From the NCBI GenBank assembly GCA_964345045.1, contig CAYFPM010000001.1, positions 539,264 through 603,263 of the forward strand: DNA of 64,000 nt, written 5' to 3'. The notes below the pieces were generated by a model, which did no database searches, was not told the origin of the DNA, and worked only from the letters and a program-made list of their open reading frames with translations. Each line of letters begins with the position of its first letter. Positions within the stretch are counted from its first letter, which is position 1. The translations under genes were made by a program, and so were the position numbers. Shown here one piece after another: positions 1 to 64,000 of the stretch. The stretch comes from an uncultured Gammaproteobacteria bacterium. GTDB taxonomy: Bacteria > Patescibacteriota > Patescibacteriia > Magasanikbacterales > UBA922.

Positions 1-100
1 CAAAAATAACTTATACACATTTTCTTTTGTACTTTACACTTTTAATGCTACAGTAAATATATAACCGGCTAACAAGCCACAGGAGAGAAGGGAGGACGCC

Positions 101-433
101 ATGCAGCGTCTTTTTCTATTGACTCTTCTGGGCCTTTGTCCGGTCTTCGGAGGTTGTGTCTCGATCGAGCTAAAATTCGAGACGGCTGTGAGGACGGTGC
201 ACCACCATCACCACAGTAACAACCGATGCGAGGAGAGACGAGCAAAAGCAAAGACCAAACCTGAATCAGCAACACCTCTTCCGGCGCTGGTCTCGTCGGA
301 GTTGAGCTTTCGCTACGCAGAGGAAGGCGTAGCTAGGACTTCCACAACCTCGAGAGTGGAAGACCTCCTCAGCCTGGTAGTGAAACCAGGCAACATCGAA
401 GAAGACCGCGAAGAGGAAGGCGCGGAAGAGTAA
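101..433 (+). CDS. hypothetical secreted protein (N-terminal signal peptide, His-rich stretch); GC-rich island gene
   Basis: ORF track; hydrophobic N-terminus LLTLLGLCPVFGGC; strong SD GGAGAGAAGGGAGG ~8 nt upstream of the ATG; local GC far above the AT-rich surroundings. Confidence 0.4.
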   Translation: MQRLFLLTLLGLCPVFGGCVSIELKFETAVRTVHHHHHSNNRCEERRAKAKTKPESATPLPALVSSELSFRYAEEGVARTSTTSRVEDLLSLVVKPGNIEEDREEEGAEE

Positions 434-443
434 CAACTAGAGG

Positions 444-489
444 GGTGATCCCGGCTGTAGGAGCCGTCGAGGGCAGCCGGGATCACCTT
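444..489 (+). terminator. GC-rich perfect hairpin (GGTGATCCCGGCTG...CAGCCGGGATCACC) just after the stop of the 101..433 ORF; no clear U-tract
   Basis: inverted repeat read directly in the sequence. Confidence 0.3.
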
Positions 490-564
490 CTCGCCCACTT
501 GCAATCAACCTTGTTTAGGTTGTTTTATTTTTGCTAAATTTAGTTAAATTTATATGTTTTTAGC

Positions 565-593
565 TTGACAAATAGCTTCAAATTTGTTATTAT
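565..593 (+). promoter_or_regulatory. sigma70-like promoter TTGACA-N17-TATTAT, followed by a ~170-nt leader to the 768 ATG
   Basis: TAGCTTGACA at 561-570, TATTAT at 588-593; SD GGGAGG at 756-761. Confidence 0.4.
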
Positions 594-767
594 CACCGAC
601 TACTTTTTAGTAGCTATGTTCTTTCAAATGCGAATTAGCTTGGGATTTTGAGGCGTATATTTGCGCCCCAGTATCTCTAGCTAATTTGCTACAAGCAAAG
701 AGGCTACGAGTGGCAAAAACTGCGTCGTTTTTTCGGCGCCTTTTCCGAAGTTTCATGGGAGGACCAT

Positions 768-1949
768 ATGAACTTCACTCGCTTGGCGAGCATGATCGCC
801 GTTCTGTTCACCCTTTCCGTCGTGGCCTGCGGGCCGAGCTACGACATCAACCTGCCCGAGCCCGAGGTGGTGGTCAACGAGACCGTCACCTCGACCACGA
901 TCGTCATCAACAACACCGAGACGTCGACCACCATCGTGGTCGATGGGAACTGTCGCTACGGCGCCCACACGCAGCGCCACCTCTACATCGGTGACATCAC
1001 GAGAACCGAAGTGGAGGCCGGGCAGAGCCTGGTGGTGGCTGGTGCGGATCTCATCCCCAGTTGCGAGGGCAAAGAAATCTTCCTCCGCTCGGTTGCATTC
1101 CGGATCAACACCAACGAGGTCGGCGAGATCATCACCGACACTCGACTCATGATCGGCCCAGAGTTGGTCACCAACGCGAACTTCACCAACAACCGCGATC
1201 GCATCTTCACCTGGATTCTCCCAAACGCACGGCCAATCGACTACAGCGGCATGGGGTTCAATATCCTGGCCACCACTAGCACGTCGGCACCGCTCGGGTA
1301 CTACGGCATAGACATCGTCGAACTCGTCATCGAAGACGAGAACGGTGATGTTGTAGAAACCAGTCCCATGAACGGAGGCTGGTCCTTCCAGATCGTTGAA
1401 AGAACCGCAGGCTACTGCGAAGGTGCTGGCTGCTGTGGCACGGGGACAACCTGGGACTCAGTCCGAGAGATCTGCATCGCAGATGTACAAATTTCCCAAT
1501 GCGGTGGCAACCTAAACCTAATACCGGCTCTCAACGTAGGCAATAACACCTACGGCCCAGGTCAGGCAGCCGAGTGGTTCTTCGATCTGGAGAACCAGGC
1601 CAGTGAGGCTAGCAACCTTGAGCGACTTACTTTTGTTCTAAGTGGTCAATCGATTCAACCGTGGGTCAACTGCACTTTTGGTACTGCTAGCGGGGTCCTA
1701 CTCGACAGCGGTAGTATCCCCACCACTGCCTATCGTGTAGAATTCTTGCTCAACTCGGGAGCAGGATACATACTGCCAGCCGGAGCCACAGAACGTATGG
1801 TCGTACGGTGCCAACTCTCTTCACAGATGGTCAACTCTGGCCGACAGTGGCTGTCGCTCATCAAGATGGGAGCAGAAGGCAATCGAACCCGGTGCAGCAT
1901 GCCCTGGCTCGGGGCCTTCCACGATTGGGTGGACATCGTCGGCAACTAG
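768..1949 (+). CDS. hypothetical secreted lipoprotein (signal peptide ending in a lipobox-like VVAC); GC-rich island gene
   Basis: 393-aa ORF; N-terminus MNFTRLASMIAVLFTLSVVAC; high GC; other-frame ORFs in the same span are GC artefacts. Confidence 0.55.
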   Translation: MNFTRLASMIAVLFTLSVVACGPSYDINLPEPEVVVNETVTSTTIVINNTETSTTIVVDGNCRYGAHTQRHLYIGDITRTEVEAGQSLVVAGADLIPSCEGKEIFLRSVAFRINTNEVGEIITDTRLMIGPELVTNANFTNNRDRIFTWILPNARPIDYSGMGFNILATTSTSAPLGYYGIDIVELVIEDENGDVVETSPMNGGWSFQIVERTAGYCEGAGCCGTGTTWDSVREICIADVQISQCGGNLNLIPALNVGNNTYGPGQAAEWFFDLENQASEASNLERLTFVLSGQSIQPWVNCTFGTASGVLLDSGSIPTTAYRVEFLLNSGAGYILPAGATERMVVRCQLSSQMVNSGRQWLSLIKMGAEGNRTRCSMPWLGAFHDWVDIVGN

Positions 1950-2059
1950 ATACCCCCCGAGAGAGCCTCTTTGCTTGCGACTCTCCGGTTCGATTCACTT
2001 CGAGCCGGAGGGTCAAAAAGCATTCAATAATTTTAAAAAATTAAAGTTATTGATAAATA

Positions 2060-2096
2060 AAAAATCCTTCTAGACGAAGGATTTTTTATTTTGAAA
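2060..2096. terminator. bidirectional rho-independent terminator (ATCCTTC-TAGAC-GAAGGAT flanked by T/A runs)
   Basis: 7-bp stem with a U-tract on both strands; sits at the dus stop. Confidence 0.55.
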
Positions 2097-3090
2097 AATT
2101 ATTTTTAAATTCTAGGAGCAAATCTTCCAATTCTTCTAGAGAATTAACTCTTACCAATTTTCCTCGAAATTCTTTGATACCCGGAATTTCCAAACCAATT
2201 TTATTAGTTTTGAAATACCAACTAAGATGCTTGCGAAAAGTTACAATCCCCCGTTCGCCATACTGCTCTACATGCAACTTAGCATGACGCAAAACCACAT
2301 CTCCCCTTTCTTCAATTGGAACCAAGAGATCCTTCGACTCCGCTGCGCTTCGTTCAGGATGACTAAGCGCTAGTCTGAAAAACCAAGGGTTGCCAAGAGC
2401 ACCCCTTGCAATCAAAGCTCCGTCTGCATCGGTTTGTTCCAAAACTTCTTTTACTTGATATGGCTCGTGGATGTCTCCATTGGCTAGGAGCGGCACACTA
2501 GCAATTTCTTTGGCTATTTTGATCCTTCCCCAATCACTAACTCCACTATACCCTTGAGCTTTGGTGCGACCATGAATCGTTATCAAATCTGCGCCAGCTT
2601 TTTCTACCACTGGAATAAAATTTTTAAAATCATCTGGATCACTCCAACCAAGCCTTATTTTTACAGATAGAGGGGTATTACCTATAGCGGCTTTCATTTC
2701 TTTTACAATTTTGGCAGCCAGGTCTGGATCTTTCATTAAAGCGCAACCATTAAAATTGCTGGTGATTTTGTAAACCGGGCAGCCCATGTTTATATCTATA
2801 CCTTCGGGTCTGGCATGTTCCATTACAATTGCAGCAGATTTGGCCATGGTCATAGGATCGGCTCCAAAAATTTGTTGCACGATTGGTCGCTCTGCCTCTA
2901 CAAAATCTGTCATGCCCAAGGTCTTTTCGTTTTCTCGCACAATTGCTTCGCTAGATACCATTTCACGAAACACAACACTGGCTCCACCGATTTGACGCAC
3001 TATTTGGCAAAAAGCCGAATCCGTCATATCGGCCATAGGTGACAGAGCCATAATTTTACCTTTATTTTTTAGAGTTTCTTCTATCCACAT
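2086..3090 (-). CDS. dus: tRNA-dihydrouridine synthase (Dus family, TIM barrel)
   Basis: matches Dus motifs (MADMTDSAFCQIVRQ..., GIDINMGCPV, KIRLGW); the true start is probably the internal MALSP... Confidence 0.85.
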   Translation of the reverse strand: MWIEETLKNKGKIMALSPMADMTDSAFCQIVRQIGGASVVFREMVSSEAIVRENEKTLGMTDFVEAERPIVQQIFGADPMTMAKSAAIVMEHARPEGIDINMGCPVYKITSNFNGCALMKDPDLAAKIVKEMKAAIGNTPLSVKIRLGWSDPDDFKNFIPVVEKAGADLITIHGRTKAQGYSGVSDWGRIKIAKEIASVPLLANGDIHEPYQVKEVLEQTDADGALIARGALGNPWFFRLALSHPERSAAESKDLLVPIEERGDVVLRHAKLHVEQYGERGIVTFRKHLSWYFKTNKIGLEIPGIKEFRGKLVRVNSLEELEDLLLEFKNNFSK

Positions 3091-3285
3091 AAACTAAAAG
3101 TTGTTTGAGTTTTCTAAGTTTACTAAGTAACTAAAATAAAAAACTTAGTTAACTAAATAAACTTAGCCAACCTAGCAAACTTAGAATAAGTTATCCCCAT
3201 ACTACCCACTTTTTACCCAAAAATCAACCCTTGCCAAGAATATAGATTGCTGATAATGTGCCTATACAACCAAACACATTTATTG

Positions 3286-3400
3286 TGGAACTGGGGTTAG
3301 AGTCCCCGACTGTGCCGCAACGGTAAAGTCCTCCAACTACTTGAGAGGAACAAGTCCGATCTTCGATAAATGTGCCAATCCCGAGCAGGATAAAAAGTCA
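3286..3400 (+). ncRNA. candidate cobalamin (B12) riboswitch aptamer
   Basis: GGAACTGGGGTTAGAGTCCCCGACTGTGCCGCAACGGTAAAG resembles the E. coli btuB riboswitch core (GGGAATCCAGTGCGAATCTGGAGCTGACGCGCAGCGGTAAGG); the downstream genes are B12-binding-type proteins; the 3' B12-box half was not confidently recognised. Confidence 0.4.
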
Positions 3401-3423
3401 AAATAATTTGACCAAGTCTTAAA

Positions 3424-3448
3424 TCTCTGCTCGCAGCAGATTTTTTTA
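3424..3448 (+). terminator. intrinsic terminator immediately upstream of the 3455 ATG; likely the riboswitch expression platform
   Basis: TCTGCT-CGC-AGCAGA stem followed by TTTTTTT. Confidence 0.5.
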
Positions 3449-3454
3449 TTTAAA

Positions 3455-3895
3455 TTGCCTATGAAAAATTTTCTCAAAAACCACAAAGTGCATTTGGCCA
3501 TTTTTTTGGCTCTGGTAGCCATAGCTATAGTTTCTAACAATTACAGCACTAACAAAGAAAACAGCCCCCCGCAAATAATAAAAGAAGTAAGTACCTTATC
3601 GGCAACTATCCAGATAGAAAACGAGGATAGCCTGACAACCAAAATAAAAGAAGAAAGTACAGTTCTAGACTTAATGAAAAAATTAAAAGAAAAAGAGCGA
3701 CTAACTTTTGAAAGTAAGAATTTTGGATCGGGACTTGGAGAATATATCGAATCTATAAACGGTAAAAAAAGCACAGACAAAGAATTTTGGATTTACTACA
3801 TTAATAACAAAAAAGCTACAGTTGGTGTATCGACCTACAAACTGCAGCCAAATGACATAATAACTTGGAAATATGAACAAGATGAAACAAATTAG
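3455..3895 (+). CDS. DUF4430-domain secreted protein (transcobalamin beta-domain-like, putative B12 binder)
   Basis: signal peptide; C-terminal GxGLGEYIESINGKK...EFWIYYINNKKATVGVSTYKLQPNDIITWKY pattern typical of DUF4430. Confidence 0.55.
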   Translation: MPMKNFLKNHKVHLAIFLALVAIAIVSNNYSTNKENSPPQIIKEVSTLSATIQIENEDSLTTKIKEESTVLDLMKKLKEKERLTFESKNFGSGLGEYIESINGKKSTDKEFWIYYINNKKATVGVSTYKLQPNDIITWKYEQDETN

Positions 3896-5879
3896 TTTGG
3901 GGTTGGGTTTAATCACCCTATTGCTATGGCCAGGCAAAGAGGTACTAGCTGCCAACGAAATAGAAGTAAACGTACGAATAGAGGGACCTTCGGCCAATAT
4001 AGTTGATCAAGCTGTACAAATCCCAGATAGTTGTACAGTTACAGATTCTGCCGGAGGTACCCACACCTTTACCAATTACGAGGCTATCTGTGCTCTACAA
4101 GTACTAAAAGAAGCCGGTACCATTGATTTTCAAGCTACAGATTGGGGCTGGGCTATGGCACTAGACAGCATAACTAACATAAAAAATGCTAGTGATTGGA
4201 GTGAATCTTGGTTTATTCGTATAAATAGCGCTACTTCCAACTTTGGGATAGATTCTTTGGTACTTAATCCAAATGATCGTTTACTTTTGGGCTACGGTGG
4301 TTGGCCTTTTCCAGAACCATTACTTTTTGAAAAAACAGGTAATGCTGCCAAAATTGGAGATTCAGTTACCTTTGTCACAAAAATTTGGAATGACGACAAT
4401 GGAGGTTACGAAGATTATCAAAGTCCTGTTATTTTTTATCTAAAAGGAACTCCAATCTCATCGGAAAATGGAGAGATCACTTGGACAGTAGACACCATTG
4501 ACACTTTTCCTATTTGGGTAGAAGCAGTAGGAAAAATAAGAAGTCCCAAATATCAATTTGAACCAAAAGCTACAGAAGCTAATTACATTGGAAATCAAGT
4601 AGGACTAAATACCAAAGAAGCTGTTGATTTTCTAGAAAAAAATCAAAACAAAGACGGCTCATTTGCCAAAAACCAATTATTTTCCGACTGGGCCGCGATT
4701 GCTTTGTCTACACAAGACACCAACAATTCTGCCAGACAAAAAATCACTAACTATCTATTACAAGGAAGAAAACCCGGAAAAAATACTACAGATTACGAAA
4801 GAAGAGCTTTGGCACTTTTGACATTAGGAATTAATCCCTATGATGTAAATGGTAGAAATTATATAGAACCAATTGTAAATGATTTTGATGGAACTCAAAT
4901 TGGTAACAAAGATTATGTAAACGATGATATATTTGGGCTACTTGTCTTGAGAAAATCTGGATTTGATTTGAGGGAAGAAATAATAACAAAATTGACCAAC
5001 CATATTCTCTCTAACCAAAATAAAAATGGTTCTTGGGCAGAAAGCACAGATATGACCTCTGCTGCTATCCAAGCCCTTCAAACAGTAGAAGGAGCCACAA
5101 ATGTTTACGAAGCTTTGGAAAAAGCAAAAAGATATATAAGAACCCAACAAAAAACAAATGGTAGTTTCAACAACAGTGCCTACTCTACAACTTGGGCAAT
5201 ACAGGCAATTACCACTTTGGGAATGGATGCTTCTGACTGGTACAAAAACGACAATACTCCTGTAAATTATCTAGCCGCCTTGCAAGAGCCCGATGGAGGT
5301 TTGGGAAAAGATTCTCCTATTGAAATGAGGATTTGGTTAACTTCCTACGCTATTCCAGCTTCTTTAGGCAAAAGCTGGGCAGATTTGATGCATGAATTCC
5401 CAAAAGGAGAAATAAAAATAATTGAGAAAAAAGAAGAAACACAGGAAACTTTGGAAGAAACAAAAGAAGAAATAATCTCAGAAAAAACAGAACTTAATAT
5501 CAAAGAAAATATTAAAGAAGACACTGAACCTTTGGAACCTGAACCAAAATTAAGCGAAGAAGTTTTGAAATTAAAAATTGTAGAAGATATATCGGTAGAA
5601 GAACCTAAACAAAATATTATTAGCACAAACCAAATAGAAAGAGAAAGACCTGTAGAGATAGCAGAAGTTGTAGACAATCAAACCGAAGAAAAGATTATTG
5701 AAAACGAAGATCCTGTAATTCTGGAAACAGTATCTGCCGATGGTTCTGTACTGGCTGCTGCCGATAATTTGCCTACAGAAGGATCAAACAGCGCTAGAAA
5801 TGTATTTCGAACAGCTACTACCCTAGCCACCACCCTAGGAGCCTATTTGGCTTGGAGAGCCTTGCAGACTATAGTGTAA
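3873..5879 (+). CDS. surface protein: DUF4430-like domain + alpha/alpha-toroid (prenyltransferase/terpene-cyclase-like repeats), acidic linker, LPTEG sortase signal; transcobalamin-like
   Basis: signal peptide; repeats KDGSF/KNGSW/TNGSF/PDGGL with aromatic residues; LPTEG at 5769-5783 followed by a hydrophobic stretch and a basic tail. Confidence 0.55.
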   Translation: MNKMKQISLGLGLITLLLWPGKEVLAANEIEVNVRIEGPSANIVDQAVQIPDSCTVTDSAGGTHTFTNYEAICALQVLKEAGTIDFQATDWGWAMALDSITNIKNASDWSESWFIRINSATSNFGIDSLVLNPNDRLLLGYGGWPFPEPLLFEKTGNAAKIGDSVTFVTKIWNDDNGGYEDYQSPVIFYLKGTPISSENGEITWTVDTIDTFPIWVEAVGKIRSPKYQFEPKATEANYIGNQVGLNTKEAVDFLEKNQNKDGSFAKNQLFSDWAAIALSTQDTNNSARQKITNYLLQGRKPGKNTTDYERRALALLTLGINPYDVNGRNYIEPIVNDFDGTQIGNKDYVNDDIFGLLVLRKSGFDLREEIITKLTNHILSNQNKNGSWAESTDMTSAAIQALQTVEGATNVYEALEKAKRYIRTQQKTNGSFNNSAYSTTWAIQAITTLGMDASDWYKNDNTPVNYLAALQEPDGGLGKDSPIEMRIWLTSYAIPASLGKSWADLMHEFPKGEIKIIEKKEETQETLEETKEEIISEKTELNIKENIKEDTEPLEPEPKLSEEVLKLKIVEDISVEEPKQNIISTNQIERERPVEIAEVVDNQTEEKIIENEDPVILETVSADGSVLAAADNLPTEGSNSARNVFRTATTLATTLGAYLAWRALQTIV

Positions 5880-5911
5880 TAGTATATCCTGTAGAATATA
5901 AAATAAAAAAT

Positions 5912-6433
5912 ATGAAAAAAAATACTCTAATACTTACAGCCCTATTAATTGCTCTAGGCATTGCTGGTAGGCTACTCCCCCACCCGGCCAATTTTACTCC
6001 AGTAGCAGCGATTGCTCTTTTTGGAGCATTTTACCTGCCCAAACGCTGGGCTGTAGTTTTGCCTCTTTTGGCAATTTTGCTTAGTGATATCTTTATTGGT
6101 TTTTACAATCCAAAGATGATGATCGCTGTTTATGGTAGTTTTGCCATAACTGGTGCTATTGGTCTTTATTTCCGAGAGAAAAAAAGCTTTGCAACAGTAG
6201 CAGCTAGCACCTTGCTTGGTTCGATTATCTTTTTTCTGGTTACCAATGCCGCTGTTTGGGCCTTTGGCACTATGTATACCAAAGATTTAGCAGGACTCTT
6301 GAACAGCTATACCATGGCTATTCCATTTTTTAGAAATAGCTTACTTGGAAATGTGTTTTTTGTAAGTTTGTTGTTTGGTAGTATGGAAATGCTTTTATCC
6401 ACCCAAAAGAAAAAAGCTTCTCTAAAAACTTAA
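5912..6433 (+). CDS. small multi-TM membrane protein, ECF-transporter S-component-like (CbrT-like candidate)
   Basis: ~173 aa, 5-6 TM helices; sits in the putative B12 operon; start taken at MKKNTLIL (5912) rather than the upstream in-frame ORF start. Confidence 0.4.
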   Translation: MKKNTLILTALLIALGIAGRLLPHPANFTPVAAIALFGAFYLPKRWAVVLPLLAILLSDIFIGFYNPKMMIAVYGSFAITGAIGLYFREKKSFATVAASTLLGSIIFFLVTNAAVWAFGTMYTKDLAGLLNSYTMAIPFFRNSLLGNVFFVSLLFGSMEMLLSTQKKKASLKT

Positions 6434-6450
6434 TAAGATTTAAAAATAAA

Positions 6451-6480
6451 AAAACTCCAATGTAAAATTGGAGTTTTTTA
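6451..6480 (+). terminator. rho-independent terminator (CTCCAAT-GTAAA-ATTGGAG + TTTTTT)
   Basis: read directly in the sequence. Confidence 0.65.
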
Positions 6481-6694
6481 TTGGCTATATGTGAGTATAA
6501 CTAAACTAGTGATAAAAAATTTGTTAACTATAGACTTTCTAAAAATGAAATAAAGATCAACTTATACCATAAGTAAAAGTAAAAAGCTCTTCCCTCTCCC
6601 CCCGTTAGCCTGCCCTGATCAAAGCCTCGGGAAGCATATCTGGTAAACAATTTGACCCCACCTAACCTCCCCTCATAGGGGAGGAAAAATTGAT

Positions 6695-8137
6695 TTAACC
6701 AAACTTTACAGTATCCCCATAACCAACCATGTCTCCAGAATCTGTTCGATATTTGCCAGAAGTTGGAGTTTCTTTTTCTTCTGCTTCTTCTTCTGCTACT
6801 GGGGCTACTACCCCCTCTATAGGCAAACCCGGAGGAGGTTCGGCTCGCTTGCCTTGAGCTTTTTGGATAAGCGGTGTTTGTACATGAGACATTGGGAAAT
6901 GCCAAATCGTAGCCAATTCTTCTATGTTCATTATAAAAGGACTGCCTCCACTATTTATTTTTCTTTTCTTAAATGCTTTTACCAAAAGTTTTTTTCTATA
7001 AGATACTCGCTTATCCTTTAGGGCATAAGAAGTGGAGACCGTATACTTGGGTACAATCGAATTTGAACTAGGAATATTAAATTGATTAATAGCTCCAATC
7101 ATAGCTTGAACACCACGTTCTGGTCTAAATACTTCTTTTCTGGCCACATACCCCCCTCTAATCTTGGTTTTAAAGCCTATTTTTGCAATTTTGTTTTCCA
7201 TTGCTTCTACTAGCTTTACTTGCCCTGGTGTCATGTAACGTAATTTATTTGGCTCTCCACTATCGGAATCTTTGCTACTACCAGAAGCTTCTGCTACGCC
7301 TCCACCAGAGAGTTGAGCCCCTATTTCTGCCAAACCTTTGGTAATCTCATCTGCCAACAAATTATCTGTAAGCAAATCGACTGGGCTGGAAGAAGAAGAT
7401 TTGGTTTCTTCACCTATAAATTCTTTTATTTTTTTGATAGATTTTTCTTTCCAACTGTTTCCAGTTGGTTGGAGTAGAATTTGAAACCACATCTGCTCAC
7501 CAGGACCTATTCTACTAAAACTTTCCAAAAATGTTCCCATAGGATCTTTTAGAACTGTATCTTTGGAAATACTGTGTTCAAATTCTGTGTAAGAACGAAT
7601 TGGAAAAGCATCTGATTCTGCCAAGCCAAAATCCCCCATCCAAACATCGTGAGTGTCGTTGGGATATTCGGCTGGAATGTCTTTGGTATAGTCTTCTACT
7701 TCGATAATTTCTGCTTCTGGGTATTGGGCATAGATAGAAGCTTCTACCAAATCTCTAAATTTTGCTTCTGTTCTAACCAAAAACTGAATATAACCCTCTA
7801 TACTAACAACCTCAAAACTAAACCAGCGTTGTTTGTAACCTTGTCGAAATCTTTCTGCCAAATTTGGGGACTCGTAAACCCCGGCAATATGAGCAAACAT
7901 TTGTTCGACCGCTTTTGGAGTCTGAACGTTTAAAGCCGGGATATCTACTGCCAAAAGTACCCACTCCCAATTTTCTTTGTATTTTTCTTCTTTGTATTCT
8001 TCTAGATAATAAACTACCAAAAAAGCAAAAACCCAAAACATTAATATCCAACCAAAAAGCACAAAAAGCTGGTAGATTATAGCTCCAGTAGAATTAGTAC
8101 TAAAAAAATTAGCAATGGTATTGAAATCAAACTGCAT
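6695..8137 (-). CDS. conserved hypothetical membrane-anchored protein (N-terminal TM pair, large soluble domain)
   Basis: 480-aa ORF with coherent composition; no family recognised. Confidence 0.55.
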   Translation of the reverse strand: MQFDFNTIANFFSTNSTGAIIYQLFVLFGWILMFWVFAFLVVYYLEEYKEEKYKENWEWVLLAVDIPALNVQTPKAVEQMFAHIAGVYESPNLAERFRQGYKQRWFSFEVVSIEGYIQFLVRTEAKFRDLVEASIYAQYPEAEIIEVEDYTKDIPAEYPNDTHDVWMGDFGLAESDAFPIRSYTEFEHSISKDTVLKDPMGTFLESFSRIGPGEQMWFQILLQPTGNSWKEKSIKKIKEFIGEETKSSSSSPVDLLTDNLLADEITKGLAEIGAQLSGGGVAEASGSSKDSDSGEPNKLRYMTPGQVKLVEAMENKIAKIGFKTKIRGGYVARKEVFRPERGVQAMIGAINQFNIPSSNSIVPKYTVSTSYALKDKRVSYRKKLLVKAFKKRKINSGGSPFIMNIEELATIWHFPMSHVQTPLIQKAQGKRAEPPPGLPIEGVVAPVAEEEAEEKETPTSGKYRTDSGDMVGYGDTVKFG

Positions 8138-8150
8138 ATTTAGAAAAGCC

Positions 8151-8314
8151 TAAGCATCTATCAGCTTGAGTATAATAAAATAAACTGCAACCAAACCAAT
8201 GGCTGTCCACCACCAACTCTCTTTGCCAGCAAAGTATCCCCCCAAATAAGCCATAAGGCAAGCCATGGTTCCCACAAAAGATATAAAATGCTTCATGAAA
8301 TTTTCAGACATAAC
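8151..8314 (-). CDS. possible small membrane peptide (~54 aa, MSENFMKHFISFVGTMACLMAYLGGYFAGKESWWWTAIGLVAVYFIILKLIDA)
   Basis: manual translation; lies directly upstream of the 480-aa gene on the same strand. Confidence 0.25.
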
Positions 8315-8409
8315 TTTTGCTTTATCTATAAATCTTATTTTTAGTTAGCTATATTCTATCACAAAAACAACCCGCCTGGTAGCGAGTTGTTTAAAATCTT
8401 TGCTAAAGC

Positions 8410-9426
8410 TTATTTTTTGCCCAATTTTGACCAAACTACCAACAAAGGACTGGCCAAGAATATAGAAGAATAAGTACCAATTATAATACCGATAATCAAG
8501 GTAAGCGCAAAATAATGTACCGAATCACCTCCAAAGATTAAGAGGGATAGTAGTACCAACAAGGTTGTAATAGAAGTATTTAATGATCTTGTCAAAGTTT
8601 GATTTACCCCAATGTTAACTGTTTCAGCAAATTTGTCACTACCTCGTTTTACAAGAGTTTCTCTCACCCGGTCAAACACAACAATAGTATCGTTTACAGA
8701 GTAACCCATAATAGTAAGCAAAGCCACTACAAAGGGAATATCTACCTCTACACCATAAACTTTGCCCAATATAGCAAATATAGCCATAGTAATGGTTACA
8801 TCATGAAATAAAGCTATTACCGCAGTTAGACCATATTTCCAAGATTGTACAGGCTTTGAAACTTTTCTAAAGGCATAACCTACATAAAGAATAATAGCAA
8901 CAATTACAGCAATAGCCGCTGAGATTGATCTACTTCTTAGATTGGCACTTACAGTTGGGCCAATCGTCTCAAATCTTTCTTCTAGGACTCTTGGTTTTTC
9001 TTCTTCGTCTCCGGTGCTGACACCTACACTAATCCCATTTTCTCCAACGATATCTATAGTTTCTACTCCCAAATTATTTTCTTCTATAACGGCAGTATCT
9101 TCTTCGGTAGATTCTTCTGCAATCATAGCGCGCAAGGCAGAAAGAACTGTTTGATGCTCTGTTTCGGACAAAAACTTCATTCGGATAATCATGTTTTTGT
9201 CGTCACTTGGTTGGACTAGTACATTGCCTATATCCAATTTTTCAAGTTCTGTTTGTATTTCTTGGTTAGTTGGTCTCTCTGCTGTGTATTCTACTTCTAG
9301 TAGAGATCCACCGGTAAAATCAATCCCAGGTTTTAAACCTACTGTAAACAAAATTACCAAACTAACTGCAAAAAGCAGACTAGAGACTGTAAATGAAATT
9401 TTTCTTTTTGGGATTATGTTCAACAT
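8410..9426 (-). CDS. secF: protein-export membrane protein SecF
   Basis: SecF-like TM pattern and sequence; immediately downstream of secD. Confidence 0.9.
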   Translation of the reverse strand: MLNIIPKRKISFTVSSLLFAVSLVILFTVGLKPGIDFTGGSLLEVEYTAERPTNQEIQTELEKLDIGNVLVQPSDDKNMIIRMKFLSETEHQTVLSALRAMIAEESTEEDTAVIEENNLGVETIDIVGENGISVGVSTGDEEEKPRVLEERFETIGPTVSANLRSRSISAAIAVIVAIILYVGYAFRKVSKPVQSWKYGLTAVIALFHDVTITMAIFAILGKVYGVEVDIPFVVALLTIMGYSVNDTIVVFDRVRETLVKRGSDKFAETVNIGVNQTLTRSLNTSITTLLVLLSLLIFGGDSVHYFALTLIIGIIIGTYSSIFLASPLLVVWSKLGKK

Positions 9427-9427
9427 A

Positions 9428-11464
9428 TTATTTTCTAGCTCCTAGAAAAAATTTACTTCCTTCTTTTTTGAACCAAGGGGTAACAAATCGTAGCATAAGT
9501 CTGGTAATGGTGATAGCTGAAAACATACTTACCAAAACACCAATAGCCAATGTTACAGCGAAACCTTGTACAAAACTAGAACCAAACCAGATTAACAAAA
9601 CACACGTAATAAGAGTAGAAATATTACCATCGCGAATAGATGTCCAAGCTCTTAAGAAACCTTCTTCTACTGAGGCTTTTAGGCTTTTACCTTCTTTTAG
9701 TTCTTCTTTTAACCTTTCAAAAATAAGCACATTGGCGTCTACAGCCAAACCAATCGACAGGATAAAACCGGCAATTCCAGCCAAAGTCAAAGTAACACCG
9801 ATTAGCTTGAACAAAGCCAAAGTCAAAGTAATATAAAGAGTAAGAGCAACTACAGACAATACACCAGGCAATCTATAGTACAAGACCATAAATAGCATAA
9901 CTAATAGCAAACTAATCATCCCGGCTTTTAAACTTTTTTCTAGAGATTCTGCTCCAAGAGTGGCTCCTACAGACTGCTGAGAAACCAAATCAACTGGCAC
10001 AGGCAAAGCTCCGGCATTTAATCTTTGGGTTAGTAGTCTAGCTTCTGCTATATCAAAATTTCCTGTAATTACAGCTCTACCATCGGTAATTGGTTGTTGT
10101 ACCACAGGCACGCTAATAGCCACTCCATCTAGATAAATAGCAATTGGTTTACCAATATTGGCTTCTGTTAATTGTTTGAACAAATCTTTACCTTCTCCAT
10201 CAAACTGCAAAGAAACTTGCAAAGCTCCGGTATTACCATCGCTAACTACTTCGGCTCTTTCCAATTGTGCCCCAGATAATTCTGTTGGTTTGAATGGATC
10301 TTGTGGAGGCAAAATATCTATTTCGGTTTGTTTTGCAATTACTACAGCAGAGATTTCGTATTCTTTTTGAACTTTACGATCTTTTTTGTAAATAATGTGG
10401 TAACCAAATTCGGTTTCAACCGGTCCAATTATTTGACCAACTTCGGCATTGAACACAGCATCTTCAAAAGCGCCTACCATTACTCCTCTACCAAAATAAC
10501 CCAAGTTTCCACCATCATCTTTGTTGGAATAATCGGTTGAGTGCTCGGCAGCTAAGTCGGCAAAATTATTGGCATTAACTTGCTCAAAAATTTCTTGAGC
10601 TTTGGTTTCGGCTTCTTGTTTGGTATAAAGTGGAGCATCACAATTGGCTGCACCCAAGTAACAAATTAGGATATGGCTAGCTTCTATTTCTTCGCCACCT
10701 TCTCTTTCTCCACCTCTTTTTAGAATAGAAAAGGTATTTTCGGTTTCTACCAATTGGCTAGATAATTCTCCTTCGCTAGCGCTGGCGGCCCAATCAAAAA
10801 TTTCTGGAAATGCCGCTGTTTTATTTATAAAGCCAACATAACCATCGTTGTTTCTACTGGCATCTTCGGAATTTTCTCTGGCAGCTTCTGCAAAATCCAA
10901 TTCTTCATTTTTTATTTTGTCCAAAATATCTTGAGCTTTGCTCTTGGCTTCGGCATTAAAATCGTTCATTTGTTGTTTTTCTTCTTCGGTTAGCTCTCTG
11001 GCCGGTTCGGTATTTTCTTCGCGAAATTCCAAAATTGGGGTTTCTCCAATCATTTCAATCGCTTGGTTTACATCTGTTACACCAGGCAATTCTACAATAA
11101 TTCGGTATTGTTCTCCTACTTTGGTAGTTTGAATACTTGGTTCACCTACTCCCAAACCATTAACCCGTCTTTCTATTACATCTCTTACTCCTTCTACAGC
11201 TTCGGCTCTTTCGGCTGGAGCTACTTGTTTGGTATCGGCTTCGTAGATTAGGTGGGCGCCACCTTGCAAATCTAGTCCTAGGGCAAAATCACTTTCCGGG
11301 ATATTTGGCAAGCCCAAAGAAATAGTATTGTTTACTTTGTCTATCCCTTTATTAAAGAATTTTGGAGCAACGTAAAAACTCGTCACTACCAATAGTGCGA
11401 GTATTCCTACTACCCCCCATCTTATTTTGGCTCTTAATTGTGATTTTAACTTATCTGAAGACAT
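9428..11464 (-). CDS. secD: protein-export membrane protein SecD carrying an inserted parvulin-type PPIase domain
   Basis: SecD N- and C-terminal TM bundles; internal ASHILI...GGNLGYFGRGVMVGAFEDAVF...GPVETEFGYHIIYK is a textbook parvulin signature. Confidence 0.9.
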   Translation of the reverse strand: MSSDKLKSQLRAKIRWGVVGILALLVVTSFYVAPKFFNKGIDKVNNTISLGLPNIPESDFALGLDLQGGAHLIYEADTKQVAPAERAEAVEGVRDVIERRVNGLGVGEPSIQTTKVGEQYRIIVELPGVTDVNQAIEMIGETPILEFREENTEPARELTEEEKQQMNDFNAEAKSKAQDILDKIKNEELDFAEAARENSEDASRNNDGYVGFINKTAAFPEIFDWAASASEGELSSQLVETENTFSILKRGGEREGGEEIEASHILICYLGAANCDAPLYTKQEAETKAQEIFEQVNANNFADLAAEHSTDYSNKDDGGNLGYFGRGVMVGAFEDAVFNAEVGQIIGPVETEFGYHIIYKKDRKVQKEYEISAVVIAKQTEIDILPPQDPFKPTELSGAQLERAEVVSDGNTGALQVSLQFDGEGKDLFKQLTEANIGKPIAIYLDGVAISVPVVQQPITDGRAVITGNFDIAEARLLTQRLNAGALPVPVDLVSQQSVGATLGAESLEKSLKAGMISLLLVMLFMVLYYRLPGVLSVVALTLYITLTLALFKLIGVTLTLAGIAGFILSIGLAVDANVLIFERLKEELKEGKSLKASVEEGFLRAWTSIRDGNISTLITCVLLIWFGSSFVQGFAVTLAIGVLVSMFSAITITRLMLRFVTPWFKKEGSKFFLGARK

Positions 11465-11571
11465 ATTTTGTGACCGCTATTTTACCCTAACCTTATTTAG
11501 ACGTCAAGTGATCTTTATATTGGTTATAAACAGGTTGACTTTTTGCTATATTTTGTCTAGTATAACAAACA

Positions 11572-12156
11572 ATGGTGACAACAGACCATTCTCAAAAACC
11601 TTTTTCCAAGGAAGAACAGCAACTTTTAGTTGACGCTCTCGTAGATAGAGCCCAAGCAGCAGCAAAAAACGCCAGGTCCTACCGCGACTTCAAAGTCGGT
11701 TGTGCTTTGCAAGGGGTTTACTACAGCGATCACCTTAAAATTTCGGTTCCCAAAGTCTATACAGGTGCGAACCTCAAACCTGTCCAAGGTGGACCAAAAA
11801 TTTGCGCTGAGCAAGGAGCAATCGCGAGTGCCATAGCCGATGGCTGCACGCACATTACAGCTATTGCGGTTGCCGGCGATCCGCTCAACGAACGAGACCC
11901 GGTGAGTGGCAAAACGCCGGAGACACTGCACCCCTGCCCAACTTGCCGTGCCCTGATGGCCGGACTCCCCGAGATCATCTCAAAAGAGACCTTGATCATC
12001 TTGGCGCCCAACGGTGGCCAGCCAAAGGTGATGACTTTTGGAGAGCTATTGGAGTATCATGCTCCTCCAAAAGTAGAACCAACTGTTTGGAACACAGGTA
12101 CGGGAAGTGGCTACGTCTTCGACACAAGAGGCACGAGATGCCAAGCACCCAAGTAA
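11572..12156 (+). CDS. cytidine deaminase family protein (Cdd-like zinc deaminase) with N- and C-terminal extensions; GC-rich island gene
   Basis: CAEQGAIASAIADG...IAVAGD...HPCPTCRALMA matches the Cdd CAE / PCxxC zinc-binding motifs; TTGACT promoter-like element at 11536; high GC. Confidence 0.55.
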   Translation: MVTTDHSQKPFSKEEQQLLVDALVDRAQAAAKNARSYRDFKVGCALQGVYYSDHLKISVPKVYTGANLKPVQGGPKICAEQGAIASAIADGCTHITAIAVAGDPLNERDPVSGKTPETLHPCPTCRALMAGLPEIISKETLIILAPNGGQPKVMTFGELLEYHAPPKVEPTVWNTGTGSGYVFDTRGTRCQAPK

Positions 12157-12171
12157 AACCAAAGTTAAATC

Positions 12172-12258
12172 AAAAATCACCCACACCTCACATTGTAGCC
12201 AATATTTATTGGAAGCAGTGTAAGGAGTTGGGTGGTTTTTGTTTTGTAAAAAAATTGC
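12172..12258 (+). repeat. ~85-nt structured repeat, copy 1 (second copy at 12597-12690), ending ...AGTGYAAGGAGTTGGGTGGTTTTTGTTTTGTAAAA
   Basis: direct comparison of the two copies; each contains an internal palindrome and a terminal GGTGG-TTTTT. Confidence 0.6.
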
Positions 12259-12301
12259 CCTAAGATTTGACGAGCATGACAATTAATTGTAATGTCTTTT
12301 T

Positions 12302-12577
12302 ATGGATAGAATCACAAAAGCCGTTACCTCCAAAGGCCAGCGACGGGCTCTGCGTAAAAAATTCCCAAATCGGAAGATCCAGTTGTTGGGCGGAATTTGG
12401 TACTTCGTCGATGGAGAAAATCCCGAGGAAATCCCCGGCGCTCCCCAAATGACGGGAGCCAAAGGACTCGCCGCTGCCAGACCCGAACGAGGGCAACACA
12501 AGGTAGCGGCTGCCAGGGACGAACACAGTAGGCCCAAACAAGGCTGGGGGGACTACGGTACCAAGTACAGGTACTAG
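12302..12577 (+). CDS. hypothetical basic protein (91 aa), GC-rich, between the two ~85-nt repeats
   Basis: ORF track only; no SD. Confidence 0.25.
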   Translation: MDRITKAVTSKGQRRALRKKFPNRKIQLLGGIWYFVDGENPEEIPGAPQMTGAKGLAAARPERGQHKVAAARDEHSRPKQGWGDYGTKYRY

Positions 12578-12596
12578 TCCAAAATCACACTCCTTT

Positions 12597-12690
12597 TCTG
12601 TGATAAACAAAAACCACCGACATCTCACATTGCAGTTGCAATATCGACTGCAGTGCAAGGAGTTGGGTGGTTTTTGTTTTGTAAAATTTT
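12597..12690 (+). repeat. ~85-nt structured repeat, copy 2
   Basis: AAAAACCACC...GGTGGTTTTT 10-bp stem enclosing a TGCAGT..ACTGCA inner palindrome. Confidence 0.6.
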
Positions 12691-12736
12691 TCTTGGTAAG
12701 TTCCCTCTCCTAATAGGAGAGGGACAGGGTGAGGTC

Positions 12737-13114
12737 TCAAGACCTAGTTGACTCTAAAATATAAAAACAATCTTCAAGGCATTGCAGTACTGTTTCCCTT
12801 TCAAATAAAACTTCATCATTTAAAAACCTTATTACTACATACCCCTGACTACGCAAATGTAATTCTCGCCAAGTGTCATATTCTTTTTGTTCTTCATGAA
12901 TTGGGCCATCGACTTCAATAATAAGCCTCAACTCATGACAATAAAAATCTACAATAAATCTGCCAATGCTAACCTGCCTACGAAACAAATAACCAACTTT
13001 TTTGTTTCGCAATTCTTGCCACAAAACGCATTCAGCTTTAGTATTATTTCTTCTTAAGGATCTTCTTTTAAATTTTAATTCTTCGTCTTTTACATTACGC
13101 GTTCTTTTCTGCAT
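12737..13114 (-). CDS. DUF559 / Vsr-like endonuclease domain protein
   Basis: ECVLWQELRNKKVGYLFRRQ...FIVDFYCHELRLIIEVDGPIHEEQKEYD matches DUF559; flanked by GC-rich palindromes at 12702-12725 and 13149-13169. Confidence 0.8.
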   Translation of the reverse strand: MQKRTRNVKDEELKFKRRSLRRNNTKAECVLWQELRNKKVGYLFRRQVSIGRFIVDFYCHELRLIIEVDGPIHEEQKEYDTWRELHLRSQGYVVIRFLNDEVLFERETVLQCLEDCFYILESTRS

Positions 13115-13187
13115 ATCCTCCTTTAGTTTTGGTTTAGACCTCCTCCTGCCCTCCTCCTAAAAGGAGGAGGAACTTACTATGAAAACT

Positions 13188-16127
13188 TTATGCCCCATGA
13201 CATTTTTTGAATTTCTTTCCGCTCCCACAGTGACAAGGATCATTTCTACCAATTTTTTTACCAGCTTCATCACGCGGTTTTTGCTCTACCAGACCAGCCT
13301 CGCTAGATGTAGTTTTTTTGGCGCCTTTTAGCGTCATTTTGTCATTGGCCATAATAGTAGGCGCTGCTTGTAAGCCAACCCCCACCTTGAAAAATGAATA
13401 AACTACTTCTTTTTGAATATTAGCTTGCAAAGCGTTAAAAAGATTATAAGTTTCCTTTTTGTATTCTATTAGAGGATCACGTTGGCCATAACCTTGCAAA
13501 CCAATACCGGTACGCAAATAATCAATAGAAATAAGATGTTCCACCCACAAATTATCTATGGCTCTCAAAAGAATACTTTTTTCAATTGATTTAAATACTT
13601 TTTCGGAATCTTCTTCCCCTGGAACATTGGCTTTTACTTTTTCTTGAATATTTTCATACTCTCTTTTGGCAATTGCCATCAAAAACTTCACAATTTTGTC
13701 ACGCTGTTTTACATCGTCAAATTTGTCAGAATCACTAATTTTGTCCATAGACAAAATTTTGTTTTCTTCTTCTTTGGAAAGTGGAAACATGGTTTTGCCC
13801 GTTTCTACAATTTCTTTCATATTCCAATCACTCTTTTTTTCACCTGTTTCACTAGCTACCGGATTGGTATGAAAAGAAACTACAAACTCTATTTCTTGTT
13901 CTATCATGTCTAGGATAACCCCTTTCAAAGTCTTGTATGGCCTACCATCTTCTTTGTGACCTTCTGCCCCAACACCAACCTCGGCCAAAGCCGGGTTCTC
14001 ACCTCTCCCAAGGGGAGAGGTCGACACGACCGTAGGGAGTGCGGGAGAGGGGGAAGAAAGAGCTTTATCCTCTGTAGTCATAACTTCTTTTGCAGTCAAC
14101 TCCAAAATATTTCTACGTCTTTGGTAAATAGCTGCGCGCTGCTTGTTTAATACATCATCGTATTCTAGTAAATGTTTTCTAGTGTCAAAATTATGAGCTT
14201 CTACTTTTTTCTGAGCATTCTCGAGCATTTTGGTAATCATCTTTTGCTCAATAGGCATGTCGTCTGGGACGTTTAATCTTTCCATTACAGATTTCATCCT
14301 GTCGCCCGCAAAAATACGCATAAGGTCATCGTCTGTAGACACAAAAAACTGGGTCTCACCTTTGTCTCCCTGGCGAGCCGAACGACCACGCAACTGATTG
14401 TCGATACGGCGAGAATCGTGACGTTCTGTACCAAGTACAAAAAGTCCACCAGCTTCTAAAACTTTGGTCTCTTCTTCTTTGTTTACCGGGCTACCGCCAA
14501 GTTTGATATCTACCCCACGACCAGCCATGTTGGTAGCGAGAGTGATAGCCCCAGGTCTACCAGCTTGAGCTACGATCTCCCCTTCTCTCTCATGGTTCTT
14601 GGCGTTTAAGGCTTCGTGGGCTATGCCACTAGCTTCTAGATAAGCACTTAGCTCTTCGTTTTTTTCTACAGAAATTGTACCTACCAAAATTGGTTGTCCT
14701 TTGGCTTGGCATTCCTTTATTTTTTCTACAATTGCTTTGAATTTGGCTTTTTCATTTTTGTAAATTCTGTCTGGATGATCGATTCTGGCATCAGGTCTAT
14801 TGGTCGGCATCACTACTACATCTAGTCCATAAATGCTTTGGAACTCTTCTTCTTCGGTAATAGCGGTACCGGTCATTCCAGACAATTTGCTGTACATGCG
14901 AAAAAGATTTTGAAAAGTAATAGTTGCCAAAGTTTGACTTTCGCGTTGGATAGATACATTTTCTTTGGCTTCTATAGCCTGGTGTAGACCTTCGCTGTAG
15001 CGACGACCAGGCATTTTGCGACCAGTAAATTCGTCGATAATTATTACTTCGCCACCTTCTACCACATACTCTTTGTCGCGATTAAACAATACTTCTGCCT
15101 TTAGCGCTTGCTCTAGGTGGTGCACAATACGCATACCACCTTCGGCATAGATATTATCTACGCCCAAAGCTTTTTCCATCTTGGCAATTCCCTCTTCTGT
15201 AAGCGTAGCTGCTCGCATTTTTTCGTCTACATTATAGTCTTCGTTTTCTTTTAGTTGTTTTACCAATTTGGCAAATTGATAGTACTGATCTGCAGCCTCG
15301 GCAGCCGGGGCAGAAATAATAAGAGGTGTTCTGGCTTCATCAATTAAAATAGAATCAACTTCGTCGATAATCGCGTAGCTCATTTCTTCTCCCGGACGCA
15401 TTACCATCTCGGACAGATCTTGCACCATGTTGTCACGCAAGTAATCAAAACCAAACTCGTTGTTGGTTCCATAGGTAATGTCTGCTCTGTAAGCTTCTTG
15501 TCTACTAGCCGGACGCAGGTATTCGTCTTCTACTTTAAAACTACCGGTTTCGTCACGTTCTTTGTCTATTTCTCCACCTTGGGCCTTCTCGGAAGCCAAA
15601 GCGGGTGAAGGGCTCGGTAGTCCACTGTCATAAACAAAAGAAACTCTCTGATTTTGAATAATACCTATAGATAATCCTAGGTAATCATAAATTTGTCCCA
15701 TCCACACAGCGTCACGTTTGGCTAGGTAATCGTTGACTGTAATTACGTGTACTCCTTTGCCAGCTAGAGCATTTAGATAAGTTGGCACAGTCGCTACCAA
15801 GGTTTTACCTTCACCAGTACGCATTTCGGCAATCTTGCCGCGGTGCAAAATAATCCCACCAATAAGCTGCACATCGTAGTGGCGCATGCCAGTAGTACGT
15901 TTGGAAGCTTCGCGCACAGTGGCGAGGGCTTCTACCAAAATATCTTCTAGAGTTTCGCCTTTTTCTAGACGAGCTTTAAATTCTGGTGTTTTGGCTTTTA
16001 GTTCGGCCTCGGATAATTTTTCGTAGTCCTTTTCTAGATTATTAATTTTTTCTACCAATGGTTTTATTTCATTAATTATCTTGGCGTTGGTATCGCCCAC
16101 AAAAATTTTTGATAGTAATTTTCTCAT
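13188..16127 (-). CDS. secA: preprotein translocase ATPase SecA (C-terminal zinc finger CHCGSGKKFKKCHGA); contains GC-rich in-frame inserts
   Basis: DEAD motor motifs and the SecA C-terminus; start set at the internal MRKLLSKIF (SecA-typical) rather than the upstream TTG of the ORF track. Confidence 0.93.
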   Translation of the reverse strand: MRKLLSKIFVGDTNAKIINEIKPLVEKINNLEKDYEKLSEAELKAKTPEFKARLEKGETLEDILVEALATVREASKRTTGMRHYDVQLIGGIILHRGKIAEMRTGEGKTLVATVPTYLNALAGKGVHVITVNDYLAKRDAVWMGQIYDYLGLSIGIIQNQRVSFVYDSGLPSPSPALASEKAQGGEIDKERDETGSFKVEDEYLRPASRQEAYRADITYGTNNEFGFDYLRDNMVQDLSEMVMRPGEEMSYAIIDEVDSILIDEARTPLIISAPAAEAADQYYQFAKLVKQLKENEDYNVDEKMRAATLTEEGIAKMEKALGVDNIYAEGGMRIVHHLEQALKAEVLFNRDKEYVVEGGEVIIIDEFTGRKMPGRRYSEGLHQAIEAKENVSIQRESQTLATITFQNLFRMYSKLSGMTGTAITEEEEFQSIYGLDVVVMPTNRPDARIDHPDRIYKNEKAKFKAIVEKIKECQAKGQPILVGTISVEKNEELSAYLEASGIAHEALNAKNHEREGEIVAQAGRPGAITLATNMAGRGVDIKLGGSPVNKEEETKVLEAGGLFVLGTERHDSRRIDNQLRGRSARQGDKGETQFFVSTDDDLMRIFAGDRMKSVMERLNVPDDMPIEQKMITKMLENAQKKVEAHNFDTRKHLLEYDDVLNKQRAAIYQRRRNILELTAKEVMTTEDKALSSPSPALPTVVSTSPLGRGENPALAEVGVGAEGHKEDGRPYKTLKGVILDMIEQEIEFVVSFHTNPVASETGEKKSDWNMKEIVETGKTMFPLSKEEENKILSMDKISDSDKFDDVKQRDKIVKFLMAIAKREYENIQEKVKANVPGEEDSEKVFKSIEKSILLRAIDNLWVEHLISIDYLRTGIGLQGYGQRDPLIEYKKETYNLFNALQANIQKEVVYSFFKVGVGLQAAPTIMANDKMTLKGAKKTTSSEAGLVEQKPRDEAGKKIGRNDPCHCGSGKKFKKCHGA

Positions 16128-16311
16128 AGGTTTAAAAGCCTGCCTGCCGGTAGGCAGGGCTAAAAAAGCTTGCAAGGCTGGCTGATTTATAATAGTTAAC
16201 TGGACTAGCTTAGCACTTTTTTGGCTCTGTGTCTATGGGTAGAAAAATTACTTTACCCTTGACAAAGTGGCTTATTTATGATAAAAATTTGTCAGGAGGC
16301 TCGTCAATTAC

Positions 16312-16509
16312 ATGACTACCAAATGCAATTCTTGCGGACAAAATAGCAAAGGACATATTTGCAAGAGATGCAAGCACAAAAAAGGACTCGCAAAAGGCAA
16401 CCGCAGATGCAACTGCAGAATCTGCCAAGCTCTCAGAGCCGAAACCCACCATGAGTGGCTCGAGTGGAGAAAGCCATTCGACGTACGACAAGCAAGTCCG
16501 CATCAATAG
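16312..16509 (+). CDS. Cys-rich zinc-ribbon mini-protein (CxxC-x8-CxxC plus extra Cys); GC-rich island gene
   Basis: SD AGGAGG at 16295-16300; TTGACA at 16259. Confidence 0.4.
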   Translation: MTTKCNSCGQNSKGHICKRCKHKKGLAKGNRRCNCRICQALRAETHHEWLEWRKPFDVRQASPHQ

Positions 16510-16659
16510 ATACCACAGGAGGTAGGAGGACTACCCCCGTGCGCCCCCCTTTTCTCCCCCCCTTCGCGCACCCATCCAAAAACAATCCCCCGAATTATCG
16601 GGGTTTTTTATTTGACTTTTTTAAATTAATTAGAAAAAATAACTTGGGGAGTAATACTC

Positions 16660-16887
16660 ATGAAAATTTGTGAACTTTGCGGACATCCAAATAATGATGA
16701 AGCCAGATTTTGTGCTGGTCAAATTCGAGACGAAGTCCTAAGAGGCGTGATCAGATCCTGCCGCCACAAACTTGGGGGCACCCAAGATACTGGCTGCGGC
16801 TGCCAAACTTGCAACTATACGGCCGCCCAAAGGAATGAGGGCAACAAATCCAGGTTTGGTTTGGATGGTTCGCTGAGAGTACGATAA
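16660..16887 (+). CDS. Cys-rich zinc-ribbon mini-protein (CELCGH...RFCAG, CGCQTC); GC-rich island gene
   Basis: SD GGGGAG upstream; followed by the 16592-16615 hairpin + T-run region. Confidence 0.4.
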   Translation: MKICELCGHPNNDEARFCAGQIRDEVLRGVIRSCRHKLGGTQDTGCGCQTCNYTAAQRNEGNKSRFGLDGSLRVR

Positions 16888-16982
16888 ATCAGACTCACAC
16901 ACTCCAAGGAGGAAAAATCAATCAAATTATAGTTATTTACAAAAATATTTAATTATTGCTATATTATTTGTGGAGGTTTGGG

Positions 16983-17189
16983 ATGTTTCGAAAAGAAGAC
17001 TTTCTGAGTTTTCTACGCCGACGTAGGAGCAATCAAGCGCCAGCAGCCCTAGAAGGCCAACTAGGTCCACCAGGCAAAGAAGAAGAGCCACAAGTCGTTG
17101 TCGACATTGCTTTCACTGTGAAAGTTGATCCAGATACAGGCGCAATAACCTTCCCCAATGCAGATGAAGATAACGAAGGCGACAAGTAG
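16983..17189 (+). CDS. small acidic hypothetical protein (68 aa); GC-rich island gene
   Basis: SD GGAGG at 16970-16974 before the ATG at 16983. Confidence 0.3.
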   Translation: MFRKEDFLSFLRRRRSNQAPAALEGQLGPPGKEEEPQVVVDIAFTVKVDPDTGAITFPNADEDNEGDK

Positions 17190-17228
17190 CCACCACCCGA
17201 ACCACCACAAGGAGGACCAATCAAAAAA

Positions 17229-17260
17229 TTAAAACCGGCAACGAGCCGGTTTTAAAATTT
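17229..17260. terminator. bidirectional terminator (AACCGGC-AACGA-GCCGGTT)
   Basis: stem-loop with A/T runs on both sides; lies between the island and the hpf stop. Confidence 0.55.
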
Positions 17261-17271
17261 ATAATTTGAAA

Positions 17272-17616
17272 TTAAATCTGGTATTCCTTTTGACTTCTCA
17301 ATTGCTCTTTGTCTTTGTCTCTCATTTTCTCTTTCATCTTGGTTAGTTCCTCTTTCAAATGATCTTTTACTTTGTCTATAGCCTTGTAAAGATCTTCGGC
17401 ATCTTTTTCTACCCGTACAACGTGCTTGGGAATATGCAAATCAACTTCGGCATAATAAACCTCGCCTTTGTTGTGGTGATGGGTGCGCATACCCACATCT
17501 ATGTCTGCTCTTTGGATATTATCAAAAAATTTTGTTAATCCCCCAAATTTTTCTTCTGCGTAATTTCGAATAGCATCGGTCAAATCGATGCCAGTTCCCT
17601 GGATGTTGATGTTCAT
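17272..17616 (-). CDS. hpf: ribosome hibernation promoting factor (HPF/RaiA family)
   Basis: MNINIQGTGIDLTDAIRNYAEEKF... typical HPF. Confidence 0.85.
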   Translation of the reverse strand: MNINIQGTGIDLTDAIRNYAEEKFGGLTKFFDNIQRADIDVGMRTHHHNKGEVYYAEVDLHIPKHVVRVEKDAEDLYKAIDKVKDHLKEELTKMKEKMRDKDKEQLRSQKEYQI

Positions 17617-17701
17617 AATTTTGAAATGCTTACAAGGCCATAAAGGCTGGCAAAGCTTGCAAGGCCTTGGAGCCTAGCTAGCAGGGTAAGCCTAGTTAGC
17701 C

Positions 17702-18676
17702 TTAAATAATTTTTATCTCCTCTTCTAACTCTATACCAAACTTATCATACACCTCTCCCTTAATCTTTTCAATAATTTCTTTTACTTCGCTAGCAGTGGA
17801 TCCTCCCAAGTTCAATACAAAATTACCATGCTTATCACTAACCATTGCATTTCCTATTTTTAGTCCTTTTAGTCCGGCTTGTTCTACCAACCAACCAGCC
17901 GAGATTTTTTCGCGATGTAAAAATTCTTTTACTTTTTCGTCTTGGCTATCGAAATGCTGCAAAAGCCTGACTCGGTGCGCTTCGCCATGAGAGCCTTCTA
18001 GACTAACATTTTTGAAAATGCAACCAGTAGAAGAATAACCTTGTGGTTGAGTTTCATTTCTATACTTTAGATATTCGAGAGCTTTTTTTATCAATTCTTT
18101 ATTTTTTGTTTTTTCTAATTTTAGATAAACCCGCAAAATTATATCTCGGTTGTGTTTGAACACACTATCCCTATAACCAAATTTACAGGCTTTATTGTTT
18201 AATTCTACTATTTCTCCATCTCTATAAACTTCTACTTTTTCTACATTGTCTTTCATCTCTCCTCCCATAGCTCCGGCATTGCCCCTAGTTGCTCCTCCCA
18301 TAGTACCAGGCACTCCTACCCCCCATTCAAACCCTGTAAGTCTTGCTTTCATACTCTCTTGTGCTATGGCCACAGTGCTACAGCCGGCACCAGCAATCAA
18401 GACATCATTCTCAATTCTAAAATCAACAATCTTCATTTTTACAACTACGCCCTTGAATCCATTGTCACTTACTAGCAAATTACTTCCTCCACCCAAAACA
18501 AAATACTCTACACCTTCTGCCCGCAAAAAATTCAAAACTTCTATAAGTTTTTCTACGCTATCTATCTCCACCAAAAAATCTGCCTCCCCGCCAATTTTGA
18601 AGGTAGTATGTTTGGACAAGGGCTCGTTCGTTTTTACTTTGCCAAATTGTTTTAGTTGGCTGTAGATCTCTTTCAT
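17702..18676 (-). CDS. murB: UDP-N-acetylenolpyruvoylglucosamine reductase MurB
   Basis: FAD-binding GGGSNLL motif and MurB C-terminal domain. Confidence 0.9.
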   Translation of the reverse strand: MKEIYSQLKQFGKVKTNEPLSKHTTFKIGGEADFLVEIDSVEKLIEVLNFLRAEGVEYFVLGGGSNLLVSDNGFKGVVVKMKIVDFRIENDVLIAGAGCSTVAIAQESMKARLTGFEWGVGVPGTMGGATRGNAGAMGGEMKDNVEKVEVYRDGEIVELNNKACKFGYRDSVFKHNRDIILRVYLKLEKTKNKELIKKALEYLKYRNETQPQGYSSTGCIFKNVSLEGSHGEAHRVRLLQHFDSQDEKVKEFLHREKISAGWLVEQAGLKGLKIGNAMVSDKHGNFVLNLGGSTASEVKEIIEKIKGEVYDKFGIELEEEIKII

Positions 18677-19287
18677 AATGTCTGAACTGTATTTGAAACT
18701 TGTTCAAGTTTTTCCCAATCTATATGTTCATAAGTAGTTACAACTACAGCATTAATACCACTTTGAATATAATAAATTGGATACTCTACTTCTACACCGG
18801 TACTTAGTTCCTTGGTGATATTTTGCATTCTTACATTTTGATTATTTATAGTGTAATTTGCTTCATCAATATTTGTAATTCTTTTATCAATTTGTTCAAA
18901 GGCATCAATATCTTGATCTTCGTAAAAATGTACTGTAGCTACAGGGGTGGCGCTAGTCTGGGCGGCATCATCTGGGATGATATTTCCTTCGTAAGCTCCC
19001 CGCATTTTGGATTTGGTTAAACTCAAGGAATACTCCGCTGGAAACTCAATAGCAAAACCTAAATCTGAATTTATATACTGCTCCCACTTGGTATTATACT
19101 TTTCTATATTCTCTTTAGATTCATCCAAAACCTCTGCACTACTATCTTCTATAGAAGATCCAATAGAATTGTCTACCCCCACGACATCTCTGCTATTACT
19201 ATTTAAAAAACGATTTAATAAGGGAACCGCAAATAATAAAACAACTACTCCTATTAATCCATACTTAATAATTTTCATACCTTGCAA
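18673..19287 (-). CDS. hypothetical membrane-anchored protein; 4-nt overlap with murB suggests an operon
   Basis: ORF track; N-terminal TM helix. Confidence 0.5.
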   Translation of the reverse strand: MQGMKIIKYGLIGVVVLLFAVPLLNRFLNSNSRDVVGVDNSIGSSIEDSSAEVLDESKENIEKYNTKWEQYINSDLGFAIEFPAEYSLSLTKSKMRGAYEGNIIPDDAAQTSATPVATVHFYEDQDIDAFEQIDKRITNIDEANYTINNQNVRMQNITKELSTGVEVEYPIYYIQSGINAVVVTTYEHIDWEKLEQVSNTVQTL

Positions 19288-19318
19288 AATTAGCTTAATT
19301 TAGTATAATTATTTAATT

Positions 19319-21205
19319 ATGAATCTACTATACGAGAATTTAAAAAGCAACCCAATTGTCTATGTAACTCGAGATATCGAGCGGGCTTTGGGTTTGCCGG
19401 TAGACACACAAGGCTACTATATTATCTCAAACTCTACTCCCTTTGCCAAGAAAATTGCTAACGAAAGAAAAAATATTTTACTGGTAGAAAATAGCGAAAT
19501 TCTAGACACTTGGCAACTATTGGAAAAACCAGAAACCCAAACCTGGATAGAAGCAATCCAACCCTCCCCCCTTGTAGGGGGGAGCAAGAGGGGGGTAAAG
19601 TCAATCGTCGCCTTCAAAAACTCCAAAAAAATAGAAACTATTTGTGAAAAAAATAATTGGGATCTACTAAACCCCAGTGCCGAAGTAATCCAAAATATAG
19701 AAGGTAAAGTAACCCAAGAAGAATTCCTACCAGAACTCTCTCATCTTTACCCACCACATACAATTTCAGAACTACAAACTACAAACTACAAACTACAAAC
19801 TATCTTACAATTCAACCACTCCCACACTGGAGAAGGCACAATATTGCTTGATAATAAAAAAGAATTGGAAGAGTTAAAAAACAAGTTCCCAAAACGTGAG
19901 GTTCGTCTTACAGATTTTGTAAATGGCCAAGTTTATACCAACAATAACGTAGTAGCAAAAAATAAAGTTTTGGTTGGTAATATTAGTAAACAACTAACCG
20001 GCATTAAGCCTTATACAAATAATCCTTTTGCAACTGTTGGTAACGATTGGGGGGCAGCTGTAGATGAACTAAGTGAAAAGCAAGAAAATGAATTCGCCAA
20101 AATTGCCCAAAAAGTTGGTGAAGAATTAAGAAAGAAGAATTGGAAAGGACTGTTTGGAATTGATGTAATCGTAGAAAAAGAAACTGGTAAATTGTACTTA
20201 ATTGAAATAAATGCCAGACAACCACAGTCAGCGGTTTTTGAATCGGCCTTACAGCGAAAAGCGGAAAGCGAAAAGCAAAAAGCGATAACTATTTTTGAAG
20301 CTCATTTGGCAGCTTTGCTAAATTTGGAAGTTAATCTAGAATTAGTTGAAATTGCAGAGGGTTCACAAATTATTGATAGACGAAATGAAGATATAAAATA
20401 CGTCCAAAAACCTGCTATTAGCTTCCAGCCTTTAGCTTTTCGCTCTAATCAAACAACCCTTTCAAAAAAAGGACAATCTGTCTTAAACAACTACCTCCAC
20501 CTCCCCTTCCAAAACACTCAACCAAAAACTCCATATTTTAATAATAAAAAAAGCAAAGTTCGTGGGGGGCTTCGAGCGCTTATAGGCAAAGGTAGTCCAA
20601 CAGAGATTGTAGAAGAAGCCAAAATATTAGCTTTGAAAAAAAAAGTTGATTTTAATAAGTTAGATGAAAAAACTTTAACTAAATTTTTGGTAGACCATAA
20701 TATTGGGGTAGACTGTTCTGGATTTGTTTATCATGTTTTAAAAGCCGAAAATCCTGAAAAAATAAAAAACTTAAAATTTTCTAAATCAAAAAACCCCATC
20801 AGAAATTTTATTCGCAAATTCCGCCCAACCGAAAACACTAGTGTAAAAGTTTTGGCAGATGATAAAAATAGTAAAAAAATAGACTTAAAAGACGTACAGC
20901 CAGGTGACTTGATTACCATAATTGCCGCTGGAAAGAATGCCGATCGTGATCATGTGCTTTTGATAGACGAGGTACAAAAAAATTCTTTTGGTGAAATCAC
21001 TTTTGTGAGGTACACCCACTCACTCGACTGGAGTACCGATGGCAAATACAATCACGGCATTCGCCAAGGAACTATTGAAATTAACGATATAAACAAACCA
21101 CTTATCGAGCAGCATTGGATAGAAAGTGAAAAAACTGGCCAAGAAAACGAAACTTACGGTAGAACCCTAAGTGGCCAAACTTATCTAAGGCGTTTAAAAT
21201 ATTGA
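19319..21205 (+). CDS. fusion protein: ATP-grasp ligase domain + C-terminal NlpC/P60-like cysteine peptidase domain
   Basis: GLFGIDVIVEKETGKLYLIEINARQ (ATP-grasp); GVDCSGFVYHVL ... DHVLLIDEV (Cys/His pair); carries an in-frame GC hairpin and a 7-nt tandem repeat. Confidence 0.5.
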   Translation: MNLLYENLKSNPIVYVTRDIERALGLPVDTQGYYIISNSTPFAKKIANERKNILLVENSEILDTWQLLEKPETQTWIEAIQPSPLVGGSKRGVKSIVAFKNSKKIETICEKNNWDLLNPSAEVIQNIEGKVTQEEFLPELSHLYPPHTISELQTTNYKLQTILQFNHSHTGEGTILLDNKKELEELKNKFPKREVRLTDFVNGQVYTNNNVVAKNKVLVGNISKQLTGIKPYTNNPFATVGNDWGAAVDELSEKQENEFAKIAQKVGEELRKKNWKGLFGIDVIVEKETGKLYLIEINARQPQSAVFESALQRKAESEKQKAITIFEAHLAALLNLEVNLELVEIAEGSQIIDRRNEDIKYVQKPAISFQPLAFRSNQTTLSKKGQSVLNNYLHLPFQNTQPKTPYFNNKKSKVRGGLRALIGKGSPTEIVEEAKILALKKKVDFNKLDEKTLTKFLVDHNIGVDCSGFVYHVLKAENPEKIKNLKFSKSKNPIRNFIRKFRPTENTSVKVLADDKNSKKIDLKDVQPGDLITIIAAGKNADRDHVLLIDEVQKNSFGEITFVRYTHSLDWSTDGKYNHGIRQGTIEINDINKPLIEQHWIESEKTGQENETYGRTLSGQTYLRRLKY

Positions 21206-21216
21206 CACTCCCTCCC

Positions 21217-21248
21217 AAAAAACAGCTTGATTTATAGGCTGTTTTTTG
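21217..21248 (+). terminator. rho-independent terminator (AAAACAGC ... GCTGTTTTTT)
   Basis: read directly in the sequence. Confidence 0.6.
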
Positions 21249-21279
21249 GTACTATTTCTTACGATAAAAAGAGACAAAA

Positions 21280-22410
21280 ATGCCAATTTCCCCAGACAAT
21301 CTAGAATTACTCAAAATAGCCATTGGATTTGGCTTATTTTCGTCTATAATCGCCTTTTTGTGGGCGCCTCTTTTGATTAAATTTTTGTACAAATACAATA
21401 TCACTCGCTGCGCCGAATACGACGCTACCCTGGCTATGGGTGCCAGAAAAGGCAAAACCGGTGTGCCAGTTATGGGAGGCTTGCTTATAGTTATCACAGT
21501 TTTGGTAATCACATATCTATTTAACTGGGAACGTAGCTTTACCTGGATGCCTATTGGCGTAATGATGCTGTCTGCTTTCTTGGGTGGGATTGACGACCTA
21601 CTCAACATCTACGGTCACAAACGTCGCCACCGCAATTTCAAACAAACTTTACGCCTAATTCGGGTACACAAACACTGGCACTATCGCTTGTGGCTAGCCA
21701 TTACCCTACCATGGACCATGTTCAAACGTATGTCACTTTGGCTAGGTTCTCACCCTGGCAAAGGTATACATGTACACGAAAAACTTATTTTACAATTCGC
21801 TGCCGGGGCTATTGCTGCTTGGTGGATTTACTTCAAACTTGGAGAAGAATGGTTAAATGTTTTTATTCCATTCGACGGCTTTATCTATTTTGGTTGGCTT
21901 ATCATTCCGCTTATTATTTTCTTTGTTATGTTTACTGCCAACGCTGTAAACGTAGCCGATGGTATGGATGGTCTAGCTGGAGGATCACTCCTAGTTACTT
22001 TTGCTGGACTTACTTTGCTTAGCTGGCTAGAGGGTTACCAAGAAATGGCTATTTTGAACGCTACGGTAGTTGGCACACTGATTGCCTATACTTATTTCAA
22101 TATCAAACCAGCCAGATTCCAAATGGGAGATGTGGGCAGCCTAGCCCTAGGTTCGCTACTTGCCATCAACGCTATTATTATCAACCGCATGCTCTTACTT
22201 CCTTTTTTTGGTTTTATTTTTTATGTAGAGCTAATCACTGTTATTATCCAAGTTTTTGGTCGTCAATTTTTGGGCAAAAGAATTTTCAAAATGGCTCCAA
22301 TTCACCATCACTTTGAAATGCGTGGCTGGAGTGAAGAAAAAACAGTAATGCGTTTTTGGATTATGCACATTGCCTTTGTCCTCTTGGGGCTTTGGGTAGC
22401 GCTTTACTAA
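21280..22410 (+). CDS. mraY: phospho-N-acetylmuramoyl-pentapeptide transferase MraY (with a basic His-rich loop insert)
   Basis: NAVNVADGMDGLAGG and APIHHHFEMRGW signatures. Confidence 0.85.
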   Translation: MPISPDNLELLKIAIGFGLFSSIIAFLWAPLLIKFLYKYNITRCAEYDATLAMGARKGKTGVPVMGGLLIVITVLVITYLFNWERSFTWMPIGVMMLSAFLGGIDDLLNIYGHKRRHRNFKQTLRLIRVHKHWHYRLWLAITLPWTMFKRMSLWLGSHPGKGIHVHEKLILQFAAGAIAAWWIYFKLGEEWLNVFIPFDGFIYFGWLIIPLIIFFVMFTANAVNVADGMDGLAGGSLLVTFAGLTLLSWLEGYQEMAILNATVVGTLIAYTYFNIKPARFQMGDVGSLALGSLLAINAIIINRMLLLPFFGFIFYVELITVIIQVFGRQFLGKRIFKMAPIHHHFEMRGWSEEKTVMRFWIMHIAFVLLGLWVALY

Positions 22411-22749
22411 GCAGAGTAAGCAAATTAGGCAGAATAAGCAGAATAACAAAACACTTAGTCTGCTTACCAACTTAATCTGCTATGTCAAAGACTTTTAAAA
22501 TATCTATCTTAATAATTTTTCTGCTAACCGGAGTTGTTTTCCATACAATTGGGAAACAAGCTTGCCCTCTAAATGACTACACACCTGGTAAATGTGAAAG
22601 ATCTTTATATTTGTAAATTAAAGGTTTTTAAAACAAAAGAACAAGCTCAAAAAGAATATGATGAGGCCGTTAAAAATCATTTTATAGGTGAAGTAACCAG
22701 ACCAACCGAGGACATAAAAAGATGTACTCATATACTTTCTTTCTAAATT

Positions 22750-23508
22750 ATGTATCTAAATTGGAACGAACAAACTATCACTGACTTTTCCAACGAAAAT
22801 ATTAACCGCATGTACAATGACGGTTATGTTTTTACTAGACGTGGCAAAGGCGTAATGCAACAAACCAGAAGTGTACGCATTGATCTAAGTAAGTTTGAGC
22901 TCTCTAGCGAAAATAGAAGAATTATACGAAAGGTAGAAGGACTCGAACTAAATATTCTCCCTCTTCCCTACTCTAGCTACACTTGGCAAGTTGGCAAGCT
23001 AGCCAAAGATTTTTATGATGAAAAATTTGGTGTAGGCACTATGAGTGCAAACAAGGTGAAAGAAATGTTAACCGAAGAAAATAAGAGTAATTTTAATGTC
23101 TTATTTTCTTATGTCATTTCGAACCCAAAGGGTGAGAAATCTTTCCGTGAACAAAATGCCCAGACAGAAAGATCTCTGGTCGAGTCTAACGACTCTCCTC
23201 GAGATGACAATAAAATCGGCTACACCATCTGCTACGCCAACGAAAAAATTCTCCACTATTCATATCCTTTTTACAAACTAAACTCTCCCCCTTACGAAGG
23301 GGGAGCTGGAGGGGGTTTACCCCCTAATTTAGGTATGGGTATGATGACCATGGCTGTTAGTGCTGCCAAGGAAAATGGTCTACAATATGTCTACCTTGGA
23401 TCCTTCCAACGCCCAACTGATACTTACAAACTCCAGTTTAGTGGTTTGGAATGGTTTGATGGAGAGAGATGGAGTGAGAATTTGGAGGAGTTGAAAAAAA
23501 CTGTATAA
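22750..23508 (+). CDS. possible aminoacyl-tRNA-protein transferase (Bpt/Ate1-like) carrying an in-frame GC hairpin insert
   Basis: C-terminal YVYLGSFQRPTDTYKLQFSGLEWFDGERW resembles the ATE_C signature; weak. Confidence 0.35.
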   Translation: MYLNWNEQTITDFSNENINRMYNDGYVFTRRGKGVMQQTRSVRIDLSKFELSSENRRIIRKVEGLELNILPLPYSSYTWQVGKLAKDFYDEKFGVGTMSANKVKEMLTEENKSNFNVLFSYVISNPKGEKSFREQNAQTERSLVESNDSPRDDNKIGYTICYANEKILHYSYPFYKLNSPPYEGGAGGGLPPNLGMGMMTMAVSAAKENGLQYVYLGSFQRPTDTYKLQFSGLEWFDGERWSENLEELKKTV

Positions 23509-23515
23509 AAATAAC

Positions 23516-24208
23516 ATGCCACAGCAAGCTATTTGGGAAAAAGAATATAGAAACAGCAAACTGCTACATTTCCACCCGGAACCACAAAAAGATACGGTTC
23601 GTTTTTTTAAATGGCAAAAAAAGAAAACCAAAGCCAATCTCGAAGGTAAACATATCCTTGATCTTGGTTCTGGTACTGGTAGAAATGCCAATTATTGTGC
23701 CGACAAAGGAGCAATCGTTACGGGTATTGAAATTTCTCCTACAGCTGTTAGTATTGCCAAAAAGGAAGCCAAAAAACTAGGCGTTTCTGTAGCGTACATT
23801 TTGGGCAGTTTTGGCGACAAGTTCCCAATAACAGATAATAGTGTAGACATTGTTTTAGACATTACTTCTTCTAACTCTCTTAACGAAGAAGAAAGAAAAG
23901 TTTACCTGTCGGAGATTAATCGTGTCTTAAAACCAGGCGGATTTATATTTGTAAAAACTTTGTCCAAAGAGGGCGACAATAATGCCAAAAGATTGCTAAA
24001 GTTATCTCCAGGAAAAGAAAAAGATACTTACCTAATGAAAGAATTGGGCTTGGTTGAACGGGTTTTTACTCGAGAAGATCTTGTTTCTACATATTCGCCT
24101 TACTTTGATATACTGTCTCTTGATCGAAAAGAGAGTTATACCCATATGAATGGGAGGAAGTACAAAAGGCAGTTTTGGTTATTATATGCAAAAAAATATG
24201 AAAAATAA
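23516..24208 (+). CDS. class I SAM-dependent methyltransferase
   Basis: ILDLGSGTGRNANYCADKGAIVTGIEIS motif I. Confidence 0.75.
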   Translation: MPQQAIWEKEYRNSKLLHFHPEPQKDTVRFFKWQKKKTKANLEGKHILDLGSGTGRNANYCADKGAIVTGIEISPTAVSIAKKEAKKLGVSVAYILGSFGDKFPITDNSVDIVLDITSSNSLNEEERKVYLSEINRVLKPGGFIFVKTLSKEGDNNAKRLLKLSPGKEKDTYLMKELGLVERVFTREDLVSTYSPYFDILSLDRKESYTHMNGRKYKRQFWLLYAKKYEK

Positions 24209-25595
24209 ACACATCCATTTTATAGGAATTTGCGGAGTAGCCATGTCTGCCCTCGCCATAGCCCTACAAAAACAAGGCCACAAAATCACAGGGAGTGACA
24301 AAGGTTTTTATCCGCCAGTTTCCGATAACCTTCGCGAAAGCAATATAGACTTTTACCCAGGCTGGCACCCAGAAAAAATGAGTAAAGATGGCAACCCAGA
24401 TCTAGTCGTAGTGGGCAATGTAGCCGGATCCAAAAATCCAGAATGGCTGTATGTACAAGAAAACAACATACCATACAAATCTTACCCAGAAGTTGTAGAA
24501 GAATTTTTGATAAAAGAAAATTCTATTGTCTGTGCCGGTACCTTTGGCAAATCTACCAACGCTACCCTACTATCTTGGATATTAAAAGAATCTGGAATAG
24601 ATTTGTCGTACATGTTTGGTGGAGTGGCCCTAAACAATTTGGCCCCAGCCGAAATTACAGAAGGAAACTGGAGTGTAGTAGAAGGAGACGAATACAAAAC
24701 CTCTCGTTGGGACGACAAAGCCAAATTCTTCCACTATTCCCCTACTCACCTACTCCTAACAGCCGCTGTCTGGGACCATGCCGATATTTACCCAACAAAA
24801 GAACTTTACCAGCAGGCTTTTGTAGATTTGGTAAACACAATCCCAGACACAGGAGTAATAGTAACAAACAACGAAGAAAAAACTTCTGTAGAAATAATGA
24901 ATATTGCCAATCGTGAGTTTATTTCTTTTGGATCAAAAAAGGCTGATTATATTTATAAAAACATAAACCTAAGCACAGCGGGTACTGGTTTTGATATAGA
25001 AATAAAAGCAACTGGCGAAACTTACCATGTGCAAGCCAAAATGCTGGGTGACTACATTGCCAAAAATTTTACTGGCTGTTTTGCTATGGCTCACCAAGTT
25101 GGAATTGAACCAGAAAAAATTGTAAAAGCAATTGAATCTTTTGAAGGTGTAAAAAGAAGATTGGAAAAAAGATTAGATAGTGAAATAACAATCTACGACG
25201 ACATTTCCCACTCACCAGAAAAAAGCCGCGCTGTACTGTCATCCCTAAAACAAATTTGTACGGGTAAGCTCTATGCTGTCTACGAACCAAATACAGGAAA
25301 CAGACGAGAGGCCTCGAAACCTGGCTATGCTGGCAATTTTGACTCTGCCGACATAGTAATCATCCCTAGACTTACAAAATTAAAAGTAGACCCCAACGAC
25401 CCCGAACCTGTTATGGATGGTGAAGAACTGGCCAACTTAATAAAAGAAACCCAACCAAACACCAAGTATTTTGAAATTGATGATGAATTGGTAAAATTTT
25501 TGGTAGAGGAAACAAAAAAAGATGATATAATCGTCTTCCTAGGTTCGCACGGTTTCCGTGGTATGATAGAAGAAGTGTGCGAAAAACTACAATAA
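24183..25595 (+). CDS. Mur ligase family protein, Mpl/MurC-like (UDP-N-acetylmuramate-peptide/alanine ligase)
   Basis: HFIGICGVAMSALAIAL...GSDKGFYPPVS N-terminal signature; GTFGKST P-loop. Confidence 0.8.
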   Translation, partial: YMQKNMKNKHIHFIGICGVAMSALAIALQKQGHKITGSDKGFYPPVSDNLRESNIDFYPGWHPEKMSKDGNPDLVVVGNVAGSKNPEWLYVQENNIPYKSYPEVVEEFLIKENSIVCAGTFGKSTNATLLSWILKESGIDLSYMFGGVALNNLAPAEITEGNWSVVEGDEYKTSRWDDKAKFFHYSPTHLLLTAAVWDHADIYPTKELYQQAFVDLVNTIPDTGVIVTNNEEKTSVEIMNIANREFISFGSKKADYIYKNINLSTAGTGFDIEIKATGETYHVQAKMLGDYIAKNFTGCFAMAHQVGIEPEKIVKAIESFEGVKRRLEKRLDSEITIYDDISHSPEKSRAVLSSLKQICTGKLYAVYEPNTGNRREASKPGYAGNFDSADIVIIPRLTKLKVDPNDPEPVMDGEELANLIKETQPNTKYFEIDDELVKFLVEETKKDDIIVFLGSHGFRGMIEEVCEKLQ

Positions 25596-25645
25596 AAAAT
25601 GAAGTGAGGTGTGAAATTGAAACTTTTTGACCGGATGAAACAAGA

Positions 25646-25864
25646 CTATACTCCCCACCACATACTACTAGGATCATCGAGATCTTCACTTGAAAATTTA
25701 GGAGCTGGTATATCAACCGGTAATTCTGCTAGTCGCAAACACTGCAACAAACGAAAAGGATCTTCTATCCAGTATTCACACCAATGGCAGAACCTCCTTT
25801 CTTTGGTCTCTATTAGCTTGGCACCGCAAGTGCCACAGGTTTCTTCCACTATTCTTGCCATCAA
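25646..25864 (-). CDS. small zinc-ribbon protein (CGTCG-x11-CHWC)
   Basis: ORF track; CxxC...CxxC pattern. Confidence 0.35.
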   Translation of the reverse strand: MMARIVEETCGTCGAKLIETKERRFCHWCEYWIEDPFRLLQCLRLAELPVDIPAPKFSSEDLDDPSSMWWGV

Positions 25865-25924
25865 GCCTAATTATAGATAACATGTATCTAAATTGCAAAA
25901 ATTATATAATCGACAACAAAAAAT

Positions 25925-26010
25925 AAAGTCATCCTGAGCGTAAGCGAAGGATCCCGAGCATAGCACAAAAGTAAGGGATGCTTCGATTCCGGCTAACGCC
26001 TACACTCAGC
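25925..26010. repeat. ~86-bp MITE-like element with terminal inverted repeats GTCATCCTGAG / CTCAGCATGAC and a nested hairpin (CGAAGGATCCC / GGGATGCTTCG)
   Basis: read directly in the sequence; related copies at 63950-63990 and 45616-45640. Confidence 0.5.
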
Positions 26011-26024
26011 ATGACTACAAAAAA

Positions 26025-26189
26025 TCACTTCCCCTCATCTGTCACTTCTGCTTCTACCTTGTCTCCCTCTATATTAGTAACCATTAGAGTAATCCCGCAG
26101 GTGCCACACTCAATCACTTGATCTTTGGCCAAATTCGGGTAAGATGATAGATCTACGTCGTTTTTACACTCCGGGCAAGTTAATCTCAT
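26025..26189 (-). CDS. small zinc-ribbon protein (54 aa, CPEC-x19-CGTCG, acidic tail)
   Basis: manual translation MRLTCPECKNDVDLSSYPNLAKDQVIECGTCGITLMVTNIEGDKVEAEVTDEGK. Confidence 0.3.
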   Translation of the reverse strand: MRLTCPECKNDVDLSSYPNLAKDQVIECGTCGITLMVTNIEGDKVEAEVTDEGK

Positions 26190-26363
26190 AAATTAAAAGT
26201 ATTATATTAAATTAAGTAAAGTTTATCATTATTGAGAAAAATATCAAGATTATATACCAGTAAATAAGCAGAGTAAGCAGAGTAAGAATTAAGACATTTC
26301 GTTACTTACTCTGCTTATTACTTACTCTGCCTACTCTGTTCACCTTGCCTAAAAATTTTTAAT

Positions 26364-26398
26364 TTCGTATATTCGTACTATTCGTAATTCGTAGATAC
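26364..26398 (+). promoter_or_regulatory. four tandem TTCGTA repeats (spacing 9/9/7) ending 5 nt before the ATG at 26399
   Basis: read directly in the sequence; the same arrangement sits upstream of infB. Confidence 0.4.
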
Positions 26399-27280
26399 AT
26401 GAAAACTCCTCAACAATCCTACCCAGAACTAGCCAAAGCCTTGGGACTAAAAGAGGTTTTTTTGAAACGCGAAGATTTGCACAAATACCAATCTCACAAA
26501 GGGAGATCTATTCCCACCATGATAAAAAATTATGCCAAAGCTGGTTATAAACAGTTTGTAATATCTAGCTCTGGCAATGCCGCTCTAGCGGCAGCTCTGG
26601 CTACCAGCCAACACAATAAAAATAATCCTGGCAAAGAAATCAAACTTACTATTTTTGTAGGAGAAAAAATAGACCAAACCAAACTCACAAAAATCAAATC
26701 ATTGATTACTGATCATTGTTCGCTGATCTCTGCCGAGCGTCCCAAACAAGCCGCTTTTCAAGCTGAAAAAGAAAACCCAGAAACAGTCAAAAATTTACGC
26801 CAATCAACCGATGACTTGGCTCTAGAGGGCTATATATCTCTAGCCCAAGAACTGTGCAAAATAGAAAATATTAGCGCAATATTTTTGCCAACATCTTCTG
26901 GCACTACAGCCGAAGCCCTTGCCAATTACTTTGTAGAGAATAATAAAAAAATACAACTCCATATAGTACAAACAAATTTTTGTCATCCAATAGCAAAAAA
27001 TTTTGACGAGGAAGACCTAGAAAAATCTTCACTAGCCTCTGCTATAGTAGACAATGTTGCTCATCGCAAAAACAAAGTAGTAGAACTAATAAAACAAACT
27101 GGTGGCTTTGGTTGGATAATAAATGATAACGAGATAATAGAAGCCCAAAAACTGGTAAAAATTACCACAGGTATAGAAATCTCTGCCAATAGCGCCCTGT
27201 CTATTGCTGGATTAAAAAAAGCCGCAAAAAGCGGCTTTGATTGCGGCGAGGTTGTCGCCTGTATTATTACCGGTCGGTAA
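26399..27280 (+). CDS. PLP-dependent enzyme of the tryptophan-synthase-beta fold (threonine/cysteine synthase-like)
   Basis: FLKREDLHKYQSHKGRS resembles the PALP lysine motif; glycine-rich loop LPTSSGTTAEA. Confidence 0.55.
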   Translation: MKTPQQSYPELAKALGLKEVFLKREDLHKYQSHKGRSIPTMIKNYAKAGYKQFVISSSGNAALAAALATSQHNKNNPGKEIKLTIFVGEKIDQTKLTKIKSLITDHCSLISAERPKQAAFQAEKENPETVKNLRQSTDDLALEGYISLAQELCKIENISAIFLPTSSGTTAEALANYFVENNKKIQLHIVQTNFCHPIAKNFDEEDLEKSSLASAIVDNVAHRKNKVVELIKQTGGFGWIINDNEIIEAQKLVKITTGIEISANSALSIAGLKKAAKSGFDCGEVVACIITGR

Positions 27281-30200
27281 TTATTCTACACATTGGTTTA
27301 ATTCTGTTTCGAGAGAAAAAGATTTTTCTTGATTCACAGCAGTGTGAGAATCTTCCCAAACTTGCAAATCTCTTATTTCTTCTTCATCTACTACCCATTT
27401 CATTCTGATCTCATGGTGATCAGCAGCCTCTATAGAGATTATTTTGGCATTGATCACCTTGTCGGCACAATCTTTTGTTATTTCCAAAATAACATCATTA
27501 AAATCTTGTTCATGAGGAGCAGTAGAATCTTCAAATCTAACTATTTCATGACCATTAGATAAAATTTCTACTTTGGCCTGGCTAGAATCGGCTCTATACT
27601 CATTACCCGCCGGAGTTACAATATAAAATATAGGCTCTATCAATTCACAACTTAGACATTCTTTTACTTCTTCTATTTCTACAATTGGTTCAATTTCACA
27701 ATCTTCTCCTACATAAACTTTTTCAAATTCTACACTTAAAATTTCTTGGCTTTCTAAAGCTGCATGAGAATCTTCCCAAAGCAAGATATCTTTTACTTCT
27801 TCTTGATTGGCAAAAATCTTAATATAAACTTCGTGGTGCCAGTCAGCATCTACATAAACTACTTCAGAATTAATCACATTTTCTTCACAGTTTTTTTCTA
27901 CATCCACTACAACATCGTCAAAATCTTGTTCATGAGGAGCAGTGGAATCTTCAAAGAAAAATCTAGTTTTACCATTTTCAAGGATGGTTTGTTTTACATA
28001 TTTTGAGTCAAGCTGAATTTCTCTACCTTCCGGAGTTACTATATAAACTTCATAAGTGGTTTTGTCACAATCATATTCACATACAGGTAATACTTCCAAT
28101 TCTTCTGGCTGTGGTTCTACAATATAACCACCTACTCCACAATCTGTTTCTACTTCTTTGGTAACTACATAAACATCGGAACGGGTACCTCTACTATCTC
28201 TAAACTCTACATAAACACTAAATTTATTATCTGTTCCAAGAACAACTTCCCTTTCTACAAAAATTTTATTTTTACCGGTTGGAAATTCTTGCCATACAGC
28301 ATCACTCATGTTTCCACTGTCATTCAATCTGTATTCAACAGCTCTTTGTGAATTCAAGACTAATTTTACTTGACCATTAAATAAACAAGGATCAAAATCA
28401 ACGGTATTTATACTACCTATTGGTAATATATGCGTAGAAGATCCTCCACCCCCACCGCCTCCTCCAGATGGTGGAGGGGTTGGTTCTGGAGTAGGTTCTT
28501 CATAATTATTTTGAACAATTACTTCAATAACATCGGTAGCATTATTATTGCTACTATCTACATCTGCAGGACTAGCTTCTGTATCGTGAGCAATGGTTAC
28601 AGTACTAGTTACAAAGCTAGAAAATTGGCTATCTACAATTAAACCAAAAGTAGCAGAACCACTAGCTCCGACAGCCAAATCTCCTATAATTAGGGAGCAT
28701 ACGGTTCCATTTATAGAACCATCTGGACAACTCCAGCTACCAACACTACCAGCTAGAGAAAAAGTTGTTCCGGCTGGAACCACATGATTCATAAATGCTC
28801 CAGTAGCATTGGCCGTACCATTATTAGCATAATCAAAGGTAAATGATACTTGAGACCCAGGTGTAGTAGAATCTACACTACGGGTATTGGTTACAGAAAG
28901 ATCTACATATGGCACAGAAACTCCTGTGATAACCACAGAATCGCTGTTATTAGTAGAATCATGATCAGAAGTGTAAGGATTACCTCCAAAACAGCCAACC
29001 TCACTATTACAGGTCTCACCTGTACGTACAAATGGACTAATCGTAATTGGAAATACGGCAGTATTTTGAATCTGCAAGGCAAAATCAATGCTTCCTGTAT
29101 CATTGTAACCCAATAAAGCTGGGGTGGTAGAAGCCAGACAAACGGTTCCTGAACCGGATCCATCGGCACAGCTCCAGCTACCAGTACTGCTGGCTGCAAA
29201 GAAAGTAGTATTATTTGGCACAGAAACTTCCAACTCTATACCAAGAATTGGTTGGCTGCCCCGATTACCATAATCAAAGGTAAGTACTACAATATCTCCT
29301 GCGGTTGCTTGTGAAGTAGTGCTAGAAGCTGTTAAATAGACATCTCTAGTCTTGTACCCCATGTCCAAACTAAAATCATTAGTCCCTGCGGCTCCCGTGG
29401 TAAATTCTAAGTAAGAATCACCACCAAAACCTTCTAGTAATGACGAATCCAAATCATCGCTTATAGCTGGAACAGAATTTACATATGTATAGGTAGCGTT
29501 GCTAAGAGAGCTATTTGGGACAAGAAAATAATAAGCTGTATTTGGTAATAGAGAATTACCACCAGTCATATTTAGATTATTTGGTCCACCAAAATAAAAA
29601 TTTCCATTGGCGTCTGTAGTAACACTACCTACCAAGGTTCCATTTGAAAAAGTTCCTTGATAAAGATCTACCTGAACATTGGGAAGATTATCTTCACCAG
29701 CATCTTGTATGCCATTATCATTCAAGTCTATCCAAACTCGATCTCCAATCATTATGTCCGAATAGCTGGTAGTAGTTACAAAAGAACTGTCCAAATTGCT
29801 AGCAGGGGCTTGCCCAAAAATTATATTTGAATTGATATTATTGGCAGTATTTGGGATACCGTAGGTAAAATACTGACTTGGCAAAGTAGTATTTGCTACT
29901 TCTATTCTAAATGATTCTGAATCATTAAATGAAAAAGAATAAAGACCTGCTTGTGTAGTTCTACATTGATCAATTAAATTATTGTTAGCATCATAAGCAG
30001 ATACATAAACATGAGGTCTAACCAAATCAACAGCACTATTATAAGTACCATCGGCATCTACATCTACAAAAACTGTACCAGATACATTGCCATTTGTATT
30101 ACAAACCGATGGTACAGATCCGGTTGGTTGAAAAAAAATATGATTATTTTCTACAAACCCTGAATTATTATCAAGGCTAAAAGTATAATAAGACGGATTG

Positions 30201-30658
30201 CTAGCACATCTTATATCCAAAATACCAGATGGAGAAAAAGCAATATCCTGACCCAAAGTTGTAGTAGCACCTGTTGGAGTATACGGTGTGGCAGAAGGAG
30301 CACAGCCACTAGAAACTTGAAATCCAGCAGGACTAGTGGTAACACTCATAGTGTAGTCACCAGCTACTACCGGGCTGTCGGCCGGTTCCCACTGGTAAAT
30401 TCCTGCAAGGGAACCGTCAAAGTTAGAATTGTTGGCCAAAAATTGCCAAGTTGCCCCTGTTGGAGCTACAACATCTACAGCCCCACCTGTTAGGATTTCT
30501 CCTGTAAACTCATTAATTAAATATCCTTGAGGATCCTTACTACTATAAGAGTCTGCAACAGCTTGAGCTGGTTGACCAAAATTGCTAGCAAGGCTAGCTA
30601 TTATAACTAGCAATGTAGCTAGAGAAGCTCCTATTTTGCCTATTTTCATTTGGTTCAT
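27281..30658 (-). CDS. large secreted adhesin-like protein: SdrD-B/Cna-B-type and DUF11-type repeats, poly-Gly linker, duplicated ~125-aa C-terminal domains
   Basis: signal peptide; GDRVWIDLNDNGIQDAGED...DANGNFYF; two DUF11-like segments; PTPEPTPPPSGGGGGGGG; internally duplicated C-terminus. Confidence 0.8.
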   Translation of the reverse strand: MNQMKIGKIGASLATLLVIIASLASNFGQPAQAVADSYSSKDPQGYLINEFTGEILTGGAVDVVAPTGATWQFLANNSNFDGSLAGIYQWEPADSPVVAGDYTMSVTTSPAGFQVSSGCAPSATPYTPTGATTTLGQDIAFSPSGILDIRCASNPSYYTFSLDNNSGFVENNHIFFQPTGSVPSVCNTNGNVSGTVFVDVDADGTYNSAVDLVRPHVYVSAYDANNNLIDQCRTTQAGLYSFSFNDSESFRIEVANTTLPSQYFTYGIPNTANNINSNIIFGQAPASNLDSSFVTTTSYSDIMIGDRVWIDLNDNGIQDAGEDNLPNVQVDLYQGTFSNGTLVGSVTTDANGNFYFGGPNNLNMTGGNSLLPNTAYYFLVPNSSLSNATYTYVNSVPAISDDLDSSLLEGFGGDSYLEFTTGAAGTNDFSLDMGYKTRDVYLTASSTTSQATAGDIVVLTFDYGNRGSQPILGIELEVSVPNNTTFFAASSTGSWSCADGSGSGTVCLASTTPALLGYNDTGSIDFALQIQNTAVFPITISPFVRTGETCNSEVGCFGGNPYTSDHDSTNNSDSVVITGVSVPYVDLSVTNTRSVDSTTPGSQVSFTFDYANNGTANATGAFMNHVVPAGTTFSLAGSVGSWSCPDGSINGTVCSLIIGDLAVGASGSATFGLIVDSQFSSFVTSTVTIAHDTEASPADVDSSNNNATDVIEVIVQNNYEEPTPEPTPPPSGGGGGGGGSSTHILPIGSINTVDFDPCLFNGQVKLVLNSQRAVEYRLNDSGNMSDAVWQEFPTGKNKIFVEREVVLGTDNKFSVYVEFRDSRGTRSDVYVVTKEVETDCGVGGYIVEPQPEELEVLPVCEYDCDKTTYEVYIVTPEGREIQLDSKYVKQTILENGKTRFFFEDSTAPHEQDFDDVVVDVEKNCEENVINSEVVYVDADWHHEVYIKIFANQEEVKDILLWEDSHAALESQEILSVEFEKVYVGEDCEIEPIVEIEEVKECLSCELIEPIFYIVTPAGNEYRADSSQAKVEILSNGHEIVRFEDSTAPHEQDFNDVILEITKDCADKVINAKIISIEAADHHEIRMKWVVDEEEIRDLQVWEDSHTAVNQEKSFSLETELNQCVE

Positions 30659-30761
30659 ATGAGTTAAATTTTTTATTAATATAATTTTACAAATTGTATA
30701 AAATATATATACACAAATAAGACTTACTTGTCAACTAATAAGTACACCTACCTAGGTTACC

Positions 30762-31481
30762 TTAACATGCCTTTTCAGCTACAGTTACTATATTCATTCC
30801 AAGTTCTATCCCTACTCTTTCACCATGACGAAGAAAATATTGATCTTTTAATTTTAAACCTGTCTTTTTAATTAATCCTTCTAACTCTTCTATTTTAAAA
30901 CCATAATAAAAACGATCCCCCAATACTGTACCATCGGCTTTTTTCCAAGAAAGTTGAAAAAGTCCATTACCCAAATCTTTGTAACTACCTTTTTTAAATT
31001 TTTTATTGGCCCAATCACTATAAGCATTCCAATTTAACATTACTAGTACCCCACCTGGTTTTAAAACTCTTTTTATCTCTTGCAAAGCTTGTTCTTGTGA
31101 ATTTTTGTCTGGCAAATGATGAAAAGCTACCAAACCCAAAACAACATTAAAACTTTCGTCAGAAAAAGGTAGTTCTCTCATATCACCTACCACAAACTCA
31201 ACCCCTTTGTATTTTTCTTTGGCAAAATCAATTAGTTTTTTGCTTATATCTATACCAACAAATTCAACTCCTAATGGTTGCCCATAATCTGTTGACTGAT
31301 CATCAAATAGCTGGTATAATCTACCATTACCACAGCCAATATCGAGTATCTTGTCACCTGGTTTTACAAAATCTCGTAAGAATACCAAATCTTCCCAAAG
31401 AAAAGACCTGGTGCTGGAAAAATGATCTGCAATATCGTTATAAACATCTTTATTTTTATTTATAATACTTTCTGGATCCAT
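30762..31481 (-). CDS. class I SAM-dependent methyltransferase
   Basis: ILDIGCGNGRLYQLF motif I. Confidence 0.75.
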   Translation of the reverse strand: MDPESIINKNKDVYNDIADHFSSTRSFLWEDLVFLRDFVKPGDKILDIGCGNGRLYQLFDDQSTDYGQPLGVEFVGIDISKKLIDFAKEKYKGVEFVVGDMRELPFSDESFNVVLGLVAFHHLPDKNSQEQALQEIKRVLKPGGVLVMLNWNAYSDWANKKFKKGSYKDLGNGLFQLSWKKADGTVLGDRFYYGFKIEELEGLIKKTGLKLKDQYFLRHGERVGIELGMNIVTVAEKAC

Positions 31482-31512
31482 AATTGTTGTATTTTTTAAA
31501 TAGTTCTAAATA

Positions 31513-33324
31513 ATGAAATTCTCCCCGGAACAACTAGAAAAAATGGTTGAATATATCCTTAGTGATAACCCTCAAACTAGGGATGATTTTAATACAGCCA
31601 GACAAAATGCATCTGGTAAGCTAAAGATTACTCCCCCATCCAACCGGGAGCTGTTTGCAGCCTACCAAAATTTGCTCAAATTGAAAAGGGTAAAGCAAAA
31701 TAAACAACTAGAAGAATTTTTGCGCAAAGCCAATATTCGTAGTATGTCTGGAATTGCTGTAGTAACCTCTCTAGTAAAGCCCTACAACTGCCCTGGAGAA
31801 TGTGTATATTGCCCTACAGAGGTGCGGATGCCAAAAAGCTACATAGCCTCGGAACCAGCTGCCGCCAGAGCCCTAAGGCTAGATTTTTCGCCGTACGAGC
31901 AGATGAGAAGGAGAATTCTAATGCTAGAATCTAATGGCCACCCTGTAGACAAAATTGAGTATATTATAAAAGGTGGAACTTGGAATGCTTATCCTATTAA
32001 GTATCAATACTGGTTTATTTTGGAAAGCTTCCGAGCCTGCAACGACCTAACAAGAAGGCAAAAGTCAAAAAAGCAAGAAAACCACCCTTCGGCTGATCAC
32101 CCAGAGGGTGACAATAAAACAAAAAAACAAGTAGATGAAAAATCTAGTTTGGAGGAATTGCAAACTGAGTTAGAAAAAGAGCAAAGATATAATGAAAATG
32201 CTAAACATAGAATAATCGGTCTAACTCTAGAAACCAGACCAGACGCCATTAGCCCAAAAACTGTATACCATATGCGTCACCAAGGTTGCACCAGACTAGA
32301 ACTTGGTTTACAGGCACCGGACGATAAGATTTTGGATTTGGTTAAACGTGGTCATAGTGTAGCCGATTTCAAAAAAGCTATTTTGCTACTAAGACAAGCT
32401 GGTTTCAAAGTTGATCTGCATTTTATGCCAGATTTGCCTGGGACTACTCCAAAACATGATGTAGACATGTACAAATCCCTCTTTAGTGATCCGGCTTTTC
32501 GCCCGGACATGGTTAAGATTTATCCAAACACGGTAATCCCTTCGGCAGAACTATACCAATGGTTTCTTGATGGTAGATACAAACCATACGGCGAAGAAAA
32601 TTTATTCAATGCTTTATTAGAAATGAAATTGGCTACTCCAAAATACTGCCGTATTTCTAGATTAATAAGAGACATTCCAGCCAACGAAATTAAAGCTGGC
32701 AACAAAATAACCAATCTAAGAGAAGAGCTGGCCGCTCATCTAAAAAAACAAGGTCAGAAATGTTTGTGTTTGCGTTGCCGAGAAATTGGCCGCCATCCGG
32801 AAATAAAAAGTACGGAAACAAAAATTTTTGTAGAAGAATATGAAACAGTTGGTGGCCAAGAATATTTTTTAACTGTAGAAGACCCCAAAAGAATAGCTGT
32901 TTATGCTTTTTTACGACTTAGAATCCCATATACAGAAAGAGTGACGAGCGTAAGCTCGTCTGACAAACTAACGTTTGTCACTCCTTTGCCCCACAACCAG
33001 GCTAAAAATAAAAAAATTAAAGATATAAGTTTACTCCCAAAAAACAATTTACTCTACAAACTAATTCCCGAAATAAAAAACACGGCCTTTATCCGTGAAC
33101 TTCATACATATGGTCAATTGGTAAAAGTTGGCAAACGTAGTGCCAAAGACAGCCAACACAAAGGCCTAGGCAAAAGCTTGGTCAAAAAAGCCGAAGAAAT
33201 TACCAAACAAAATAATTTGAATAAACTAGCTGTAATCTCCGGAGTGGGAGTACGTGGCTACTACCGCAAACTTGGGTATAGAAAAATTGGAACCTACATG
33301 ATAAAAAAACTTGACGCCAAATAA
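31513..33324 (+). CDS. Elp3-like radical-SAM/GNAT tRNA modification enzyme
   Basis: radical-SAM Cys cluster CPGECVYCP; Elp3-type CLCLRCREIG zinc motif; C-terminal GNAT (HKGLGKSLVKKAE). Confidence 0.7.
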   Translation: MKFSPEQLEKMVEYILSDNPQTRDDFNTARQNASGKLKITPPSNRELFAAYQNLLKLKRVKQNKQLEEFLRKANIRSMSGIAVVTSLVKPYNCPGECVYCPTEVRMPKSYIASEPAAARALRLDFSPYEQMRRRILMLESNGHPVDKIEYIIKGGTWNAYPIKYQYWFILESFRACNDLTRRQKSKKQENHPSADHPEGDNKTKKQVDEKSSLEELQTELEKEQRYNENAKHRIIGLTLETRPDAISPKTVYHMRHQGCTRLELGLQAPDDKILDLVKRGHSVADFKKAILLLRQAGFKVDLHFMPDLPGTTPKHDVDMYKSLFSDPAFRPDMVKIYPNTVIPSAELYQWFLDGRYKPYGEENLFNALLEMKLATPKYCRISRLIRDIPANEIKAGNKITNLREELAAHLKKQGQKCLCLRCREIGRHPEIKSTETKIFVEEYETVGGQEYFLTVEDPKRIAVYAFLRLRIPYTERVTSVSSSDKLTFVTPLPHNQAKNKKIKDISLLPKNNLLYKLIPEIKNTAFIRELHTYGQLVKVGKRSAKDSQHKGLGKSLVKKAEEITKQNNLNKLAVISGVGVRGYYRKLGYRKIGTYMIKKLDAK

Positions 33325-33490
33325 TTTTGAGAGTAAATTTGTCCCTGGAGGAATCGATTGCAAGGAGAAAAAAAGAGTCTGAAACAAGACTGGCTGATCT
33401 GGGCCTTTGGGATCTTGGCCGTACTGGGAGTTATTGCGGCTATCTCATAACTACTGATACACACACCAAGGAGGAAAATTCAAAAACAAA

Positions 33491-33523
33491 ACTACTTATC
33501 TAGAATAAGTGGTTTTTTATTTT
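33491..33523. terminator. bidirectional terminator (ACTTAT-CTAGA-ATAAGT + GGTTTTTTATTTT)
   Basis: read directly in the sequence. Confidence 0.5.
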
Positions 33524-34416
33524 ATAGATAATATGTATATCCCTAGTACAACAAAAATAAGGGCTATTAGTTTCAAAAATGCATTTTTGGCATCGAATTT
33601 TTCTACAAAAATACTTGGTTTGTATTTGCTAATAAGCAAGGCAAGCCCAAACACAAAAGCAGCTTGCAAACCAGAAAAAGAAACTACCAAGGCTGCTGGC
33701 GCTTTGGACAAAGCAAAAACATTGAGACCATATGCAATCGTATTAAACAAAGAAATAACAATAAGTATTTTAAAAATTGATAGATCTCTATTTTTTCTAA
33801 AAAATTCTTTTACATCCTTGCGATAGCTTCTTTTTGTAAAAAGCGTTAATGACCACAAAAAAATAAAAACTAAATTGAGCACATACACAATCCACTGGTC
33901 TGTAGAAAGCGTGACGCTACGAGTAACTACGGCATAACCGGCATAAGACAAACAAGCCACCACCATATACCAAAATCCTTTGGAAAAATGAATTCTTTCT
34001 TGATGAACGTGAATAGAAGCAATGATAGTTCCAAAAAGCAAAACAAAAAAAGCTAAAAATTGTCTGGTAGAAAGAACTTCTCCAATAAAAAGCCAGCTTA
34101 GTAGCAAACCAAACAGAGGTACTAACCCCCAAAGAATATTAACTCTCGATACTTCTTCTAGCTCTAGCGCCCGAAGATAAGCAATGTCTCCGACAAACCA
34201 AATCAAAGCGCCAAAAGCAATAATTAAAATTATATACAAATCTGGAAAAGAAAAATTTACAAAAGGCAAAATCAATAAACCCAATAGTCCCAAAGCCTCG
34301 ATTAACCAAGCATAGACTAGCGGTTTGTCTATTCTTTTTTCCAAGATGTATTTGTCACCGGTATTGCCAAGGGCCCACAAAAAATGAAAACCAATGACTA
34401 AAAAAATCCAAGTCAT
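33517..34416 (-). CDS. DMT superfamily (EamA-like) transporter
   Basis: 10-TM duplicated EamA-like architecture. Confidence 0.7.
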   Translation of the reverse strand: MTWIFLVIGFHFLWALGNTGDKYILEKRIDKPLVYAWLIEALGLLGLLILPFVNFSFPDLYIILIIAFGALIWFVGDIAYLRALELEEVSRVNILWGLVPLFGLLLSWLFIGEVLSTRQFLAFFVLLFGTIIASIHVHQERIHFSKGFWYMVVACLSYAGYAVVTRSVTLSTDQWIVYVLNLVFIFLWSLTLFTKRSYRKDVKEFFRKNRDLSIFKILIVISLFNTIAYGLNVFALSKAPAALVVSFSGLQAAFVFGLALLISKYKPSIFVEKFDAKNAFLKLIALIFVVLGIYILSIK

Positions 34417-34564
34417 AAATTTGTTTATTCTCTAAAAGAATAACATAATAACGAACAAACATCGAGAAAATGAGATATACACAAGCTATTTGTCAGGTTT
34501 TTTTGAGAGTGTTAACATAGTTTAAATTCGTTCGCTCATTCTAGTTTTCAAAAGGAGGACGAGC

Positions 34565-34738
34565 GTGAGTTACTGGGACACACTGAAACCACCAGACGGT
34601 GGCATTCGTTACGATATACCAGCTTGCAGCAAGTGTGGAAACAAACTGCAAGATAATGGCAACTGTCGTAACTGCTCCGACAGCAAGGTAGCGCGTCCAG
34701 AGAATGTTGAGCTACCCCCACCCAATTCTAAAAAGTAG
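34565..34738 (+). CDS. zinc-ribbon mini-protein (GTG start; CSKCG-x10-CRNC); GC-richer island
   Basis: SD AGGAGG at 34551-34556; manual translation. Confidence 0.35.
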   Translation: MSYWDTLKPPDGGIRYDIPACSKCGNKLQDNGNCRNCSDSKVARPENVELPPPNSKK

Positions 34739-34787
34739 CATAACCAAAGCTCTGTACACACGCTCCCCCATTCATCCCAAAAAAATC

Positions 34788-34817
34788 GCCTAAATGGCGA
34801 TTTTTTAATAATTATAA
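34788..34817 (+). terminator. rho-independent terminator (AATCGCC-TAAAT-GGCGATT + TTTTT)
   Basis: read directly in the sequence. Confidence 0.55.
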
Positions 34818-34875
34818 AACATTGCTTTGTTAGATAATAAGTGCTACGATAACGGAAACTAAACCTAGGAGGAGC

Positions 34876-35061
34876 ATGATGCTTTACGGGTACGAAAGCA
34901 AATCACGAAACTGTCCCAATTGTGGGAGAAGAATGGCCAGACATAACGATCAAGGGGATATATCTTGTATCGGCTGTGGACTGCCGGGAGAAAACCTACA
35001 AAAGAGGTTCAAAAAAGACAAAACCCCCAAGAAGAACGACGATCCCACCGACGAGAAGTAG
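34876..35061 (+). CDS. zinc-ribbon mini-protein (CPNCG-x16-CIGCG) with a lysine-rich tail
   Basis: SD AGGAGG at 34866-34871. Confidence 0.4.
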   Translation: MMLYGYESKSRNCPNCGRRMARHNDQGDISCIGCGLPGENLQKRFKKDKTPKKNDDPTDEK

Positions 35062-35178
35062 TCGGATCCCCCCAACCATCATGCTCAATCATTCAAAACA
35101 AACTCTATGATTTTTGAATCACTAGAACATAAATAAATTAAGTGAATAAGAAAAAACTTATTCATTAATTTTTGTTAT

Positions 35179-36456
35179 ATGGAAAATAATTTAGCCAATC
35201 AAGATCCAGATATAAAAAATCTAATTGACCAAGAAATAAACAGACAAAGCCAAGGACTAGAAATGATTCCTTCGGAAAATCATACTTCCGAAGCTGTACT
35301 AGAAGCGCTTGGCTCTCGTCTAACCGACAAATATTCCGAAGGCTACCCAGGCATGCGCTACTATGGTGGCTGCGACATAGTAGACCAAGTAGAAAACCTA
35401 GCTCGCGACCGTGCCAAAGAGCTATTTGGTGCCGATCACGCCAATGTCCAACCTCATTCCGGCTGCCCAGCCAATATTGCAGTTTACTTTGCCCTACTCA
35501 ATCCGGGTGATACTCTTATGGGACTCAAATTATTTCATGGTGGACACATGACCCATGGTTTGAAACTAAATTTTTCTGGTAAATATTTTAACTCTATCCA
35601 ATACGGTTGTCGCGAAGATGGTTATGTAGATATAGATGAAATGTTTAAACTGGCCAAAGAACACAAACCAAAAATAATTGTTACCGGAGGTAGTGCCTAT
35701 CCCAGACAATACGAATGGGAAAAATACCAAGAAGTAGCCGAAGCTGTAGGCGCTTTTCATCTGGCAGATATGAGTCATGTAGCCGGATTAGTCGCTGGTG
35801 GGGCTCACCCCAATCCAGTTGGAGTAGCCGATGTGGTAACCAGCACAACCCACAAAACTTTGCGTGGCCCACGAGGCGCCATGATTCTGGCCAATGGAAA
35901 TCCTTCTACTCCTCTAAAACCGGTCGAACTAACCAAAGAAAATATTCCAACCCTAATTGATAGAGCGATAATACCCGGAATTCAAGGTGGACCTCACAAT
36001 CACCAAACCGCCGCTATTGCCGTAGCCCTAAAAGAAGCTATGCAGCCAGAGTTTAAAGTTTACGCCAAACAAGTAGTAACCAATGCCAAAACTTTGGCCG
36101 AAGAATTGCTTCAAAAAGGTTATGAACTAGTAACCGGCGGCACAGAAACTCACCTGATACTTTTGAATCTTACTAACAAAAATATAACCGGAAAGAAAGC
36201 AGAAAAAGCTTTGGGAAAAGCCGGGATTACAGTAAATAAAAATACTATCCCACACGATCCTCGCAAACCATTTGATCCCTCCGGCTTGCGTATGGGGACA
36301 CCGGCTCTAACCACTCGTGGAATGAAAGAAACCGAAATGAAAATAGTAGCTAATTTTATAGATAGAGCTTTGCAAAATATGGAAAATGAAGAAGAGTTAG
36401 ACCGAATTCACAAAGAAGTAAAAGAATTATGCAAATCTTTTCCTTTACCTAGTTAA
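35179..36456 (+). CDS. glyA: serine hydroxymethyltransferase
   Basis: full-length SHMT signature including THKTLRGPRG. Confidence 0.95.
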   Translation: MENNLANQDPDIKNLIDQEINRQSQGLEMIPSENHTSEAVLEALGSRLTDKYSEGYPGMRYYGGCDIVDQVENLARDRAKELFGADHANVQPHSGCPANIAVYFALLNPGDTLMGLKLFHGGHMTHGLKLNFSGKYFNSIQYGCREDGYVDIDEMFKLAKEHKPKIIVTGGSAYPRQYEWEKYQEVAEAVGAFHLADMSHVAGLVAGGAHPNPVGVADVVTSTTHKTLRGPRGAMILANGNPSTPLKPVELTKENIPTLIDRAIIPGIQGGPHNHQTAAIAVALKEAMQPEFKVYAKQVVTNAKTLAEELLQKGYELVTGGTETHLILLNLTNKNITGKKAEKALGKAGITVNKNTIPHDPRKPFDPSGLRMGTPALTTRGMKETEMKIVANFIDRALQNMENEEELDRIHKEVKELCKSFPLPS

Positions 36457-36870
36457 GACATCTTCGCTCCAACCAAGTTTTTCCAAAGCTTCTTGCCTGG
36501 TATCACAATAAAAAACTTTGTCACTATTTTTTAGTAACATTGAACGTATAATTCTTATAACAATATAAATGTATCTGCTGGTTACCAAAGCCATTTTACC
36601 AAATTGATCACTCTCGATATTATCTTGGTAAACTTGCCTGGTTCTGTGATCCATAAGTGGGATACCCTTGTGCCCAATCTCAATCAAAATTTCTGATTTT
36701 TTGTTTGGATATTTGAGCATAATATCCTCGGAAATACCGACTGCCCACTTTGCTAGTTCATATGTCCCTTCTTTGTCCTTTGGTCTTTTTATGTAGACCA
36801 CCCAAATCTTACCATCTCCTAAATCTCTAATAACCGTCTTAACAGGTTTATAGACAAATTTTTTCTTCAT
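36445..36870 (-). CDS. hypothetical protein (141 aa)
   Basis: ORF track only; its start is 4 nt from the divergent tsaE start, which is unusual. Confidence 0.35.
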   Translation of the reverse strand: MKKKFVYKPVKTVIRDLGDGKIWVVYIKRPKDKEGTYELAKWAVGISEDIMLKYPNKKSEILIEIGHKGIPLMDHRTRQVYQDNIESDQFGKMALVTSRYIYIVIRIIRSMLLKNSDKVFYCDTRQEALEKLGWSEDVLTR

Positions 36871-36874
36871 AAAT

Positions 36875-37330
36875 ATGAAAAGACAAGAATCTTACAATAT
36901 ACAGGATACACTACATATAGGTGAATCCGCAAGCCAACAATTACAAGGGGGTGATATTGTGTTACTACATGGTGATTTGGGAGCAGGCAAAACAACTTTT
37001 GTAAAAGGTTTGGCCAAGGGGCTGGGAATAGAAGCAAACATTGTTAGCCCTACTTTTACGATTATGAATGTATATGATATTAATCACAAAAACCTAAAAT
37101 CATTAAACCATAAAAGCATTAAAACATTGGTTCATGTAGATACATACAGGTTGGAGGATGAAGAAGAACTGGTAAAAATAGGAATAGAAGATTACCTGGG
37201 CCAACCAGATACGATTTGTATAATCGAATGGCCGGAAAAAATTCCAAATTTGCTAAAAGATAAAAAAATGAAAAATATTTATCTATCTCATACAAAAAAT
37301 GAAAATAGAGTTATAAGTTTTGATTATTAA
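36875..37330 (+). CDS. tsaE: tRNA threonylcarbamoyladenosine biosynthesis protein TsaE
   Basis: HGDLGAGKTTFVKGL ... SPTF. Confidence 0.8.
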   Translation: MKRQESYNIQDTLHIGESASQQLQGGDIVLLHGDLGAGKTTFVKGLAKGLGIEANIVSPTFTIMNVYDINHKNLKSLNHKSIKTLVHVDTYRLEDEEELVKIGIEDYLGQPDTICIIEWPEKIPNLLKDKKMKNIYLSHTKNENRVISFDY

Positions 37331-37344
37331 ACATAAAACCACCT

Positions 37345-38442
37345 TCATCTATTTTTATCACTATGCCAAATCCGATATAGTCTATAGGCTATATTTTCTT
37401 TAAACCTTTGCCATTTGCTTCTTTTTCTCCAAGCTTTTCTATCAAATTTTTTGGAGGTATTTATCCAGCCAGTAAGAATACCTTTTAATTTTTTGACGGT
37501 TAATTTGTCTTCTATTTTTACATTGGCTTCGTAGTAATTGTAAAAACTACCATGTTCGATATTTGAACTGCCTACAATCGCCCATTCATCGTCTACTATA
37601 ACTCCTTTGCCGTGCATCATTTTGTCGGATAAATGAATATTTACTCCGGCCTTGGCCATAAATGCCAACCAAGCATACGCAGCATATGTAGCCAATCGTA
37701 CATCTGTACGAAAAGGAATAAGCAAATCAACTCTTACTCCCCTTCTTTTTGCCTTCCACAGCGCTTTTATTAATTTTCTATCTGGAAAGTAATATGGAGA
37801 AAAAAGAATAACTCTTTCCCTAGCCTTGAGCAAAGCTTCTGTATATTTTTTGCGCATTTTGGAACGCTTGTTGTCGGCATCGTCATAAATAAAATTTATC
37901 AAACTTCCTTTTACTCTAAATTTGTAACGCAAAAGATGTTTGACGTTTTTTTTGTCTCCACCCGAGATAAGATATATTTTGGCAAAAGCTCTAAGCAAAG
38001 AACGAACTGCTTTGCCTTCTATTTTTACATGTATATCTAGCCATTCTTTCATGTGCTTTTGCACATTTACACCACCAATAAAACCAATCTTTTGGTCTAT
38101 TACTAAAATTTTGCGATGAGTGCGAGATATCATTTTGGACCAAAGCCCACGATAACGATGTTTACGTTCATGAAATATTCTTATATCTACCCCAGATTTT
38201 TTTAATTTTTCTATTCTAGATTTAGAAACAGAAAAACTTCCGATTCCGTCTATAATTAATTTTACATCAACGCCCTCTTTGGATTTTTTCTCTAACAAAT
38301 TAAAAAATTTTTTGCCAACTTCATCGTCAATCAAGATATATACTTCCCAATAAATAGATTTTTGGGCAGACAAAATAGCATCGTACATAGCATGCCATGC
38401 TTCTTCGGATGTAGAGTAAATTTGGCAAACCTCACGAGACAT
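37345..38442 (-). CDS. phospholipase D family protein (cardiolipin-synthase-like, two HKD motifs)
   Basis: HRKILVID and HGKGVIVDDEWAIVGSSN. Confidence 0.8.
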   Translation of the reverse strand: MSREVCQIYSTSEEAWHAMYDAILSAQKSIYWEVYILIDDEVGKKFFNLLEKKSKEGVDVKLIIDGIGSFSVSKSRIEKLKKSGVDIRIFHERKHRYRGLWSKMISRTHRKILVIDQKIGFIGGVNVQKHMKEWLDIHVKIEGKAVRSLLRAFAKIYLISGGDKKNVKHLLRYKFRVKGSLINFIYDDADNKRSKMRKKYTEALLKARERVILFSPYYFPDRKLIKALWKAKRRGVRVDLLIPFRTDVRLATYAAYAWLAFMAKAGVNIHLSDKMMHGKGVIVDDEWAIVGSSNIEHGSFYNYYEANVKIEDKLTVKKLKGILTGWINTSKKFDRKAWRKRSKWQRFKENIAYRLYRIWHSDKNR

Positions 38443-38444
38443 AT

Positions 38445-39722
38445 TTATTTTTTATCTTTTCTATCTTTTATATAAGTTGTCCACCTAGTTTTTGGAGAAG
38501 CAAAATAGTTTTTGTTTTGTAATTCTTTTGGCAAATAACTTTGTTCTACTTCTCCATCATAATCTGGATTATACTTGTATCCTTTGCCATAGTCCAGATC
38601 TTTCATTAATTTGGTGGGAGCATTGCGCAGGTGTAGTGGTACGCCAAGGTGAGAAGTGCGTCTGGCATCCATGGAGGCTTCTTCGTAAGCTTTGTAAAGC
38701 AAGTTCGATTTTTGTGATTTGGCACAATAAACCACCGCTTGAGCCAAATGTACATTGCATTCTGGATAACCCAACTTGTGAGAAGCATCATAAGCGGTAT
38801 TGGCTTGTACCATAGCTTCGCTATTGGCCATACCAATGTCTTCGCTAGCAAAACGAAGCACCCGTCTGGCAATATAGATTGGATCACAGCCACCTTCAAA
38901 CATCCTAGCCAACCAATAAAGTGCTGCATTGGCATCACTTCCACGCATAGATTTGTGGAGAGCAGAAATAAGATTATAAAATTCTTCTCCTTTTTTATCA
39001 AAAATCAAATGAGTTCTTTGCAAAGCTTCTTTTATATCGTCTTTATCTAAATTAATTTTTGATTTTAGACTTTTGATTTTAGATTTAACAGCTAGATCCA
39101 ATCCATTCAAGGCTACTCTAGCATCTCCATTAGAAAGTTCTGCCAATAATTCTATAACTTCTTTATCGATCTCAATTTTATAATTTCCTAATCCATTTTC
39201 TTTATCTTTCAAAGCTTGTTCAATTACTTGCAAGATATCTGCTACTTCTAGACTCTTCAAAACAAAAACTCGAGAACGAGAAAGAAGAGCTCCTACAATT
39301 TCAAAAGAGGGATTCTCTGTAGTGGCGCCGATCAATACCACTGTCCCCTTTTCTACATGGGGCAAGAGGGCGTCTTGCTGCACCTTGCTCCAGCGATGAA
39401 TTTCGTCTACAAAAAGTACGGTTTTTTTATTTTCTATTCGCAGTGACATTTCTGCTTTTTCTATCACTTTTCTTAATTCTTTTTTGCCACTATCCACTGC
39501 CGAAAGTTGTACAAAATCAGCTTGTGTTTCTTTGGCGATTATCCTAGCCAGGGTTGTTTTGCCTACTCCTGGAGGTCCCCAAAATATTATGGATGATAAC
39601 TCATCATTTTCTATTAACTTTCGTAGTAACCTCCCCTCACCCACAATTTCAGCCTGCCCAAAAAACTGCCCAAAATGGGCAGGACGCATTCGATTGGCCA
39701 GAGGTTGATTGGTGTTTTTCAT
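38445..39722 (-). CDS. rarA: replication-associated recombination protein A (RarA/MgsA AAA+ ATPase)
   Basis: GPPGVGKTT Walker A and a MgsA-like C-terminal domain. Confidence 0.9.
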
Positions 39723-39767
39723 AGGTAATATCTACTGTATGTCAAAAGAAAAAACTTGTCTAGACCA

Positions 39768-39800
39768 AAAATACTCACTAGATTAGTGAGTATTTTTTAT
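39768..39800. terminator. bidirectional terminator (AATACTCACT-AGATT-AGTGAGTATT + T-run)
   Basis: 10-bp perfect stem. Confidence 0.55.
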
Positions 39801-39826
39801 ATCATCCAATCCCCTGTTTTTATGAT

Positions 39827-40525
39827 TTAATGTTTTAATGTAATTACTGTCCCCTTAAATTTCTTACCATCAAGCGCTTTTTTAACTTCTGCTAGATTTG
39901 TTCCTTTTAGAATAGAAACTCGGAGGCCAAGTTTTTGGGCTTCGCGACTAGCAATAGGATCAAATGGAGCATTTTTTCCAGCTTCCCACTTATTTCCTAC
40001 TACTTCTTTGCGAAAAGTCGCCCAATCTATATTTTCAATTTTTTTAGCATTTTTATATTTATTTGGATCTTTGTCGTAGACGTATTCTATGTTTGATAAA
40101 TTCAAAAGTTCTTTGGCACCATAAGCTTTGGCTAGTAACACAGTATCATAATCTGTAGAACAACCTGGTTTCCAGCCCGCAGCTATTATCAAAGGCTTGT
40201 TAGTTTTGATTTTTTGTCTTGGATCTCTAATTACTTCTTTATAAGCAATATCTTTGAAAAGCATGCGTACAAACTCGGCATTAAAAACGGTGGTATGAAT
40301 TCCAATCCAATCTAGATCTGTGTTGGTTAGTTTTATAGTTTTTGCAGCGGCTTCTTGGTAATTTCTACAAGTGGCTCCCCCACCAATTACCAAAATAAAT
40401 TTTTCACCTTTTTTTATTTTGTCCAAAATAAATTTTCTAAATTTCTTTAGAAAAGCAATATCAAAACCGGTTTTTGGAATAATAATTGATCCTCCAACCG
40501 AAATAATTTTCCAATCTTTTTTCAT
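39827..40525 (-). CDS. amino-acid-kinase-fold protein, archaeal-type UMP kinase-like
   Basis: ISVGGSII ... VIGGGATCR ... GWKPGCSTD pattern. Confidence 0.55.
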   Translation of the reverse strand: MKKDWKIISVGGSIIIPKTGFDIAFLKKFRKFILDKIKKGEKFILVIGGGATCRNYQEAAAKTIKLTNTDLDWIGIHTTVFNAEFVRMLFKDIAYKEVIRDPRQKIKTNKPLIIAAGWKPGCSTDYDTVLLAKAYGAKELLNLSNIEYVYDKDPNKYKNAKKIENIDWATFRKEVVGNKWEAGKNAPFDPIASREAQKLGLRVSILKGTNLAEVKKALDGKKFKGTVITLKH

Positions 40526-40528
40526 AAT

Positions 40529-40882
40529 TTATCTTCTATAATTATCTTGTTTCAAAAGGCTACTGATTACCCAACTTACAATGGTAAGGATAAGCGCTCC
40601 CCAAAAAGCTGGCCAAAAACCAACAACCTCAAAACCTTTCACAATTGTGCTTACAAACCAAAATAACAAGGCATTAATCACAAAAGTGAAGAGTCCAAGG
40701 GTAACAATATTTATGGGTAATGTCAACAAAATTATAATTGGTCTAATTACAGCATTTACAATTCCTAGAACAAGCGCGATAATAAGAGCTGAATAAAAAC
40801 CACTAACAGTAATACCTGGTAAATAATAGGCAATCCCCAATATAGCCAAAGCATTAATTAACCAACGAAATAAAATATACAT
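40529..40882 (-). CDS. small 4-TM membrane protein (phage-holin-4-like / YvlD-like family)
   Basis: hydrophobic repeats; start taken at MYILFRW. Confidence 0.45.
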   Translation of the reverse strand: MYILFRWLINALAILGIAYYLPGITVSGFYSALIIALVLGIVNAVIRPIIILLTLPINIVTLGLFTFVINALLFWFVSTIVKGFEVVGFWPAFWGALILTIVSWVISSLLKQDNYRR

Positions 40883-40917
40883 ATTAATAATTTTAAATTT
40901 ATAATTAAGAACAATAC

Positions 40918-41223
40918 TTAGTAGACTGAATCTTTTATCCACCTCAAAAAATCTTTATTACCATCAATTTTGTTCGAAGCAATAACAGGACATTCATCTC
41001 TGTGGATCTTTCGAACTTCTTCAATTATTTTGTTTTTATGTTTTGCAAGTGAAAAAGCTTCAATATTCCAATACATTTTCTCTTCAATTTTCCCTTTCCA
41101 CCAGTAATGTGAAAGCCCCTTATAAATAGTAGTACCTGCCACTAATCTTTTTTCTACCAATTTTTTTGAAATTACACCTGCTTCTTTCTCTGATGTGGCA
41201 CTAATACTAAATCTACAATACAT
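40918..41223 (-). CDS. cutA: divalent-cation tolerance protein CutA
   Basis: SHYWWKGKIEE ... HRDECPVIAS ... FLRWIKDSV pattern. Confidence 0.65.
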   Translation of the reverse strand: MYCRFSISATSEKEAGVISKKLVEKRLVAGTTIYKGLSHYWWKGKIEEKMYWNIEAFSLAKHKNKIIEEVRKIHRDECPVIASNKIDGNKDFLRWIKDSVY

Positions 41224-41228
41224 ATTAT

Positions 41229-42641
41229 TTATCTTCTATCCAAATATAAACCGTAAAAAATAATTGTTAAGAAAAATGAAGCAAATACTCCGGCCCAAAG
41301 CAATAATTTATTATTCAAAAAATTTCTGTTGTAAACAAGCGGATCGCTGTCTTCGCCATCTATAGTACCATCATCATCACTATCGGCTCTGGCCGGGTCT
41401 GTCCCTTTTTTTACTTCTTCTCCGTCGTTTAGACCATCTTCGTCGCTATCTATATTTTTTGGGTCACTACCACGGATAGATTCATCGGCATCAAGTAGGC
41501 CATCATTGTCGTCGTCTGTGTCAGCATTGTCGCCAGTACCATCTTCGTCAAAATCAAATTGTTCATTTGGATCAACTGGAAAAGCATCGTCACCATCTTC
41601 TACTCCATCGTCATCACTATCTTTTTTGTTTGGATCACTACCCGCAGCTATTTCGTCTCCATCTAGAAGTCCGTCGCCATCGCTATCATTATTCAAAGGA
41701 TCAGTCCCAAGTTCTATTTCTTCGTTATCTGCCAAACCATCTTTATCACTATCGCTACTAGCGGGGTCTGTACCTGCGGCTATTTCTTCTTTGTCATTTA
41801 TACCATCTCCGTCAGTATCTACTTTGGTGGGACTACTACCTTTTTCATATTCTTCTCCATCCAAAATTCCATCTCCATCACTATCTTTGTTATGTGGGTC
41901 ACTGCCCAGTTCTTTTTCTTTGTCGTCTGGTAATCCATCGTTATCGTCGTCTGTGTCAGCATTGTCACCAGTGCCATCACCATCGGCATCGTCCCACTCG
42001 CCGGCATTGTTTGGAAAATTATCATTTTTGTCGTCATAACCATCACCATCTGTATCTTTTTTGTTTGGATCAGTCCCGCCGTCTACTTCTTTTTTGTCTG
42101 CCACGCCATCATCATCTGTATCTACTTTTTTGCTATCTGTACCAAGTTCAGCTTCTTTGGCATCGTTCAGTCCGTCGTTATCATCGTCTGTATCTTCTTT
42201 GTCTCCTACATTGTCTCCATCGGTATCCAAATCTATACTAAAAGAACTAGAGATATTGGCACTTGTGACTTGTTCTCTAGAAACTTCTGTACTGCCACCA
42301 CTTAGATCAATTGCCACAATATCAGTAAGAGCCACCGAAATATTATTTTCTCCTTCTGGCAAAGTATATTCTATCCAAACTTGCTTGGCCTCTTCCAAAA
42401 CCAAATTATTTACTCTGGTTTCTCCAATTTGTTCCCCTTTGTTATAAAACTCGGCAGTGGCGCTAATACTCTGGTAACTATTGTTAACCAAAACTGTATA
42501 AACTTTTACTTTGTCTCCGGCAAAAGCATTTTCGTCGGACAACCAAACACCTTGGGAATTAACAAAACCCACTGTTTGTGTGTAAACAGTAATTGGTAAA
42601 AATAATAAAGCTAAAAATAAAAAAATTTTGACATTTTTCAT
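41229..42641 (-). CDS. secreted calcium-binding protein with many thrombospondin type-3 (DxDxDGxxD) repeats and a C-terminal TM anchor
   Basis: signal peptide; tandem TDDDNDG/DTDGDG repeats; overlapping ORFs in other frames are repeat artefacts. Confidence 0.7.
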   Translation of the reverse strand: MKNVKIFLFLALLFLPITVYTQTVGFVNSQGVWLSDENAFAGDKVKVYTVLVNNSYQSISATAEFYNKGEQIGETRVNNLVLEEAKQVWIEYTLPEGENNISVALTDIVAIDLSGGSTEVSREQVTSANISSSFSIDLDTDGDNVGDKEDTDDDNDGLNDAKEAELGTDSKKVDTDDDGVADKKEVDGGTDPNKKDTDGDGYDDKNDNFPNNAGEWDDADGDGTGDNADTDDDNDGLPDDKEKELGSDPHNKDSDGDGILDGEEYEKGSSPTKVDTDGDGINDKEEIAAGTDPASSDSDKDGLADNEEIELGTDPLNNDSDGDGLLDGDEIAAGSDPNKKDSDDDGVEDGDDAFPVDPNEQFDFDEDGTGDNADTDDDNDGLLDADESIRGSDPKNIDSDEDGLNDGEEVKKGTDPARADSDDDGTIDGEDSDPLVYNRNFLNNKLLLWAGVFASFFLTIIFYGLYLDRR

Positions 42642-42665
42642 AGCTATTATATTTTACCACAAAAC

Positions 42666-43565
42666 CTACTCAAAAATTAATTTTTCTGGGTACAACTTTA
42701 GCTTTATATCTCCCATAGTGTCCGTACGCCAAACTGTAGAATTAACCCGCTCTACTCTTTTTAAAACTCTTCTCGACGGATGCCCAAACCTGTTATCTAA
42801 GCCAGCCGAAACTACAAAATGTTCTGGGCTAGTTAGCTGTACAAAAGGCTCTATAGAAGAGCTAGCACTACCATGGTGCCCAGCTTTTAAAACTTCTACA
42901 TCAAGCTTTTCTCCGTATTTGGCTATTAAATATTCTTCTAGAATATCTTCGGCATCTCCTGTAAAAAGTATTTTATTTTCTCCCAAGGAAAGAAAAAAAG
43001 CAATCGAAGCATTATTAGCATTGGCTGGCTTTTCGGAGCCTGGAATACTCGAATCTCTTTCTAAATTATGATCTGGATAAAGGAATTCAATAGAAGAGCT
43101 GGCAAATTGCCAAATTTGTGGCTCTACAATTTGGTGTTTTACTAAATTTTCTTCTGCTACTGTTTGCAAAAAATATTGCCAACTTTTATTTTCTTCTTTT
43201 CCAAATCCGGTATGAATATAATTCTTCACTTCGAATCTTTTCAAAACATCGGTACAACCACCATAGTGGTCTAAATCTGGGTGAGTAACTAGCAAGTAAT
43301 CTATAGTCTTGTCGTAAAAATCCATATTTCTACCCAATGCTTCTAGCACTCTAGCATCAACTGCACAGTCAATTAGCATTTGTGTGCCATCTGGCCATTC
43401 TACAAAAGTAGCATCGCCCTGGCCAATGTCCAAAAAAGTAACTTCGATAAAATCTTTTGTTTTATTCTCTACTACTTTTTGTGGAGAATTTTTTTGACGT
43501 AAAAAAAATAATAGCCCTAAAGTTATTATTAACAAAATCAAAATTGTATAAAATGCTTTTTTCAT
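42666..43565 (-). CDS. ComEC-associated metallo-beta-lactamase-fold protein (C-terminal ComEC module as a separate gene)
   Basis: FLDIGQGDATFVEWPDGTQMLIDCA ... HPDLDHYGG ... GHHGSASS. Confidence 0.7.
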   Translation of the reverse strand: MKKAFYTILILLIITLGLLFFLRQKNSPQKVVENKTKDFIEVTFLDIGQGDATFVEWPDGTQMLIDCAVDARVLEALGRNMDFYDKTIDYLLVTHPDLDHYGGCTDVLKRFEVKNYIHTGFGKEENKSWQYFLQTVAEENLVKHQIVEPQIWQFASSSIEFLYPDHNLERDSSIPGSEKPANANNASIAFFLSLGENKILFTGDAEDILEEYLIAKYGEKLDVEVLKAGHHGSASSSIEPFVQLTSPEHFVVSAGLDNRFGHPSRRVLKRVERVNSTVWRTDTMGDIKLKLYPEKLIFE

Positions 43566-43723
43566 TTTTCTCCTTTAATGTGCTAGAAAGTTAGCATTTA
43601 TAGTAGACAAAGTCAATAATCAAAAAACAGAGTTGTCTTTAACAAAAACAACTCTGTGATTAGGGTGACGTTTGAGATGGTCACCAAAATAAAAACAAAA
43701 GAGCTGATAAGAAATGTTCGCCA

Positions 43724-44089
43724 TTATTCTTTACGAAATGGCCAACCTTTCCCCGTGCACGCAGGACACTTATAGTTTTTCCAACTCTTTCTAAAACAGA
43801 GAGGAGCCTTTTTTTCATTGAGAGTCTGCAAAGGGTATTTGCCTGGTTCCAATATGTAGACAGTGATTTCCCCCATAAACTTATTCTTCATATAAATCCC
43901 CCCGCCTCCACATTTTTGACAAGGCTTAGAACCAACAGGTACCAACACCTGACCAGAGCCTTTGCAAACATGACAATCGTGAACTAGGCGGAAAGTAAAG
44001 AAAAAAAACTCCTTCCCTGTGTGCACCAGCTTACCGGTGCCCGAACAAAACTGGCAATCTCTAGACTCGTAATTCACTTCATGACTCAT
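43724..44089 (-). CDS. small Cys-rich protein with four DnaJ-type CxxCxGxG zinc-finger motifs
   Basis: CQFCSGTG, CHVCKGSG, CQKCGGGG, CPACTGKG. Confidence 0.5.
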   Translation of the reverse strand: MSHEVNYESRDCQFCSGTGKLVHTGKEFFFFTFRLVHDCHVCKGSGQVLVPVGSKPCQKCGGGGIYMKNKFMGEITVYILEPGKYPLQTLNEKKAPLCFRKSWKNYKCPACTGKGWPFRKE

Positions 44090-44141
44090 AGACTAAATCT
44101 CCTTCACCAAGAAGACTAAGTCAAAAATTAATTTATGTCAA

Positions 44142-45599
44142 TCATAAATATATTTTTTTATAAAAAACAAACGACCAAATATACAAAAAAATCATCACCC
44201 AAACAGAAATAGAAAAGTCATAAGCAGCAAATGGCAAGCGAGCAAAAAATTCCACTACCAAAGTCACATACTTCATACCAAGCCACCCAACCCAAGCCAA
44301 TACCAAACCAAAAGGTTCAAAGACAAAAGCCGCAAATACAGCCAAAAATCCAACTAGCATAATCCAAGGAATAAGCCAAAGAATAAGTACATTTACAATT
44401 GGGGCAACAAAAGACAATCTCCCAAATTGATAGAGAATAAGTGGTAAGGTAATCGTAATAGCCGAGATAGTTGAAATAAAAGATTCTTTTAGACCCATAA
44501 ATTCTGGAATACTCCTAAATCTCTTTTCCAAAATAGGGTTAAAATAAACCAAACCAATAGTAGCCAAAAAAGATAGTTGAAACCCCGCATCCCACACCAA
44601 CACAAATGGATTGTGTAGGGTCATAACTACAGCAGTAAGGGCCATGGCATTGGCTACTTTATTTCTTCGACCCATTTGCCTGGCGAGAAGCACTAGCACC
44701 CCCATAATCCCTGCTCGCACTACCGAAGCACTAGCTCCGGCAAAAATCACAAATAATATTATCCCCAAAACAATTAGCCAAAAAGCTTTTTTTCTATTTA
44801 TTCGTAAGTTAACAAAAATCGCCATCAAAATGCTGGCTACAATAGTAATGTTGTAACCAGAGATGGCAATAATATGCGTAACCCCCGTAATGTTGAATAA
44901 TTCATTCAAGCTCCCCAGCCCCCCACGATAACCATAGAGCAGCCCCGCCATAAACCCAGCATATGGCTCGTGCCATAGCTGATTTACTTTGCTAGCAACA
45001 GTATTTTTTACTGCAAATACTCCAGACAACACTACGTTCCCCTCCCCTGTCCCTATTTTCTCTATTTTTGGATTTCTACAAATAGCAAACACCCCAAAAT
45101 TGGCCAGGTACATATCGTAGCGAAAGTTATCTATTGGCTCTGGATTTTCTAATTTGCAAGTCAACTCCAACTCATCACCATATTTGTATCTCGGGTATAG
45201 TTGTGATTTAAAGTACAATTTCCTTTTGATTCTGTTTACTGTTTTCTGTTCACTGTTTACTAAAACAATGTACCGAACCCCATATTGCCGTACATCCGGC
45301 TCAGACGAGATATAGCCTGTTATAGTTTCTTTATTTTCCGGTAGTTTAAAATCCTTTGGTAATGCAAAGTTATATCTGGTAAAACCAACGAGAGTAATTA
45401 GTAAACAGTAAATAGTGAACTGAATCTTCTTGTCATCTTTGTAAATAAAAACAAAAGCTACCAAAATAAAGGCAGCCAAGTATATAAAAACGAAATCTAT
45501 TTTTTGATTGATAAGAGATGCTATGGCTATACCAATAAGAAAAAAAAAGCAAAAAGTTAGGAATGTTTTTGATTTGCTGTTTATGATGCCCTTTAACAT
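44142..45599 (-). CDS. comEC: ComEC/Rec2 DNA-uptake channel, membrane (DUF4131 + competence) portion
   Basis: polytopic membrane protein with ComEC-typical segments. Confidence 0.75.
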   Translation of the reverse strand: MLKGIINSKSKTFLTFCFFFLIGIAIASLINQKIDFVFIYLAAFILVAFVFIYKDDKKIQFTIYCLLITLVGFTRYNFALPKDFKLPENKETITGYISSEPDVRQYGVRYIVLVNSEQKTVNRIKRKLYFKSQLYPRYKYGDELELTCKLENPEPIDNFRYDMYLANFGVFAICRNPKIEKIGTGEGNVVLSGVFAVKNTVASKVNQLWHEPYAGFMAGLLYGYRGGLGSLNELFNITGVTHIIAISGYNITIVASILMAIFVNLRINRKKAFWLIVLGIILFVIFAGASASVVRAGIMGVLVLLARQMGRRNKVANAMALTAVVMTLHNPFVLVWDAGFQLSFLATIGLVYFNPILEKRFRSIPEFMGLKESFISTISAITITLPLILYQFGRLSFVAPIVNVLILWLIPWIMLVGFLAVFAAFVFEPFGLVLAWVGWLGMKYVTLVVEFFARLPFAAYDFSISVWVMIFLYIWSFVFYKKIYL

Positions 45600-45617
45600 A
45601 AAATTATAATCTAAACG

Positions 45618-45935
45618 TCATTCCCGCGTACGCGGGAATCCAGTTAGCAAATCATTACCACTCAAGTCCACCCAGTTAGGATTATCTTTTTCAATCAACT
45701 CAACCTTCCAAGCTCGATTCCACTTTTTCAATTGTTTCTCCCTTTTTATGGCATCATTAATACTGGGATACACTTCATAGTAAACCAACATATGGACATT
45801 ATATTTTTTGGTAAAGCCTTCATTCCTACCAAAAGAATGCTCAACCATTCTTCTGGATAAGTTATTAGTAACACCAATATAAAGCGTACCATTACGCTTA
45901 CTTGCTAAAATGTAAACAAAAAAATCCCTCCTCAT
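45618..45935 (-). CDS. GIY-YIG nuclease family protein (UPF0213-like)
   Basis: FFVYILASKRNGTLYIGVTNNLSRRMVEH; its C-terminal FPRTRE is encoded by a GC palindrome. Confidence 0.8.
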   Translation of the reverse strand: MRRDFFVYILASKRNGTLYIGVTNNLSRRMVEHSFGRNEGFTKKYNVHMLVYYEVYPSINDAIKREKQLKKWNRAWKVELIEKDNPNWVDLSGNDLLTGFPRTRE

Positions 45936-45985
45936 ATTTACTTTGTGGATGCCCAGTCAAGCTGGGCATGACGAATTGAATATTC

Positions 45986-48900
45986 CTATACAACAACACT
46001 CACCAACCTCCCCTTCACATAAATCACCTTTTTCGGTTCTTTGCCCTCTAGCCATTTTATAACATTCTCTTGTTCTAGAGCTGTTTTCTTCACTTCTTCT
46101 TCACTAATTTCGGCTGGCACTTCTATAGTCGCCCGTACTTTACCATTTACCTGCACCGCGATTTTGACTACATCGTCGACTATTTTTTCTTTGTCATACT
46201 CTGGCCAAACGGATAGTGAAACAAATTCTTCAAATTCAAACATACCCGCAATCTCTTCGGCCAAATGCGGAGCAAATGGAGCCATTAATTTTTGCATGGC
46301 AATAACTGAACTGTAGTTCACTGTAGGAACTTCCTTAGTTCCAATATTCTTTCTTAGGATCATCAATTGGCTCACGGCAGTATTGAATCTCATTCCATCC
46401 AAATCTTCACCAATCTTCTTGATAGATTTGTGCAAAAGCTTTTCAAATTCTGGATTATTCTCACCCATGTACTCCCCATTTTTGTAAACTGCAAAATTGT
46501 CCCCTATATTTTCTTTTAGCTCTGCAAAGTAATCGTACCAACGATCCAAAAATCTGCGTACCCCTTTTACCCCGTCATCATTCCACGGCTTGGTCTGTTC
46601 TAGCGGCCCCATAAACATCTCGTAGGTACGCAAAGTGTCGGCTCCAAACTCATTAACTACATCAGTGGGGTTAATCACATTACCCCAGCGTTTACTCATC
46701 TTTCTATTATCTTCTCCCAATATAAGTCCTTGATGACGATTCTTGGTAAATGGCTCATCGAAATCAATGTAACCTGCATCAAATAAAACCTTGGTAAAAA
46801 AACGTGAGTATAAGAGGTGTCCATTGACATGCTCTTCTCCACCTAGGTAAAAATCTACTGGCATCCAAGCTTTCAAACTTTCTGGAGAAGCAAATTCATT
46901 TTCATTGTTTGGGTCTAGGTAACGGAAGTAATACCAAGAAGAACACATAAATGTATCCAATGTGTCTACCTCGCGCTTCCAACCTGCACCATATTTTTCC
47001 TCTACTCCTTTTTGAAATTCTTCGGAATATGTAAGTGGAGATTGACCAGTTGGTTTAAAATCTACGTCGCTTGGGAGTAATACTGGGAGATCTTTTTCTG
47101 GAACTGGTTTCAAACCAGAAACAAATACTTCTTCCAAAATTGCCGGCTCTACCAAACCAGTCAAATGATCTTCGTTTGCACTGGCATACACTACTCTTGC
47201 ATCAAAGATATTTACTTGTTCGTCTATTTGTTCTTTTTTGATTATAGGATAATTTTTGTCTGCAATAACAACTGTTTCTTGTGGTAAATCTTTTATTGAA
47301 GCAAAATCAAATTGTAATTTTGCTTCATCACGAAATTCTCTTTCTTTTCCATCATTAAATTCTGGTCTTAGCATGGTATCTATCAATACCAATTTGGCAA
47401 TAGGCTGTTTGGTTTTTGCCAAAAGATGAAATGCCACTGGACCACCATGGCTATGAGCTACCACAACGGTATCTTTGTCCAATTTTATATTTTCAAATAA
47501 ATAATTGGCCTGTTCTGTGGCATTTGGTATTTCTGTATTTGGCAAATCTAGCACCACAACTTTGTGACCTTTTGCTTCTACTTGTGCTTTTAACCACGGC
47601 CAAAAATCTGACTCTGCTGTACCACCTCGTCCATGAATAAAAACATATTGTCTTTTGCTCTCTGCTTCTTGTTCATTGACCAGAATTGGCAATGGTGCTC
47701 CCCAAAAACGCTGGCGAGACACAGACCAATCGCGGAGTTTGTATTGAACTTTACTTTCTCCGTAACCACCATCTACAATCTTTTGCAAAATCTTTTTTCT
47801 ACCTTCCTCATAATCAAATCCATCAAATTCTTCTGAATTTATCAATTTAAACTTCTTTTTGTCTTTTTTTATCTCTGCGTAGCTTACAAACTCTTCTTTT
47901 GAATCCACCACACTTATAACTTCCAAACCAAACTTCTTGGCAAATTCATAATCACGTTCGTCTGCTCCAGGCACAGCCATAATAGAACCAGTTCCATAGG
48001 TAGCCAAAACATAATCTGAAATCCACACTGAAATTTCTTTACCGTTTATAGGATTAATAGCTTTTATTCCCTTTAGTTCTACTCCGGTCTTTTCTTTTTG
48101 GGTTTGTCTATCTAATTCTGTTTTCTTGGAAGTTTCTTTTATATACTTTTCAACTTCATCAATATTTTCAACAATTGTTTCTTGTTTCTTGCCTGCCCCG
48201 TTAGCTTGTCTTTCGGGGTTTCTTGTTTCTTCGAGAAGCGTAGCGACGAGCTCATGCTCTGGTGCCAAAACCATAAAAGAAACTCCGTAGATAGTGTCGT
48301 GAGCGGTGGTAAAGACTGGAATTCTGAATTCTGAATTCTGAATTTCAAAATCAATCTCTGCTCCTTCCGAACGCCCAATCCAATTCCTCTGTCTCATCTT
48401 TGTCTCCTCTGGCCAATCAATCTTATCAAGATCTGCCAAAAGTCTGTCGGCATAATCAGTAATTTTCAAATACCATTGCTCCATTTCTTTTTGCACTACC
48501 ACGTCATCACTACGTTCACACTTACCATCTACCACTTGCTCGTTGGCCAGAACTGTTTTACAACCATCACACCAGTTTACACTTTGCTTTTTTCTATAAG
48601 CCAAACCACGCTCGTACATAAGAAGAAAAAACCACTGGGTGAATTTGTAATACCCAGGATCAGAACTACGCACAAACCTATCCCAATCAACCGAAATTCC
48701 AAGAGACTTTACTTGAGACACAAACATCTCACCAGTTTTGTCGATAGTTTCTCTGGGGTGTACATTAGTCTTAATTGCATAATTCTCGGCTGGCAAACCA
48801 AAAGAATCCAAACCAAAAACTTGAAGGACTTTCTTACCCTTCATACGCAAGTAACGAGCATAAATATCGCAGGCAGTATAAACCTCGGCATGGCCTACAT

Positions 48901-49048
48901 GCAGCCCAGATCCAGATGGGTACGGCAGCTGTGGCAGCACATAAGCTTTGTTTTCGGGGGTAGCATCGGCTGGAGTCTTGAACACCTCTTCTTCTTCCCA
49001 TATCTCTTGCCACTTAGCCTCTATCTCTTTTGGGTTATATTCTTTCAT
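45986..49048 (-). CDS. leuS: leucyl-tRNA synthetase with an inserted YdeN/RBBP9-like serine hydrolase domain
   Basis: HVGH class-I motif, CP1 editing domain, KMSKS; residues ~458-645 (YVFIHGRGG...DFWPW...VVAHSHGG) match the Ser_hydrolase fold. Confidence 0.95.
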   Translation of the reverse strand: MKEYNPKEIEAKWQEIWEEEEVFKTPADATPENKAYVLPQLPYPSGSGLHVGHAEVYTACDIYARYLRMKGKKVLQVFGLDSFGLPAENYAIKTNVHPRETIDKTGEMFVSQVKSLGISVDWDRFVRSSDPGYYKFTQWFFLLMYERGLAYRKKQSVNWCDGCKTVLANEQVVDGKCERSDDVVVQKEMEQWYLKITDYADRLLADLDKIDWPEETKMRQRNWIGRSEGAEIDFEIQNSEFRIPVFTTAHDTIYGVSFMVLAPEHELVATLLEETRNPERQANGAGKKQETIVENIDEVEKYIKETSKKTELDRQTQKEKTGVELKGIKAINPINGKEISVWISDYVLATYGTGSIMAVPGADERDYEFAKKFGLEVISVVDSKEEFVSYAEIKKDKKKFKLINSEEFDGFDYEEGRKKILQKIVDGGYGESKVQYKLRDWSVSRQRFWGAPLPILVNEQEAESKRQYVFIHGRGGTAESDFWPWLKAQVEAKGHKVVVLDLPNTEIPNATEQANYLFENIKLDKDTVVVAHSHGGPVAFHLLAKTKQPIAKLVLIDTMLRPEFNDGKEREFRDEAKLQFDFASIKDLPQETVVIADKNYPIIKKEQIDEQVNIFDARVVYASANEDHLTGLVEPAILEEVFVSGLKPVPEKDLPVLLPSDVDFKPTGQSPLTYSEEFQKGVEEKYGAGWKREVDTLDTFMCSSWYYFRYLDPNNENEFASPESLKAWMPVDFYLGGEEHVNGHLLYSRFFTKVLFDAGYIDFDEPFTKNRHQGLILGEDNRKMSKRWGNVINPTDVVNEFGADTLRTYEMFMGPLEQTKPWNDDGVKGVRRFLDRWYDYFAELKENIGDNFAVYKNGEYMGENNPEFEKLLHKSIKKIGEDLDGMRFNTAVSQLMILRKNIGTKEVPTVNYSSVIAMQKLMAPFAPHLAEEIAGMFEFEEFVSLSVWPEYDKEKIVDDVVKIAVQVNGKVRATIEVPAEISEEEVKKTALEQENVIKWLEGKEPKKVIYVKGRLVSVVV

Positions 49049-49059
49049 AAATTATAAAT

Positions 49060-49172
49060 TAATTTTGCTTGCCCGACGAAGCTTTACCGTGTCCGTCCGC
49101 AGCCAAAGGCGTAGGAGGAGCGAAGGCGGGCCATTTTTGTTCTATTTCTTTTGGGTTGTAAATATTATTCAT
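49060..49172 (-). pseudogene. remnant duplicate of the leuS 5' end (MNNIYNPKEIEQKW) fused to a GC-rich element and a stop
   Basis: manual translation; DNA at 49135-49172 aligns with 49010-49048. Confidence 0.4.
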
Positions 49173-49254
49173 ATAGTTTTAACTTTTAGCTTATTCTAGT
49201 TAAATTAGCCTTTTTTTGCAAGTATGATATAGTTTATTAAATATAATCAAAATT

Positions 49255-49938
49255 ATGGAAAGACTACATTCAGAAAGGAGATTAGGAGAGATAGAAGGAG
49301 ATAGTATTAATACTAATGAAAATTCCCGTTTTGAAAAAACCAAAGAAGAACAAGCTTTGGTAGAGAGAGCTGTGGCTGGAGATAGAGAAGCTTTTTCTGC
49401 TTTGGTAATTGAAAACCAAAATATTGTAGAAGCTAGCTTGAGAGCAATAGTTACAGGACTTAGTGATGAGGATGTAGAAGATATTATTTCAACTACCTGG
49501 CTCAAAGCTCTAAATAACATAGATTCTTTCGAGCCACAGGCAAAATTTTCTACTTGGCTTACCCAAATAGCAAAAAATACAGCTTTAGACAGGTTAAGAA
49601 AAAAGAGCAATAAAGATAGAATTATTTCTGGTAGTGCAAATGTCCCAGTCCATGATTCAGAAAATTCCCCAGAATTAATAAACGTAACAGCTGACCCAAA
49701 GGCATTTTTGCCAGATGAAGAGTATTCTTCTAGAGAAGGGATTCATTTACTTAGAAAAGCAATAAATGAATTACCAGAATCATTAAAAAAACCACTGTTA
49801 ATGACCATGTTTGAAGATAAAGACTATGATACTATTGCCGAAGAACTTGGTATCACGAAGCAAGCGCTAAAAAATAGAATCCACCGTGCCAGAACTGAAA
49901 TAAAAGACAAAATTTCTAAAAGAGAAAATTCGCACTAA
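49255..49938 (+). CDS. RNA polymerase sigma-70 family (ECF-type) sigma factor
   Basis: region 2 (VERAVAGDREAFSALV...) and region 4 (TIAEELGITKQALKNRIHRAR). Confidence 0.7.
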   Translation: MERLHSERRLGEIEGDSINTNENSRFEKTKEEQALVERAVAGDREAFSALVIENQNIVEASLRAIVTGLSDEDVEDIISTTWLKALNNIDSFEPQAKFSTWLTQIAKNTALDRLRKKSNKDRIISGSANVPVHDSENSPELINVTADPKAFLPDEEYSSREGIHLLRKAINELPESLKKPLLMTMFEDKDYDTIAEELGITKQALKNRIHRARTEIKDKISKRENSH

Positions 49939-49940
49939 AA

Positions 49941-49975
49941 CAAAACACCTCTTTTTACGAGGTGTTTTTTATTTA
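49941..49975. terminator. bidirectional terminator (AACACCTC ... GAGGTGTT + TTTTTT)
   Basis: read directly in the sequence. Confidence 0.65.
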
Positions 49976-50745
49976 AAAAATTCCATTACCTTCGGGTGTA
50001 GCTTGGGGTTGGCTATTATCATGTCTTGCCTACCACGCTGCCAGGGGTTACCATCGGCATCGGTAATAGTTGCTCCAGCTTCTTTGCAAATAAGATATGG
50101 GGCTAGAAAATCATGATCCAGCCCAGCGTTTTGTAGCCAAAAATCCACTCCTCCCATAGCTAGGTAACAAGTTGCTAGCATAGTACCGTACTGGTGGACC
50201 CAGATATTACTTTCTTCTATCATTCTTACAAAAGCTTTTCGAAATTCCTCTACCTTTGTACCATACGGGCCGGTAATCTCTGGAACTCTGGCAATGTAGG
50301 CATAGGCATGGTCAAGTATTTCGGTGTTATTTACACTAATTTTTTTGTCATTCATATAAGCCCCTTCGCCAACTTTGGCAAAAAAAAGCTCGTCGGCATT
50401 GGGATTGTAAACTGCAGCCATGTATGGCTCACCATTTTTTAATACCGCTACAATTTGGCACCATATAGAGATACCCATGGCAAAGTTACGTGTACCATCT
50501 ACCGGATCTATCACCCATTCGTATTCTGCTCCTGGGTTAATATCTTCTTCCATCTCTTCGCTTTTTATATGGTGATCTGGATATTTGGCATGAATTTCGC
50601 TAACCAAAAATTCGCTAACCGCAATATCGGCATCTGTAAGCAAATCCCCCAGATTGGATTTGACAGTATGTTTGACCCCGGCATCAAAATATTGTTTGGC
50701 CAAGGCTCCGGCTTCTTTTATCTTTTGTTTGAGAAATTCTTCCAT
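49969..50745 (-). CDS. inositol monophosphatase family protein
   Basis: WVIDPVDGTRNF motif. Confidence 0.8.
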   Translation of the reverse strand: MEEFLKQKIKEAGALAKQYFDAGVKHTVKSNLGDLLTDADIAVSEFLVSEIHAKYPDHHIKSEEMEEDINPGAEYEWVIDPVDGTRNFAMGISIWCQIVAVLKNGEPYMAAVYNPNADELFFAKVGEGAYMNDKKISVNNTEILDHAYAYIARVPEITGPYGTKVEEFRKAFVRMIEESNIWVHQYGTMLATCYLAMGGVDFWLQNAGLDHDFLAPYLICKEAGATITDADGNPWQRGRQDMIIANPKLHPKVMEFFK

Positions 50746-50827
50746 AGAGACTTTATCTTAGCGGAATGTGTGGGAAATTACAAGTAATTATGCTAGGATA
50801 TAAAATATTATATTTTAAAATAAAATT

Positions 50828-51535
50828 ATGGAAGGAAAAGAGCATCCCCAAGGAACTCAACCACCAGTGGAGGAGCAAGGAGAAGAAATTAAGGAGAAAA
50901 AAGAAAAAAAACCAGTGGATCCAGAATTAGCAGAGGCTCGCAAAAAAGAATTGAAAGAATTACTTGCTGGAAAAGAAATACAAGCTTACTTACTAAAATA
51001 TATAAATAAATACCATAGCCCCTTATCTTACATAGCAGATGATATTGTTCAAACAGTTTTATTAAAAGCCTTAAACCCCAAAAACCCTTTTAATGGAGAA
51101 TCTAATCCCAAAACTTGGATTCTAGCTATAGCAAGAAATACATGTTTGGAAAAAGCTCGCACTAGAAAAAAACAAATAGAACGTACAGCTCAATCTAAAC
51201 TATTAGATTTATTAGAAGATGAATCTCCTAAAACTCAATTGGAACAAGGGGCTTTTACCAAAGAACAAAAACGGATTCTCCTACAAGCTATTGAAGCTAC
51301 TTTGAGGGTAGAAGATAAACTAATAATGATGATGTTTTATAACGATGGTAAAACTTCTAAAGAAATAAGTGAAATTTTAGACATAACTCCCGTAGCTGTA
51401 CGCCAAAGACTTAATAGAGCTAGAAAAGAAATAAAAAAATATATAAAAACGATTGAGAAAGGAAGGATTCCTCTAGACAAAGACTCCTATATAGAACACT
51501 ACCCAGAAAAATTGGTGGGGCATAAAGGAGTTTAA
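50828..51535 (+). CDS. RNA polymerase sigma-70 family (ECF-type) sigma factor with an N-terminal low-complexity extension
   Basis: region 2 (DIVQTVLLKAL...WILAIARN) and region 4 (ISEILDITPVAVRQRLNRARKEIK). Confidence 0.65.
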   Translation: MEGKEHPQGTQPPVEEQGEEIKEKKEKKPVDPELAEARKKELKELLAGKEIQAYLLKYINKYHSPLSYIADDIVQTVLLKALNPKNPFNGESNPKTWILAIARNTCLEKARTRKKQIERTAQSKLLDLLEDESPKTQLEQGAFTKEQKRILLQAIEATLRVEDKLIMMMFYNDGKTSKEISEILDITPVAVRQRLNRARKEIKKYIKTIEKGRIPLDKDSYIEHYPEKLVGHKGV

Positions 51536-51544
51536 CCTAATTTA

Positions 51545-51572
51545 AAAAACTGCCAATCTGGCAGTTTTTTGA
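51545..51572 (+). terminator. rho-independent terminator (AACTGCCA-ATC-TGGCAGTT + TTTT)
   Basis: read directly in the sequence. Confidence 0.6.
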
Positions 51573-51723
51573 TTTTTGCTTTTCGTCCTTTCTACAAACA
51601 TTTTGGACTCATCAGTGCCGACATTATCGACAGAAGCTTGTGGAGAATCGGTAAGAAAACTCCAGTTGGTACCCCCCTCGCTCGCTTACCCGAGGCCCAT
51701 GATCCAAGGATCACATGATTAGG

Positions 51724-52392
51724 TCAAGAACCCTCTTCTATTCGACGACTCTCATCGCCTACTTTGATAAGATAGTCCACCCTCTCTTCGTCAACTCGCA
51801 GTTTCATACACGACCAAAGGCATAAGCCTAGATAATAACTGAACAAGACGTGACAGATCCGTGTGTATAGGCTGAAGGGCCAGGAGCCCGCATAGCGGTA
51901 GTCATAGTTGTGGATCCACCAGTCTATTACGACAGCCATGAAGGAGGATATCCCACCCAAAATTCCAAAAAACAAGAGTCCGACTACCAATCTAGGTAGC
52001 CACTTGAGAAAAAACATCGGCTGGGCATGAACGAGCTTTCGAACCAAGAAAGTCATGGGGGCCAGAATAGCGATGATCCATGGCACCAGGAATAGATACC
52101 AATAGGACCTCGTACCTGGGTAGAACCAGCTATCGTTAAAGGGACGCCAGCTCTTTAGCCCCAAAATATTGACACCAATCGCGACTAGCAAAATCCAGGC
52201 GACTAAGATTGGAAACAGGGACAAAAACTGTTTGAGAGAAGGATTGCGATCGAGATAAGGCTTAACGAACTTGAAGCTTACCGAGAAGACTCCCTTTATG
52301 AGGGTGACTGCTGATATGAAGACACTCAACACTTTCCGGATCATGTCCAGTCCGTCGTCAAGGTAATCGTCAACGGTTTTGAAGTCTTTCAT
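51724..52392 (-). CDS. hypothetical polytopic membrane protein; compositionally GC-richer than neighbours, strong SD (AGGAGGGGG)
   Basis: ORF track; SD read on the minus strand at 52396-52410. Confidence 0.5.
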   Translation of the reverse strand: MKDFKTVDDYLDDGLDMIRKVLSVFISAVTLIKGVFSVSFKFVKPYLDRNPSLKQFLSLFPILVAWILLVAIGVNILGLKSWRPFNDSWFYPGTRSYWYLFLVPWIIAILAPMTFLVRKLVHAQPMFFLKWLPRLVVGLLFFGILGGISSFMAVVIDWWIHNYDYRYAGSWPFSLYTRICHVLFSYYLGLCLWSCMKLRVDEERVDYLIKVGDESRRIEEGS

Positions 52393-52592
52393 CTTTTTTT
52401 CCCCCTCCTTAAGGGCATCAAAGAGTGCGTAACCTTATGATGGCCACGCATGATTGTAAACTTCCAAAGTGTACTGCCGACCTATGCCGACGTACATCAT
52501 GGATAGTGACGGTAGGTATACCATAAAAAAATCATTCTGTCAATATAAAAAGAACATTCTTTATAGAATGTTCTTTTTGTTTTTAAAAATTT

Positions 52593-53843
52593 TTAATCCA
52601 TCCCCTCGGTAATTCTCTCTACTGCCCGTACAAAAGCAGCGGTTCTCATGTCTATATTATATTTTTCTTTGGTCTCCCATACATCGTCAAAAGCAGGCAC
52701 CATGATTTTTTCTAATTTTTCCAAAACTTCGGCTTCGCTCCAGTGCTCCCCTTTTACATTTTGATCCCATTCAAAATAACTAACTGTTACACCGCCAGCA
52801 TTGGCCAGTACATCTGGTACCACCACAATCCCCTTTTGTTTTAATATTTCATCTGCTTCTGGAGTAGTGGGACCATTGGCTAGCTCTACTATGGCTTTGG
52901 CTTTTATATCGTCGGCATTGTCTGTGGTAATTTGATTTTCCAGAGCTGCTGGTACCAAAATATCTACGTCTAGCTCAAGTAGTTGGCGGTTACTAATTTT
53001 TTCGTGTTCTACATCACTACACACAGAACCTTCGCAATAAACTGCTTTTAGCTCTCTCGTTTCTTGTTTTACCTTATCCACACTTTCTGGATCAAGTCCT
53101 TCTTTTCTATAAATCCCCCCTTTGCTGTCGCTCACAGCTACAATTTTGTAACCAAGCTTGTGCAATATCTTGGCCATGTAGCTACCAGCATTACCAAAAC
53201 CTTGGATGGCTACAGTAGTTTCTTCGGGCTTTAGATTCATTTTTTTGGCTAGCTCTATTGTGCAATAAACTCCACCTTGGGCCGTAGCAAAACTACGACC
53301 TTCGGAACCACCCTCGGAAACAGGTTTACCAGTAATAACGCCTGGATCTTTTTTGCCAACCATTTTTTCGTACTCATCGCGCATCCAGTTCATAATAGTG
53401 GCGTTGGTGTACACGTCTGGAGCAGGCACGTCTTTGTCGCTACCTAGTACTGGCCACATTTTCTGCATATAGCCACGAGAGAGTCTTTCTAACTCACCTT
53501 CGGACAAATCTTTGGGGTGGACTATTACCCCGCCTTTTCCACCACCAAGTGGAATATTAACTGTGGCACATTTGATCGCCATCCAAAAAGACAAGGCTTT
53601 TACTTCGTCTTTGGTTACATCTGGATGGTAACGGATGCCTCCTTTGTATACGCCCAATGTATTGTTGTACTGGCTGCGGTAACCAGCAAAAACTTTGGTA
53701 CTTCCATCGTCCATTTTTACTGGAATCGAAACAGTTACAAATCTATCTGGGAACTGCAAAACTCTATGCAAATTGGGGTCTAGGTCTATAATCTTGGCTG
53801 CTTTGTCTAGCTGAGCCATAGCATTGTCAAAAGGGTTGTTCAT
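52593..53843 (-). CDS. gdhA: Glu/Leu/Phe/Val dehydrogenase (glutamate dehydrogenase)
   Basis: GGGKGG catalytic lysine region and NAD(P)-binding GFGNAGS. Confidence 0.9.
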   Translation of the reverse strand: MNNPFDNAMAQLDKAAKIIDLDPNLHRVLQFPDRFVTVSIPVKMDDGSTKVFAGYRSQYNNTLGVYKGGIRYHPDVTKDEVKALSFWMAIKCATVNIPLGGGKGGVIVHPKDLSEGELERLSRGYMQKMWPVLGSDKDVPAPDVYTNATIMNWMRDEYEKMVGKKDPGVITGKPVSEGGSEGRSFATAQGGVYCTIELAKKMNLKPEETTVAIQGFGNAGSYMAKILHKLGYKIVAVSDSKGGIYRKEGLDPESVDKVKQETRELKAVYCEGSVCSDVEHEKISNRQLLELDVDILVPAALENQITTDNADDIKAKAIVELANGPTTPEADEILKQKGIVVVPDVLANAGGVTVSYFEWDQNVKGEHWSEAEVLEKLEKIMVPAFDDVWETKEKYNIDMRTAAFVRAVERITEGMD

Positions 53844-53992
53844 ATATATTCATTAAAACTTTAAAATATTAAAGCATTAAAACAACTGCTTTATTTGTTC
53901 CTAGTCTATACCTCCTAAAATTAGTACGCAAGTGTTAATAAAATCCCCTCCCCTTTAGAAGGGGCGGGTTAGGGTGGGGTTATTCAATATAA

Positions 53993-54967
53993 TTAACCTC
54001 TATATCTAAACCAAACCTTTTTACCAAGCCAAACTAGCAAAACCAGCAAAGCCCAGAGTGGAATGTAAACTACAAACCAGATTACAAAGTTAGCCAGACT
54101 TTGGAAAACTCCAATTAGATTTCTGGCAGAATCTTTTACTACGGCCAGCGGTTTCCACTTGTCATCTTCGTCTATTACAGGTAATTCTTCTGGATCAGTA
54201 GAGAGATGCACAGTAATAGTAGATAGAGACGCACTAGTTTCTAGATATCTTTTTCTACCTTCCATACGCTCTATTTGGCTGCGAACATTGCTAAGCTCTC
54301 TTTGCACATTCAACACATCTTCGATCTTAAAAGCCTTTTTCATAATTTCCAAAAATTGTTCTTCTGTAGCTTTCAGATTGGCCAGCTGAGCCGATACATC
54401 TACAAACTCTTCGGTTACGTCACGCCCACTTGTTTGCTGACTTTTTATTTCTCCCTCTCCTCTAATCATATCAATCCCTTCGTCAAAACTTCTTGAAGGA
54501 ATTTTTATAGTTACCGAACCAGCCCAACCATTGCCTTGTTTGTAAATATTTCTATTTACTTCGAATCCTCCTTTTTCTACAGCATAACTGGCGATATTAC
54601 CTGCTGCTACAGCTACATCGTCTACCACTACAGATAGGTTGGCAGTGCGAATAATTAATGGTTCGTCTGGGATAAACTCGTCTCCCCCGCCGGTTTCGAA
54701 TCCTGGAGGTTCTGGTGATGGTGGTAGCACAATAGAATTTCTAGAAACAGTATCTACCAATCCGGCCATTTCTTCGGCTTCGAAAGCAGCTACTTTGCCC
54801 ATAGCCATAGCTCCATCATCGGCATAGTCATATTCGGCTACCATAGCATGCTTGGCAAACCCAGGGCTACCTGTGGTAGCTCCCAAACCAAAAAAGTAAT
54901 TGGCGACAAACAAAGCTACTACCAAGAGCAAAACTCCTATAAAAATTTTTTTATGATTTTCTTGCAT
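53993..54967 (-). CDS. DUF4349-like protein (N-terminal TM, coiled-coil, C-terminal TM)
   Basis: architecture and composition; weak family recall. Confidence 0.45.
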   Translation of the reverse strand: MQENHKKIFIGVLLLVVALFVANYFFGLGATTGSPGFAKHAMVAEYDYADDGAMAMGKVAAFEAEEMAGLVDTVSRNSIVLPPSPEPPGFETGGGDEFIPDEPLIIRTANLSVVVDDVAVAAGNIASYAVEKGGFEVNRNIYKQGNGWAGSVTIKIPSRSFDEGIDMIRGEGEIKSQQTSGRDVTEEFVDVSAQLANLKATEEQFLEIMKKAFKIEDVLNVQRELSNVRSQIERMEGRKRYLETSASLSTITVHLSTDPEELPVIDEDDKWKPLAVVKDSARNLIGVFQSLANFVIWFVVYIPLWALLVLLVWLGKKVWFRYRG

Positions 54968-54982
54968 ATATAAATACTTATT

Positions 54983-55360
54983 TTAAGATTTAAATTTGTT
55001 TAATAAATAAAAAATTATTTTAAAAATAAATATATACCAAACTAACAAAAAGCTTAAACCGATGATGGTCATAAATATTTGAAATGAAAAAGAAGGACCT
55101 TCTGAAATATTTATACTCCCACCGACAGGAGCAATACATCTATTGTAATCCAAAAATCCTATCTTGCCTATAAAACAATAGATTTCTCTAATATTCTCAA
55201 CTATCACCATGAACGGAAAAAACAAAATATCTCTAACCGGCCTAAAAAATCTTATAGCTTCTAAATCGTTTATAAAATAAGAAAAAAAGGCGTGTAAAAC
55301 AAAAATAAATGCCACAAAAAGCACACTCCAAAAAACAGATCTTCTAAAATTATTTATCAT
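54983..55360 (-). CDS. hypothetical small membrane protein
   Basis: ORF track; 3 predicted TM helices. Confidence 0.4.
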   Translation of the reverse strand: MINNFRRSVFWSVLFVAFIFVLHAFFSYFINDLEAIRFFRPVRDILFFPFMVIVENIREIYCFIGKIGFLDYNRCIAPVGGSINISEGPSFSFQIFMTIIGLSFLLVWYIFIFKIIFYLLNKFKS

Positions 55361-55619
55361 AAGTTAAATCAACTTATTTAAGATTATACTTTATATAATT
55401 TTATAAGCAAGAACTCCTAGAACACGCTACTACTATCGCAACCTCACACTAGGGGTTGGAGCCTAATGTAATGTGCGAGATTGCCATCCTTCGGCTCCGC
55501 TCAGGACAGGCTCAGGTCTTGCCGACCTACTCGCAATGACAGAAACAAAGAGAGATAACCTAAAAAAAACCCTGAGCTTGAGCCCAGGATTGTTTTAATG
55601 ATTTCAAGATTTGATGTTT

Positions 55620-55946
55620 TTATGAAACATGTTTATCTATAGCTTCTTTCAATTTTTCTTTTTGTACACCACCTACTACTTTTTCTACCACTTCTCCACC
55701 TTTGAAAACAAGAAAAGTTGGAATACTCAGTACTTGGTATTTGCCAGCAGTTGCTTGATTGTCGTCTACATTTAGCTTGGCAATTTTTACTTTGCTAGCG
55801 TCATATTCATTGGCTAGTTCGTCTACCATTGGGCCCATTACTTGACATGGTCCACACCAAGGTGCCCAAAAATCTACAAACACAGGGACGTCGGATTTTA
55901 GAACTTCGGCTTCGAAGTTTGCATCTGTTAGAGTTAATTCTGCCAT
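55620..55946 (-). CDS. trxA: thioredoxin
   Basis: WAPWCGPCQ active site. Confidence 0.92.
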   Translation of the reverse strand: MAELTLTDANFEAEVLKSDVPVFVDFWAPWCGPCQVMGPMVDELANEYDASKVKIAKLNVDDNQATAGKYQVLSIPTFLVFKGGEVVEKVVGGVQKEKLKEAIDKHVS

Positions 55947-56075
55947 AAAAATTTAATTAATATTTAGCCTGAGTATATTAACGCACTTTTCTAAAGCAAG
56001 CAATTGGGGATAAAAAACTGCTCAATTGAGCAGTTTTACTAATCAAAAAAGTTATATACTGTTCACTGTTTACAC

Positions 56076-58106
56076 TTACTCTTCCTTAAACTCAATCTTT
56101 CTAATCTTGGATTCTTCGGTGTAAAATTCTAGCACATCACCCACTTCTATTTTTACTTTACCTTCGTAACGCATACCACACTCGGTTCCGCTTGGGACTT
56201 CTTTTTCGGTTTGTTTACCAATTTGCAAGTTTGTAACCTTGCCCAAACCAATTTCTTCACCATCGCGTTTTACTCGAACTTGAGCATCTTTTTTAATCTT
56301 ACCACTCTCGACTCTACCACCTACGGTCATAGCTTTTTTCTCGGTTCGGAAAATAGCCATTACTTTCAAATTTCCCAGTTCGGTAACAATCTTTTCGTGT
56401 TCTAATAATTTTTCTAATTCTTCTTGAGTCCATTTGATAAGGTCATAAATAACTTGAAACTGTAAAAAATTAACTCCTTTTTCTCGCATAGACTCTTCGG
56501 CCATTGGAGTTGGATTAACATGAAAACCAATCACATGCGCTTTTCCAGCTTCGGCTTTGCTGATATCTGATTCATTGATATTTCCCAAACCTTTTCCAAT
56601 AATCTTAATAGCCACTTCGTCGTGTCTGATTTTTTCTAGTGAACCAATAATCGCTTCTAGCGAACCAAGCACATCGGCTTTTATAAGCAAGTTCAAATTT
56701 TTCTTGCCTTCTTCATCTTCACCAGAATCATCACTTTGCAAAACTACGCTAGTTTTTTGCGCTCCGGTCATTTGGCTGTGTTTTTGTTTTACATCAATTT
56801 TTTCTGCGGTTTCGGCTTTGGCTACGTTTAGGATATCTCCTACTTCCGGAGCTACTTTAAAACCAATAATCTGTACTGGCACAGCTGGACCAGCTTCTTC
56901 TATTTGATTACCCTTGTAATCTTTCATGGCTCTTACCTTGCCATAAATTTCGTTGTTTACTACTAGTGGATCATTTTTCTTTAGGGTTCCGGCTTGTACC
57001 AAAATAGTGGCCACCGGGCCTACGTTTTTGTCTTTGTGAGATTCAATCACAGTACCCACAGCTGGGATACCGGCATCGGCTACTATGTTTTCTCCATTCA
57101 TATCGGCCATTAGCAAAAGCACATCTAGAAGTTTATCTATATTTATTTCGTTCTTGGCAGAAATTTCTACCATTGGCACGTCTCCGCCCCAATCTTCGGC
57201 TTGCACACCTTTGCCACTAAGTTCGGTTTTTACTTTTTGTACATCGGCAGTGTCTTTGTCGATTTTGTTAATAGCTACTACAAATGGTAGTTTGGCAGCT
57301 TTGATAATTTGGATTACTTCTTCGGTTTGTGGTTTTACCCCATCGTCGGCAGCTACTACCAAGATAGCCATGTCGGCGACTTTGGCACCACGGCTACGCA
57401 TAACTGTAAAGGCTTCGTGACCTGGAGTATCGATAAAGGTGAGGGCTCTTTCTTCTTTGCTTTTTGGATCTTTCCAAACTGTTTGGTAAGCCCCAATGTG
57501 CTGGGTAATTCCTCCGGCTTCGGTATCTATAATATTGGCTTTTCTAATGGTGTCTAGTAATCTGGTTTTTCCGTGGTCTACATGCCCCATCACTACTACT
57601 ACCGGAGATCTGGTGGCTTTGTTTTCTCCTTTTGCCAAAGCATCTTCTAGGACTTCACTTTTTTCTGTTTCTTCTTCTACATTTTCTTCATTTTCTCTAT
57701 TTACAGTAAAACCCAAATCTTCGGCCATAATAGAAGCAGTTTCTATATCCAAGTTTTGGTTTTGGTTGGCCAAAATTCCGTTTTTCATAAGCTCGGTAAT
57801 TACTTGAGCTACAGACATATCTAGTCTTTCGGCAAATTCTTTTACTGTAAGTAAATTTGGCAAAGTTACGGTCTTTCCCATTTCTCTACGCAATTCTTTT
57901 TCTTTTTCTTTACGTTCTTCTTCGGCTTTGCTTTCTTGGGCTTCTATTTCTCTTTTTATGTGTCTCCAACGACGCATTATGGTATTGGCCACTTTGTCGT
58001 CTATCTTAATAGCTTTGGCTCCAATATCAAAACCATGCTTAGGTAATATTTCTAGCATTTTTTTGGGATGGACACGGAGTCTTCTGGCGAGTTCGGTTAC
58101 ATTCAT
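56076..58106 (-). CDS. infB: translation initiation factor IF-2
   Basis: GHVDHGKT G-domain plus the IF-2 C-terminal domains. Confidence 0.95.
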   Translation of the reverse strand: MNVTELARRLRVHPKKMLEILPKHGFDIGAKAIKIDDKVANTIMRRWRHIKREIEAQESKAEEERKEKEKELRREMGKTVTLPNLLTVKEFAERLDMSVAQVITELMKNGILANQNQNLDIETASIMAEDLGFTVNRENEENVEEETEKSEVLEDALAKGENKATRSPVVVVMGHVDHGKTRLLDTIRKANIIDTEAGGITQHIGAYQTVWKDPKSKEERALTFIDTPGHEAFTVMRSRGAKVADMAILVVAADDGVKPQTEEVIQIIKAAKLPFVVAINKIDKDTADVQKVKTELSGKGVQAEDWGGDVPMVEISAKNEINIDKLLDVLLLMADMNGENIVADAGIPAVGTVIESHKDKNVGPVATILVQAGTLKKNDPLVVNNEIYGKVRAMKDYKGNQIEEAGPAVPVQIIGFKVAPEVGDILNVAKAETAEKIDVKQKHSQMTGAQKTSVVLQSDDSGEDEEGKKNLNLLIKADVLGSLEAIIGSLEKIRHDEVAIKIIGKGLGNINESDISKAEAGKAHVIGFHVNPTPMAEESMREKGVNFLQFQVIYDLIKWTQEELEKLLEHEKIVTELGNLKVMAIFRTEKKAMTVGGRVESGKIKKDAQVRVKRDGEEIGLGKVTNLQIGKQTEKEVPSGTECGMRYEGKVKIEVGDVLEFYTEESKIRKIEFKEE

Positions 58107-58114
58107 AAGGTATA

Positions 58115-58144
58115 TACGAAATACGAAATATACGAAAGTACGAA
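58115..58144 (-). promoter_or_regulatory. four tandem TTCGTA repeats (gene orientation; spacing 8/9/7) ending 8 nt before the infB ATG
   Basis: read directly in the sequence. Confidence 0.4.
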
Positions 58145-58245
58145 ATTTTGTATTTTATTTTTAAAAAGTGAGTATTATAATTTACCTGATTGTATCTAAA
58201 TTTAGCGAAAAAGTCAAGATTAGGCTTTGGCCAAGTAAAAATAGC

Positions 58246-58275
58246 TTGACATTATTATATTTTTAATGATAAAAT
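58246..58275 (+). promoter_or_regulatory. sigma70-like promoter TAGCTTGACA-N18-TAAAAT driving a ~200-nt structured leader
   Basis: read directly in the sequence; shares the TAGCTTGACA context with the 565-593 promoter. Confidence 0.4.
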
Positions 58276-58380
58276 TTTTCACTATGTATTTTTTGGAGGC
58301 TCTGCATGGCTATATGTGAGTTTTCATTTTTATTAAGAAGACTTAATTGTTCTTTACAGGATAGATAGGAATAAAAAATA

Positions 58381-58436
58381 AAGAGATCGTGAGCAAATGG
58401 CTTATATATGGAGCTTTTTGTTCGCGATCTCTTTGA
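58381..58436 (+). other. 18-bp RNA hairpin in the nhaA leader (AAAGAGATCGTGAGCAAA ... TTGTTCGCGATCTCTTT) with two G-U wobbles that form only on the plus-strand RNA
   Basis: read directly in the sequence. Confidence 0.45.
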
Positions 58437-58485
58437 GATCAAATGATAATGGCGCATTTGCGCCCAACACAAGAGGAGTACCACA

Positions 58486-59736
58486 GTGTCTCACGAGAAG
58501 GAAGGGCCTCGAAGGCCAATCGACATCATCCAAGAATACTCACTCCCGCTCATCGCGGGGGTGATCGGTGCAATGTTGTGGGCCAATCTGAGCCCACACT
58601 CCTACCACGAGTTCATCCACTTCTCTCCGTTCGCGGAGGGGAACCCCCTGCACGTACTGAACTTCCACTTCCTGATGAACGACTTCGTGATGGTCTTCTT
58701 CTTCGGAATCGCTACCAAGGAGATCACCGAAGCCTGCCTCCCCGAAGGAGACCTCAACCCTCCGAGGAAGGCAGTGAACCCGCTGCTGGGAACGCTGGGA
58801 GGAGTGATTGGACCCATCGCGGTCTACAAACTCTACGTCTACTTCACGGGTGCCGAAGCCATCAGCGAAGGCTGGGGCATCCCCACCGCAACTGACATCG
58901 CGCTCGCGTGGCTACTGGCTCGTGTAGTTTTCGGGAAGAATCACCCAGCAGTGAGCTTCCTGCTCCTGTTGGCCGTGGCCGACGACGGACTCGGACTCGG
59001 CATCATCGCCGTCTTCTACCCAGATCCTTCCCACCCGGTGCAGCCAGCCTACTTGGTACTGGTGGCCATCGCCATGGCTGGCGCGTACTACTTGCGAAGG
59101 AAGAATGTACAGAACTACGGGGTCTACCTCGTAGGGCCAGGAGTTCTCTCCTGGGCCGGCCTTTTCCTGGCACACCTCCACCCAGCGCTCGCGCTGGTGT
59201 TCGTGGTTCCTTTCTTGCCCAACATGGGTCATGACGACGGCATGTACGCGGAGATGAGTACTGGAAAAACGTACCTCGATCCGCTCAACAAGTTCGAACA
59301 CGCTGTCAAGCTGCCAGTGGATCTCGGACTCTTCGGGTTCGGCCTGGCCAACGCTGGGGTGGAGTTCTCGAGCATGGGTCATGGTACCTGGGCAGTTCTG
59401 GCCGGGCTGCTACTCGGCAAGACTGTAGGTATCTTCGGCTTCTCGATGCTCGGCCACCTGAGTGGCAAGGCGCCCCTCCCCGAAGGGATGCGCTGGAACC
59501 ACTTGCTGGTCGCCGGCATCGTGGCAGGTCTCGGTCTGACCGTAGCTCTGTTCGTGGCAGGAGTCGCGTTCACCGAACCTATGTTGCAGGGTGCGGCCAA
59601 GATGGGTGCACTGCTTTCGGCATTCATTGCCCCCATCGCGGTCGTGGCAGGTTTCGTCCTGCGTGTGAAGGACGAAGACAAATCACCCGTCGATCTGAGC
59701 AGTGCTGCCGAAGCGCCAGCCACCAGCAGCAGCTGA
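58486..59736 (+). CDS. nhaA: Na+/H+ antiporter NhaA (GTG start); GC-rich island gene
   Basis: GIPTATDIALAWLLA and LLLLAVADDGLGLGIIAVFY signatures; SD AAGAGGAG at 58471-58478. Confidence 0.85.
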   Translation: MSHEKEGPRRPIDIIQEYSLPLIAGVIGAMLWANLSPHSYHEFIHFSPFAEGNPLHVLNFHFLMNDFVMVFFFGIATKEITEACLPEGDLNPPRKAVNPLLGTLGGVIGPIAVYKLYVYFTGAEAISEGWGIPTATDIALAWLLARVVFGKNHPAVSFLLLLAVADDGLGLGIIAVFYPDPSHPVQPAYLVLVAIAMAGAYYLRRKNVQNYGVYLVGPGVLSWAGLFLAHLHPALALVFVVPFLPNMGHDDGMYAEMSTGKTYLDPLNKFEHAVKLPVDLGLFGFGLANAGVEFSSMGHGTWAVLAGLLLGKTVGIFGFSMLGHLSGKAPLPEGMRWNHLLVAGIVAGLGLTVALFVAGVAFTEPMLQGAAKMGALLSAFIAPIAVVAGFVLRVKDEDKSPVDLSSAAEAPATSSS

Positions 59737-59857
59737 CCCCCACCCACCGCGTTTCCCTTCTGGTATTCTCCAGGAAGCTGTTAGAGGACACAGCGAACAC
59801 GCTATTCATTCCTATCTGTCCTCATTCCCTTTGCCCTTAAAAATATTTTAAGATCAA

Positions 59858-59893
59858 AGGAAAATAAAAAACCCTGTACAGATTAATACAGGG
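59858..59893 (+). terminator. rho-independent terminator (ACCCTGTA ... TACAGGGT + TTTTTT)
   Basis: read directly in the sequence. Confidence 0.65.
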
Positions 59894-59947
59894 TTTTTTG
59901 TTTGCCAAGCCAAAATAACTTTGTTAATCTGATAACAAGGAGGACAA

Positions 59948-60208
59948 ATGTCTGCAAAAAAAGAAAAATTGCATCATTTTTTTCTACACTACCTAATCCT
60001 TATAAGCGCAGGGGTCCTCTACACCCTGGTGTCTCTATTTCTCCTCGTCAGAAAAAAATACTTACAACTACTCCTAAGCATCCGCTTTGGAGTACCGTTC
60101 TTCTTCCAAAAAAAAATCCCAAAACCACTGCACCGTCCATCTCTCCGAAAAGCCCTAGAATCTATTGGAGATAGAGAAGATGATAGAACATTTTTTGAAG
60201 CAGACTAA
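59948..60208 (+). CDS. small membrane protein (86 aa), SD-led
   Basis: SD AAGGAGG at 59934-59940; hydrophobic core. Confidence 0.35.
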   Translation: MSAKKEKLHHFFLHYLILISAGVLYTLVSLFLLVRKKYLQLLLSIRFGVPFFFQKKIPKPLHRPSLRKALESIGDREDDRTFFEAD

Positions 60209-60331
60209 AGCCCGCGCCAACGAAAAAATCCAGAGGGCACCCAACTTCATTTTCTCCCCGCACCCAAACGGTGCAGTTTTTTATTTGTAGTAAAAAATAT
60301 TCTCTGTTATGATCAAATCAAGGAGAATGCT

Positions 60332-60523
60332 ATGTCCGAACAAAACATCACACTTTTCTTGCTTGTCATCTTGGGGGTCGTGTTCCTCTACGGATGGTGG
60401 AGAAGAAGAAACAAACCAAATTTGTATACCAGAAAGGAACCCCATCTCCCAGAAAGAAGAACATCGAGCGGTAAAAAAGGTATCCAAGCGATACCGATTG
60501 CAAAACGCAAAAAACCGGACTAG
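60332..60523 (+). CDS. small single-TM peptide (63 aa) with a basic tail, SD-led
   Basis: SD AAGGAG at 60319-60324. Confidence 0.4.
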   Translation: MSEQNITLFLLVILGVVFLYGWWRRRNKPNLYTRKEPHLPERRTSSGKKGIQAIPIAKRKKPD

Positions 60524-60579
60524 CCAGCGCCCAACCATATACCAACAAACTCTTCAGGCTGGGCCATTCATCCAAAAAA

Positions 60580-60615
60580 AACCTGCACCAAAATAGTGCA
60601 GGATTTATTTTTTAA
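60580..60615 (+). terminator. rho-independent terminator (CCTGCAC ... GTGCAGG + T-run)
   Basis: read directly in the sequence. Confidence 0.6.
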
Positions 60616-60658
60616 AAAGTATTAATACTAGTATAATCTCAAATACTACTCACTACAC

Positions 60659-61030
60659 CTAATTCCCCATTTCTAATTTCTCCACCCTTCTTTGTAGTTT
60701 AACTACCAAGCTTCTTAAACTAAGCAATTCAGAAGCTGTGGCATCTGTATCTTCTGCTCCTCTTTTTTCAAGCTCTTCCAATTTTAATTTTACGCTCTCC
60801 AATTCATCTTTAACTTCTCTAATCTCCGCTCGGATCGAATCAAAACCTTCTTGCATTTCTCTACGCAAATCAAGCAAGTCATCTTTGGTAGCGAAATTTT
60901 TTAGATCATCTTTGGTAGCAAAACCTTTCAAATCATCCTTGGTAGCAAAATTCTTAGCATCCTCTTTGGTTACCATATTCTCTTGCAAAAAATCCATTAA
61001 TTCATCAATTGTGACATCATTTTTAGACAT
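60659..61030 (-). CDS. coiled-coil protein with 3x tandem NFATKDDLK repeats
   Basis: 27-bp DNA tandem repeats at ~60880-60960. Confidence 0.5.
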   Translation of the reverse strand: MSKNDVTIDELMDFLQENMVTKEDAKNFATKDDLKGFATKDDLKNFATKDDLLDLRREMQEGFDSIRAEIREVKDELESVKLKLEELEKRGAEDTDATASELLSLRSLVVKLQRRVEKLEMGN

Positions 61031-61134
61031 AGATATTTCTTAATTTCATTATCTAGCAAAAAAGCTTGGCTGTCAACAAAAGATCCTACCTTTTAGAAAA
61101 AAGTAGGATCTAGATTTTATACTTCAATATTCCC

Positions 61135-61665
61135 TTACTTGGCCAACTTTTCGTTATACAATTCCATTGATCTTTTTACAGCAGCTAGAGCAGCTTCTTT
61201 GCCTTCGAATCCATTTACTTCTACTACTTTGTCTTGCAACTTTTTGTAATTTTCGTAAAAGTGTTTCAAAGTTTTTAATTGATGCTGGTTTACGTCGCCA
61301 ATGTCTTGTACATTGTCCCAGCGTGGGTCGTCTACCGGCACGCCAATTACTTTGTCGTCACTGTCACCACTATCTATCATTTTCATTAGTCCCACTGGTC
61401 TGGTGTGAACTACAATCCCCGGATGTAGCGGCTCGGTAGTTAGCACAATTACGTCTAGAGCATCGCCATCGTCCCAAAGAGTTTTTGGAGCAAACCCATA
61501 GTCCATTGGGAATACTTGAGCAGTGTGGCTAACGCGGTCTAACGCAATCAGTCCAGTTTCTTTATCGATTTCGTATTTATTTAACGATCCTCTTGGGATT
61601 TCTATAATAGTGGTAAATATTTCCGGTGCCTTTTCTCCTAGCGGCACATCATGCCATAGATTCAT
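61135..61665 (-). CDS. ppa: inorganic pyrophosphatase (family I)
   Basis: DGDALDVIVL and PVGLMKMID motifs. Confidence 0.9.
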   Translation of the reverse strand: MNLWHDVPLGEKAPEIFTTIIEIPRGSLNKYEIDKETGLIALDRVSHTAQVFPMDYGFAPKTLWDDGDALDVIVLTTEPLHPGIVVHTRPVGLMKMIDSGDSDDKVIGVPVDDPRWDNVQDIGDVNQHQLKTLKHFYENYKKLQDKVVEVNGFEGKEAALAAVKRSMELYNEKLAK

Positions 61666-61880
61666 ATATTTTAGTAATTAGGTGATTAGTAATTAGGTGG
61701 TTAGGTTAGCGTAATATTAACAAAAAGGCAAGCATCTCACAATGTTTAATTTTTAATTATTATTGTCATCTCGAGGAGAGTCCTCAGACTCGACGAGAGA
61801 TCTTTCTGTCTAATTATTTTGCCAACGGAAAGATTTCTCACCCTAAGGGTTCGAAATGACAGTATAACAAATCAGCCGAG

Positions 61881-62831
61881 TTAATGTTCTCGTGTTTTTG
61901 TGTTTTCATGTTTCCTGGCCAAAATCACATACCCTTGGGCTTCTATCCATCTACCTATTAACTTCATTTCAACCAATCCATACAATTCGGCTAGGGCTGT
62001 AGAAACCGGGTGGGTTATTTTCTTAATAAAATACAAAACAAGATTCAACAAACTCAAAAAAGGAAAATTTTTATTATTTTTTAATTTTGGAAAAAATTCA
62101 TCCGGATGTACCAAAAAATGTGACCAAAAAGCATTGTACATTTTTTCTATATCAAATCCGGCTTTGGTTATGAGAGCTTTTAATTTCTTTTTGGAATAAA
62201 GTGAAATATGAAACTCAGCGTGGGGATCAATATTTAATCCTTTTTCAAAAAGATAATTTCTAATATAAGCATGCTTACCGAGCTTTGATTCACTAAACAT
62301 AGCCAGAGGCGCTCCTGTTTTTAGAACTCTTTGAATTTCTTCCAACCAAGCAGGAACATTTTTTACATGCCCCAAAACATCGGAAGTATATACTGCGTCA
62401 AAGTATTCGGCAGGAAAAGGAAAATTTTCTCCATTAAAATATTTGAACTCTGCATGCACCCCATATTTTTTGGCTCTTTCCTTTGCCAATTCTATTTGAA
62501 TTTTTACTACATCTATTCCTATTATCTCGGCTCGTCTACCAAATATTTTTTTAAGATCTATTACAGCGGCTCCTGTACCACAGCCTACATCCAAAATCCT
62601 TATAGGTTCTTTTAGGTCTGTTTTTTTGTTCTTATATTTCAATGATCTTTTTATATATTTGTACAAAAAAAATTTCTTTGGATAAAAAAGAAGTTTTAAC
62701 CAATCGATAGAGTGTACATTGTCCCCTGTAAATACTGGCTTGGTATCCCAAATTTCGGCTCCACTTTCGTCTACCAGCCCCCAACCTAGTTTTTCCTTTT
62801 TTGTTTCATTCATAATGGTATAGTTTACCAC
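61881..62831 (-). CDS. class I SAM-dependent methyltransferase with an N-terminal extension
   Basis: ILDVGCGTGAAVIDL motif I. Confidence 0.7.
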   Translation of the reverse strand: MVNYTIMNETKKEKLGWGLVDESGAEIWDTKPVFTGDNVHSIDWLKLLFYPKKFFLYKYIKRSLKYKNKKTDLKEPIRILDVGCGTGAAVIDLKKIFGRRAEIIGIDVVKIQIELAKERAKKYGVHAEFKYFNGENFPFPAEYFDAVYTSDVLGHVKNVPAWLEEIQRVLKTGAPLAMFSESKLGKHAYIRNYLFEKGLNIDPHAEFHISLYSKKKLKALITKAGFDIEKMYNAFWSHFLVHPDEFFPKLKNNKNFPFLSLLNLVLYFIKKITHPVSTALAELYGLVEMKLIGRWIEAQGYVILARKHENTKTREH

Positions 62832-62935
62832 AGCCTATGAATTGCTAAAAATTTGTATTTTAATATGGGTATGTTGTATCTTGTTTATATAATCTTGTGT
62901 ATATAAATGATGAAGCCCGCCTAGGTAGACGGGTA

Positions 62936-63340
62936 TTACTTGCGAACGCATTTGTAGAGTCTTTGTGCTCTCTTTGCCATAACTACCAAAAGAGCTACCG
63001 TGTACATGGCAAAGACAGCCACCAGGCCGGCAGCAATTGCAAAACTGGCAAACGTCCAAAGACCCGATAGCAAGTTTCCCCCATGCACCACATGGTAGGC
63101 TCCGGTCATGATTGAATAGGCTACGACCAGTGCCCCTCCTACACGAGGAAAGATTTTTACTCTGGACATCTCCAACCAATCTAGTCGTAGAACCAGAGTG
63201 GCCACAAAAGAGTAGCCATAGATAGTGTAGTAGTATAGTTGGTAGCTCTCCTCCAGATCCACCACATAACCAACCCAGGCAAACAAGGCCAGAAAAAAAT
63301 TGAAAGGAAGAACAAATCCCAACCAAAACAAACGTGACAT
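62936..63340 (-). CDS. hypothetical 4-TM membrane protein, GC-richer, strong SD (AGGAGG)
   Basis: start set at MSRLFWLG, preceded by AGGAGGTTTGCG on the minus strand. Confidence 0.5.
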   Translation of the reverse strand: MSRLFWLGFVLPFNFFLALFAWVGYVVDLEESYQLYYYTIYGYSFVATLVLRLDWLEMSRVKIFPRVGGALVVAYSIMTGAYHVVHGGNLLSGLWTFASFAIAAGLVAVFAMYTVALLVVMAKRAQRLYKCVRK

Positions 63341-63376
63341 CGCAAACCTCCTATATCCGTTTTTAGCAAATTTTTT

Positions 63377-64000
63377 ATGCAGAGTCAATCTACAAACAAC
63401 TTATCTGGATTTTTGTTAGTAAACAAACCTGTCGATTGGACTAGCCATGATGTGGTTGGATATATCCGAAAAATTGTTAGAGAATTTTACAAAAAAAATA
63501 ATTTGCCAGACAAAGCAAAAAAAGTGAAGGTGGGCCACGCCGGCACTCTAGATCCATTTGCTACTGGCCTGCTTATAGTAGCCATTGGCCGCGAAGCCAC
63601 CAAACGAATTGACGAGTTTAAAAATCTGAAAAAAGAATATGTTACTACTTTGCAACTTGGAGCCACTTCCGATACTCTCGACAGAACAGGAGAAATAAAA
63701 CAATGGAACAATGGGACAATGGAAAAATTACAAACTAAGTTAAAAGAGCTGGATAAGAAAAAACTTACAAAAGTATTAAAAGAATTCATTGGAAAGCAAA
63801 CCCAAATCCCTCCCATGTACAGTGCCAAAAAAGTTGGTGGTAAAAAACTTTATGAGTTGGCTAGAAAAGGAATAGAGATTGAAAGAAAACCTTGTGAGAT
63901 TGAAATATATGATATTAAACTTTTGGAATTTCCAAGTCATCCTGATCCGCCGCAGGCAGAGAAGGATCCCAGTGGCAGTCCAGAGAGATCCTTCGTTAGC
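63377..64000 (+). CDS. truB: tRNA pseudouridine(55) synthase TruB (partial, runs off the window end); carries a GC-rich in-frame element at its 3' end
   Basis: manual translation MQSQSTNNLSGFLLVNKPVDWTSHDVV ... KVGHAGTLDPFATGLL; not in the ORF track because it has no stop. Confidence 0.85.
   Translation, partial: MQSQSTNNLSGFLLVNKPVDWTSHDVVGYIRKIVREFYKKNNLPDKAKKVKVGHAGTLDPFATGLLIVAIGREATKRIDEFKNLKKEYVTTLQLGATSDTLDRTGEIKQWNNGTMEKLQTKLKELDKKKLTKVLKEFIGKQTQIPPMYSAKKVGGKKLYELARKGIEIERKPCEIEIYDIKLLEFPSHPDPPQAEKDPSGSPERSFVS

What the first reader, a model, noticed from the sequence alone, without database searches (positions are those of the whole stretch)
10357..10882. SecD with an embedded parvulin-type peptidyl-prolyl isomerase domain
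Inside the SecD periplasmic region lies ...ASHILICYLGAANCDAPLYTKQEAETKAQEIFEQVNANNFADLAAEHSTDYSNKDDGGNLGYFGRGVMVGAFEDAVFNAEVGQIIGPVETEFGYHIIYKKD... This matches the rotamase (PpiC/PrsA/SurA) signature, including the HIL and FGYHII motifs. It is preceded by a second, degenerate parvulin-like segment. The arrangement fuses a foldase to the translocon accessory protein, which would put PrsA-like chaperone activity at the exit of the Sec channel.
Basis: partly seen in the sequence, partly recalled or inferred. Interest (0 to 1): 0.6.

Follow-up and report, generated by a model that had tools for sequence, protein, structure and literature searches.

The report
SecD translocase with built-in prolyl isomerase
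In this uncultivated CPR/Patescibacteria bacterium, the SecD protein-export subunit carries two parvulin-type prolyl-isomerase domains, one apparently nested in the other, on its outward-facing P1 domain; the fusion is common in several CPR lineages, I found no paper describing it, and it would tie a folding enzyme to the exit of the secretion channel.

Summary
The gene lies on the minus strand (9428-11464, 678 aa) and is a genuine SecD (TIGR01129 393.9 bits, cut-off 244.4), followed directly by secF. A ~228-aa insert (aa 150-377) sits between the P1 base strand "ILEFR" and the P1 head, where Thermus SecDF has ~25 residues.

The insert is two parvulin units (Pfam Rotamase E 4.8e-38).
- **Unit B** (aa 258-362) has canonical order and keeps the catalytic set: H264 and H356 in 172 and 173 of 176 relatives, D/E311 in 173, G354 in all. 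It also has a perfectly covarying Cys268/Cys275 pair.
- **Unit A** (aa 156-252) is degenerate and has lost both histidines.

AlphaFold secondary structure, residue covariation and comparison with single-parvulin SecDs indicate that A is circularly permuted. Its first strand (aa 367-378) comes after B, so B is nested inside A rather than placed in tandem.

The architecture recurs across Magasanik-, Uhr- and Moranbacteria, Peribacterales and Gracilibacteria. It is labelled only "SecD", and six literature searches found no description.

Most likely function: a PPIase and substrate-binding module tethered to the moving P1 head, acting on chains leaving SecYEG. This function is inferred. It is not PrsA, SurA or PpiD, because no chaperone core domain is present.

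The parts
9428..11464 (-). secD ORF, 678 aa (stop codon included)
   Evidence: ORF list. TIGR01129 secD 393.9 bits against a cut-off of 244.4. Pfam SecD_1st, SecDF_P1_head and SecD_SecF_C. Best PDB matches are the SecDF structures 3AQP, 5XAN and 5XAM.
11321..11464 (-). N-terminus and first transmembrane helix (aa 1-48)
   Evidence: AF2 helices at aa 2-32 and 34-48. Hydrophobic stretch WGVVGILALLVVTSFYV.
11015..11296 (-). P1 base, N-terminal half (aa 57-150), ending in the strand PILEFRE
   Evidence: Aligns to T. thermophilus SecDF residues 30-117. Pfam SecD_1st at aa 91-151.
10709..10999 (-). Parvulin unit A (aa 156-252): helices a1-a4 and strands b2-b4 only. It is degenerate: 'TFSIL' replaces 'GYHII' and no N-terminal 'HIL' strand is present.
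   Evidence: Rotamase HMM 57.0 bits, covering only HMM positions 10-94, so b1 is missing. 30% identity to unit B. Position 246 is N, E, S or D in most of 176 relatives and His in only 7. AF2 pLDDT about 90.
10379..10693 (-). Parvulin unit B (aa 258-362): canonical-order, apparently intact PPIase domain. H264 is at nt 10673-10675 and H356 at nt 10397-10399; D311, L321, M329, F333 and G354 are also present.
   Evidence: Rotamase HMM positions 1-96/97, 82.4 bits alone. Aligns to the SurA parvulin domains, PrsA and PpiC in the PDB. H264 172/176, H356 173/176, D/E311 173/176, G354 176/176.
10640..10663 (-). Cys268-x6-Cys275 pair in the b1-a1 loop of unit B (probable disulfide)
   Evidence: Invariant in the 120 closest homologs. 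Across 176 relatives: both Cys in 147, neither in 29, only one in 0. Top-ranked covarying pair.
10331..10366 (-). Post-B strand KEYEISAVVIAK (aa 367-378), inferred to be the displaced b1 strand of unit A
   Evidence: AF2 DSSP shows two unbroken 24-residue strands, 244-267 and 354-377. Y209 (b2 of A) with E370 is the second-ranked covarying pair; G251-S372 and S246-A373 are in the top 40. Relatives keep an 'xSRIL'/'SHIF'/'RHILI' pattern here.
9998..10285 (-). P1 head subdomain (aa 394-489)
   Evidence: Pfam SecDF_P1_head 94.9 bits. Query aa 378-659 align to Thermus SecDF residues 143-423.
9470..9997 (-). Transmembrane bundle TM2-TM6 (aa 490-665), including D576 (nt 9737-9739) aligned with Thermus D340
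   Evidence: Pfam SecD_SecF_C. Alignment to 3AQP. D576 is invariant in 120 homologs. AF2 helices.
8410..9426 (-). secF, 338 aa, starting immediately after the secD stop codon (same operon by position)
   Evidence: TIGR00966 270.8 bits against a cut-off of 160. Pfam SecD_SecF_C and Sec_GG.

Best explanation
This is the SecD subunit of the SecDF export motor of a Magasanikbacteria-like CPR bacterium. A two-domain parvulin module has been grafted into the connection between its P1 base and its mobile P1 head.

Unit B is a complete parvulin with the catalytic His/Asp/His set and the hydrophobic proline pocket, and probably a stabilising disulfide. Unit A is a circularly permuted parvulin that has lost its catalytic histidines. 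B is nested in A's b4-to-b1 hairpin, and the two are joined by a long two-stranded beta ribbon.

P1 lies outside the membrane next to the SecYEG exit, and in the accepted model it binds and pulls emerging chains using the proton-motive force. The module is therefore held at 1:1 stoichiometry where unfolded secretory proteins appear. Unit B most likely catalyses prolyl cis/trans isomerisation of these chains. Unit A most likely serves as a non-catalytic binding or scaffold domain, as SurA's first parvulin domain does.

What is shown: domain identities, the insertion site, outside topology by homology, conservation of catalytic residues, and wide recurrence in CPR.

What is inferred: enzymatic activity, action on Sec substrates, the nested topology (from AF2 secondary structure and covariation, without coordinates), and replacement of a stand-alone PrsA-type foldase.
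For: - SecD identity: TIGR01129 393.9 against 244.4; adjacent secF; D576 aligned to Thermus D340.
- Rotamase HMM E 4.8e-38, located between SecD_1st and P1_head.
- Insertion site: query aa 57-149 align to Tt 30-117 and aa 378-659 to Tt 143-423. Related CPR SecDs have only 9-50 residues at this site.
- Catalytic residues of B are conserved in 172-176 of 176 relatives. B is nearly as conserved as the SecD core (0.72 against 0.81 mean column identity).
- B aligns to the SurA, PrsA and PpiC parvulins in the PDB.
- Cys268/Cys275 covary perfectly, which fits an extracytoplasmic location.
- Recurrence: all 120 closest homologs, all 120 homologs of a Moranbacteria single-parvulin SecD, and 98 of the 150 best-scoring 50%-identity cluster representatives carry parvulin together with SecD domains. 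Of the 80 best loci kept from the species-representative genome scan, 15 carry the fusion.
- Nesting and permutation: AF2 strands 244-267 and 354-377; the b4-turn-'ASHILF' hairpin in P0143; the re-permutation test, Rotamase 71.9 to 81.1 bits with HMM coverage 10-96 to 1-96; covariation triads Y323-E261-K364 and Y209-E370/S372-G251.
- Independent precedent for parvulin chaperones working at SecDF: SurA binds the SecYEG-SecDF-YidC holo-translocon in vitro, and AlphaFold models place its parvulin domains on the SecDF P1 head (PMC9987972). Mycoplasma PrsA-like PPIase proteins crosslink to SecD and form a dome over the translocon (bioRxiv 10.1101/2024.09.05.611430; 10.1101/2025.04.25.650208). SecDF P1 pulling model: PMC6028853.
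Against: - There are no biochemical data.
- In PrsA, PPIase-dead mutants barely affect secretion or growth (PMC12445088), so conserved catalytic residues do not prove that catalysis is the selected function.
- No SurA-N or PrsA-NC chaperone domain is present.
I cannot show that B's active site faces the SecY exit, or that the module moves with the head.
- Many close CPR SecDs lack the insert (49 of 150 representatives), and the architectures are interleaved on a crude tree. The module is therefore dispensable for SecD function as such.
- Absence of a stand-alone PrsA in this genome was not tested beyond the 64-kb window.
Confidence: 0.7

Rival explanations
1. The module is mainly a holdase or docking platform. 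It binds unfolded chains, or recruits other envelope factors, at the P1 head, and prolyl isomerase catalysis is irrelevant, as argued for PrsA's parvulin domain.
For: - PPIase-dead PrsA still supports secretion and growth (PMC12445088).
- Unit A has lost both catalytic histidines yet is retained with its own conserved residues (S199, S203, N205, N206, G208, Y209, W225).
- AlphaFold models of E. coli SurA dock its parvulin domains on the SecDF P1 head (PMC9987972).
Against: Unit B keeps the full catalytic set in at least 172 of 176 diverse relatives. The Moranbacteria single-unit form keeps both histidines invariant in 120 sequences. A pure binding domain would be expected to drift as unit A did.
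Confidence: 0.2
2. The insert acts on SecD itself. It would be a structural spacer or a regulator of the base-head hinge, for example tuning the F/I-form swing or acting on a proline within SecD/SecF, rather than on secreted substrates.
For: - The insertion point is exactly the base-to-head connection.
- This site is a hotspot of variable length, from 9 to more than 470 residues among relatives.
Against: - A spacer role does not explain why a parvulin fold with an intact active site is what is kept across lineages.
- Insert-less relatives show that the hinge works without it.
Confidence: 0.07
3. Artefact: a chimeric assembly, or a frameshift-fused secD and ppiC gene.
For: None found.
Against: - A single uninterrupted ORF.
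- The identical protein occurs on several independent contigs.
- Hundreds of homologs from independent metagenomes share the architecture.
- The parvulin lies inside the P1 domain, with SecD sequence on both sides.
Confidence: 0.01

Closest known systems
Canonical SecD/SecDF (T. thermophilus SecDF, PDB 3AQP/5YHF; D. radiodurans 5XAN)
   Same: P1 base, P1 head, six-helix RND-like bundle, conserved TM Asp (D576 aligned to Tt D340) and an adjacent SecF. TIGR01129 is passed.
   Different: About 228 extra residues (two parvulin units) sit at the base-to-head connection, where Thermus has about 25 residues.
PrsA (Gram-positive lipoprotein foldase; PDB 4WO7, 6VJ4, 6VJ6)
   Same: An extracytoplasmic, membrane-tethered parvulin PPIase of the non-phospho type (S-x-D, FGYHII). 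In PrsA too, the parvulin domain is an insertion into another domain (PMC12445088). Sequence hits to PrsA parvulin domains reach E 1e-18.
   Different: No lipobox or lipoprotein anchor, and no N/C-terminal SurA-like chaperone domain. NCBIfam PrsA models score 55-75 bits against cut-offs of 343-361. The host domain here is SecD P1.
SurA (E. coli periplasmic chaperone, PDB 1M5Y)
   Same: Two parvulin domains, which by my own knowledge are one inactive (P1) and one active (P2). It is the best PDB sequence match for the insert (E 2.4e-20). SurA binds the SecDF-containing holo-translocon, and AlphaFold models dock its parvulin domains on the SecDF P1 head (PMC9987972).
   Different: SurA is soluble and has an N/C chaperone core, and its parvulins are tandem and canonical. 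Here the association with SecD is covalent, there is no core domain, and the units appear nested and permuted. NF008038 scores 58.9 against a cut-off of 394.
PpiD/YfgM (E. coli inner-membrane chaperone at SecYEG)
   Same: A membrane-anchored, parvulin-containing protein positioned at the Sec translocon (PMC9643414 abstract).
   Different: PpiD is a separate single-pass protein with chaperone domains, and by my own knowledge its parvulin domain is catalytically inactive. NF008054 scores 50.3 against a cut-off of 493.
Mycoplasma pneumoniae Mdp444/436/489 'dome' (PrsA-like PPIC proteins on SecYEG-SecDF)
   Same: A genome-reduced bacterium that places PPIC-type folding domains directly over the Sec exit, with contacts to SecD(F). 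Only one PPIC domain keeps the catalytic residues and the others are degenerate (bioRxiv 10.1101/2025.04.25.650208; 10.1101/2024.09.05.611430).
   Different: There the PPIases are separate lipoproteins forming a non-covalent trimeric dome with SurA-like domains. Here the PPIase is part of the SecD polypeptide.

Membership tests
SecD (TIGR01129; Pfam SecD_1st / SecDF_P1_head / SecD_SecF_C) | Family HMM above the curated cut-off | tested here: met
   TIGR01129 393.9 bits against 244.4. The three Pfam SecD models score 62-95 bits against cut-offs of 20.5-27.
SecD (TIGR01129; Pfam SecD_1st / SecDF_P1_head / SecD_SecF_C) | N-terminal TM helix, large extracytoplasmic P1 domain (base and head), then a five-helix C-terminal bundle | tested here: met
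   AF2 secondary structure. Alignment to 3AQP over base, head and TM regions. Foldseek top hits are SecDF structures.
SecD (TIGR01129; Pfam SecD_1st / SecDF_P1_head / SecD_SecF_C) | Conserved membrane-embedded Asp of the proton path (Thermus D340; its role is from my own knowledge of Tsukazaki et al. 2011) | tested here: met
   D576 in 'AVDANV' aligns with Tt 'AVDGNV' D340 and is invariant in 120 homologs.
SecD (TIGR01129; Pfam SecD_1st / SecDF_P1_head / SecD_SecF_C) | Partner SecF encoded adjacently or fused | tested here: met
   secF at 8410-9426 directly downstream, TIGR00966 270.8 bits against 160. The same order is seen in related loci.
SecD (TIGR01129; Pfam SecD_1st / SecDF_P1_head / SecD_SecF_C) | PMF-dependent stimulation of protein export | not testable with these tools
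   Requires biochemistry or genetics.
Parvulin-type PPIase (Pfam PF00639 / PF13616, PpiC domain) | Family HMM above the cut-off | tested here: met
   Whole protein 130.5 bits against 21.7. Unit B alone 82.4 bits over HMM 1-96; unit A alone 57.0 bits over HMM 10-94.
Parvulin-type PPIase (Pfam PF00639 / PF13616, PpiC domain) | Catalytic His...Asp/Cys...His set plus the Leu/Met/Phe proline pocket (residue roles are from my own knowledge of Pin1, Par10 and PrsA) | tested here: met
   Unit B: H264, D311, H356, L321, M329, F333, aligned to the SurA parvulins and conserved in 172-176 of 176 relatives. Unit A does NOT meet this: S246 (N in most relatives) and V375 (R in most relatives) replace the histidines.
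Parvulin-type PPIase (Pfam PF00639 / PF13616, PpiC domain) | Canonical b-a3-b-a-b2 fold order | tested here: inconclusive
   Unit B matches the canonical order (HMM 1-96; AF2 elements). Unit A and the Moranbacteria single units lack the N-terminal strand and appear circularly permuted. This is judged from secondary structure and covariation only, because no coordinates were available.
Parvulin-type PPIase (Pfam PF00639 / PF13616, PpiC domain) | Measurable peptidyl-prolyl cis/trans isomerase activity | not testable with these tools
   Requires an enzyme assay.
PrsA foldase | Lipoprotein anchor, N/C-terminal SurA-like chaperone domain flanking the parvulin, and the family HMM | tested here: not met
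   NF002827 75.2 against 343, NF002846 55.2 against 361. These matches cover only aa ~285-382, the parvulin part. Pfam finds no SurA_N-type domain. The domain lies inside SecD and not behind a lipobox.
SurA | N-terminal chaperone domain, two tandem parvulins and a C-terminal helix; family HMM | tested here: not met
   NF008038 58.9 bits against 394. Only the parvulin parts align.
PpiD | Single N-terminal TM anchor, chaperone domains and one parvulin; family HMM | tested here: not met
   NF008054 50.3 bits against 493.

The most novel reading that the evidence does not exclude
The module is the only extracytoplasmic foldase of these minimal CPR cells and is mechanically coupled to the proton-driven swing of the SecDF P1 head. 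Each PMF-powered stroke would then hand the emerging chain to, and strip it from, the parvulin site. That would make it an energy-coupled folding catalyst in a compartment that has no ATP. The fusion would also be Rosetta-stone evidence that parvulin chaperones dock on the SecDF P1 head in bacteria generally. The circularly permuted, nested parvulin would be a new topology for this fold.
Probability: 0.15. Interest if true: 0.8.

Novelty: new variant of a known kind. Interest (0 to 1): 0.55.

Why it matters
How proteins leaving SecYEG are handed to folding factors, and what the SecDF P1 head actually does, are both still debated. Recent work proposes non-covalent contacts between parvulin chaperones and SecDF, for SurA in E. 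coli and for the PrsA-like dome in Mycoplasma.

A natural, widely conserved covalent fusion of parvulin domains at the base-to-head connection of P1 is independent evolutionary support for that coupling. It also offers a single-polypeptide system for structural and biochemical study of translocation-coupled folding.

The fusion shows how genome-reduced CPR bacteria may economise on envelope proteostasis. The parvulin arrangement, permuted and nested with a covarying Cys pair, may be of interest to protein-fold evolution. Current annotation ("protein translocase subunit SecD") hides all of this.

Tried and rejected
- **Plus-strand reading of the finding's coordinates.** It gives only stops; the gene is on the minus strand.
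- **Other parvulin genes in the window.** My own HMMs, run on all ORFs of at least 50 aa, found none. 64 kb cannot settle whether the genome lacks prsA.
- **Genome-wide prsA survey.** Not possible, because only about 6-kb flanks of related loci are retrievable.
- **GTDB genome scan.** Absence outside CPR is not established.
- **Two flavobacterial hits with apparently long matches (L031, L049).** These turned out to be about 705-aa proteins with a single parvulin domain and no SecD domains.
- **afdb50 fold search.** Unavailable.
- **His/His co-occurrence in unit A as a test of nesting.** Uninformative, because A is degenerate in almost all sequences.
- **Re-permuting unit A of the window protein.** No HMM gain (57.0 to 56.8 bits), because its displaced strand has lost the HIL motif. 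The same test worked for the Moranbacteria unit.
- **Neighbour-joining tree of SecD cores.** Star-like, with insert types interleaved. I draw no conclusion on single or multiple origin.
- **Literature.** No paper describing a SecD-parvulin fusion or a circularly permuted parvulin. The library lacks most subscription journals, so this is not proof of absence.
- **Rfam and tRNA scans of the window.** Nothing relevant.
- **Reference parvulin sequences.** The conclusions rest instead on the PDB-sequence alignments.
Full report
**1. The observation**

The finding's coordinates are right, but the gene runs on the minus strand. The plus-strand translation of 10357-10882 is broken by stops. The reverse complement encodes aa 195-369 of a 678-aa ORF at 9428-11464, and this contains the quoted ASHILICY...FGYHIIYKKD sequence.

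Pfam results for the whole protein:
- SecD_1st at aa 91-151.
- Rotamase PF00639, E 4.8e-38, 130.5 bits against a cut-off of 21.7, two stretches, best at aa 264-361 covering HMM 1-96/97.
- SecDF_P1_head at aa 394-489.
- SecD_SecF_C at aa 493-658.

NCBIfam TIGR01129 (secD) scores 393.9 bits against 244.4. The next gene downstream (8410-9426) is secF, TIGR00966 270.8 against 160. The identical protein occurs on several independent contigs.

**2. It is an insertion in P1**

Against T. thermophilus SecDF (3AQP), query aa 57-149 align with residues 30-117 and query aa 378-659 with residues 143-423. About 228 residues (150-377) therefore stand where Thermus has about 25. This lies between the last base strand ("PILEFRE") and the start of the P1 head.

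Among the closest 50%-identity cluster representatives, many SecDs have only 9-50 residues between "LEF(K/R)E" and "PT.L(S/T)G" at the same place. This site is a length-variable hotspot. The rest of the protein is an ordinary SecD. It includes D576, which is aligned with Thermus D340 and invariant in 120 homologs; the proton-path role of that Asp is from my own knowledge. Foldseek's top PDB hits are SecDF structures, with SurA appearing lower for the insert.

**3. Anatomy of the insert**

Unit B (aa 258-362) matches the Rotamase HMM end to end (82.4 bits alone). It aligns residue by residue with the SurA parvulin domains, PrsA and PpiC from the PDB.

By the established parvulin active-site description (Pin1 H59/C113/H157 with pocket L122/M130/F134; my own knowledge), B has H264, D311, H356, L321, M329 and F333. 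In 176 two-unit relatives, H264 is kept in 172, H356 in 173, D/E311 in 173 and G354 in 176. B's mean column identity among 120 homologs is 0.72, close to the 0.81 of the SecD core.

B also has Cys268-x6-Cys275 just after its first strand. Both Cys are present in 147 sequences, neither in 29, and never only one. It is the top covarying pair. This is best read as a disulfide, which fits an extracytoplasmic location.

Unit A (aa 156-252) is a real but degenerate parvulin. It scores 57.0 bits (E 3.9e-15) and is 30% identical to B. "TFSIL" stands in place of "GYHII", and position 246 is N, E, S or D in most relatives. The HMM match starts only at position 10, so A has no N-terminal "HIL" strand.

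**4. Nested, not tandem (my inference)**

The AF2 model has mean pLDDT 84 (about 90 over the insert) and pTM 0.45. It shows two unbroken 24-residue strands, 244-267 and 354-377.

If H264 and H356 are neighbours, as a parvulin active site requires, the antiparallel register i+j of about 620 maps 244-267 onto 353-376. That is the observed range. The two strands would then form one long ribbon. Its upper half is b1/b4 of unit B. Its lower half is b4 of unit A paired with aa 367-378 ("KEYEISAVVIAK"), which serves as A's displaced b1.

Four independent lines support this:

- **Single-parvulin SecDs.** Those of Moranbacteria read a1...FGYHIIKK-turn-ASHILF, then the head. Their Rotamase match also starts at HMM position 10. 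Both histidines (H229, H249) are invariant in 120 sequences.
- **AF2 of one such protein.** The model gives a b4-turn-b1 hairpin at pLDDT about 90.
- **Re-permutation test.** Moving the "ASHILF" strand to the N-terminus in silico raises Rotamase from 71.9 to 81.1 bits and restores HMM coverage from 10-96 to 1-96. Rotamase_3 rises from 92.8 to 101.7 bits.
- **Covariation.** MI-APC was run on 176 sequences (Neff about 142, no phylogenetic correction). Y209 (b2 of A) with E370 (post-B strand) ranks second, and E261 (b1 of B) with Y323 (b2 of B) ranks eighth. E259/E261-K364, G251-S372 and S246-A373 are in the top 40, all at i+j = 619-625.

The alternative of two self-contained hairpin units would place H264 in A and H356 in B, each opposite a non-histidine. 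That fits poorly with their joint near-invariance. I had no access to coordinates, so this remains a well-supported inference and not a demonstration.

**5. Distribution**

- All 120 closest homologs (62-100% identity) carry Rotamase plus SecD Pfam domains. Where named, they are [quoted passage not shown].
- An exhaustive HMMER search of 1.84 billion cluster representatives with aa 57-500 gave 356 hits at E<=1e-30. Among the best 150, 98 combine a parvulin unit with SecD domains according to my own HMMs.
- The types are: two-unit (about 680 aa); single-unit (about 560-590 aa); long inserts (about 775-940 aa, some with further units); and SecD-SecF fusions carrying the insert (1015-1119 aa).
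- Names recovered: Moranbacteria for the single-unit type and Peribacterales for a long SecDF.
- In the species-representative genome scan, names were Magasanik- and Uhrbacteria, Parcubacteria, Gracilibacteria and "Patescibacteria group".
- Some MAGs are labelled Gammaproteobacteria or Binatia. All of them share a secD-secF gene pair with the window, and most also have secA and/or the DUF8128 gene alongside, at 45-62% SecD identity. I take these labels to be wrong.
- The other 65 loci of that scan are ordinary stand-alone parvulin-domain proteins, PrsA-, PpiD- or SurA-sized, without SecD domains.
- The scan was truncated, so absence outside CPR is not proven.
- 49 of the 150 representatives lack any parvulin unit between P1 base and head. 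A crude NJ tree interleaves the types, so gains and losses cannot be resolved here.

**6. Mechanism**

In the accepted model, SecDF's P1 domain binds the chain emerging from SecYEG and moves it away from the pore using the proton gradient (review PMC6028853).

The module is attached where base and head join. It is outside the membrane and present at one copy per SecD. The best-supported reading is a translocon-tethered PPIase (unit B) with a non-catalytic companion domain (unit A) acting on emerging secretory proteins.

Precedents for exactly this partnership exist in non-covalent form:
- SurA binds the SecYEG-SecDF-YidC holo-translocon. All five AlphaFold models of SurA with SecDF place its two parvulin domains on the SecDF P1 head (PMC9987972).
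- PpiD/YfgM sits at SecYEG (PMC9643414).
- In Mycoplasma pneumoniae, PrsA-like PPIC proteins crosslink to SecD and form a dome over the translocon, with only one PPIC domain catalytically intact.

The main caveat is that PPIase-dead PrsA still supports secretion and growth (PMC12445088). A binding-only role is therefore the main rival. A purely structural or regulatory role at the hinge is a weaker one.

**7. Comparison and membership**

The protein is a member of SecD, and it contains parvulin (PpiC-type) domains. It is not PrsA, SurA or PpiD. Their family models score 50-75 bits against cut-offs of 343-493 and match only the parvulin part. No SurA-N or PrsA-NC chaperone domain is detected.

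It works most like a covalent version of the SurA-SecDF or Mycoplasma dome-SecDF arrangement.

**8. Novelty and verdict**

The Pfam composition is visible in public precomputed annotations, but the proteins are named only "SecD". Six full-text searches found no description of a SecD-parvulin fusion or of a circularly permuted parvulin. The library is incomplete, so this is not proof.

I rate it a new variant of a known kind. It is of moderate to good interest to secretion and chaperone specialists (0.55).

Noticed in passing
window 6695-8137 (-); also L001, L002, L003, L004, L012, L013, L014: A 480-aa protein with an N-terminal hydrophobic segment (Pfam DUF8128) lies just downstream of secF. 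A homolog keeps that position in seven related CPR loci (32-57% identity). The conserved order secD-secF-DUF8128, often with secA upstream, hints at a functional link to secretion.
   Followed up: partly
window 8965-9129 (-), SecF aa 100-154: SecF carries an acidic, low-complexity extra segment (AMIAEESTEEDTAVIEENNLGVETIDIVGENGISVGVSTGDEEEKPRVLEERFET) in its periplasmic P4 region. The SecF model TIGR00966 spans 330 residues here against a 279-position profile.
   Followed up: no
window 15597-15614 and 14037-14054 (-), SecA aa 188-193 and 708-713: SecA (13188-16175) contains two in-frame, locally GC-rich extra segments that both include the hexapeptide SPSPAL. In addition, the listed TTG start probably over-extends the ORF: MRKLLSKIF at aa 17 looks like the real N-terminus.
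   Followed up: no
window ~11700-12600: A GC-rich island (0.49-0.585, against about 0.37-0.39 for the surrounding genome) covers the dCMP/cytidine-deaminase-like gene (11572-12156, +) and an apparently non-coding stretch with only spurious-looking ORFs. A DUF559 endonuclease-like gene follows at 12737-13114. This may be horizontally acquired. No Rfam family reaches threshold there.
   Followed up: partly
whole window 1-64000: There are no tRNA or tmRNA genes and no Rfam match at gathering threshold in 64 kb.
   Followed up: yes
L001, L002, L010, L013 ('uncultured Gammaproteobacteria bacterium'), L004 ('Candidatus Binatia bacterium'): These public MAG records carry two-parvulin SecDs that are 45-62% identical to the window protein, with secA and/or secF (and in four of the five, DUF8128) in the same local order. 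Their taxonomic labels are very likely wrong; they look like Patescibacteria.
   Followed up: partly
representatives P0174, P0229, P0164, P0170, P0241, P0199 (insert-less CPR SecDs): Several insert-less relatives have a 30-45-residue helical linker at the insertion site, for example 'EERPEEETKQILEKIKELEGKTFEEIQ'. It resembles the first helix and the 'G.DF' turn of the parvulin unit and may be a vestige of a lost parvulin domain.
   Followed up: no
representatives P0207, P0188, P0158, P0175, P0186, P0187, P0215, P0221, P0260, P0219, P0256: Peribacterales/Gracilibacteria-like SecDs and SecDFs have inserts of 340-470 residues. These contain extra parvulin-like repeats before the intact unit and an additional 50-60-residue helical segment after it. 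Some have two Pfam Rotamase stretches whose best match starts at HMM position 9-10, which suggests permuted units again.
   Followed up: partly

Follow-up and report, generated by a model that had tools for sequence, protein, structure and literature searches.

We show that the window, i.e. the whole 64-kb stretch of DNA that was analysed, carries a core set of short hairpins built of three arms, two of which, in inverted orientation, bracket a gene encoding a DUF559 endonuclease. The host is a Magasanikbacteria-like member of the CPR, with a genome of ~37% GC. Judging from their sequence, the core hairpins belong to the BoxC/PIT/TMECO class II purine-motif intrastrand triplex motif (TM), the triplex itself being predicted. 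E. coli and cyanobacteria have for decades (since the 1990s) been known to carry BoxC/PIT/TM repeats, and we know of no explanation for the origin of these repeats, their function or the mechanism by which they spread. The bracketing of DUF559 genes by TMs suggests a nuclease partner for this repeat of unexplained origin. On balance, we lean towards a system like REPIN/RAYT, in which the core hairpins would be BoxC/PIT/TM repeats, the DUF559 unit their full-length form, and TM doublets and solo TMs its non-autonomous derivatives.

Architecture of the repeats

Perfect hairpins (stem of at least 7, arm GC of at least 0.6) are in excess in the window: we found 18, against 1.4 ± 1.1 per shuffle in 30 dinucleotide shuffles. 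The initial annotation had reported that such hairpins recur in an AT-rich background, which these counts bear out, and the perfect hairpins that we found at 6666-6684, 12702-12724, 13150-13170, 14001-14021, 19564-19584, 23285-23305, 45620-45639 and 45949-45969 are within 1-4 nt of its coordinates. The core set comprises the elements at 6655-6685, 12702-12735, 13138-13171, 14001-14054, 19563-19596, 23284-23317 and 53946-53981. The core unit, 31-36 nt long, opens with a homopyrimidine arm and continues, after a loop of 3-5 nt, with the homopurine arm complementary to it; a linker of 1-4 nt then leads to a third arm made of G, A and T, which is the mirror of the purine arm (antiparallel). Six of the stems are perfect, with 8-10 bp and 3-nt loops, and one more has a single mismatch; the mirror arm is perfect in five copies. 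It had escaped the initial annotation, as had the DUF559 gene bracketed by two copies.

Two of these copies are solo TMs. The first (6655..6685, - strand) is intergenic, past the stop of the gene 6695..8137, and reads CCTCCCCT-atg-AGGGGAGG-tta-GGTGGGG-TC, with a mirror of 8/8. The second (53946..53981, + strand; CCCTCCCCTT-tag-AAGGGGCGGG-tta-GGGTGGGG-TT) lies between a DUF4349 gene and a gdh gene and has one Watson-Crick mismatch, its mirror holding relative to its own pyrimidine arm. The intergenic copy previously placed at 53944-53968 is therefore a genuine hairpin (53946-53968), but an imperfect one.

The three-part architecture recurs in related genomes. Pyrimidine-loop-purine hairpins outnumber purine-loop-pyrimidine ones 21:1 in 1.45 Mb. 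Among 50 distinct hairpins from 2.6 Mb of related CPR DNA, 23 have a perfect mirror third arm where 0.09 would be expected, and the perfect-match comparison of mirror with direct repeat gives 28:0. A triplex search with one mismatch per arm did not separate the two (61 mirror vs 57 direct repeat) because the arms are G-rich, and the perfect-match comparison was used instead. The triads counted across CPR hairpins are 142 G*G-C, 40 T*A-T and 29 A*A-T, and we showed that triple covariation keeps the three-arm layout at CPR loci with very different arm sequences. In Watson-Crick folding the third arm is unpaired, but nearest-neighbour folding cannot model triplexes. A G-quadruplex reading was set aside, as the T-for-A substitutions in the mirror suit triads, not tetrads.

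The DUF559 protein described below traces the window to the population PRJEB17505 (runs ERR2281800-803), where it lies on a contig of 621 kb. The sites are 99.97-100% identical across independent assemblies from four samples. Since these four agree, the hairpins are not assembly artefacts, which answers a concern of the initial annotation. No match was returned over the window by Rfam (gathering thresholds) or ARAGORN; hence, no known RNA family explains the hairpins. We give next to no credence to a reading of the hairpins as products of chance, compositional bias, RNA terminators or misassembly. The intergenic copies do sit 1-20 nt past stop codons, as terminators might, but no T-tract was found after the stems of the window hairpins, and an RNA hairpin function does not explain the mirror third arm. 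RNA, in addition, does not support purine-motif triplexes (cited in PMC4666352). Intrinsic terminators were ruled out on the missing T-tract, the unexplained third arm and the existence of copies in coding sequence. Chance is at odds with the excess over shuffles, all the more so as arms of pure pyrimidine and purine, present in 5 of the 18 window hairpins, are never found in shuffled sequence.

The DUF559 unit of the window

The gene bracketed by inverted TMs (12737..13114, - strand) encodes a Vsr-like PD-(D/E)xK endonuclease of 125 aa. It matches DUF559 (PF04480; E 8e-34) and PDB 3HRL (E 2.7e-19), whose annotation reads only 'endonuclease-like protein', and has 1010 homologues. PADLOC gave no meaningful defence-system match for this protein or for the GIY-YIG protein described below. 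The 5' terminal TM (13138..13171, - strand; TCCTCCTCCT-ttt-AGGAGGAGG-gc-AGGAGGAGG-TCT; mirror 9/9) lies 17 nt past the stop codon of secA; from its end to the DUF559 ATG there are 23 nt. The inverted 3' terminal TM (12702..12735, + strand; TCCCTCTCCT-aat-AGGAGAGGGA-c-AGGGTGAGG-TCT; mirror 10/10) begins 1 nt beyond the DUF559 stop. Under the explanation towards which we lean, this ~480-bp unit (~12696-13177) would be the full-length form of the element, with the TMs placed like terminal inverted repeats around the nuclease gene. Sequestration of a Shine-Dalgarno sequence by its complement (CCTCC/GGAGG) was ruled out, given the ~23 nt between the end of the upstream TM and the DUF559 ATG; a separate AGGAGG lies at the start codon, apart from that TM.

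Copies inside protein-coding genes

Long ORFs contain 13 of the 50 CPR hairpins and three of the window copies, and the location of the elements is thus not strictly intergenic. Set against the copies of E. coli K-12, reported as intergenic only, we take this coding placement for a difference between lineages and not for a structural criterion. A TM at 19563..19596 (+ strand; CTCCCCCCT-tgt-AGGGGGGAG-caa-GAGGGGGG-T; mirror 9/9) lies in frame in an ATP-grasp gene (19319..21205), where it encodes the peptide PSPLVGGSKRGV. Another (23284..23317, + strand; CTCCCCCTT-acg-AAGGGGGAG-ctg-GAGGGGG-TT; mirror 9/9) lies in frame in a Bpt/arginyltransferase-like gene (22750..23508) and encodes SPPYEGGAGGGL. 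Two tandem hairpins had been described there; the first (23285-23305) stands, but the second (23309-23325) turns out to combine the third arm with a GGGGG/CCCCC stem of 5 bp. The in-frame secA insert (13985..14065, - strand; peptide SSPSPALPTVVSTSPLGRGENPALAEVGVGAEG) includes a perfect hairpin at 14001-14021, and the mirror of its purine arm is carried by a G-rich stretch (14035-14054), but beyond a spacer of >20 nt. The third arm being distant, this TM is atypical or composite. The SecA peptides had been quoted correctly, including those of two 'SPSPAL' inserts; yet the first of these inserts (~15590-15620) has no hairpin, its DNA similarity to the second is weak and it is at most an eroded relic.

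Orthologue alignments revealed extra lineage-specific residues at the hairpin sites of the SecA, ATP-grasp and Bpt-like proteins, and showed that the copies in these three proteins are insertions, as had been proposed; Elp3 was compared with PDB 6iaz to the same effect. The three copies appear from these alignments to be lineage-specific additions in variable loops. The loops are hypervariable, so that exact insertion boundaries cannot be defined. Genome and metagenome scans gave no relative above 70% amino acid identity by SecA. In comparisons that concern pairs among related CPR loci and not the window's own sites, 27 nt are absent in the ATP-grasp gene and 21 nt in SecA between relatives at 80-88% nucleotide identity. 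As the arms are made of pyrimidines only and purines only, they cannot encode stop codons; they contribute short PSPL-GEG-type peptides. Genic copies would survive only if stop-free, frame-preserving (net length a multiple of three) and located in permissive surface loops. Such insertion might be a mechanism for loop insertions in conserved proteins of small, gene-dense genomes. New relative to the BoxC/TM literature are the tolerance of in-frame copies by essential proteins, SecA among them, and the frequent occurrence of this architecture in CPR genomes.

Linkage between TMs and DUF559 genes

We showed that TMs and DUF559 genes are linked well beyond the window. Pyrimidine-purine hairpins or TMs lie within ~130 nt of all seven distinct CPR DUF559 genes examined, against a background of ~1 per 52 kb. 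Most CPR units have their gene bracketed with precision, the inner borders being conserved and the stop codon abutting or overlapping the TM. TMs with arms of at least 7 nt were found within 600 nt of 12 of the 18 DUF559 loci from other phyla, a clear TM being absent at the remaining six. A shuffle control of eight of these non-CPR loci gave 0-0.05 TMs, and 50-kb controls show that TMs cluster at DUF559. The coupling thus extends over CPR, Cyanobacteria, Deinococcus and Proteobacteria (E. coli ycjD among them), with third arms gene-proximal in CPR units and distal in Deinococcus/Synechocystis. In E. coli K-12, a TMECO lies 168 nt from ycjD, in a genome with only 23 TMECO (PMC4666352); between 1 and 29 copies are reported for individual E. 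coli strains. This physical coupling is new with respect to the BoxC/TM literature and makes the question of the repeat's origin directly testable in E. coli, with ycjD and TMECO. The literature on DUF559, ycjD, BoxC/RAYT and TMECO that we covered, incompletely, contained no nuclease-repeat link, and a prior description is possible.

Gene-less TM(+)...TM(-) doublets at CPR loci retain the inner borders of the unit and, by their sequence, look like its deletion derivatives. DUF559 units also follow conserved genes directly (secA and polA, each in two lineages), one identical DUF559 protein has three different left flanks, and at locus L170 the gene adjoins a TM doublet without being inside it. 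These three observations would suit free-standing, homing-endonuclease-like DUF559 genes that insert into or beside pre-existing TMs, which would then be landing pads or cleavage targets and would spread by other means. So would the placement of DUF559 in the same PD-(D/E)xK clade as Vsr and the homing endonuclease I-Bth0305I (PMC3424549). We nevertheless regard insertion into pre-existing TMs as unlikely. The precise bracketing seen in most CPR units suggests a single unit and not a gene inserted into a doublet, the gene-less doublet of locus L007 still has a unit-like 5' leader, and the entry of solo TMs into coding loops is left unexplained.

Several TM copies lie just after secA, at the same place in different lineages. 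One might speculate that TMs are cellular DNA signals, for replication or transcription pausing or for nucleoid or protein binding, that DUF559 is a housekeeping repair nuclease processing them, and that neither is mobile. Triple covariation across diverse arms, which implies selection on structure, and the stalling of polymerases in vitro by the E. coli elements (PMC4666352) speak for this, as do the recurrent copies after secA. But copies occur on either strand and in coding loops of unrelated proteins, and relatives sharing 80-97% identity differ in whether they have a given copy. In published tests, neither promoter nor terminator activity nor an effect on replication in vivo was found (PMC4666352), and gene-less doublets together with bracketing like that of terminal inverted repeats are typical of selfish elements. 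A purely cellular role thus seems to us rather improbable.

A possible mode of spread

We infer mobilisation by DUF559 and propose the following route for the REPIN/RAYT-like system that we favour. An intramolecular triplex of the purine-motif type (G*G-C, A*A-T, T*A-T) could be formed by a single DNA strand of a TM; in vivo, the TM would be extruded transiently, as a hairpin or triplex, where the DNA is single-stranded or supercoiled. What the DUF559 nuclease would recognise is the structure of the TM, not its sequence, and it would nick close to the conserved GGTC(T) border. The element might then be copied elsewhere by repair or replication, much as in homing, and the system might be kept somewhat like REPINs with a single-copy RAYT gene. 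No target-site duplications were seen at TM elements. This speaks against mobilisation by DUF559, as does the fact that a nickase of the PD-(D/E)xK fold does not, on its own, amount to a transposase. Also weighing against our reading are the six non-CPR loci without a clear TM, the differing orientation of TMs between CPR and Deinococcus/Synechocystis, the distant third arm of the secA copy, the ill-defined insertion boundaries and the published negative results on the E. coli elements given below.

A wider claim, which we advance only tentatively and hold to be somewhat doubtful, is that DUF559 proteins (YcjD-type, Vsr-like) are the cognate nucleases of BoxC/PIT/TM repeats across bacteria, and that non-autonomous copies have colonised coding loops in CPR. 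If true, this would be a second partnership of the REPIN-RAYT kind, in which a PD-(D/E)xK nickase is paired with a DNA end able to form a triplex. It would also give an origin and a function to an orphan repeat family and assign a function to a very large DUF family. To our knowledge, DUF559 has no known activity and Vsr-like nucleases have no known link to triplex repeats. The likeness of DUF559 to Vsr and I-Bth0305I does provide a precedent, at the level of the fold, for a selfish homing nuclease and for a structure- or mismatch-sensing nickase. I-Bth0305I, unlike DUF559, is intron-encoded and recognises a long duplex target.

Comparison with known repeat systems

BoxC/PIT/TMECO intrastrand triplex motifs have been described in E. 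coli, Enterobacter and cyanobacteria (Holder et al. 2015, PMC4666352; Hoyne et al. 2000, as cited there). A stable triplex of an isolated single strand was demonstrated by CD/NMR for an E. coli sequence; for the E. coli elements in vivo, no stable triplex was found, nor any effect as promoter or terminator or on conjugation (PMC4666352). The window elements share with them the order of parts, i.e. a pyrimidine arm, a 3-6-nt loop, a purine arm, a linker of ~3 nt (commonly TTA), a mirror G/T arm and then GTC/TC, as well as their dispersal in multiple copies with inverted pairs. The TMECO of E. coli K-12 are reported to be 'always intergenic', nearly identical in sequence and associated with no mobility gene, none ever having been found near BoxC/PIT/TM repeats (PMC4666352). 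In contrast, CPR arms vary widely in sequence, their triads covarying; in-frame positions within genes account for about a quarter of the CPR copies, and a DUF559 gene is bracketed. The TMECO pattern CCCTCNCCC-N3-6-GGGNGAGGG-N3-GGGNGAGGG (PMC4666352) has two exact matches in the CPR relative L067, both repeated by L138, which is the same sequence from a metagenome scan. The window copy at 12703-12735 differs from the pattern by three mismatches, all in one covarying triad (C-G*G to T-A*T), and the other window copies have arm sequences unlike it. The window TMs would hence share the architecture of TMECO and belong, by sequence, to a different subfamily.

REP/REPIN-RAYT systems consist of a nuclease gene flanked by inverted short palindromic repeats that are also dispersed as singlets and doublets. 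The DUF559 gene is likewise flanked by inverted dispersed repeats, with doublets and singlets elsewhere. RAYT, however, is a Y1 HUH transposase (IS200/IS605 type), whereas the window gene encodes a Vsr-like PD-(D/E)xK DUF559 protein, and REPs, being simple, imperfect hairpins, lack the mirror third arm of the TMs.

Rickettsia palindromic elements (RPEs) are ~100-150 bp long, Rickettsia-specific and defined by family consensus sequences. They are palindromic, lie in frame in conserved protein genes, where they add short peptides to loops that tolerate them, and also have intergenic copies. We know of no triplex third arm or cognate nuclease in RPEs. The initial annotation had recognised behaviour of this kind, rightly so, as short GC-rich palindromes are dispersed between genes and in frame in variable loops of conserved proteins. 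Its view of RPEs as kin and only precedent did not survive: the main class, of 31-36 nt, matches BoxC/PIT/TMECO (PMC4666352). RPEs are further set apart, by description, by the CPR host of the window elements and the lack of a shared consensus.

Hairpins of other classes

The hairpins listed initially fall into at least four structurally distinct classes. They had been taken as a single family, but the pyrimidine-loop-purine elements, the 'GTCAT...ATCCAG' hairpins and the elements at 32938-32982 and 63958-63993 all differ. A single RPE-like family of palindromic mobile elements that includes them all would account for the mixture of in-frame copies in conserved proteins and intergenic copies. 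It is nonetheless very improbable given these classes, a length of 31-36 nt instead of 100-150 bp and the match of the main class to BoxC/TMECO.

The separate 'GTCAT...ATCCAG' class is formed by the perfect hairpins 45620-45639 and 45949-45969. The former belongs to a 'GTCAT-stem-loop-stem-ATCCA' element (45617..45642, + strand) in the 3' flank of the GIY-YIG gene (45618..45935, - strand), and the latter to its inverted partner on the 5' side (GTCATGCCCAG-cttga-CTGGGCATCCA; 45947..45972, - strand). An insertion in the GIY-YIG coding sequence had been proposed, but the ORF simply reads into the 3' flanking hairpin, which in the L114 orthologue lies 5 nt after the stop codon. In truB, a + strand gene cut off by the end of the window, a GTCATCC... 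element (63936..63995, + strand) has the stem GAAGGATC/GATCCTTC at 63958-63993; it is located mid-gene and not, as had been thought, at the 3' end. The palindrome reported in the adhesin (28441-28500) is present, but it is imperfect and sits within a EPTPEPTPPPSGGGGGGGGSS low-complexity linker.

The Elp3-like gene contains a double hairpin closed by an outer stem (32938..32982, + strand), within an insertion of ~40 aa (aa 475-522) relative to PDB 6iaz, and a second insertion (aa 180-216 against the same structure) carries another hairpin at ~32083-32110. The Bpt-like gene contains, in addition to its TM, a composite palindrome of ~95 nt that had not been listed (23113..23207, + strand; outer stem GTCATtTCGA/TCGAGATGAC with inner hairpins), which corresponds to an insert of ~27 aa absent in 11 of 12 orthologues.

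Hairpin classes in the window

The window belongs to a CPR/Patescibacteria bacterium near Candidatus Magasanikbacteria, whose SecA has a top identity of 70% across genome and metagenome collections, and it is AT-rich (GC about 36-40%, two GC-rich genes excepted). Against this background we found 18 perfect hairpins (stem at least 7, loop 3-8, arm GC at least 0.6), compared with 1.4 +/- 1.1 in 30 dinucleotide-preserving shuffles; for stems of at least 8 the counts were 10 and 0.6. The coordinates given in the initial annotation are correct to within 1-4 nt, and its SecA peptides are quoted correctly. It had also raised the possibility of assembly artefacts, which is excluded because six contigs from four independently assembled PRJEB17505 runs, traced by an exact protein match, agree with the window (99.97-100% identity) and span the elements at 6666, 12702 and 13150 as well as the secA insert. 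Two PRJEB17505 contigs start beside hairpins, a frequent effect of repeats: one at 13170 (the boundary of the hairpin 13150-13170) and the other about 30 nt from the secA insert.

The observation is largely real, but its reading as a single family akin to Rickettsia palindromic elements is only partly right. Apart from a core class, the sites listed are structurally different. The hairpins at 45620 and 45949 form a separate class of the form GTCAT-stem-loop-stem-ATCCA, and the double hairpin with an outer closing stem at 32938-32982 forms another. A further GTCATCC... element (63936-63995) and an imperfect palindrome in a EPTPEPTPPPSGGGGGGGGSS linker (28441-28500) also fall outside the core class described below.

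A three-arm architecture

Six perfect hairpins of the core class (6666, 12702, 13150, 14001, 19564 and 23285) have a striking property in common. Their 5' arm is purely or almost purely pyrimidine, their 3' arm is pure purine and their loop is 3 nt long; the shuffles contained no hairpin of this type. In the window and 80 related loci (1.45 Mb) the pyrimidine-loop-purine order outnumbers the reverse by 21:1, a true asymmetry because a palindrome is the same on both strands. Reading the flanks, we found 1-4 nt 3' of the purine arm a G-rich segment that mirrors this arm and is neither a direct nor an inverted repeat of it, e.g. GGGGGGAG-caa-GAGGGGGG. We call the whole (pyrimidine arm, loop, purine arm, linker and third arm) a triplex motif, or TM.

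Mirroring was assessed on 50 distinct pyrimidine-purine hairpins drawn from 2.6 Mb, comprising the window and 160 related CPR loci, with G required opposite G and either A or T accepted opposite A. A mirror arm perfect over its full length was present in 23 of the 50, whereas shuffling the flanks gave a mean of 0.09 and a maximum of 2. Among the 32 cases with at most one mismatch, the mirror outscores the direct repeat in 28 and underscores it in none. The perfect cases comprise 142 G*G-C, 40 T*A-T and 29 A*A-T triads. Such symmetry, in which a mirror arm may carry T opposite A-T pairs, is what characterizes an antiparallel purine-motif triple helix. Because replication errors of the ordinary kind yield direct or inverted repeats and not mirror ones, the pattern implies selection on a three-stranded register. 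When each element is folded by Watson-Crick rules, pairing is confined to the first two arms and the third remains free. The architecture is one of three covarying arms, and the hairpins have a background of about 1 per 52 kb in related CPR genomes.

In the window, TMs stand alone between genes at 6655-6685 (- strand), at the 3' and 5' ends of a unit carrying a DUF559 gene (12702-12735, +, and 13138-13171, -), in frame within an ATP-grasp gene (19563-19596, +) and a Bpt-like gene (23284-23317, +) and, with one Watson-Crick mismatch, at 53946-53981 (+). The secA hairpin (14001-14021) is atypical, its mirror segment lying more than 20 nt away at 14035-14054. Between two related loci, L137 (2530-2620) and L147 (93-97% nucleotide identity), a TM differs in two ways, a third arm (25 nt) lost or gained and a nested insert of 34 nt within the hairpin loop, which shows rapid turnover inside one element.

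The same architecture has been described as BoxC, then as PIT elements and then as TMECO, a class II purine-motif intrastrand triplex motif of pattern CCCTCNCCC-N3-6-GGGNGAGGG-N3-GGGNGAGGG[GTC], which abounds in E. coli, Enterobacter and cyanobacteria and is linked to local instability of the genome (PMC4666352). Single-stranded TMECO forms a stable triplex in vitro (PMC4666352). The TMECO pattern is matched exactly in L067, a related locus from an Uhrbacteria MAG, and 12703-12735 departs from it at three positions, all in one triad, which changes coordinately from C-G*G to T-A*T. We therefore place the core class among the known BoxC/PIT/TM repeats, as a sequence-diverse, partly intragenic subfamily or new variant. 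In E. coli K-12, TMECO is reported to be "always intergenic" (PMC4666352), whereas 13 of our 50 hairpins lie within long ORFs (an ORF-based count, not a gene finder's).

Copies inside genes

The initial annotation took the coding copies to be lineage-specific insertions. Orthologue alignments bear this out for the SecA, ATP-grasp and Bpt-like genes, as does comparison with the solved structure 6iaz for Elp3, and TMs in coding loops have a lineage-specific presence. The supposed GIY-YIG copy, by contrast, is a flanking hairpin into which the ORF runs, and the truB element, said to be at the 3' end, lies mid-gene because truB, encoded on the + strand, extends beyond the window.

In an alignment of about 80 relatives, both peptide-bearing regions of SecA are hypervariable segments where most relatives are much shorter and several have their own, different GC-rich inserts (e.g. 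"PSPSQWRGQGEG" in L043); L090 carries 21 additional nt there relative to L012 and L094 (82-88% nucleotide identity). The ATP-grasp gene (19319..21205) has about 10 additional residues, LVGGSKRGVK, absent from most of 15 orthologues. The same loop holds other TM-type inserts in L011, L013 and L084 (the last with 27 additional nt relative to L082 and L002, at 80-84% nucleotide identity) and a different insert in L014. In the Bpt/arginyltransferase-like gene (22750..23508) the TM contributes about 8 residues to a variable loop. A second insert in this gene, at 23113-23207 and unlisted in the initial annotation, adds about 27 aa without counterpart in 11 of 12 orthologues. The sequence, about 95 nt long, is a composite palindrome whose outer stem, GTCATtTCGA/TCGAGATGAC, surrounds two or three hairpins (RNA MFE -35 kcal/mol), and L011 has a different insert at this spot. 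Relative to 6iaz, Elp3 has two insertions (aa 180-216 and 475-522), each with a GC-rich hairpin outside the core class (about 32083-32110, and 32938-32982); the N-terminus of this radical-SAM/GNAT protein (gene 31513-33324) is also 49 aa longer than in solved Elp3 structures.

As can be read directly from the sequence, arms made only of pyrimidines or only of purines cannot hold stop codons, so that an open frame depends on loops and linkers only. This fits the tolerance of in-frame copies.

Association with DUF559 genes

An ORF at 12737..13114(-) sits exactly between the inverted TMs 13138-13171(-) and 12702-12735(+). It encodes a member of DUF559/PF04480 (E 8e-34) with homology to 3HRL, an "endonuclease-like protein" of Neisseria (E 2.7e-19); DUF559 belongs to the Vsr/I-Bth0305I clade of PD-(D/E)xK nucleases (PMC3424549). 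With Y, R and H as the pyrimidine, purine and third arms, the unit reads on the gene strand GTAAGTT-[Y-loop-R-linker-H]-TCT...AGGAGGAT-ATG...stop-GAC-[H'-linker-Y-loop-R]-ACTTAC.

This linkage recurs elsewhere. In CPR, the genes for DUF559 proteins P0003, P0004, P0015, P0021 and P0078 and the L147 DUF559 gene, the only other copy among the SecA loci, all have TMs or pyrimidine-purine hairpins within about 130 nt; most of these genes are bracketed by TMs as in the window, and in L189 the DUF559 stop codon lies inside the TM linker. E. coli K-12 has a single annotated DUF559 gene, ycjD, with a TMECO 168 nt downstream. Given 23 TMECO copies in 4.64 Mb (PMC4666352), we calculate a chance of about 0.0025 for one lying within 250 nt of ycjD. 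E. coli KE47 has an extra inverted copy 24 nt after ycjD.

We sampled 18 non-CPR DUF559 loci from the "spread" listing of a plasmid collection, calling TMs with arms of at least 7 nt within 600 nt of DUF559. Twelve were positive (Pseudanabaena, two Synechocystis loci, N. gonorrhoeae, Deinococcus, Azospirillum, Sphingomonas, E. coli, Photobacterium, Methylobacterium, Qipengyuania and Lelliottia), and six had no TM or only weak 6-7-nt matches (Picosynechococcus, Sinorhizobium, Shinella, P. aeruginosa, Sphingobium and Novosphingobium). Shuffled controls for the eight second-batch loci gave 0-0.05 TMs per locus. In 50-kb controls, two of three TMs directly flank DUF559 in Deinococcus, six of ten lie within about 200 nt of it in Pseudanabaena, and six of eight convincing ones are at the DUF559 gene in Sphingomonas. 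TM linkage to DUF559 genes across phyla is strong, not universal.

Gene-less doublets, TM(+) - 36-65 nt - TM(-), occur in L007, L147, L189 and L170 and retain the GGTC(T)...AGACC inner borders; the L007 doublet has a leader like the DUF559 5' UTR, with an ATG. This leader and the kept borders are as expected of internal-deletion derivatives of the DUF559 unit. In L170 (3966-6658; GCA_964344965.1, from the window's metagenome), DUF559 and a TM doublet lie between a PPDK_N ORF (338 aa) and a PEP-utilizers ORF (368 aa) that align to consecutive domains of one 1055-aa L175 protein; the pair may be a gene split by the element. Three P0015 loci (L174, L175 and L177) encode one identical DUF559 protein of 123 aa; the right flank (ndk ...) is shared and the left flank differs in each (UvrD helicase, PPDK, RuvB-like AAA), indicating that either the unit is the site of a rearrangement breakpoint or assembly was confused by multi-copy repeats. 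On another related CPR contig (L186), a bAvd gene and, after it, a reverse-transcriptase gene (4583-5828) form a pair like that of diversity-generating retroelements, about 4 kb from a DUF559 unit.

We infer that TMs would form the termini of a small selfish unit carrying DUF559 as a structure-sensing Vsr-like nickase. Solo and doublet TMs would then be non-autonomous copies, spread via nick-initiated, repair-templated copying, a logic analogous to that of REPINs and RAYTs. Several observations count against a selfish unit. TMs are missing from one in three non-CPR DUF559 loci, and the orientation of TMs relative to the gene varies by lineage. A PD-(D/E)xK nickase is not a complete transposase, and we saw no target duplications. 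In addition, no stable TMECO triplex was detected in vivo in E. coli (PMC4666352). As the main rival explanation, DUF559 genes would home into TMs already in place; a host function of TMs ranks second. Holder et al. never found mobility functions near TMECO (PMC4666352). We found no paper linking the nuclease (DUF559/ycjD) to the repeat (BoxC/TMECO), but the searchable literature is incomplete and the novelty of the link is therefore provisional. If confirmed, the coupling to DUF559 is the part of greatest consequence.

Other features of the window

The GIY-YIG gene (45618..45935, -) has inverted GTCAT-[6-7 bp stem]-ATCCAG hairpins on both sides (region 45617-45972). Its orthologue in L114 (6030-6540; 62% identical) has the same layout, with two forward hairpins on its upstream side and, downstream, one inverted copy and one more. 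The arrangement looks like another unit made of a small nuclease and its cognate hairpin, and solo GTCAT-initial elements appear to form the in-frame inserts of the Bpt-like gene and truB.

Upstream of secA lie a GC-rich hairpin, CCTGCCT-gccggt-AGGCAGG (16139-16158), through which the longest secA ORF reads "LPTGRQA", and a GTGCGC...GCGCAC stem around a C/T-rich loop (16521-16579); L174-L179 have a similar hairpin, CCTGCCTGCCGGCAGGCAGG, upstream of DUF559. Two regions, 1-2000 (a 393-aa ORF without match in a Pfam search) and 58400-59750 (an NhaA Na+/H+ antiporter gene), have a GC of about 50-53% against 36-40% for the genome and are candidates for horizontal acquisition. Finally, leuS (45986-49048, -) contains an alpha/beta-hydrolase domain (aa 469-623; Pfam Abhydrolase_1/6, Ser_hydrolase) between the editing domain and the C-terminal part of the catalytic core, an unusual insertion.

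Follow-up and report, generated by a model that had tools for sequence, protein, structure and literature searches.

An intergenic inverted dimer in Candidatus Magasanikbacteria is probably a hairpin repeat of the CGTC/TGTC-tagged REP superfamily

Small palindromic repeats carrying a CGTC tag were described by Di Nocera, De Gregorio and Rocco in 2013 (PMC3733652). In that paper, the families CGTC-1 to CGTC-4 are distinguished, the CGTC tag is said to be 'changed to TGTC' in many repeats, and Rickettsia RPE-4 and RPE-6 and Neisseria dRS3 are counted as members of the superfamily. The stems start with complementary A and T residues and the tails are short; according to Table 1 of the paper, the stem is uninterrupted over 8-9 bp, the loop has 4-5 nt, and the 3-nt tail fits CCA. 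Most copies are HH dimers with spacers of about 20-100 bp, head-to-tail pairs are negligible, and hosts are listed from five phyla. According to the authors, the repeats have no dedicated transposase and are not linked to RAYT genes. Intragenic dimers code for 20-30 aa, and truB genes have been interrupted repeatedly, that of R. conorii by RPE-1 (PMC3733652).

Three other kinds of repeat resemble these in one respect or another. The GTAG REPs, BIMEs and REPINs of E. coli and Pseudomonas, which go together with RAYT transposases, combine a tag with a hairpin, and their dimers may form separate hairpins or a single long one; they lie downstream of genes, where roles as terminators or mRNA stabilisers have been proposed. 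Bacterial MITEs, such as Correia/NEMIS, RUP and the Coxiella QMITEs, are small, with inverted termini and hairpin potential, and can lie in frame within genes or provide terminators; target-site duplications flank them, and their conserved core stems from an IS. The Rickettsia palindromic elements, reportedly described by Ogata et al. in 2000, are palindromic repeats lying in frame in the housekeeping genes of a small, host-dependent genome, with the encoded peptide within a loop. RPE-1, of about 100-150 bp, is a separate family.

In the present study we analysed a stretch of 64,000 nucleotides of a 621-kb contig from Candidatus Magasanikbacteria (CPR/Patescibacteria), hereafter the window. 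An 88-bp element at positions 25928-26015 lies between two minus-strand ORFs (25646-25864 and 26025-26189), and its ends are GTCATCCTGAG...CTCAGCATGAC. We consider it probable, at roughly 0.7, that this element consists of two inverted copies of a small, non-autonomous hairpin repeat that belongs to the CGTC/TGTC-tagged REP superfamily and has Candidatus Magasanikbacteria as its host. The first-pass annotation had described a MITE-like element of about 86 bp with terminal inverted repeats. The element and its inverted termini are real; the length is 88 bp, and the 11-nt termini contain one mismatch.

The element consists of two REP-type hairpin units with their tags outward, as seen from matches to the unit pattern and from the folds. 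The left unit (25928-25953, plus strand) reads GTC-ATCCT-GA-GCGTAAGC-GA-AGGAT-C, and the right unit (25977-26015, minus strand) reads GTC-ATGCT-GA-(21 nt)-GA-AGCAT-C; the spacer between them occupies 25954-25976. The calculated folding energy of the element is -36.9 kcal/mol (z -6.5) for the plus strand and -41.2 kcal/mol (z -5.4) for the minus strand. The stem of the right unit is compensated (ATGCT/AGCAT), so that the unit retains its own hairpin while arm-to-arm pairing is sacrificed. The six metagenome contigs of this strain, from four sequencing runs, are all identical across the locus, and this comparison is uninformative on mobility.

In general form, the unit is a hairpin of about 25-40 nt. 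An unpaired YGTC tag is followed by a 5-bp basal stem, ATxxT/AyyAT, that starts with an A-T and a T-A pair; above it lie a tandem G·A of the sheared type and an apical stem-loop that is free in sequence and length. The five base pairs, the two G·A pairs and a further 2-3 bp make 9-10 stacked positions. The apical hairpin ranges from 7 to about 25 nt, the loops being 3-4 nt in the short class and the apical hairpins longer in the long class. In the folds of eight representative units, this basal stem and the tandem G·A loop recurred throughout, and the apical hairpin was weak in units with an 18-nt spacer.

The generalised unit pattern matches four times in the window, compared with 0.01 matches expected from shuffled sequences. 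The four units are the two of the intergenic dimer, one arm of a truB dimer that the end of the window truncates, and an isolated unit in dus; a fifth arm is provided by another contig of the same organism (L008). A fuzzy scan of the window found no extra copies, and ten shuffled windows gave none. All five units of this genome carry A or G before GTC, which itself is retained, and thus fall in a class that accounts for about 4% of units. The window copies diverge greatly from one another and are therefore old or degenerate, and nothing indicates recent mobility. An ordinary terminator hairpin specific to this locus, accompanied by chance look-alikes that form no repeat family, would suit a hairpin and T-run located 3' of a gene, in a place that plain terminators occupy in relatives. 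The four units in the window and hundreds of exact matches across phyla refute this explanation, and the compensated stems argue against chance.

The element is thus a genuine repeated palindrome and not unique to this locus, since it recurs within the window and in great numbers outside it. The exact unit pattern was found in at least 120 stretches of viral contigs and in at least 120 of species-representative genomes. The hosts among the matches listed include Chloroflexota, Acidobacteriota, Bacteroidota, Firmicutes, Patescibacteria, Nitrospirota, Omnitrophota, Planctomycetota, Gemmatimonadota, Proteobacteria and Bdellovibrionota. Annotated collections yielded one match, in an unannotated Phocaeicola plasmid, and none in phages, the short query limiting the sensitivity of this search. 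Literature searches with the motif and the encoded peptides as strings found no relevant paper, and none was found linking RPE or REPIN with CPR; the motif is absent from RepRanger 2025 and from the HUH phylogenomics paper.

The family statistics are based on loci ascertained by an exact CC/GG unit, and all figures below refer to the matches listed. Of 435 distinct units, 347 have T before GTC, 69 have C, 11 have A and 8 have G, so that 96% carry YGTC (TGTC 80%, CGTC 16%). The 3' tail reads CTC, CTT, CTG, CTA, CCG or CCC, and CCA occurs in 4 of the 435. The A/T starts of the stem (ATxxT...AyyAT) were fixed by the search pattern. At the two unconstrained positions, 108 of 117 listed units outside the ascertained CC/GG class have compensated Watson-Crick stems, compared with about 6% expected by chance; the types are TC/GA (90), GC/GC (11), GT/AC (4), CT/AG (2) and TT/AA (1). 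The closing pairs of the apical part are Watson-Crick in 83-100%, with G-C and A-T interchanging. The hairpin unit is under selection. A G·U strand asymmetry was considered for partner arms, which often read GATTCTTC...CTCAGAATGAC, and was rejected: the changes are compensated inside each arm (ATTCT/AGAAT), and each arm therefore keeps its own hairpin.

Inverted dimers with the tags outward predominate among the matches listed: 86 unit pairs are of this kind, 14 have the tags inward and 15 are in tandem. The spacers range from 2 to 113 nt, are free in length and sequence, and share no conserved core. Single units also occur, as do alternating arrays; a contig from Lachnospiraceae carries a BIME-like array in which units with ATCCT and ATTCT stems alternate, comparable to the Y and Z REPs. 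Flanking direct repeats of at least 3 nt are absent from 77 of 85 distinct dimers, a distribution equal to that of the shuffled control. When the ORFs within 400 bp of the units were clustered for 240 loci, no family recurred beyond phage structural genes in the viral set. An association with GIY-YIG or DUF559 genes was not borne out in these 240 loci; one DUF559 gene lies elsewhere in the window.

These observations bear on whether the element is a classical MITE, that is, a deletion derivative of a DDE-transposase IS, moved in trans through its terminal inverted repeats and leaving a target-site duplication. Such an explanation names GTCATCCTGA as the termini of a would-be parent IS. The size and the 11-nt termini of the intergenic element and the perfect 10-nt termini of the truB copy would suit it, as would the flanking sequences: a 13-nt direct repeat, 92% identical (GACAACAAAAAAT / GACTACAAAAAAT), stands on both sides of the intergenic element, and TYCCAA-like 5-6-mers flank the truB copy. 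The 13-nt repeat, however, is A-rich and offset by 1-4 nt from the element ends; it could be a target duplication or merely an A-rich spacer. The family as a whole speaks against a MITE. Flanking repeats are no commoner at its dimers than in the control, each supposed terminal inverted repeat is an independent, self-folding hairpin with a covarying stem, single units and alternating arrays exist, the spacers have no conserved core, and no transposase recurs within 400 bp in the 240 loci. The term 'MITE-like' therefore does not hold in the transposon sense, and we regard a MITE origin as very improbable.

With the CGTC superfamily, the preferred assignment, the repeat shares the unpaired CGTC/TGTC tag at one end, of which the local copies represent a rare or degenerate class, the complementary A and T at the stem start, and a short unpaired tail. 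It is likewise found mostly as inverted dimers, pairs in the same orientation being rare (orientation is defined here by the tag, whereas the published label is HH); no dedicated transposase lies beside it; and it has in-frame intragenic copies, including one that interrupts truB. It differs in that the stem is broken by the tandem G·A into 5 bp and 2-3 bp, the apical hairpin is variable (7 to about 25 nt), CTN or CCN stands in place of the CCA tail, and A or G precedes GTC in the window copies. The hosts, with Patescibacteria, Chloroflexota, Acidobacteriota and Firmicutes among others, also extend beyond the five phyla of the published list. On account of the differences in stem, loop and tail, the repeat would be a new family or a variant, set apart by description from CGTC-1 to CGTC-4.

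The same architecture raises the possibility of a GTAG-type REP or REPIN, whose tag, together with the foot of a single-stranded DNA hairpin, would be the recognition site of the REP-associated tyrosine (HUH, Y1) transposase that moves it. Two of the apical loops, GCGNAGC and GCGNNAGC, counted among the spacers here, are well-known DNA mini-hairpins of exceptional stability, and a tandem G·A is likewise a stable arrangement in DNA; both points would fit such a substrate. So would the short tag 5' of the hairpin foot and the inverted dimers (background in PMC6006769). The tag, however, is YGTC and not GT[AG]G. A phmmer search with an approximate query sequence, a weak test of low sensitivity that covered the window and 1.9 Mb of flanking loci, found no IS200- or RAYT-like ORF, and the published CGTC REPs are likewise not linked to RAYT genes (PMC3733652). 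In addition, the units are near-identical in more than 10 phyla, unlike the lineage-specific pairs of REP and RAYT. We consider movement by such a transposase unlikely.

A conserved structured RNA, either a cis-regulatory element or a small RNA kept for its function in the transcript, would also be in line with the strong stem covariation and conserved tandem G·A, with fold z-scores of -5.4 to -6.5, and with the position 3' of a gene. The whole window, however, gave no Rfam hit at the gathering threshold, and at relaxed thresholds the element and a GC-rich relative gave only sub-threshold noise of the miRNA and snoRNA hairpin type; a tRNA/tmRNA scan found none. As dimers, the units occur in both orientations, and each strand thus has one arm of the G·A type and one of the C·U/U·C type. 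Units lie inside coding sequences, in arrays and beside unrelated genes, and wobble pairs favour neither strand (5 versus 2 in basal stems, 7 versus about 4 in apical stems). A structured RNA is accordingly very improbable as the origin of the family.

A role of the intergenic dimer in transcription termination is a separate matter. On the minus strand, the hairpin of -41.2 kcal/mol begins 9 nt past the stop codon of the 54-aa gene at 26025-26189 and is followed by UUUAUUUUUU; the T-tract, at 25912-25927 on the minus strand, reads CUUUAUUUUUUGUUGUC and, on the strand that is transcribed, directly follows the dimer hairpin. By sequence, the arrangement is that of an intrinsic terminator, in which a stable hairpin closes a gene and the transcript runs at once into a U-tract. 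A simple terminator scan did not call the dimer hairpin, because its stem and loop exceed the limits of the scan. In relatives with the same PALP / 54-aa / Mur ligase synteny, the gap after the 54-aa gene is about 35-50 bp or holds an unrelated small gene, and in two of them (L130 and L133) an ordinary hairpin and T-run terminator is visible in the gap at the same place. The dimer and T-tract would most likely act as an intrinsic terminator or a 3' protective hairpin of the 54-aa gene. Dimers in other genomes often lack the T-run.

Two further copies lie inside genes, and they are the only intragenic copies within the 64 kb. The truB copy, on the plus strand, starts at 63936 and is cut by the window end at 64000; it encodes SHPDPPQAEKDPSGSPERSFVSTQDD. 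A related in-frame copy had been placed at 63950-63990. The copy is real and in frame; it starts earlier and runs past the window. The whole dimer of 77 nt (63936-64012) is seen on contig L008 with its perfect 10-nt termini, also in frame. The encoded peptide adds about 26 aa to the loop preceding CSPGTYIR. In an alignment with PDB structures, the protein has about 25 more residues than T. maritima TruB, and the insert is missing in most of the 21 nearest homologues. The dus copy is a single unit at 2328-2363 on the minus strand, identified by the unit pattern and encoding SHPERSAAESKDL; it lies in frame within the linker after the TIM barrel and contributes 12-13 aa, with a net gain of about 4 residues in an alignment with DusB. 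This copy was absent from the earlier description of the window. The in-frame position in housekeeping genes, with the peptide within a loop, recalls the Rickettsia palindromic elements, while the 77-nt dimer in truB and the two intragenic copies in 64 kb set the repeat apart from RPE-1. Two unrelated palindromic dimers are found in the same TruB loop of different Magasanikbacteria, and this loop is therefore a structurally tolerant insertion point.

The 54-aa gene beside the intergenic dimer (26025-26189, minus strand) encodes a conserved CxxC-x18-CxxC protein, predicted to be a zinc ribbon with the LysW fold. The suggestion that it might be LysW-like is borne out by Pfam PF21344 (Zn_ribbon_LysW), with a score of 30.4 against a cut-off of 27, and by structure. 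The profile matches 5K2M and 3WWL; the AF2 model has a pLDDT of 88, and its top five PDB matches, which include 3WWL, 3WWN, 5EIO and 5K2M, are all LysW (TM 0.68-0.76). The ORF is conserved in relatives: 126 homologues, nearly all of 54 aa, share 57-83% identity, and the C-terminus (D/E)EGK is invariant in 20 aligned homologues. The LysW scores of NCBIfam are below cut-off (TIGR01206 19.5 against 53.2; NF041070 27.2 against 75).

LysW, an amino-group carrier protein, ends in an EDWGE motif, and the substrate is carried on the last Glu. The 54-aa protein resembles it in length, in the zinc-ribbon fold and in the acidic C-terminal tail; unlike LysW, it ends in (D/E)EGK, and no set of lysX/Y/Z/J/K genes accompanies it. 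We found no clustering with lysX/argX, lysY, lysZ, lysJ or lysK near the gene. In five lineages it is placed between genes for a PLP enzyme and a Mur ligase. Its neighbours are PALP, Mur ligase, methyltransferase and MraY genes, the PLP enzyme being ThrC-like and the ligase MurC/Mpl-like; a RimK-type ATP-grasp gene lies three genes away in one lineage only (L130-L132). Judged by profile and model, the 54-aa protein is a conserved LysW-fold protein, and it represents a family of mini-proteins with a fixed (D/E)EGK end beside peptidoglycan-precursor genes in CPR bacteria.

The ORF on the other side of the dimer (25646-25864, minus strand) has 72 aa, or 71 aa in another call, and a CxxC-x14-CxxC pattern. 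It occupies a variable slot, with the 54-aa gene on one side and the Mur ligase gene on the other, and is an orphan: no homologue was found in 5.8 billion or in 1.84 billion proteins, no Pfam match was above cut-off, and there was no PHROG match. Conservation, seen for the 54-aa ORF, thus does not extend to this one. Its codon score is 0.11, compared with 0.27±0.14 for real genes and -0.34±0.17 off frame, and it was called as a gene on six contigs (L001-L006). A promoter-like site, TTGCAA-17-TATAAT, at 25870-25898 on the minus strand lies 6-9 nt upstream of its start; this match to the consensus would imply a near-leaderless transcript. Both small CxxC ORFs that had been described as flanking the element do exist, but they do not form a pair and have no specific link to the element; in relatives the 54-aa gene is conserved without either the element or the 72-aa ORF. 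Six small CxxC...CxxC ORFs are present in the window as had been counted; as zinc-ribbon mini-proteins they are unrelated, since paralogy was rejected for want of anything shared beyond the CxxC knuckles. We also considered GC-rich ORFs as TnpB-like and rejected them: that at 768-1949 has no Pfam match, and that at 58486-59736 encodes an NhaA antiporter.

The GCAGAGTAA hairpins are a second palindromic repeat family. At 26263-26339, between divergent promoter-like sites of the 54-aa and PALP genes, TAAGCAGAG 9-mers form a hairpin with two units in the left arm and about three inverted units in the right. A perfect 15-nt inverted repeat (AATAAGCAGAGTAAG/CTTACTCTGCTTATT), previously assigned to 26264-26330, is present at 26263-26277 and 26305-26319, inside a 25-nt pair that is 88% complementary; the fold has -30.3 kcal/mol (z -5.7). 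A second hairpin of TAAGCAGAR units (22409-22480; -24.5 kcal/mol, z -3.65) begins at the mraY stop codon. The 9-mers noted after mraY at 22411-22470 are real and form this hairpin, with the GCAGARTAA units at 22409-22465. The GCAGAGTAA arrays recur elsewhere: about 20 low-GC metagenome contigs carry them in the same layout as at 26263-26339. An identification of the 9-mers with DnaA boxes or CIRCE was rejected, since they are not known to match these motifs and the window has no GC-skew switch.

Returning to the REP-type units, we propose that they spread without a gene of their own and that they may fold in vivo as single strands, be it DNA or RNA. They leave no target-site duplication, and intergenic regions collect them chiefly as dimers with the tags outward. 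The unit is open in four of its six reading frames, and copies in tolerant surface loops or linkers, such as those in truB and dus, therefore survive in frame. In the locus under study, a dimer would have been inserted in the lineage-variable slot directly past the stop codon of the 54-aa gene. It is a more doubtful proposition that YGTC-ATCCT-GA...GA-AGGAT constitutes one near sequence-invariant REP family present in more than 10 phyla and in phage-like contigs. If it does, the family would have moved horizontally, for example with phages, or would be copied by a universal host function and not by a dedicated transposase. The minimal genomes of CPR bacteria, with few candidate enzymes, would then make the spread of CGTC-type REPs and RPEs, and their entry into genes in frame, amenable to testing.

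The sharp definition of the unit by tag, 5-bp stem, tandem G·A and free apical hairpin can be used for repeat masking. If left unmasked, the repeats lead to spurious peptides (HPERSEGS, VILSxAKDL and SLRMT types) and to misleading associations such as a 'zinc-ribbon neighbourhood'. The range of the CGTC/TGTC-tagged REP group is widened to many more phyla, and with the Magasanikbacteria a known form of selfish DNA gains a new host lineage. Even ultra-small CPR genomes (about 0.6-1 Mb) harbour selfish palindromic repeats and tolerate them within essential tRNA-modification genes, in the way that the genomes of Rickettsia tolerate RPEs.

The element between the minus-strand 54-aa gene (26025-26189) and the minus-strand 72-aa ORF (25646-25864) is a dimer of two inverted REP-type hairpin units. 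The first-pass annotation had taken it for a MITE-like element. As a whole, that annotation's interpretation was partly right; the observation itself was confirmed, and all the described features were found in the sequence, with corrected coordinates. The element, put earlier at ~86 bp, measures 88 bp (25928-26015), and the related copy in truB starts at 63936 instead of 63950 and continues beyond the end of the window. The reported terminal inverted repeat is real, with each arm forming a hairpin unit on its own. At the base of a unit are GTC and a 5-bp stem (ATCCT/AGGAT); above these come a 2x2 internal loop of G·A/A·G and an apical stem-loop that varies in length. In all eight units folded, taken from the window and other genomes, the basal stem and tandem G·A loop came out the same, the apical hairpin being weak in those with an 18-nt spacer. 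A double change (ATGCT/AGCAT) in the intergenic element's right arm keeps that arm's own hairpin and introduces two mismatches into the long arm-to-arm hairpin.

The whole truB copy, found on a contig of the same organism (L008), is 77 nt long (GTCATCCTGA-15 nt-GAAGGATC-18 nt-GATCCTTC-8 nt-TCAGGATGAC), with perfect 10-nt termini and the reading frame kept throughout. A single unit on the minus strand, in frame in dus (2328-2363), had been missed in the earlier annotation. The generalised pattern GTCATNNTGA-N4-30-GAANNATC gave four matches in the window against 0.01 expected, and a fuzzy scan found no extra units in the window and none in ten shuffled windows. In the five units of this genome GTC is preceded by A or G, and the sequences diverge strongly from one another. 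These features suggest old copies. A 13-nt direct repeat brackets the dimer (25912-25924 and 26013-26025; GACAACAAAAAAT and GACTACAAAAAAT); it could be a target duplication, a second copy of an older terminator's T-tract, or a chance match in an A-rich spacer.

The window is low-GC DNA (~37%), and the closest relatives of its TruB and 54-aa protein belong to Candidatus Magasanikbacteria (CPR/Patescibacteria). Sequence identical to the locus was found in contigs of the metagenome project PRJEB17505 and in one 621-kb NCBI contig. The element has a peptidoglycan-precursor neighbourhood, in which murB, mraY and genes for an ATP-grasp/NlpC-P60 protein, a MurC/Mpl-like ligase and a methyltransferase are found. 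The ATP-grasp protein (628 aa; 19319-21205, plus strand), just 5' of mraY, has a weak NlpC/P60 match and may be a peptide-stem ligase/hydrolase fusion. Two GC-rich islands (1-2000 and 58400-59800; GC 0.50-0.56 versus 0.37 for the genome), the first with a 393-aa ORF lacking a Pfam match (768-1949) and the second with an NhaA Na+/H+ antiporter, are possibly acquired DNA. A 125-aa DUF559 (Vsr-like endonuclease) gene lies at 12737-13114 on the minus strand, with no REP unit adjoining; DUF559 genes are small, often multi-copy and of a selfish type. A 121-aa protein (43724-44089, minus strand) has four CxxCxGxG-type motifs and no J domain, and matches the DnaJ central zinc-finger domain at 38.6 bits (cut-off 32.7).

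The position of the dimer was compared among five lineages. In the four others, whose 54-aa homologues are 70-83% identical (L130 and L133, both 4001-4165; L344 and L347, both 3001-3165), the gene order is kept: as in the window, the 54-aa gene is divergent from the PALP gene, which codes for a ThrC-like PLP enzyme, and convergent with the MurC/Mpl-like ligase gene. The slot between the 54-aa gene and the ligase is a spacer of ~35-50 bp in L130 and L347, with an ordinary terminator hairpin after the 54-aa gene in L130; it holds a NUDIX gene in L133 and a 23S-rRNA-IVP gene in L344. Among the five, the REP dimer and the 72-aa ORF occupy this slot only in the genome of the window. On the transcript strand, the dimer (-41.2 kcal/mol) begins 9 nt past the stop codon of the 54-aa gene and is directly followed by UUUAUUUUUU. 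From this arrangement we infer that the dimer would serve the 54-aa gene as a putative terminator or as a protective hairpin at its 3' end.

In alignments with solved TruB structures, 34 residues of the window's TruB stand against 9 in T. maritima. Among its nearest 21 homologues (50-60% identity), this site is without an insert in eleven, has short unrelated inserts in five, and has a different insert, PPLLGEAGRGSSQ...EPPPTP, in the other five. In the truB of another Magasanikbacterium (P0008; L348, 802-908), the DNA of the insert is another palindromic dimer, GC-rich and in frame in the same loop as the window insert. Its 40-nt arms (CTCCTCCCCTCTTAGGGGAGGTTGGGAGGGGTTCG and its complement) show 83% complementarity around a 27-nt spacer, and the dimer encodes PPLLGEVGRGS...EPPPTPP; P0003, P0005, P0010 and P0022 have inserts of the same kind. 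Since different palindromic dimers occupy one site, the loop before CS(T/P)GTYIR is a repeatedly used, tolerant insertion point. In dus the unit takes the place of a linker, adding ~4 residues net. Four of the six reading frames of a unit, as read from the sequence, are without stop codons, and the two copies on the sense strand share one frame (S-H-P-D/E).

The 54-aa protein has 126 homologues, almost all of exactly 54 residues, with invariant CPECKN...EC..CGITL and a C-terminal (D/E)EGK. The earlier suggestion of a LysW-like protein holds for the fold: the protein scores above the Pfam LysW-domain cut-off, and the best five PDB matches of its AlphaFold model (pLDDT 88) are all LysW structures, so that the predicted fold is that of LysW. 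It does not extend to the NCBIfam LysW cut-offs, below which the protein falls. Unlike LysW, it has no EDWGE terminus and no lysXYZJK partners, and so does not qualify as a demonstrated amino-group carrier. In L130-L132 the 54-aa gene is three genes away from a RimK-type ATP-grasp gene. The protein might take part, as a carrier-like partner, in the chemistry of cell-wall precursors.

The 72-aa ORF had no homologues in two large protein searches and no family match above any curated cut-off. A promoter-like site nearly abuts its start, and its codon score (0.11) is intermediate between those of real genes and of off-frame sequence. The ORF may be a young gene specific to this lineage. The six Cys-rich small ORFs, previously grouped together as zinc ribbons, are present and mutually unrelated. 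The other four (57-75 aa; 16312-16509, 16660-16887, 34565-34738 and 34876-35061, plus strand) have a GC of 0.46-0.49, above the genome average, and codon scores near zero; none reached a Pfam cut-off or showed a relationship to another. On a further contig (L001), genes of 68 and 75 aa are called on the matching strand at about the position of the first two.

The GCAGAGTAA structures occur at only two loci within the window, after mraY and beside the 54-aa gene, as first noted, and both fold as hairpins with arms of arrayed TAAGCAGAR 9-mers. One starts at the mraY stop codon, and the other lies between divergent promoter-like sites of the 54-aa and PLP-enzyme genes. Scanning metagenomes for an exact 18-mer yielded 89 stretches, ~20 with the same inverted-array layout and the remainder plain tandem arrays or single matches. 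On their low-GC contigs the inverted arrays are placed at gene boundaries, roughly half of them following a co-oriented stop and half beside a divergent start; in the close relative L344, similar units lie immediately 3' of the 54-aa stop codon. The TAAGCAGAR hairpins are a second, untagged palindromic repeat family. Arrays of TAAGCAGAG opposite arrays of CTTAATCTGCTTA form hairpins at gene boundaries of low-GC metagenome contigs (L257, L276, L277, L300, L302, L306, L317, L320, L329, L334, L338, L339, L341), with a recurrent G·A mismatch between the A of CTTAATCTGC and the G of GCAGAGTAAG. A short run of TTCGTA repeats (TTTCGTATATTCGTACTATTCGTAATTCGTAG; 26360-26396) lies directly 5' of the PLP-enzyme start codon and overlaps its promoter-like -10 region.

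The unit family was analyzed in 1.9 Mb of loci retrieved through the listed matches to the exact ATCCT/AGGAT pattern, to which the following counts refer. The stems of other units in these loci were Watson-Crick-compensated in 108 of 117 cases (TC/GA 90, GC/GC 11, GT/AC 4, CT/AG 2, TT/AA 1). Closing pairs of the apical hairpin were 83-100% Watson-Crick, with exchange between G-C and A-T, and long spacers folded better than shuffles. The commonest apical sequences were GCGNAGC, which are the classic very stable DNA mini-hairpins. The stem compensation and apical pairing therefore show that the single-strand hairpin of each unit is under selection, the strand being DNA or RNA; wobble counts by strand were 5 versus 2 in basal stems and 7 versus ~4 in apical stems.

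The exact pattern was found in at least 120 stretches of IMG/VR viral contigs and at least 120 of species-representative genomes. Hosts among the matches listed were Chloroflexota, Acidobacteriota, Bacteroidota, Firmicutes, Nitrospirota, Omnitrophota, Planctomycetota, Gemmatimonadota, Proteobacteria and Bdellovibrionota, and, within Patescibacteria, Saccharibacteria, Komeilibacteria and Moranbacteria. Pairs among these matches were tag-outward inverted dimers (86), tag-inward pairs (14) or tandems (15), and the spacers (2-113 nt) had no common sequence. In a Lachnospiraceae MAG (L183, 7514-7723), ATCCT-stem and ATTCT-stem units alternate in opposite orientations, resembling the Y/Z pattern of E. 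coli BIMEs. Between the genes of low-GC genomes, the units form GC-rich islands. Direct repeats beside units were no more frequent than in the shuffled control, no protein family recurred within 400 bp of units among the loci listed, and no IS200-like ORF was detected in a weak test.

Di Nocera, De Gregorio and Rocco (2013; PMC3733652) describe CGTC-tagged REPs, the tag being TGTC in many repeats, as having stems that start with complementary A and T and short tails, as mostly HH dimers with 20-100-bp spacers, as being without a dedicated transposase, and as including intragenic units and dimers that code for 20-30 aa. R. conorii RPE-4 and RPE-6 and Neisseria dRS3 are given as members, and truB as interrupted in S. 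maltophilia, E. litoralis, S. alaskensis and R. conorii (by RPE-1); the in-frame truB and dus copies here parallel such cases. The properties of the units match this account. The intergenic element is a REP-type dimer that belongs to a known superfamily and is found here in a new host lineage. The base 5' of GTC was T in 347 and C in 69 of 435 units among the matches listed. Compared with the published CGTC families, the stem here is interrupted, the apical hairpin is free, the tail is CTN/CCN, and the host range is much wider than the five phyla of that paper. On the basis of these differences, the unit would represent a new family or variant inside the CGTC superfamily.
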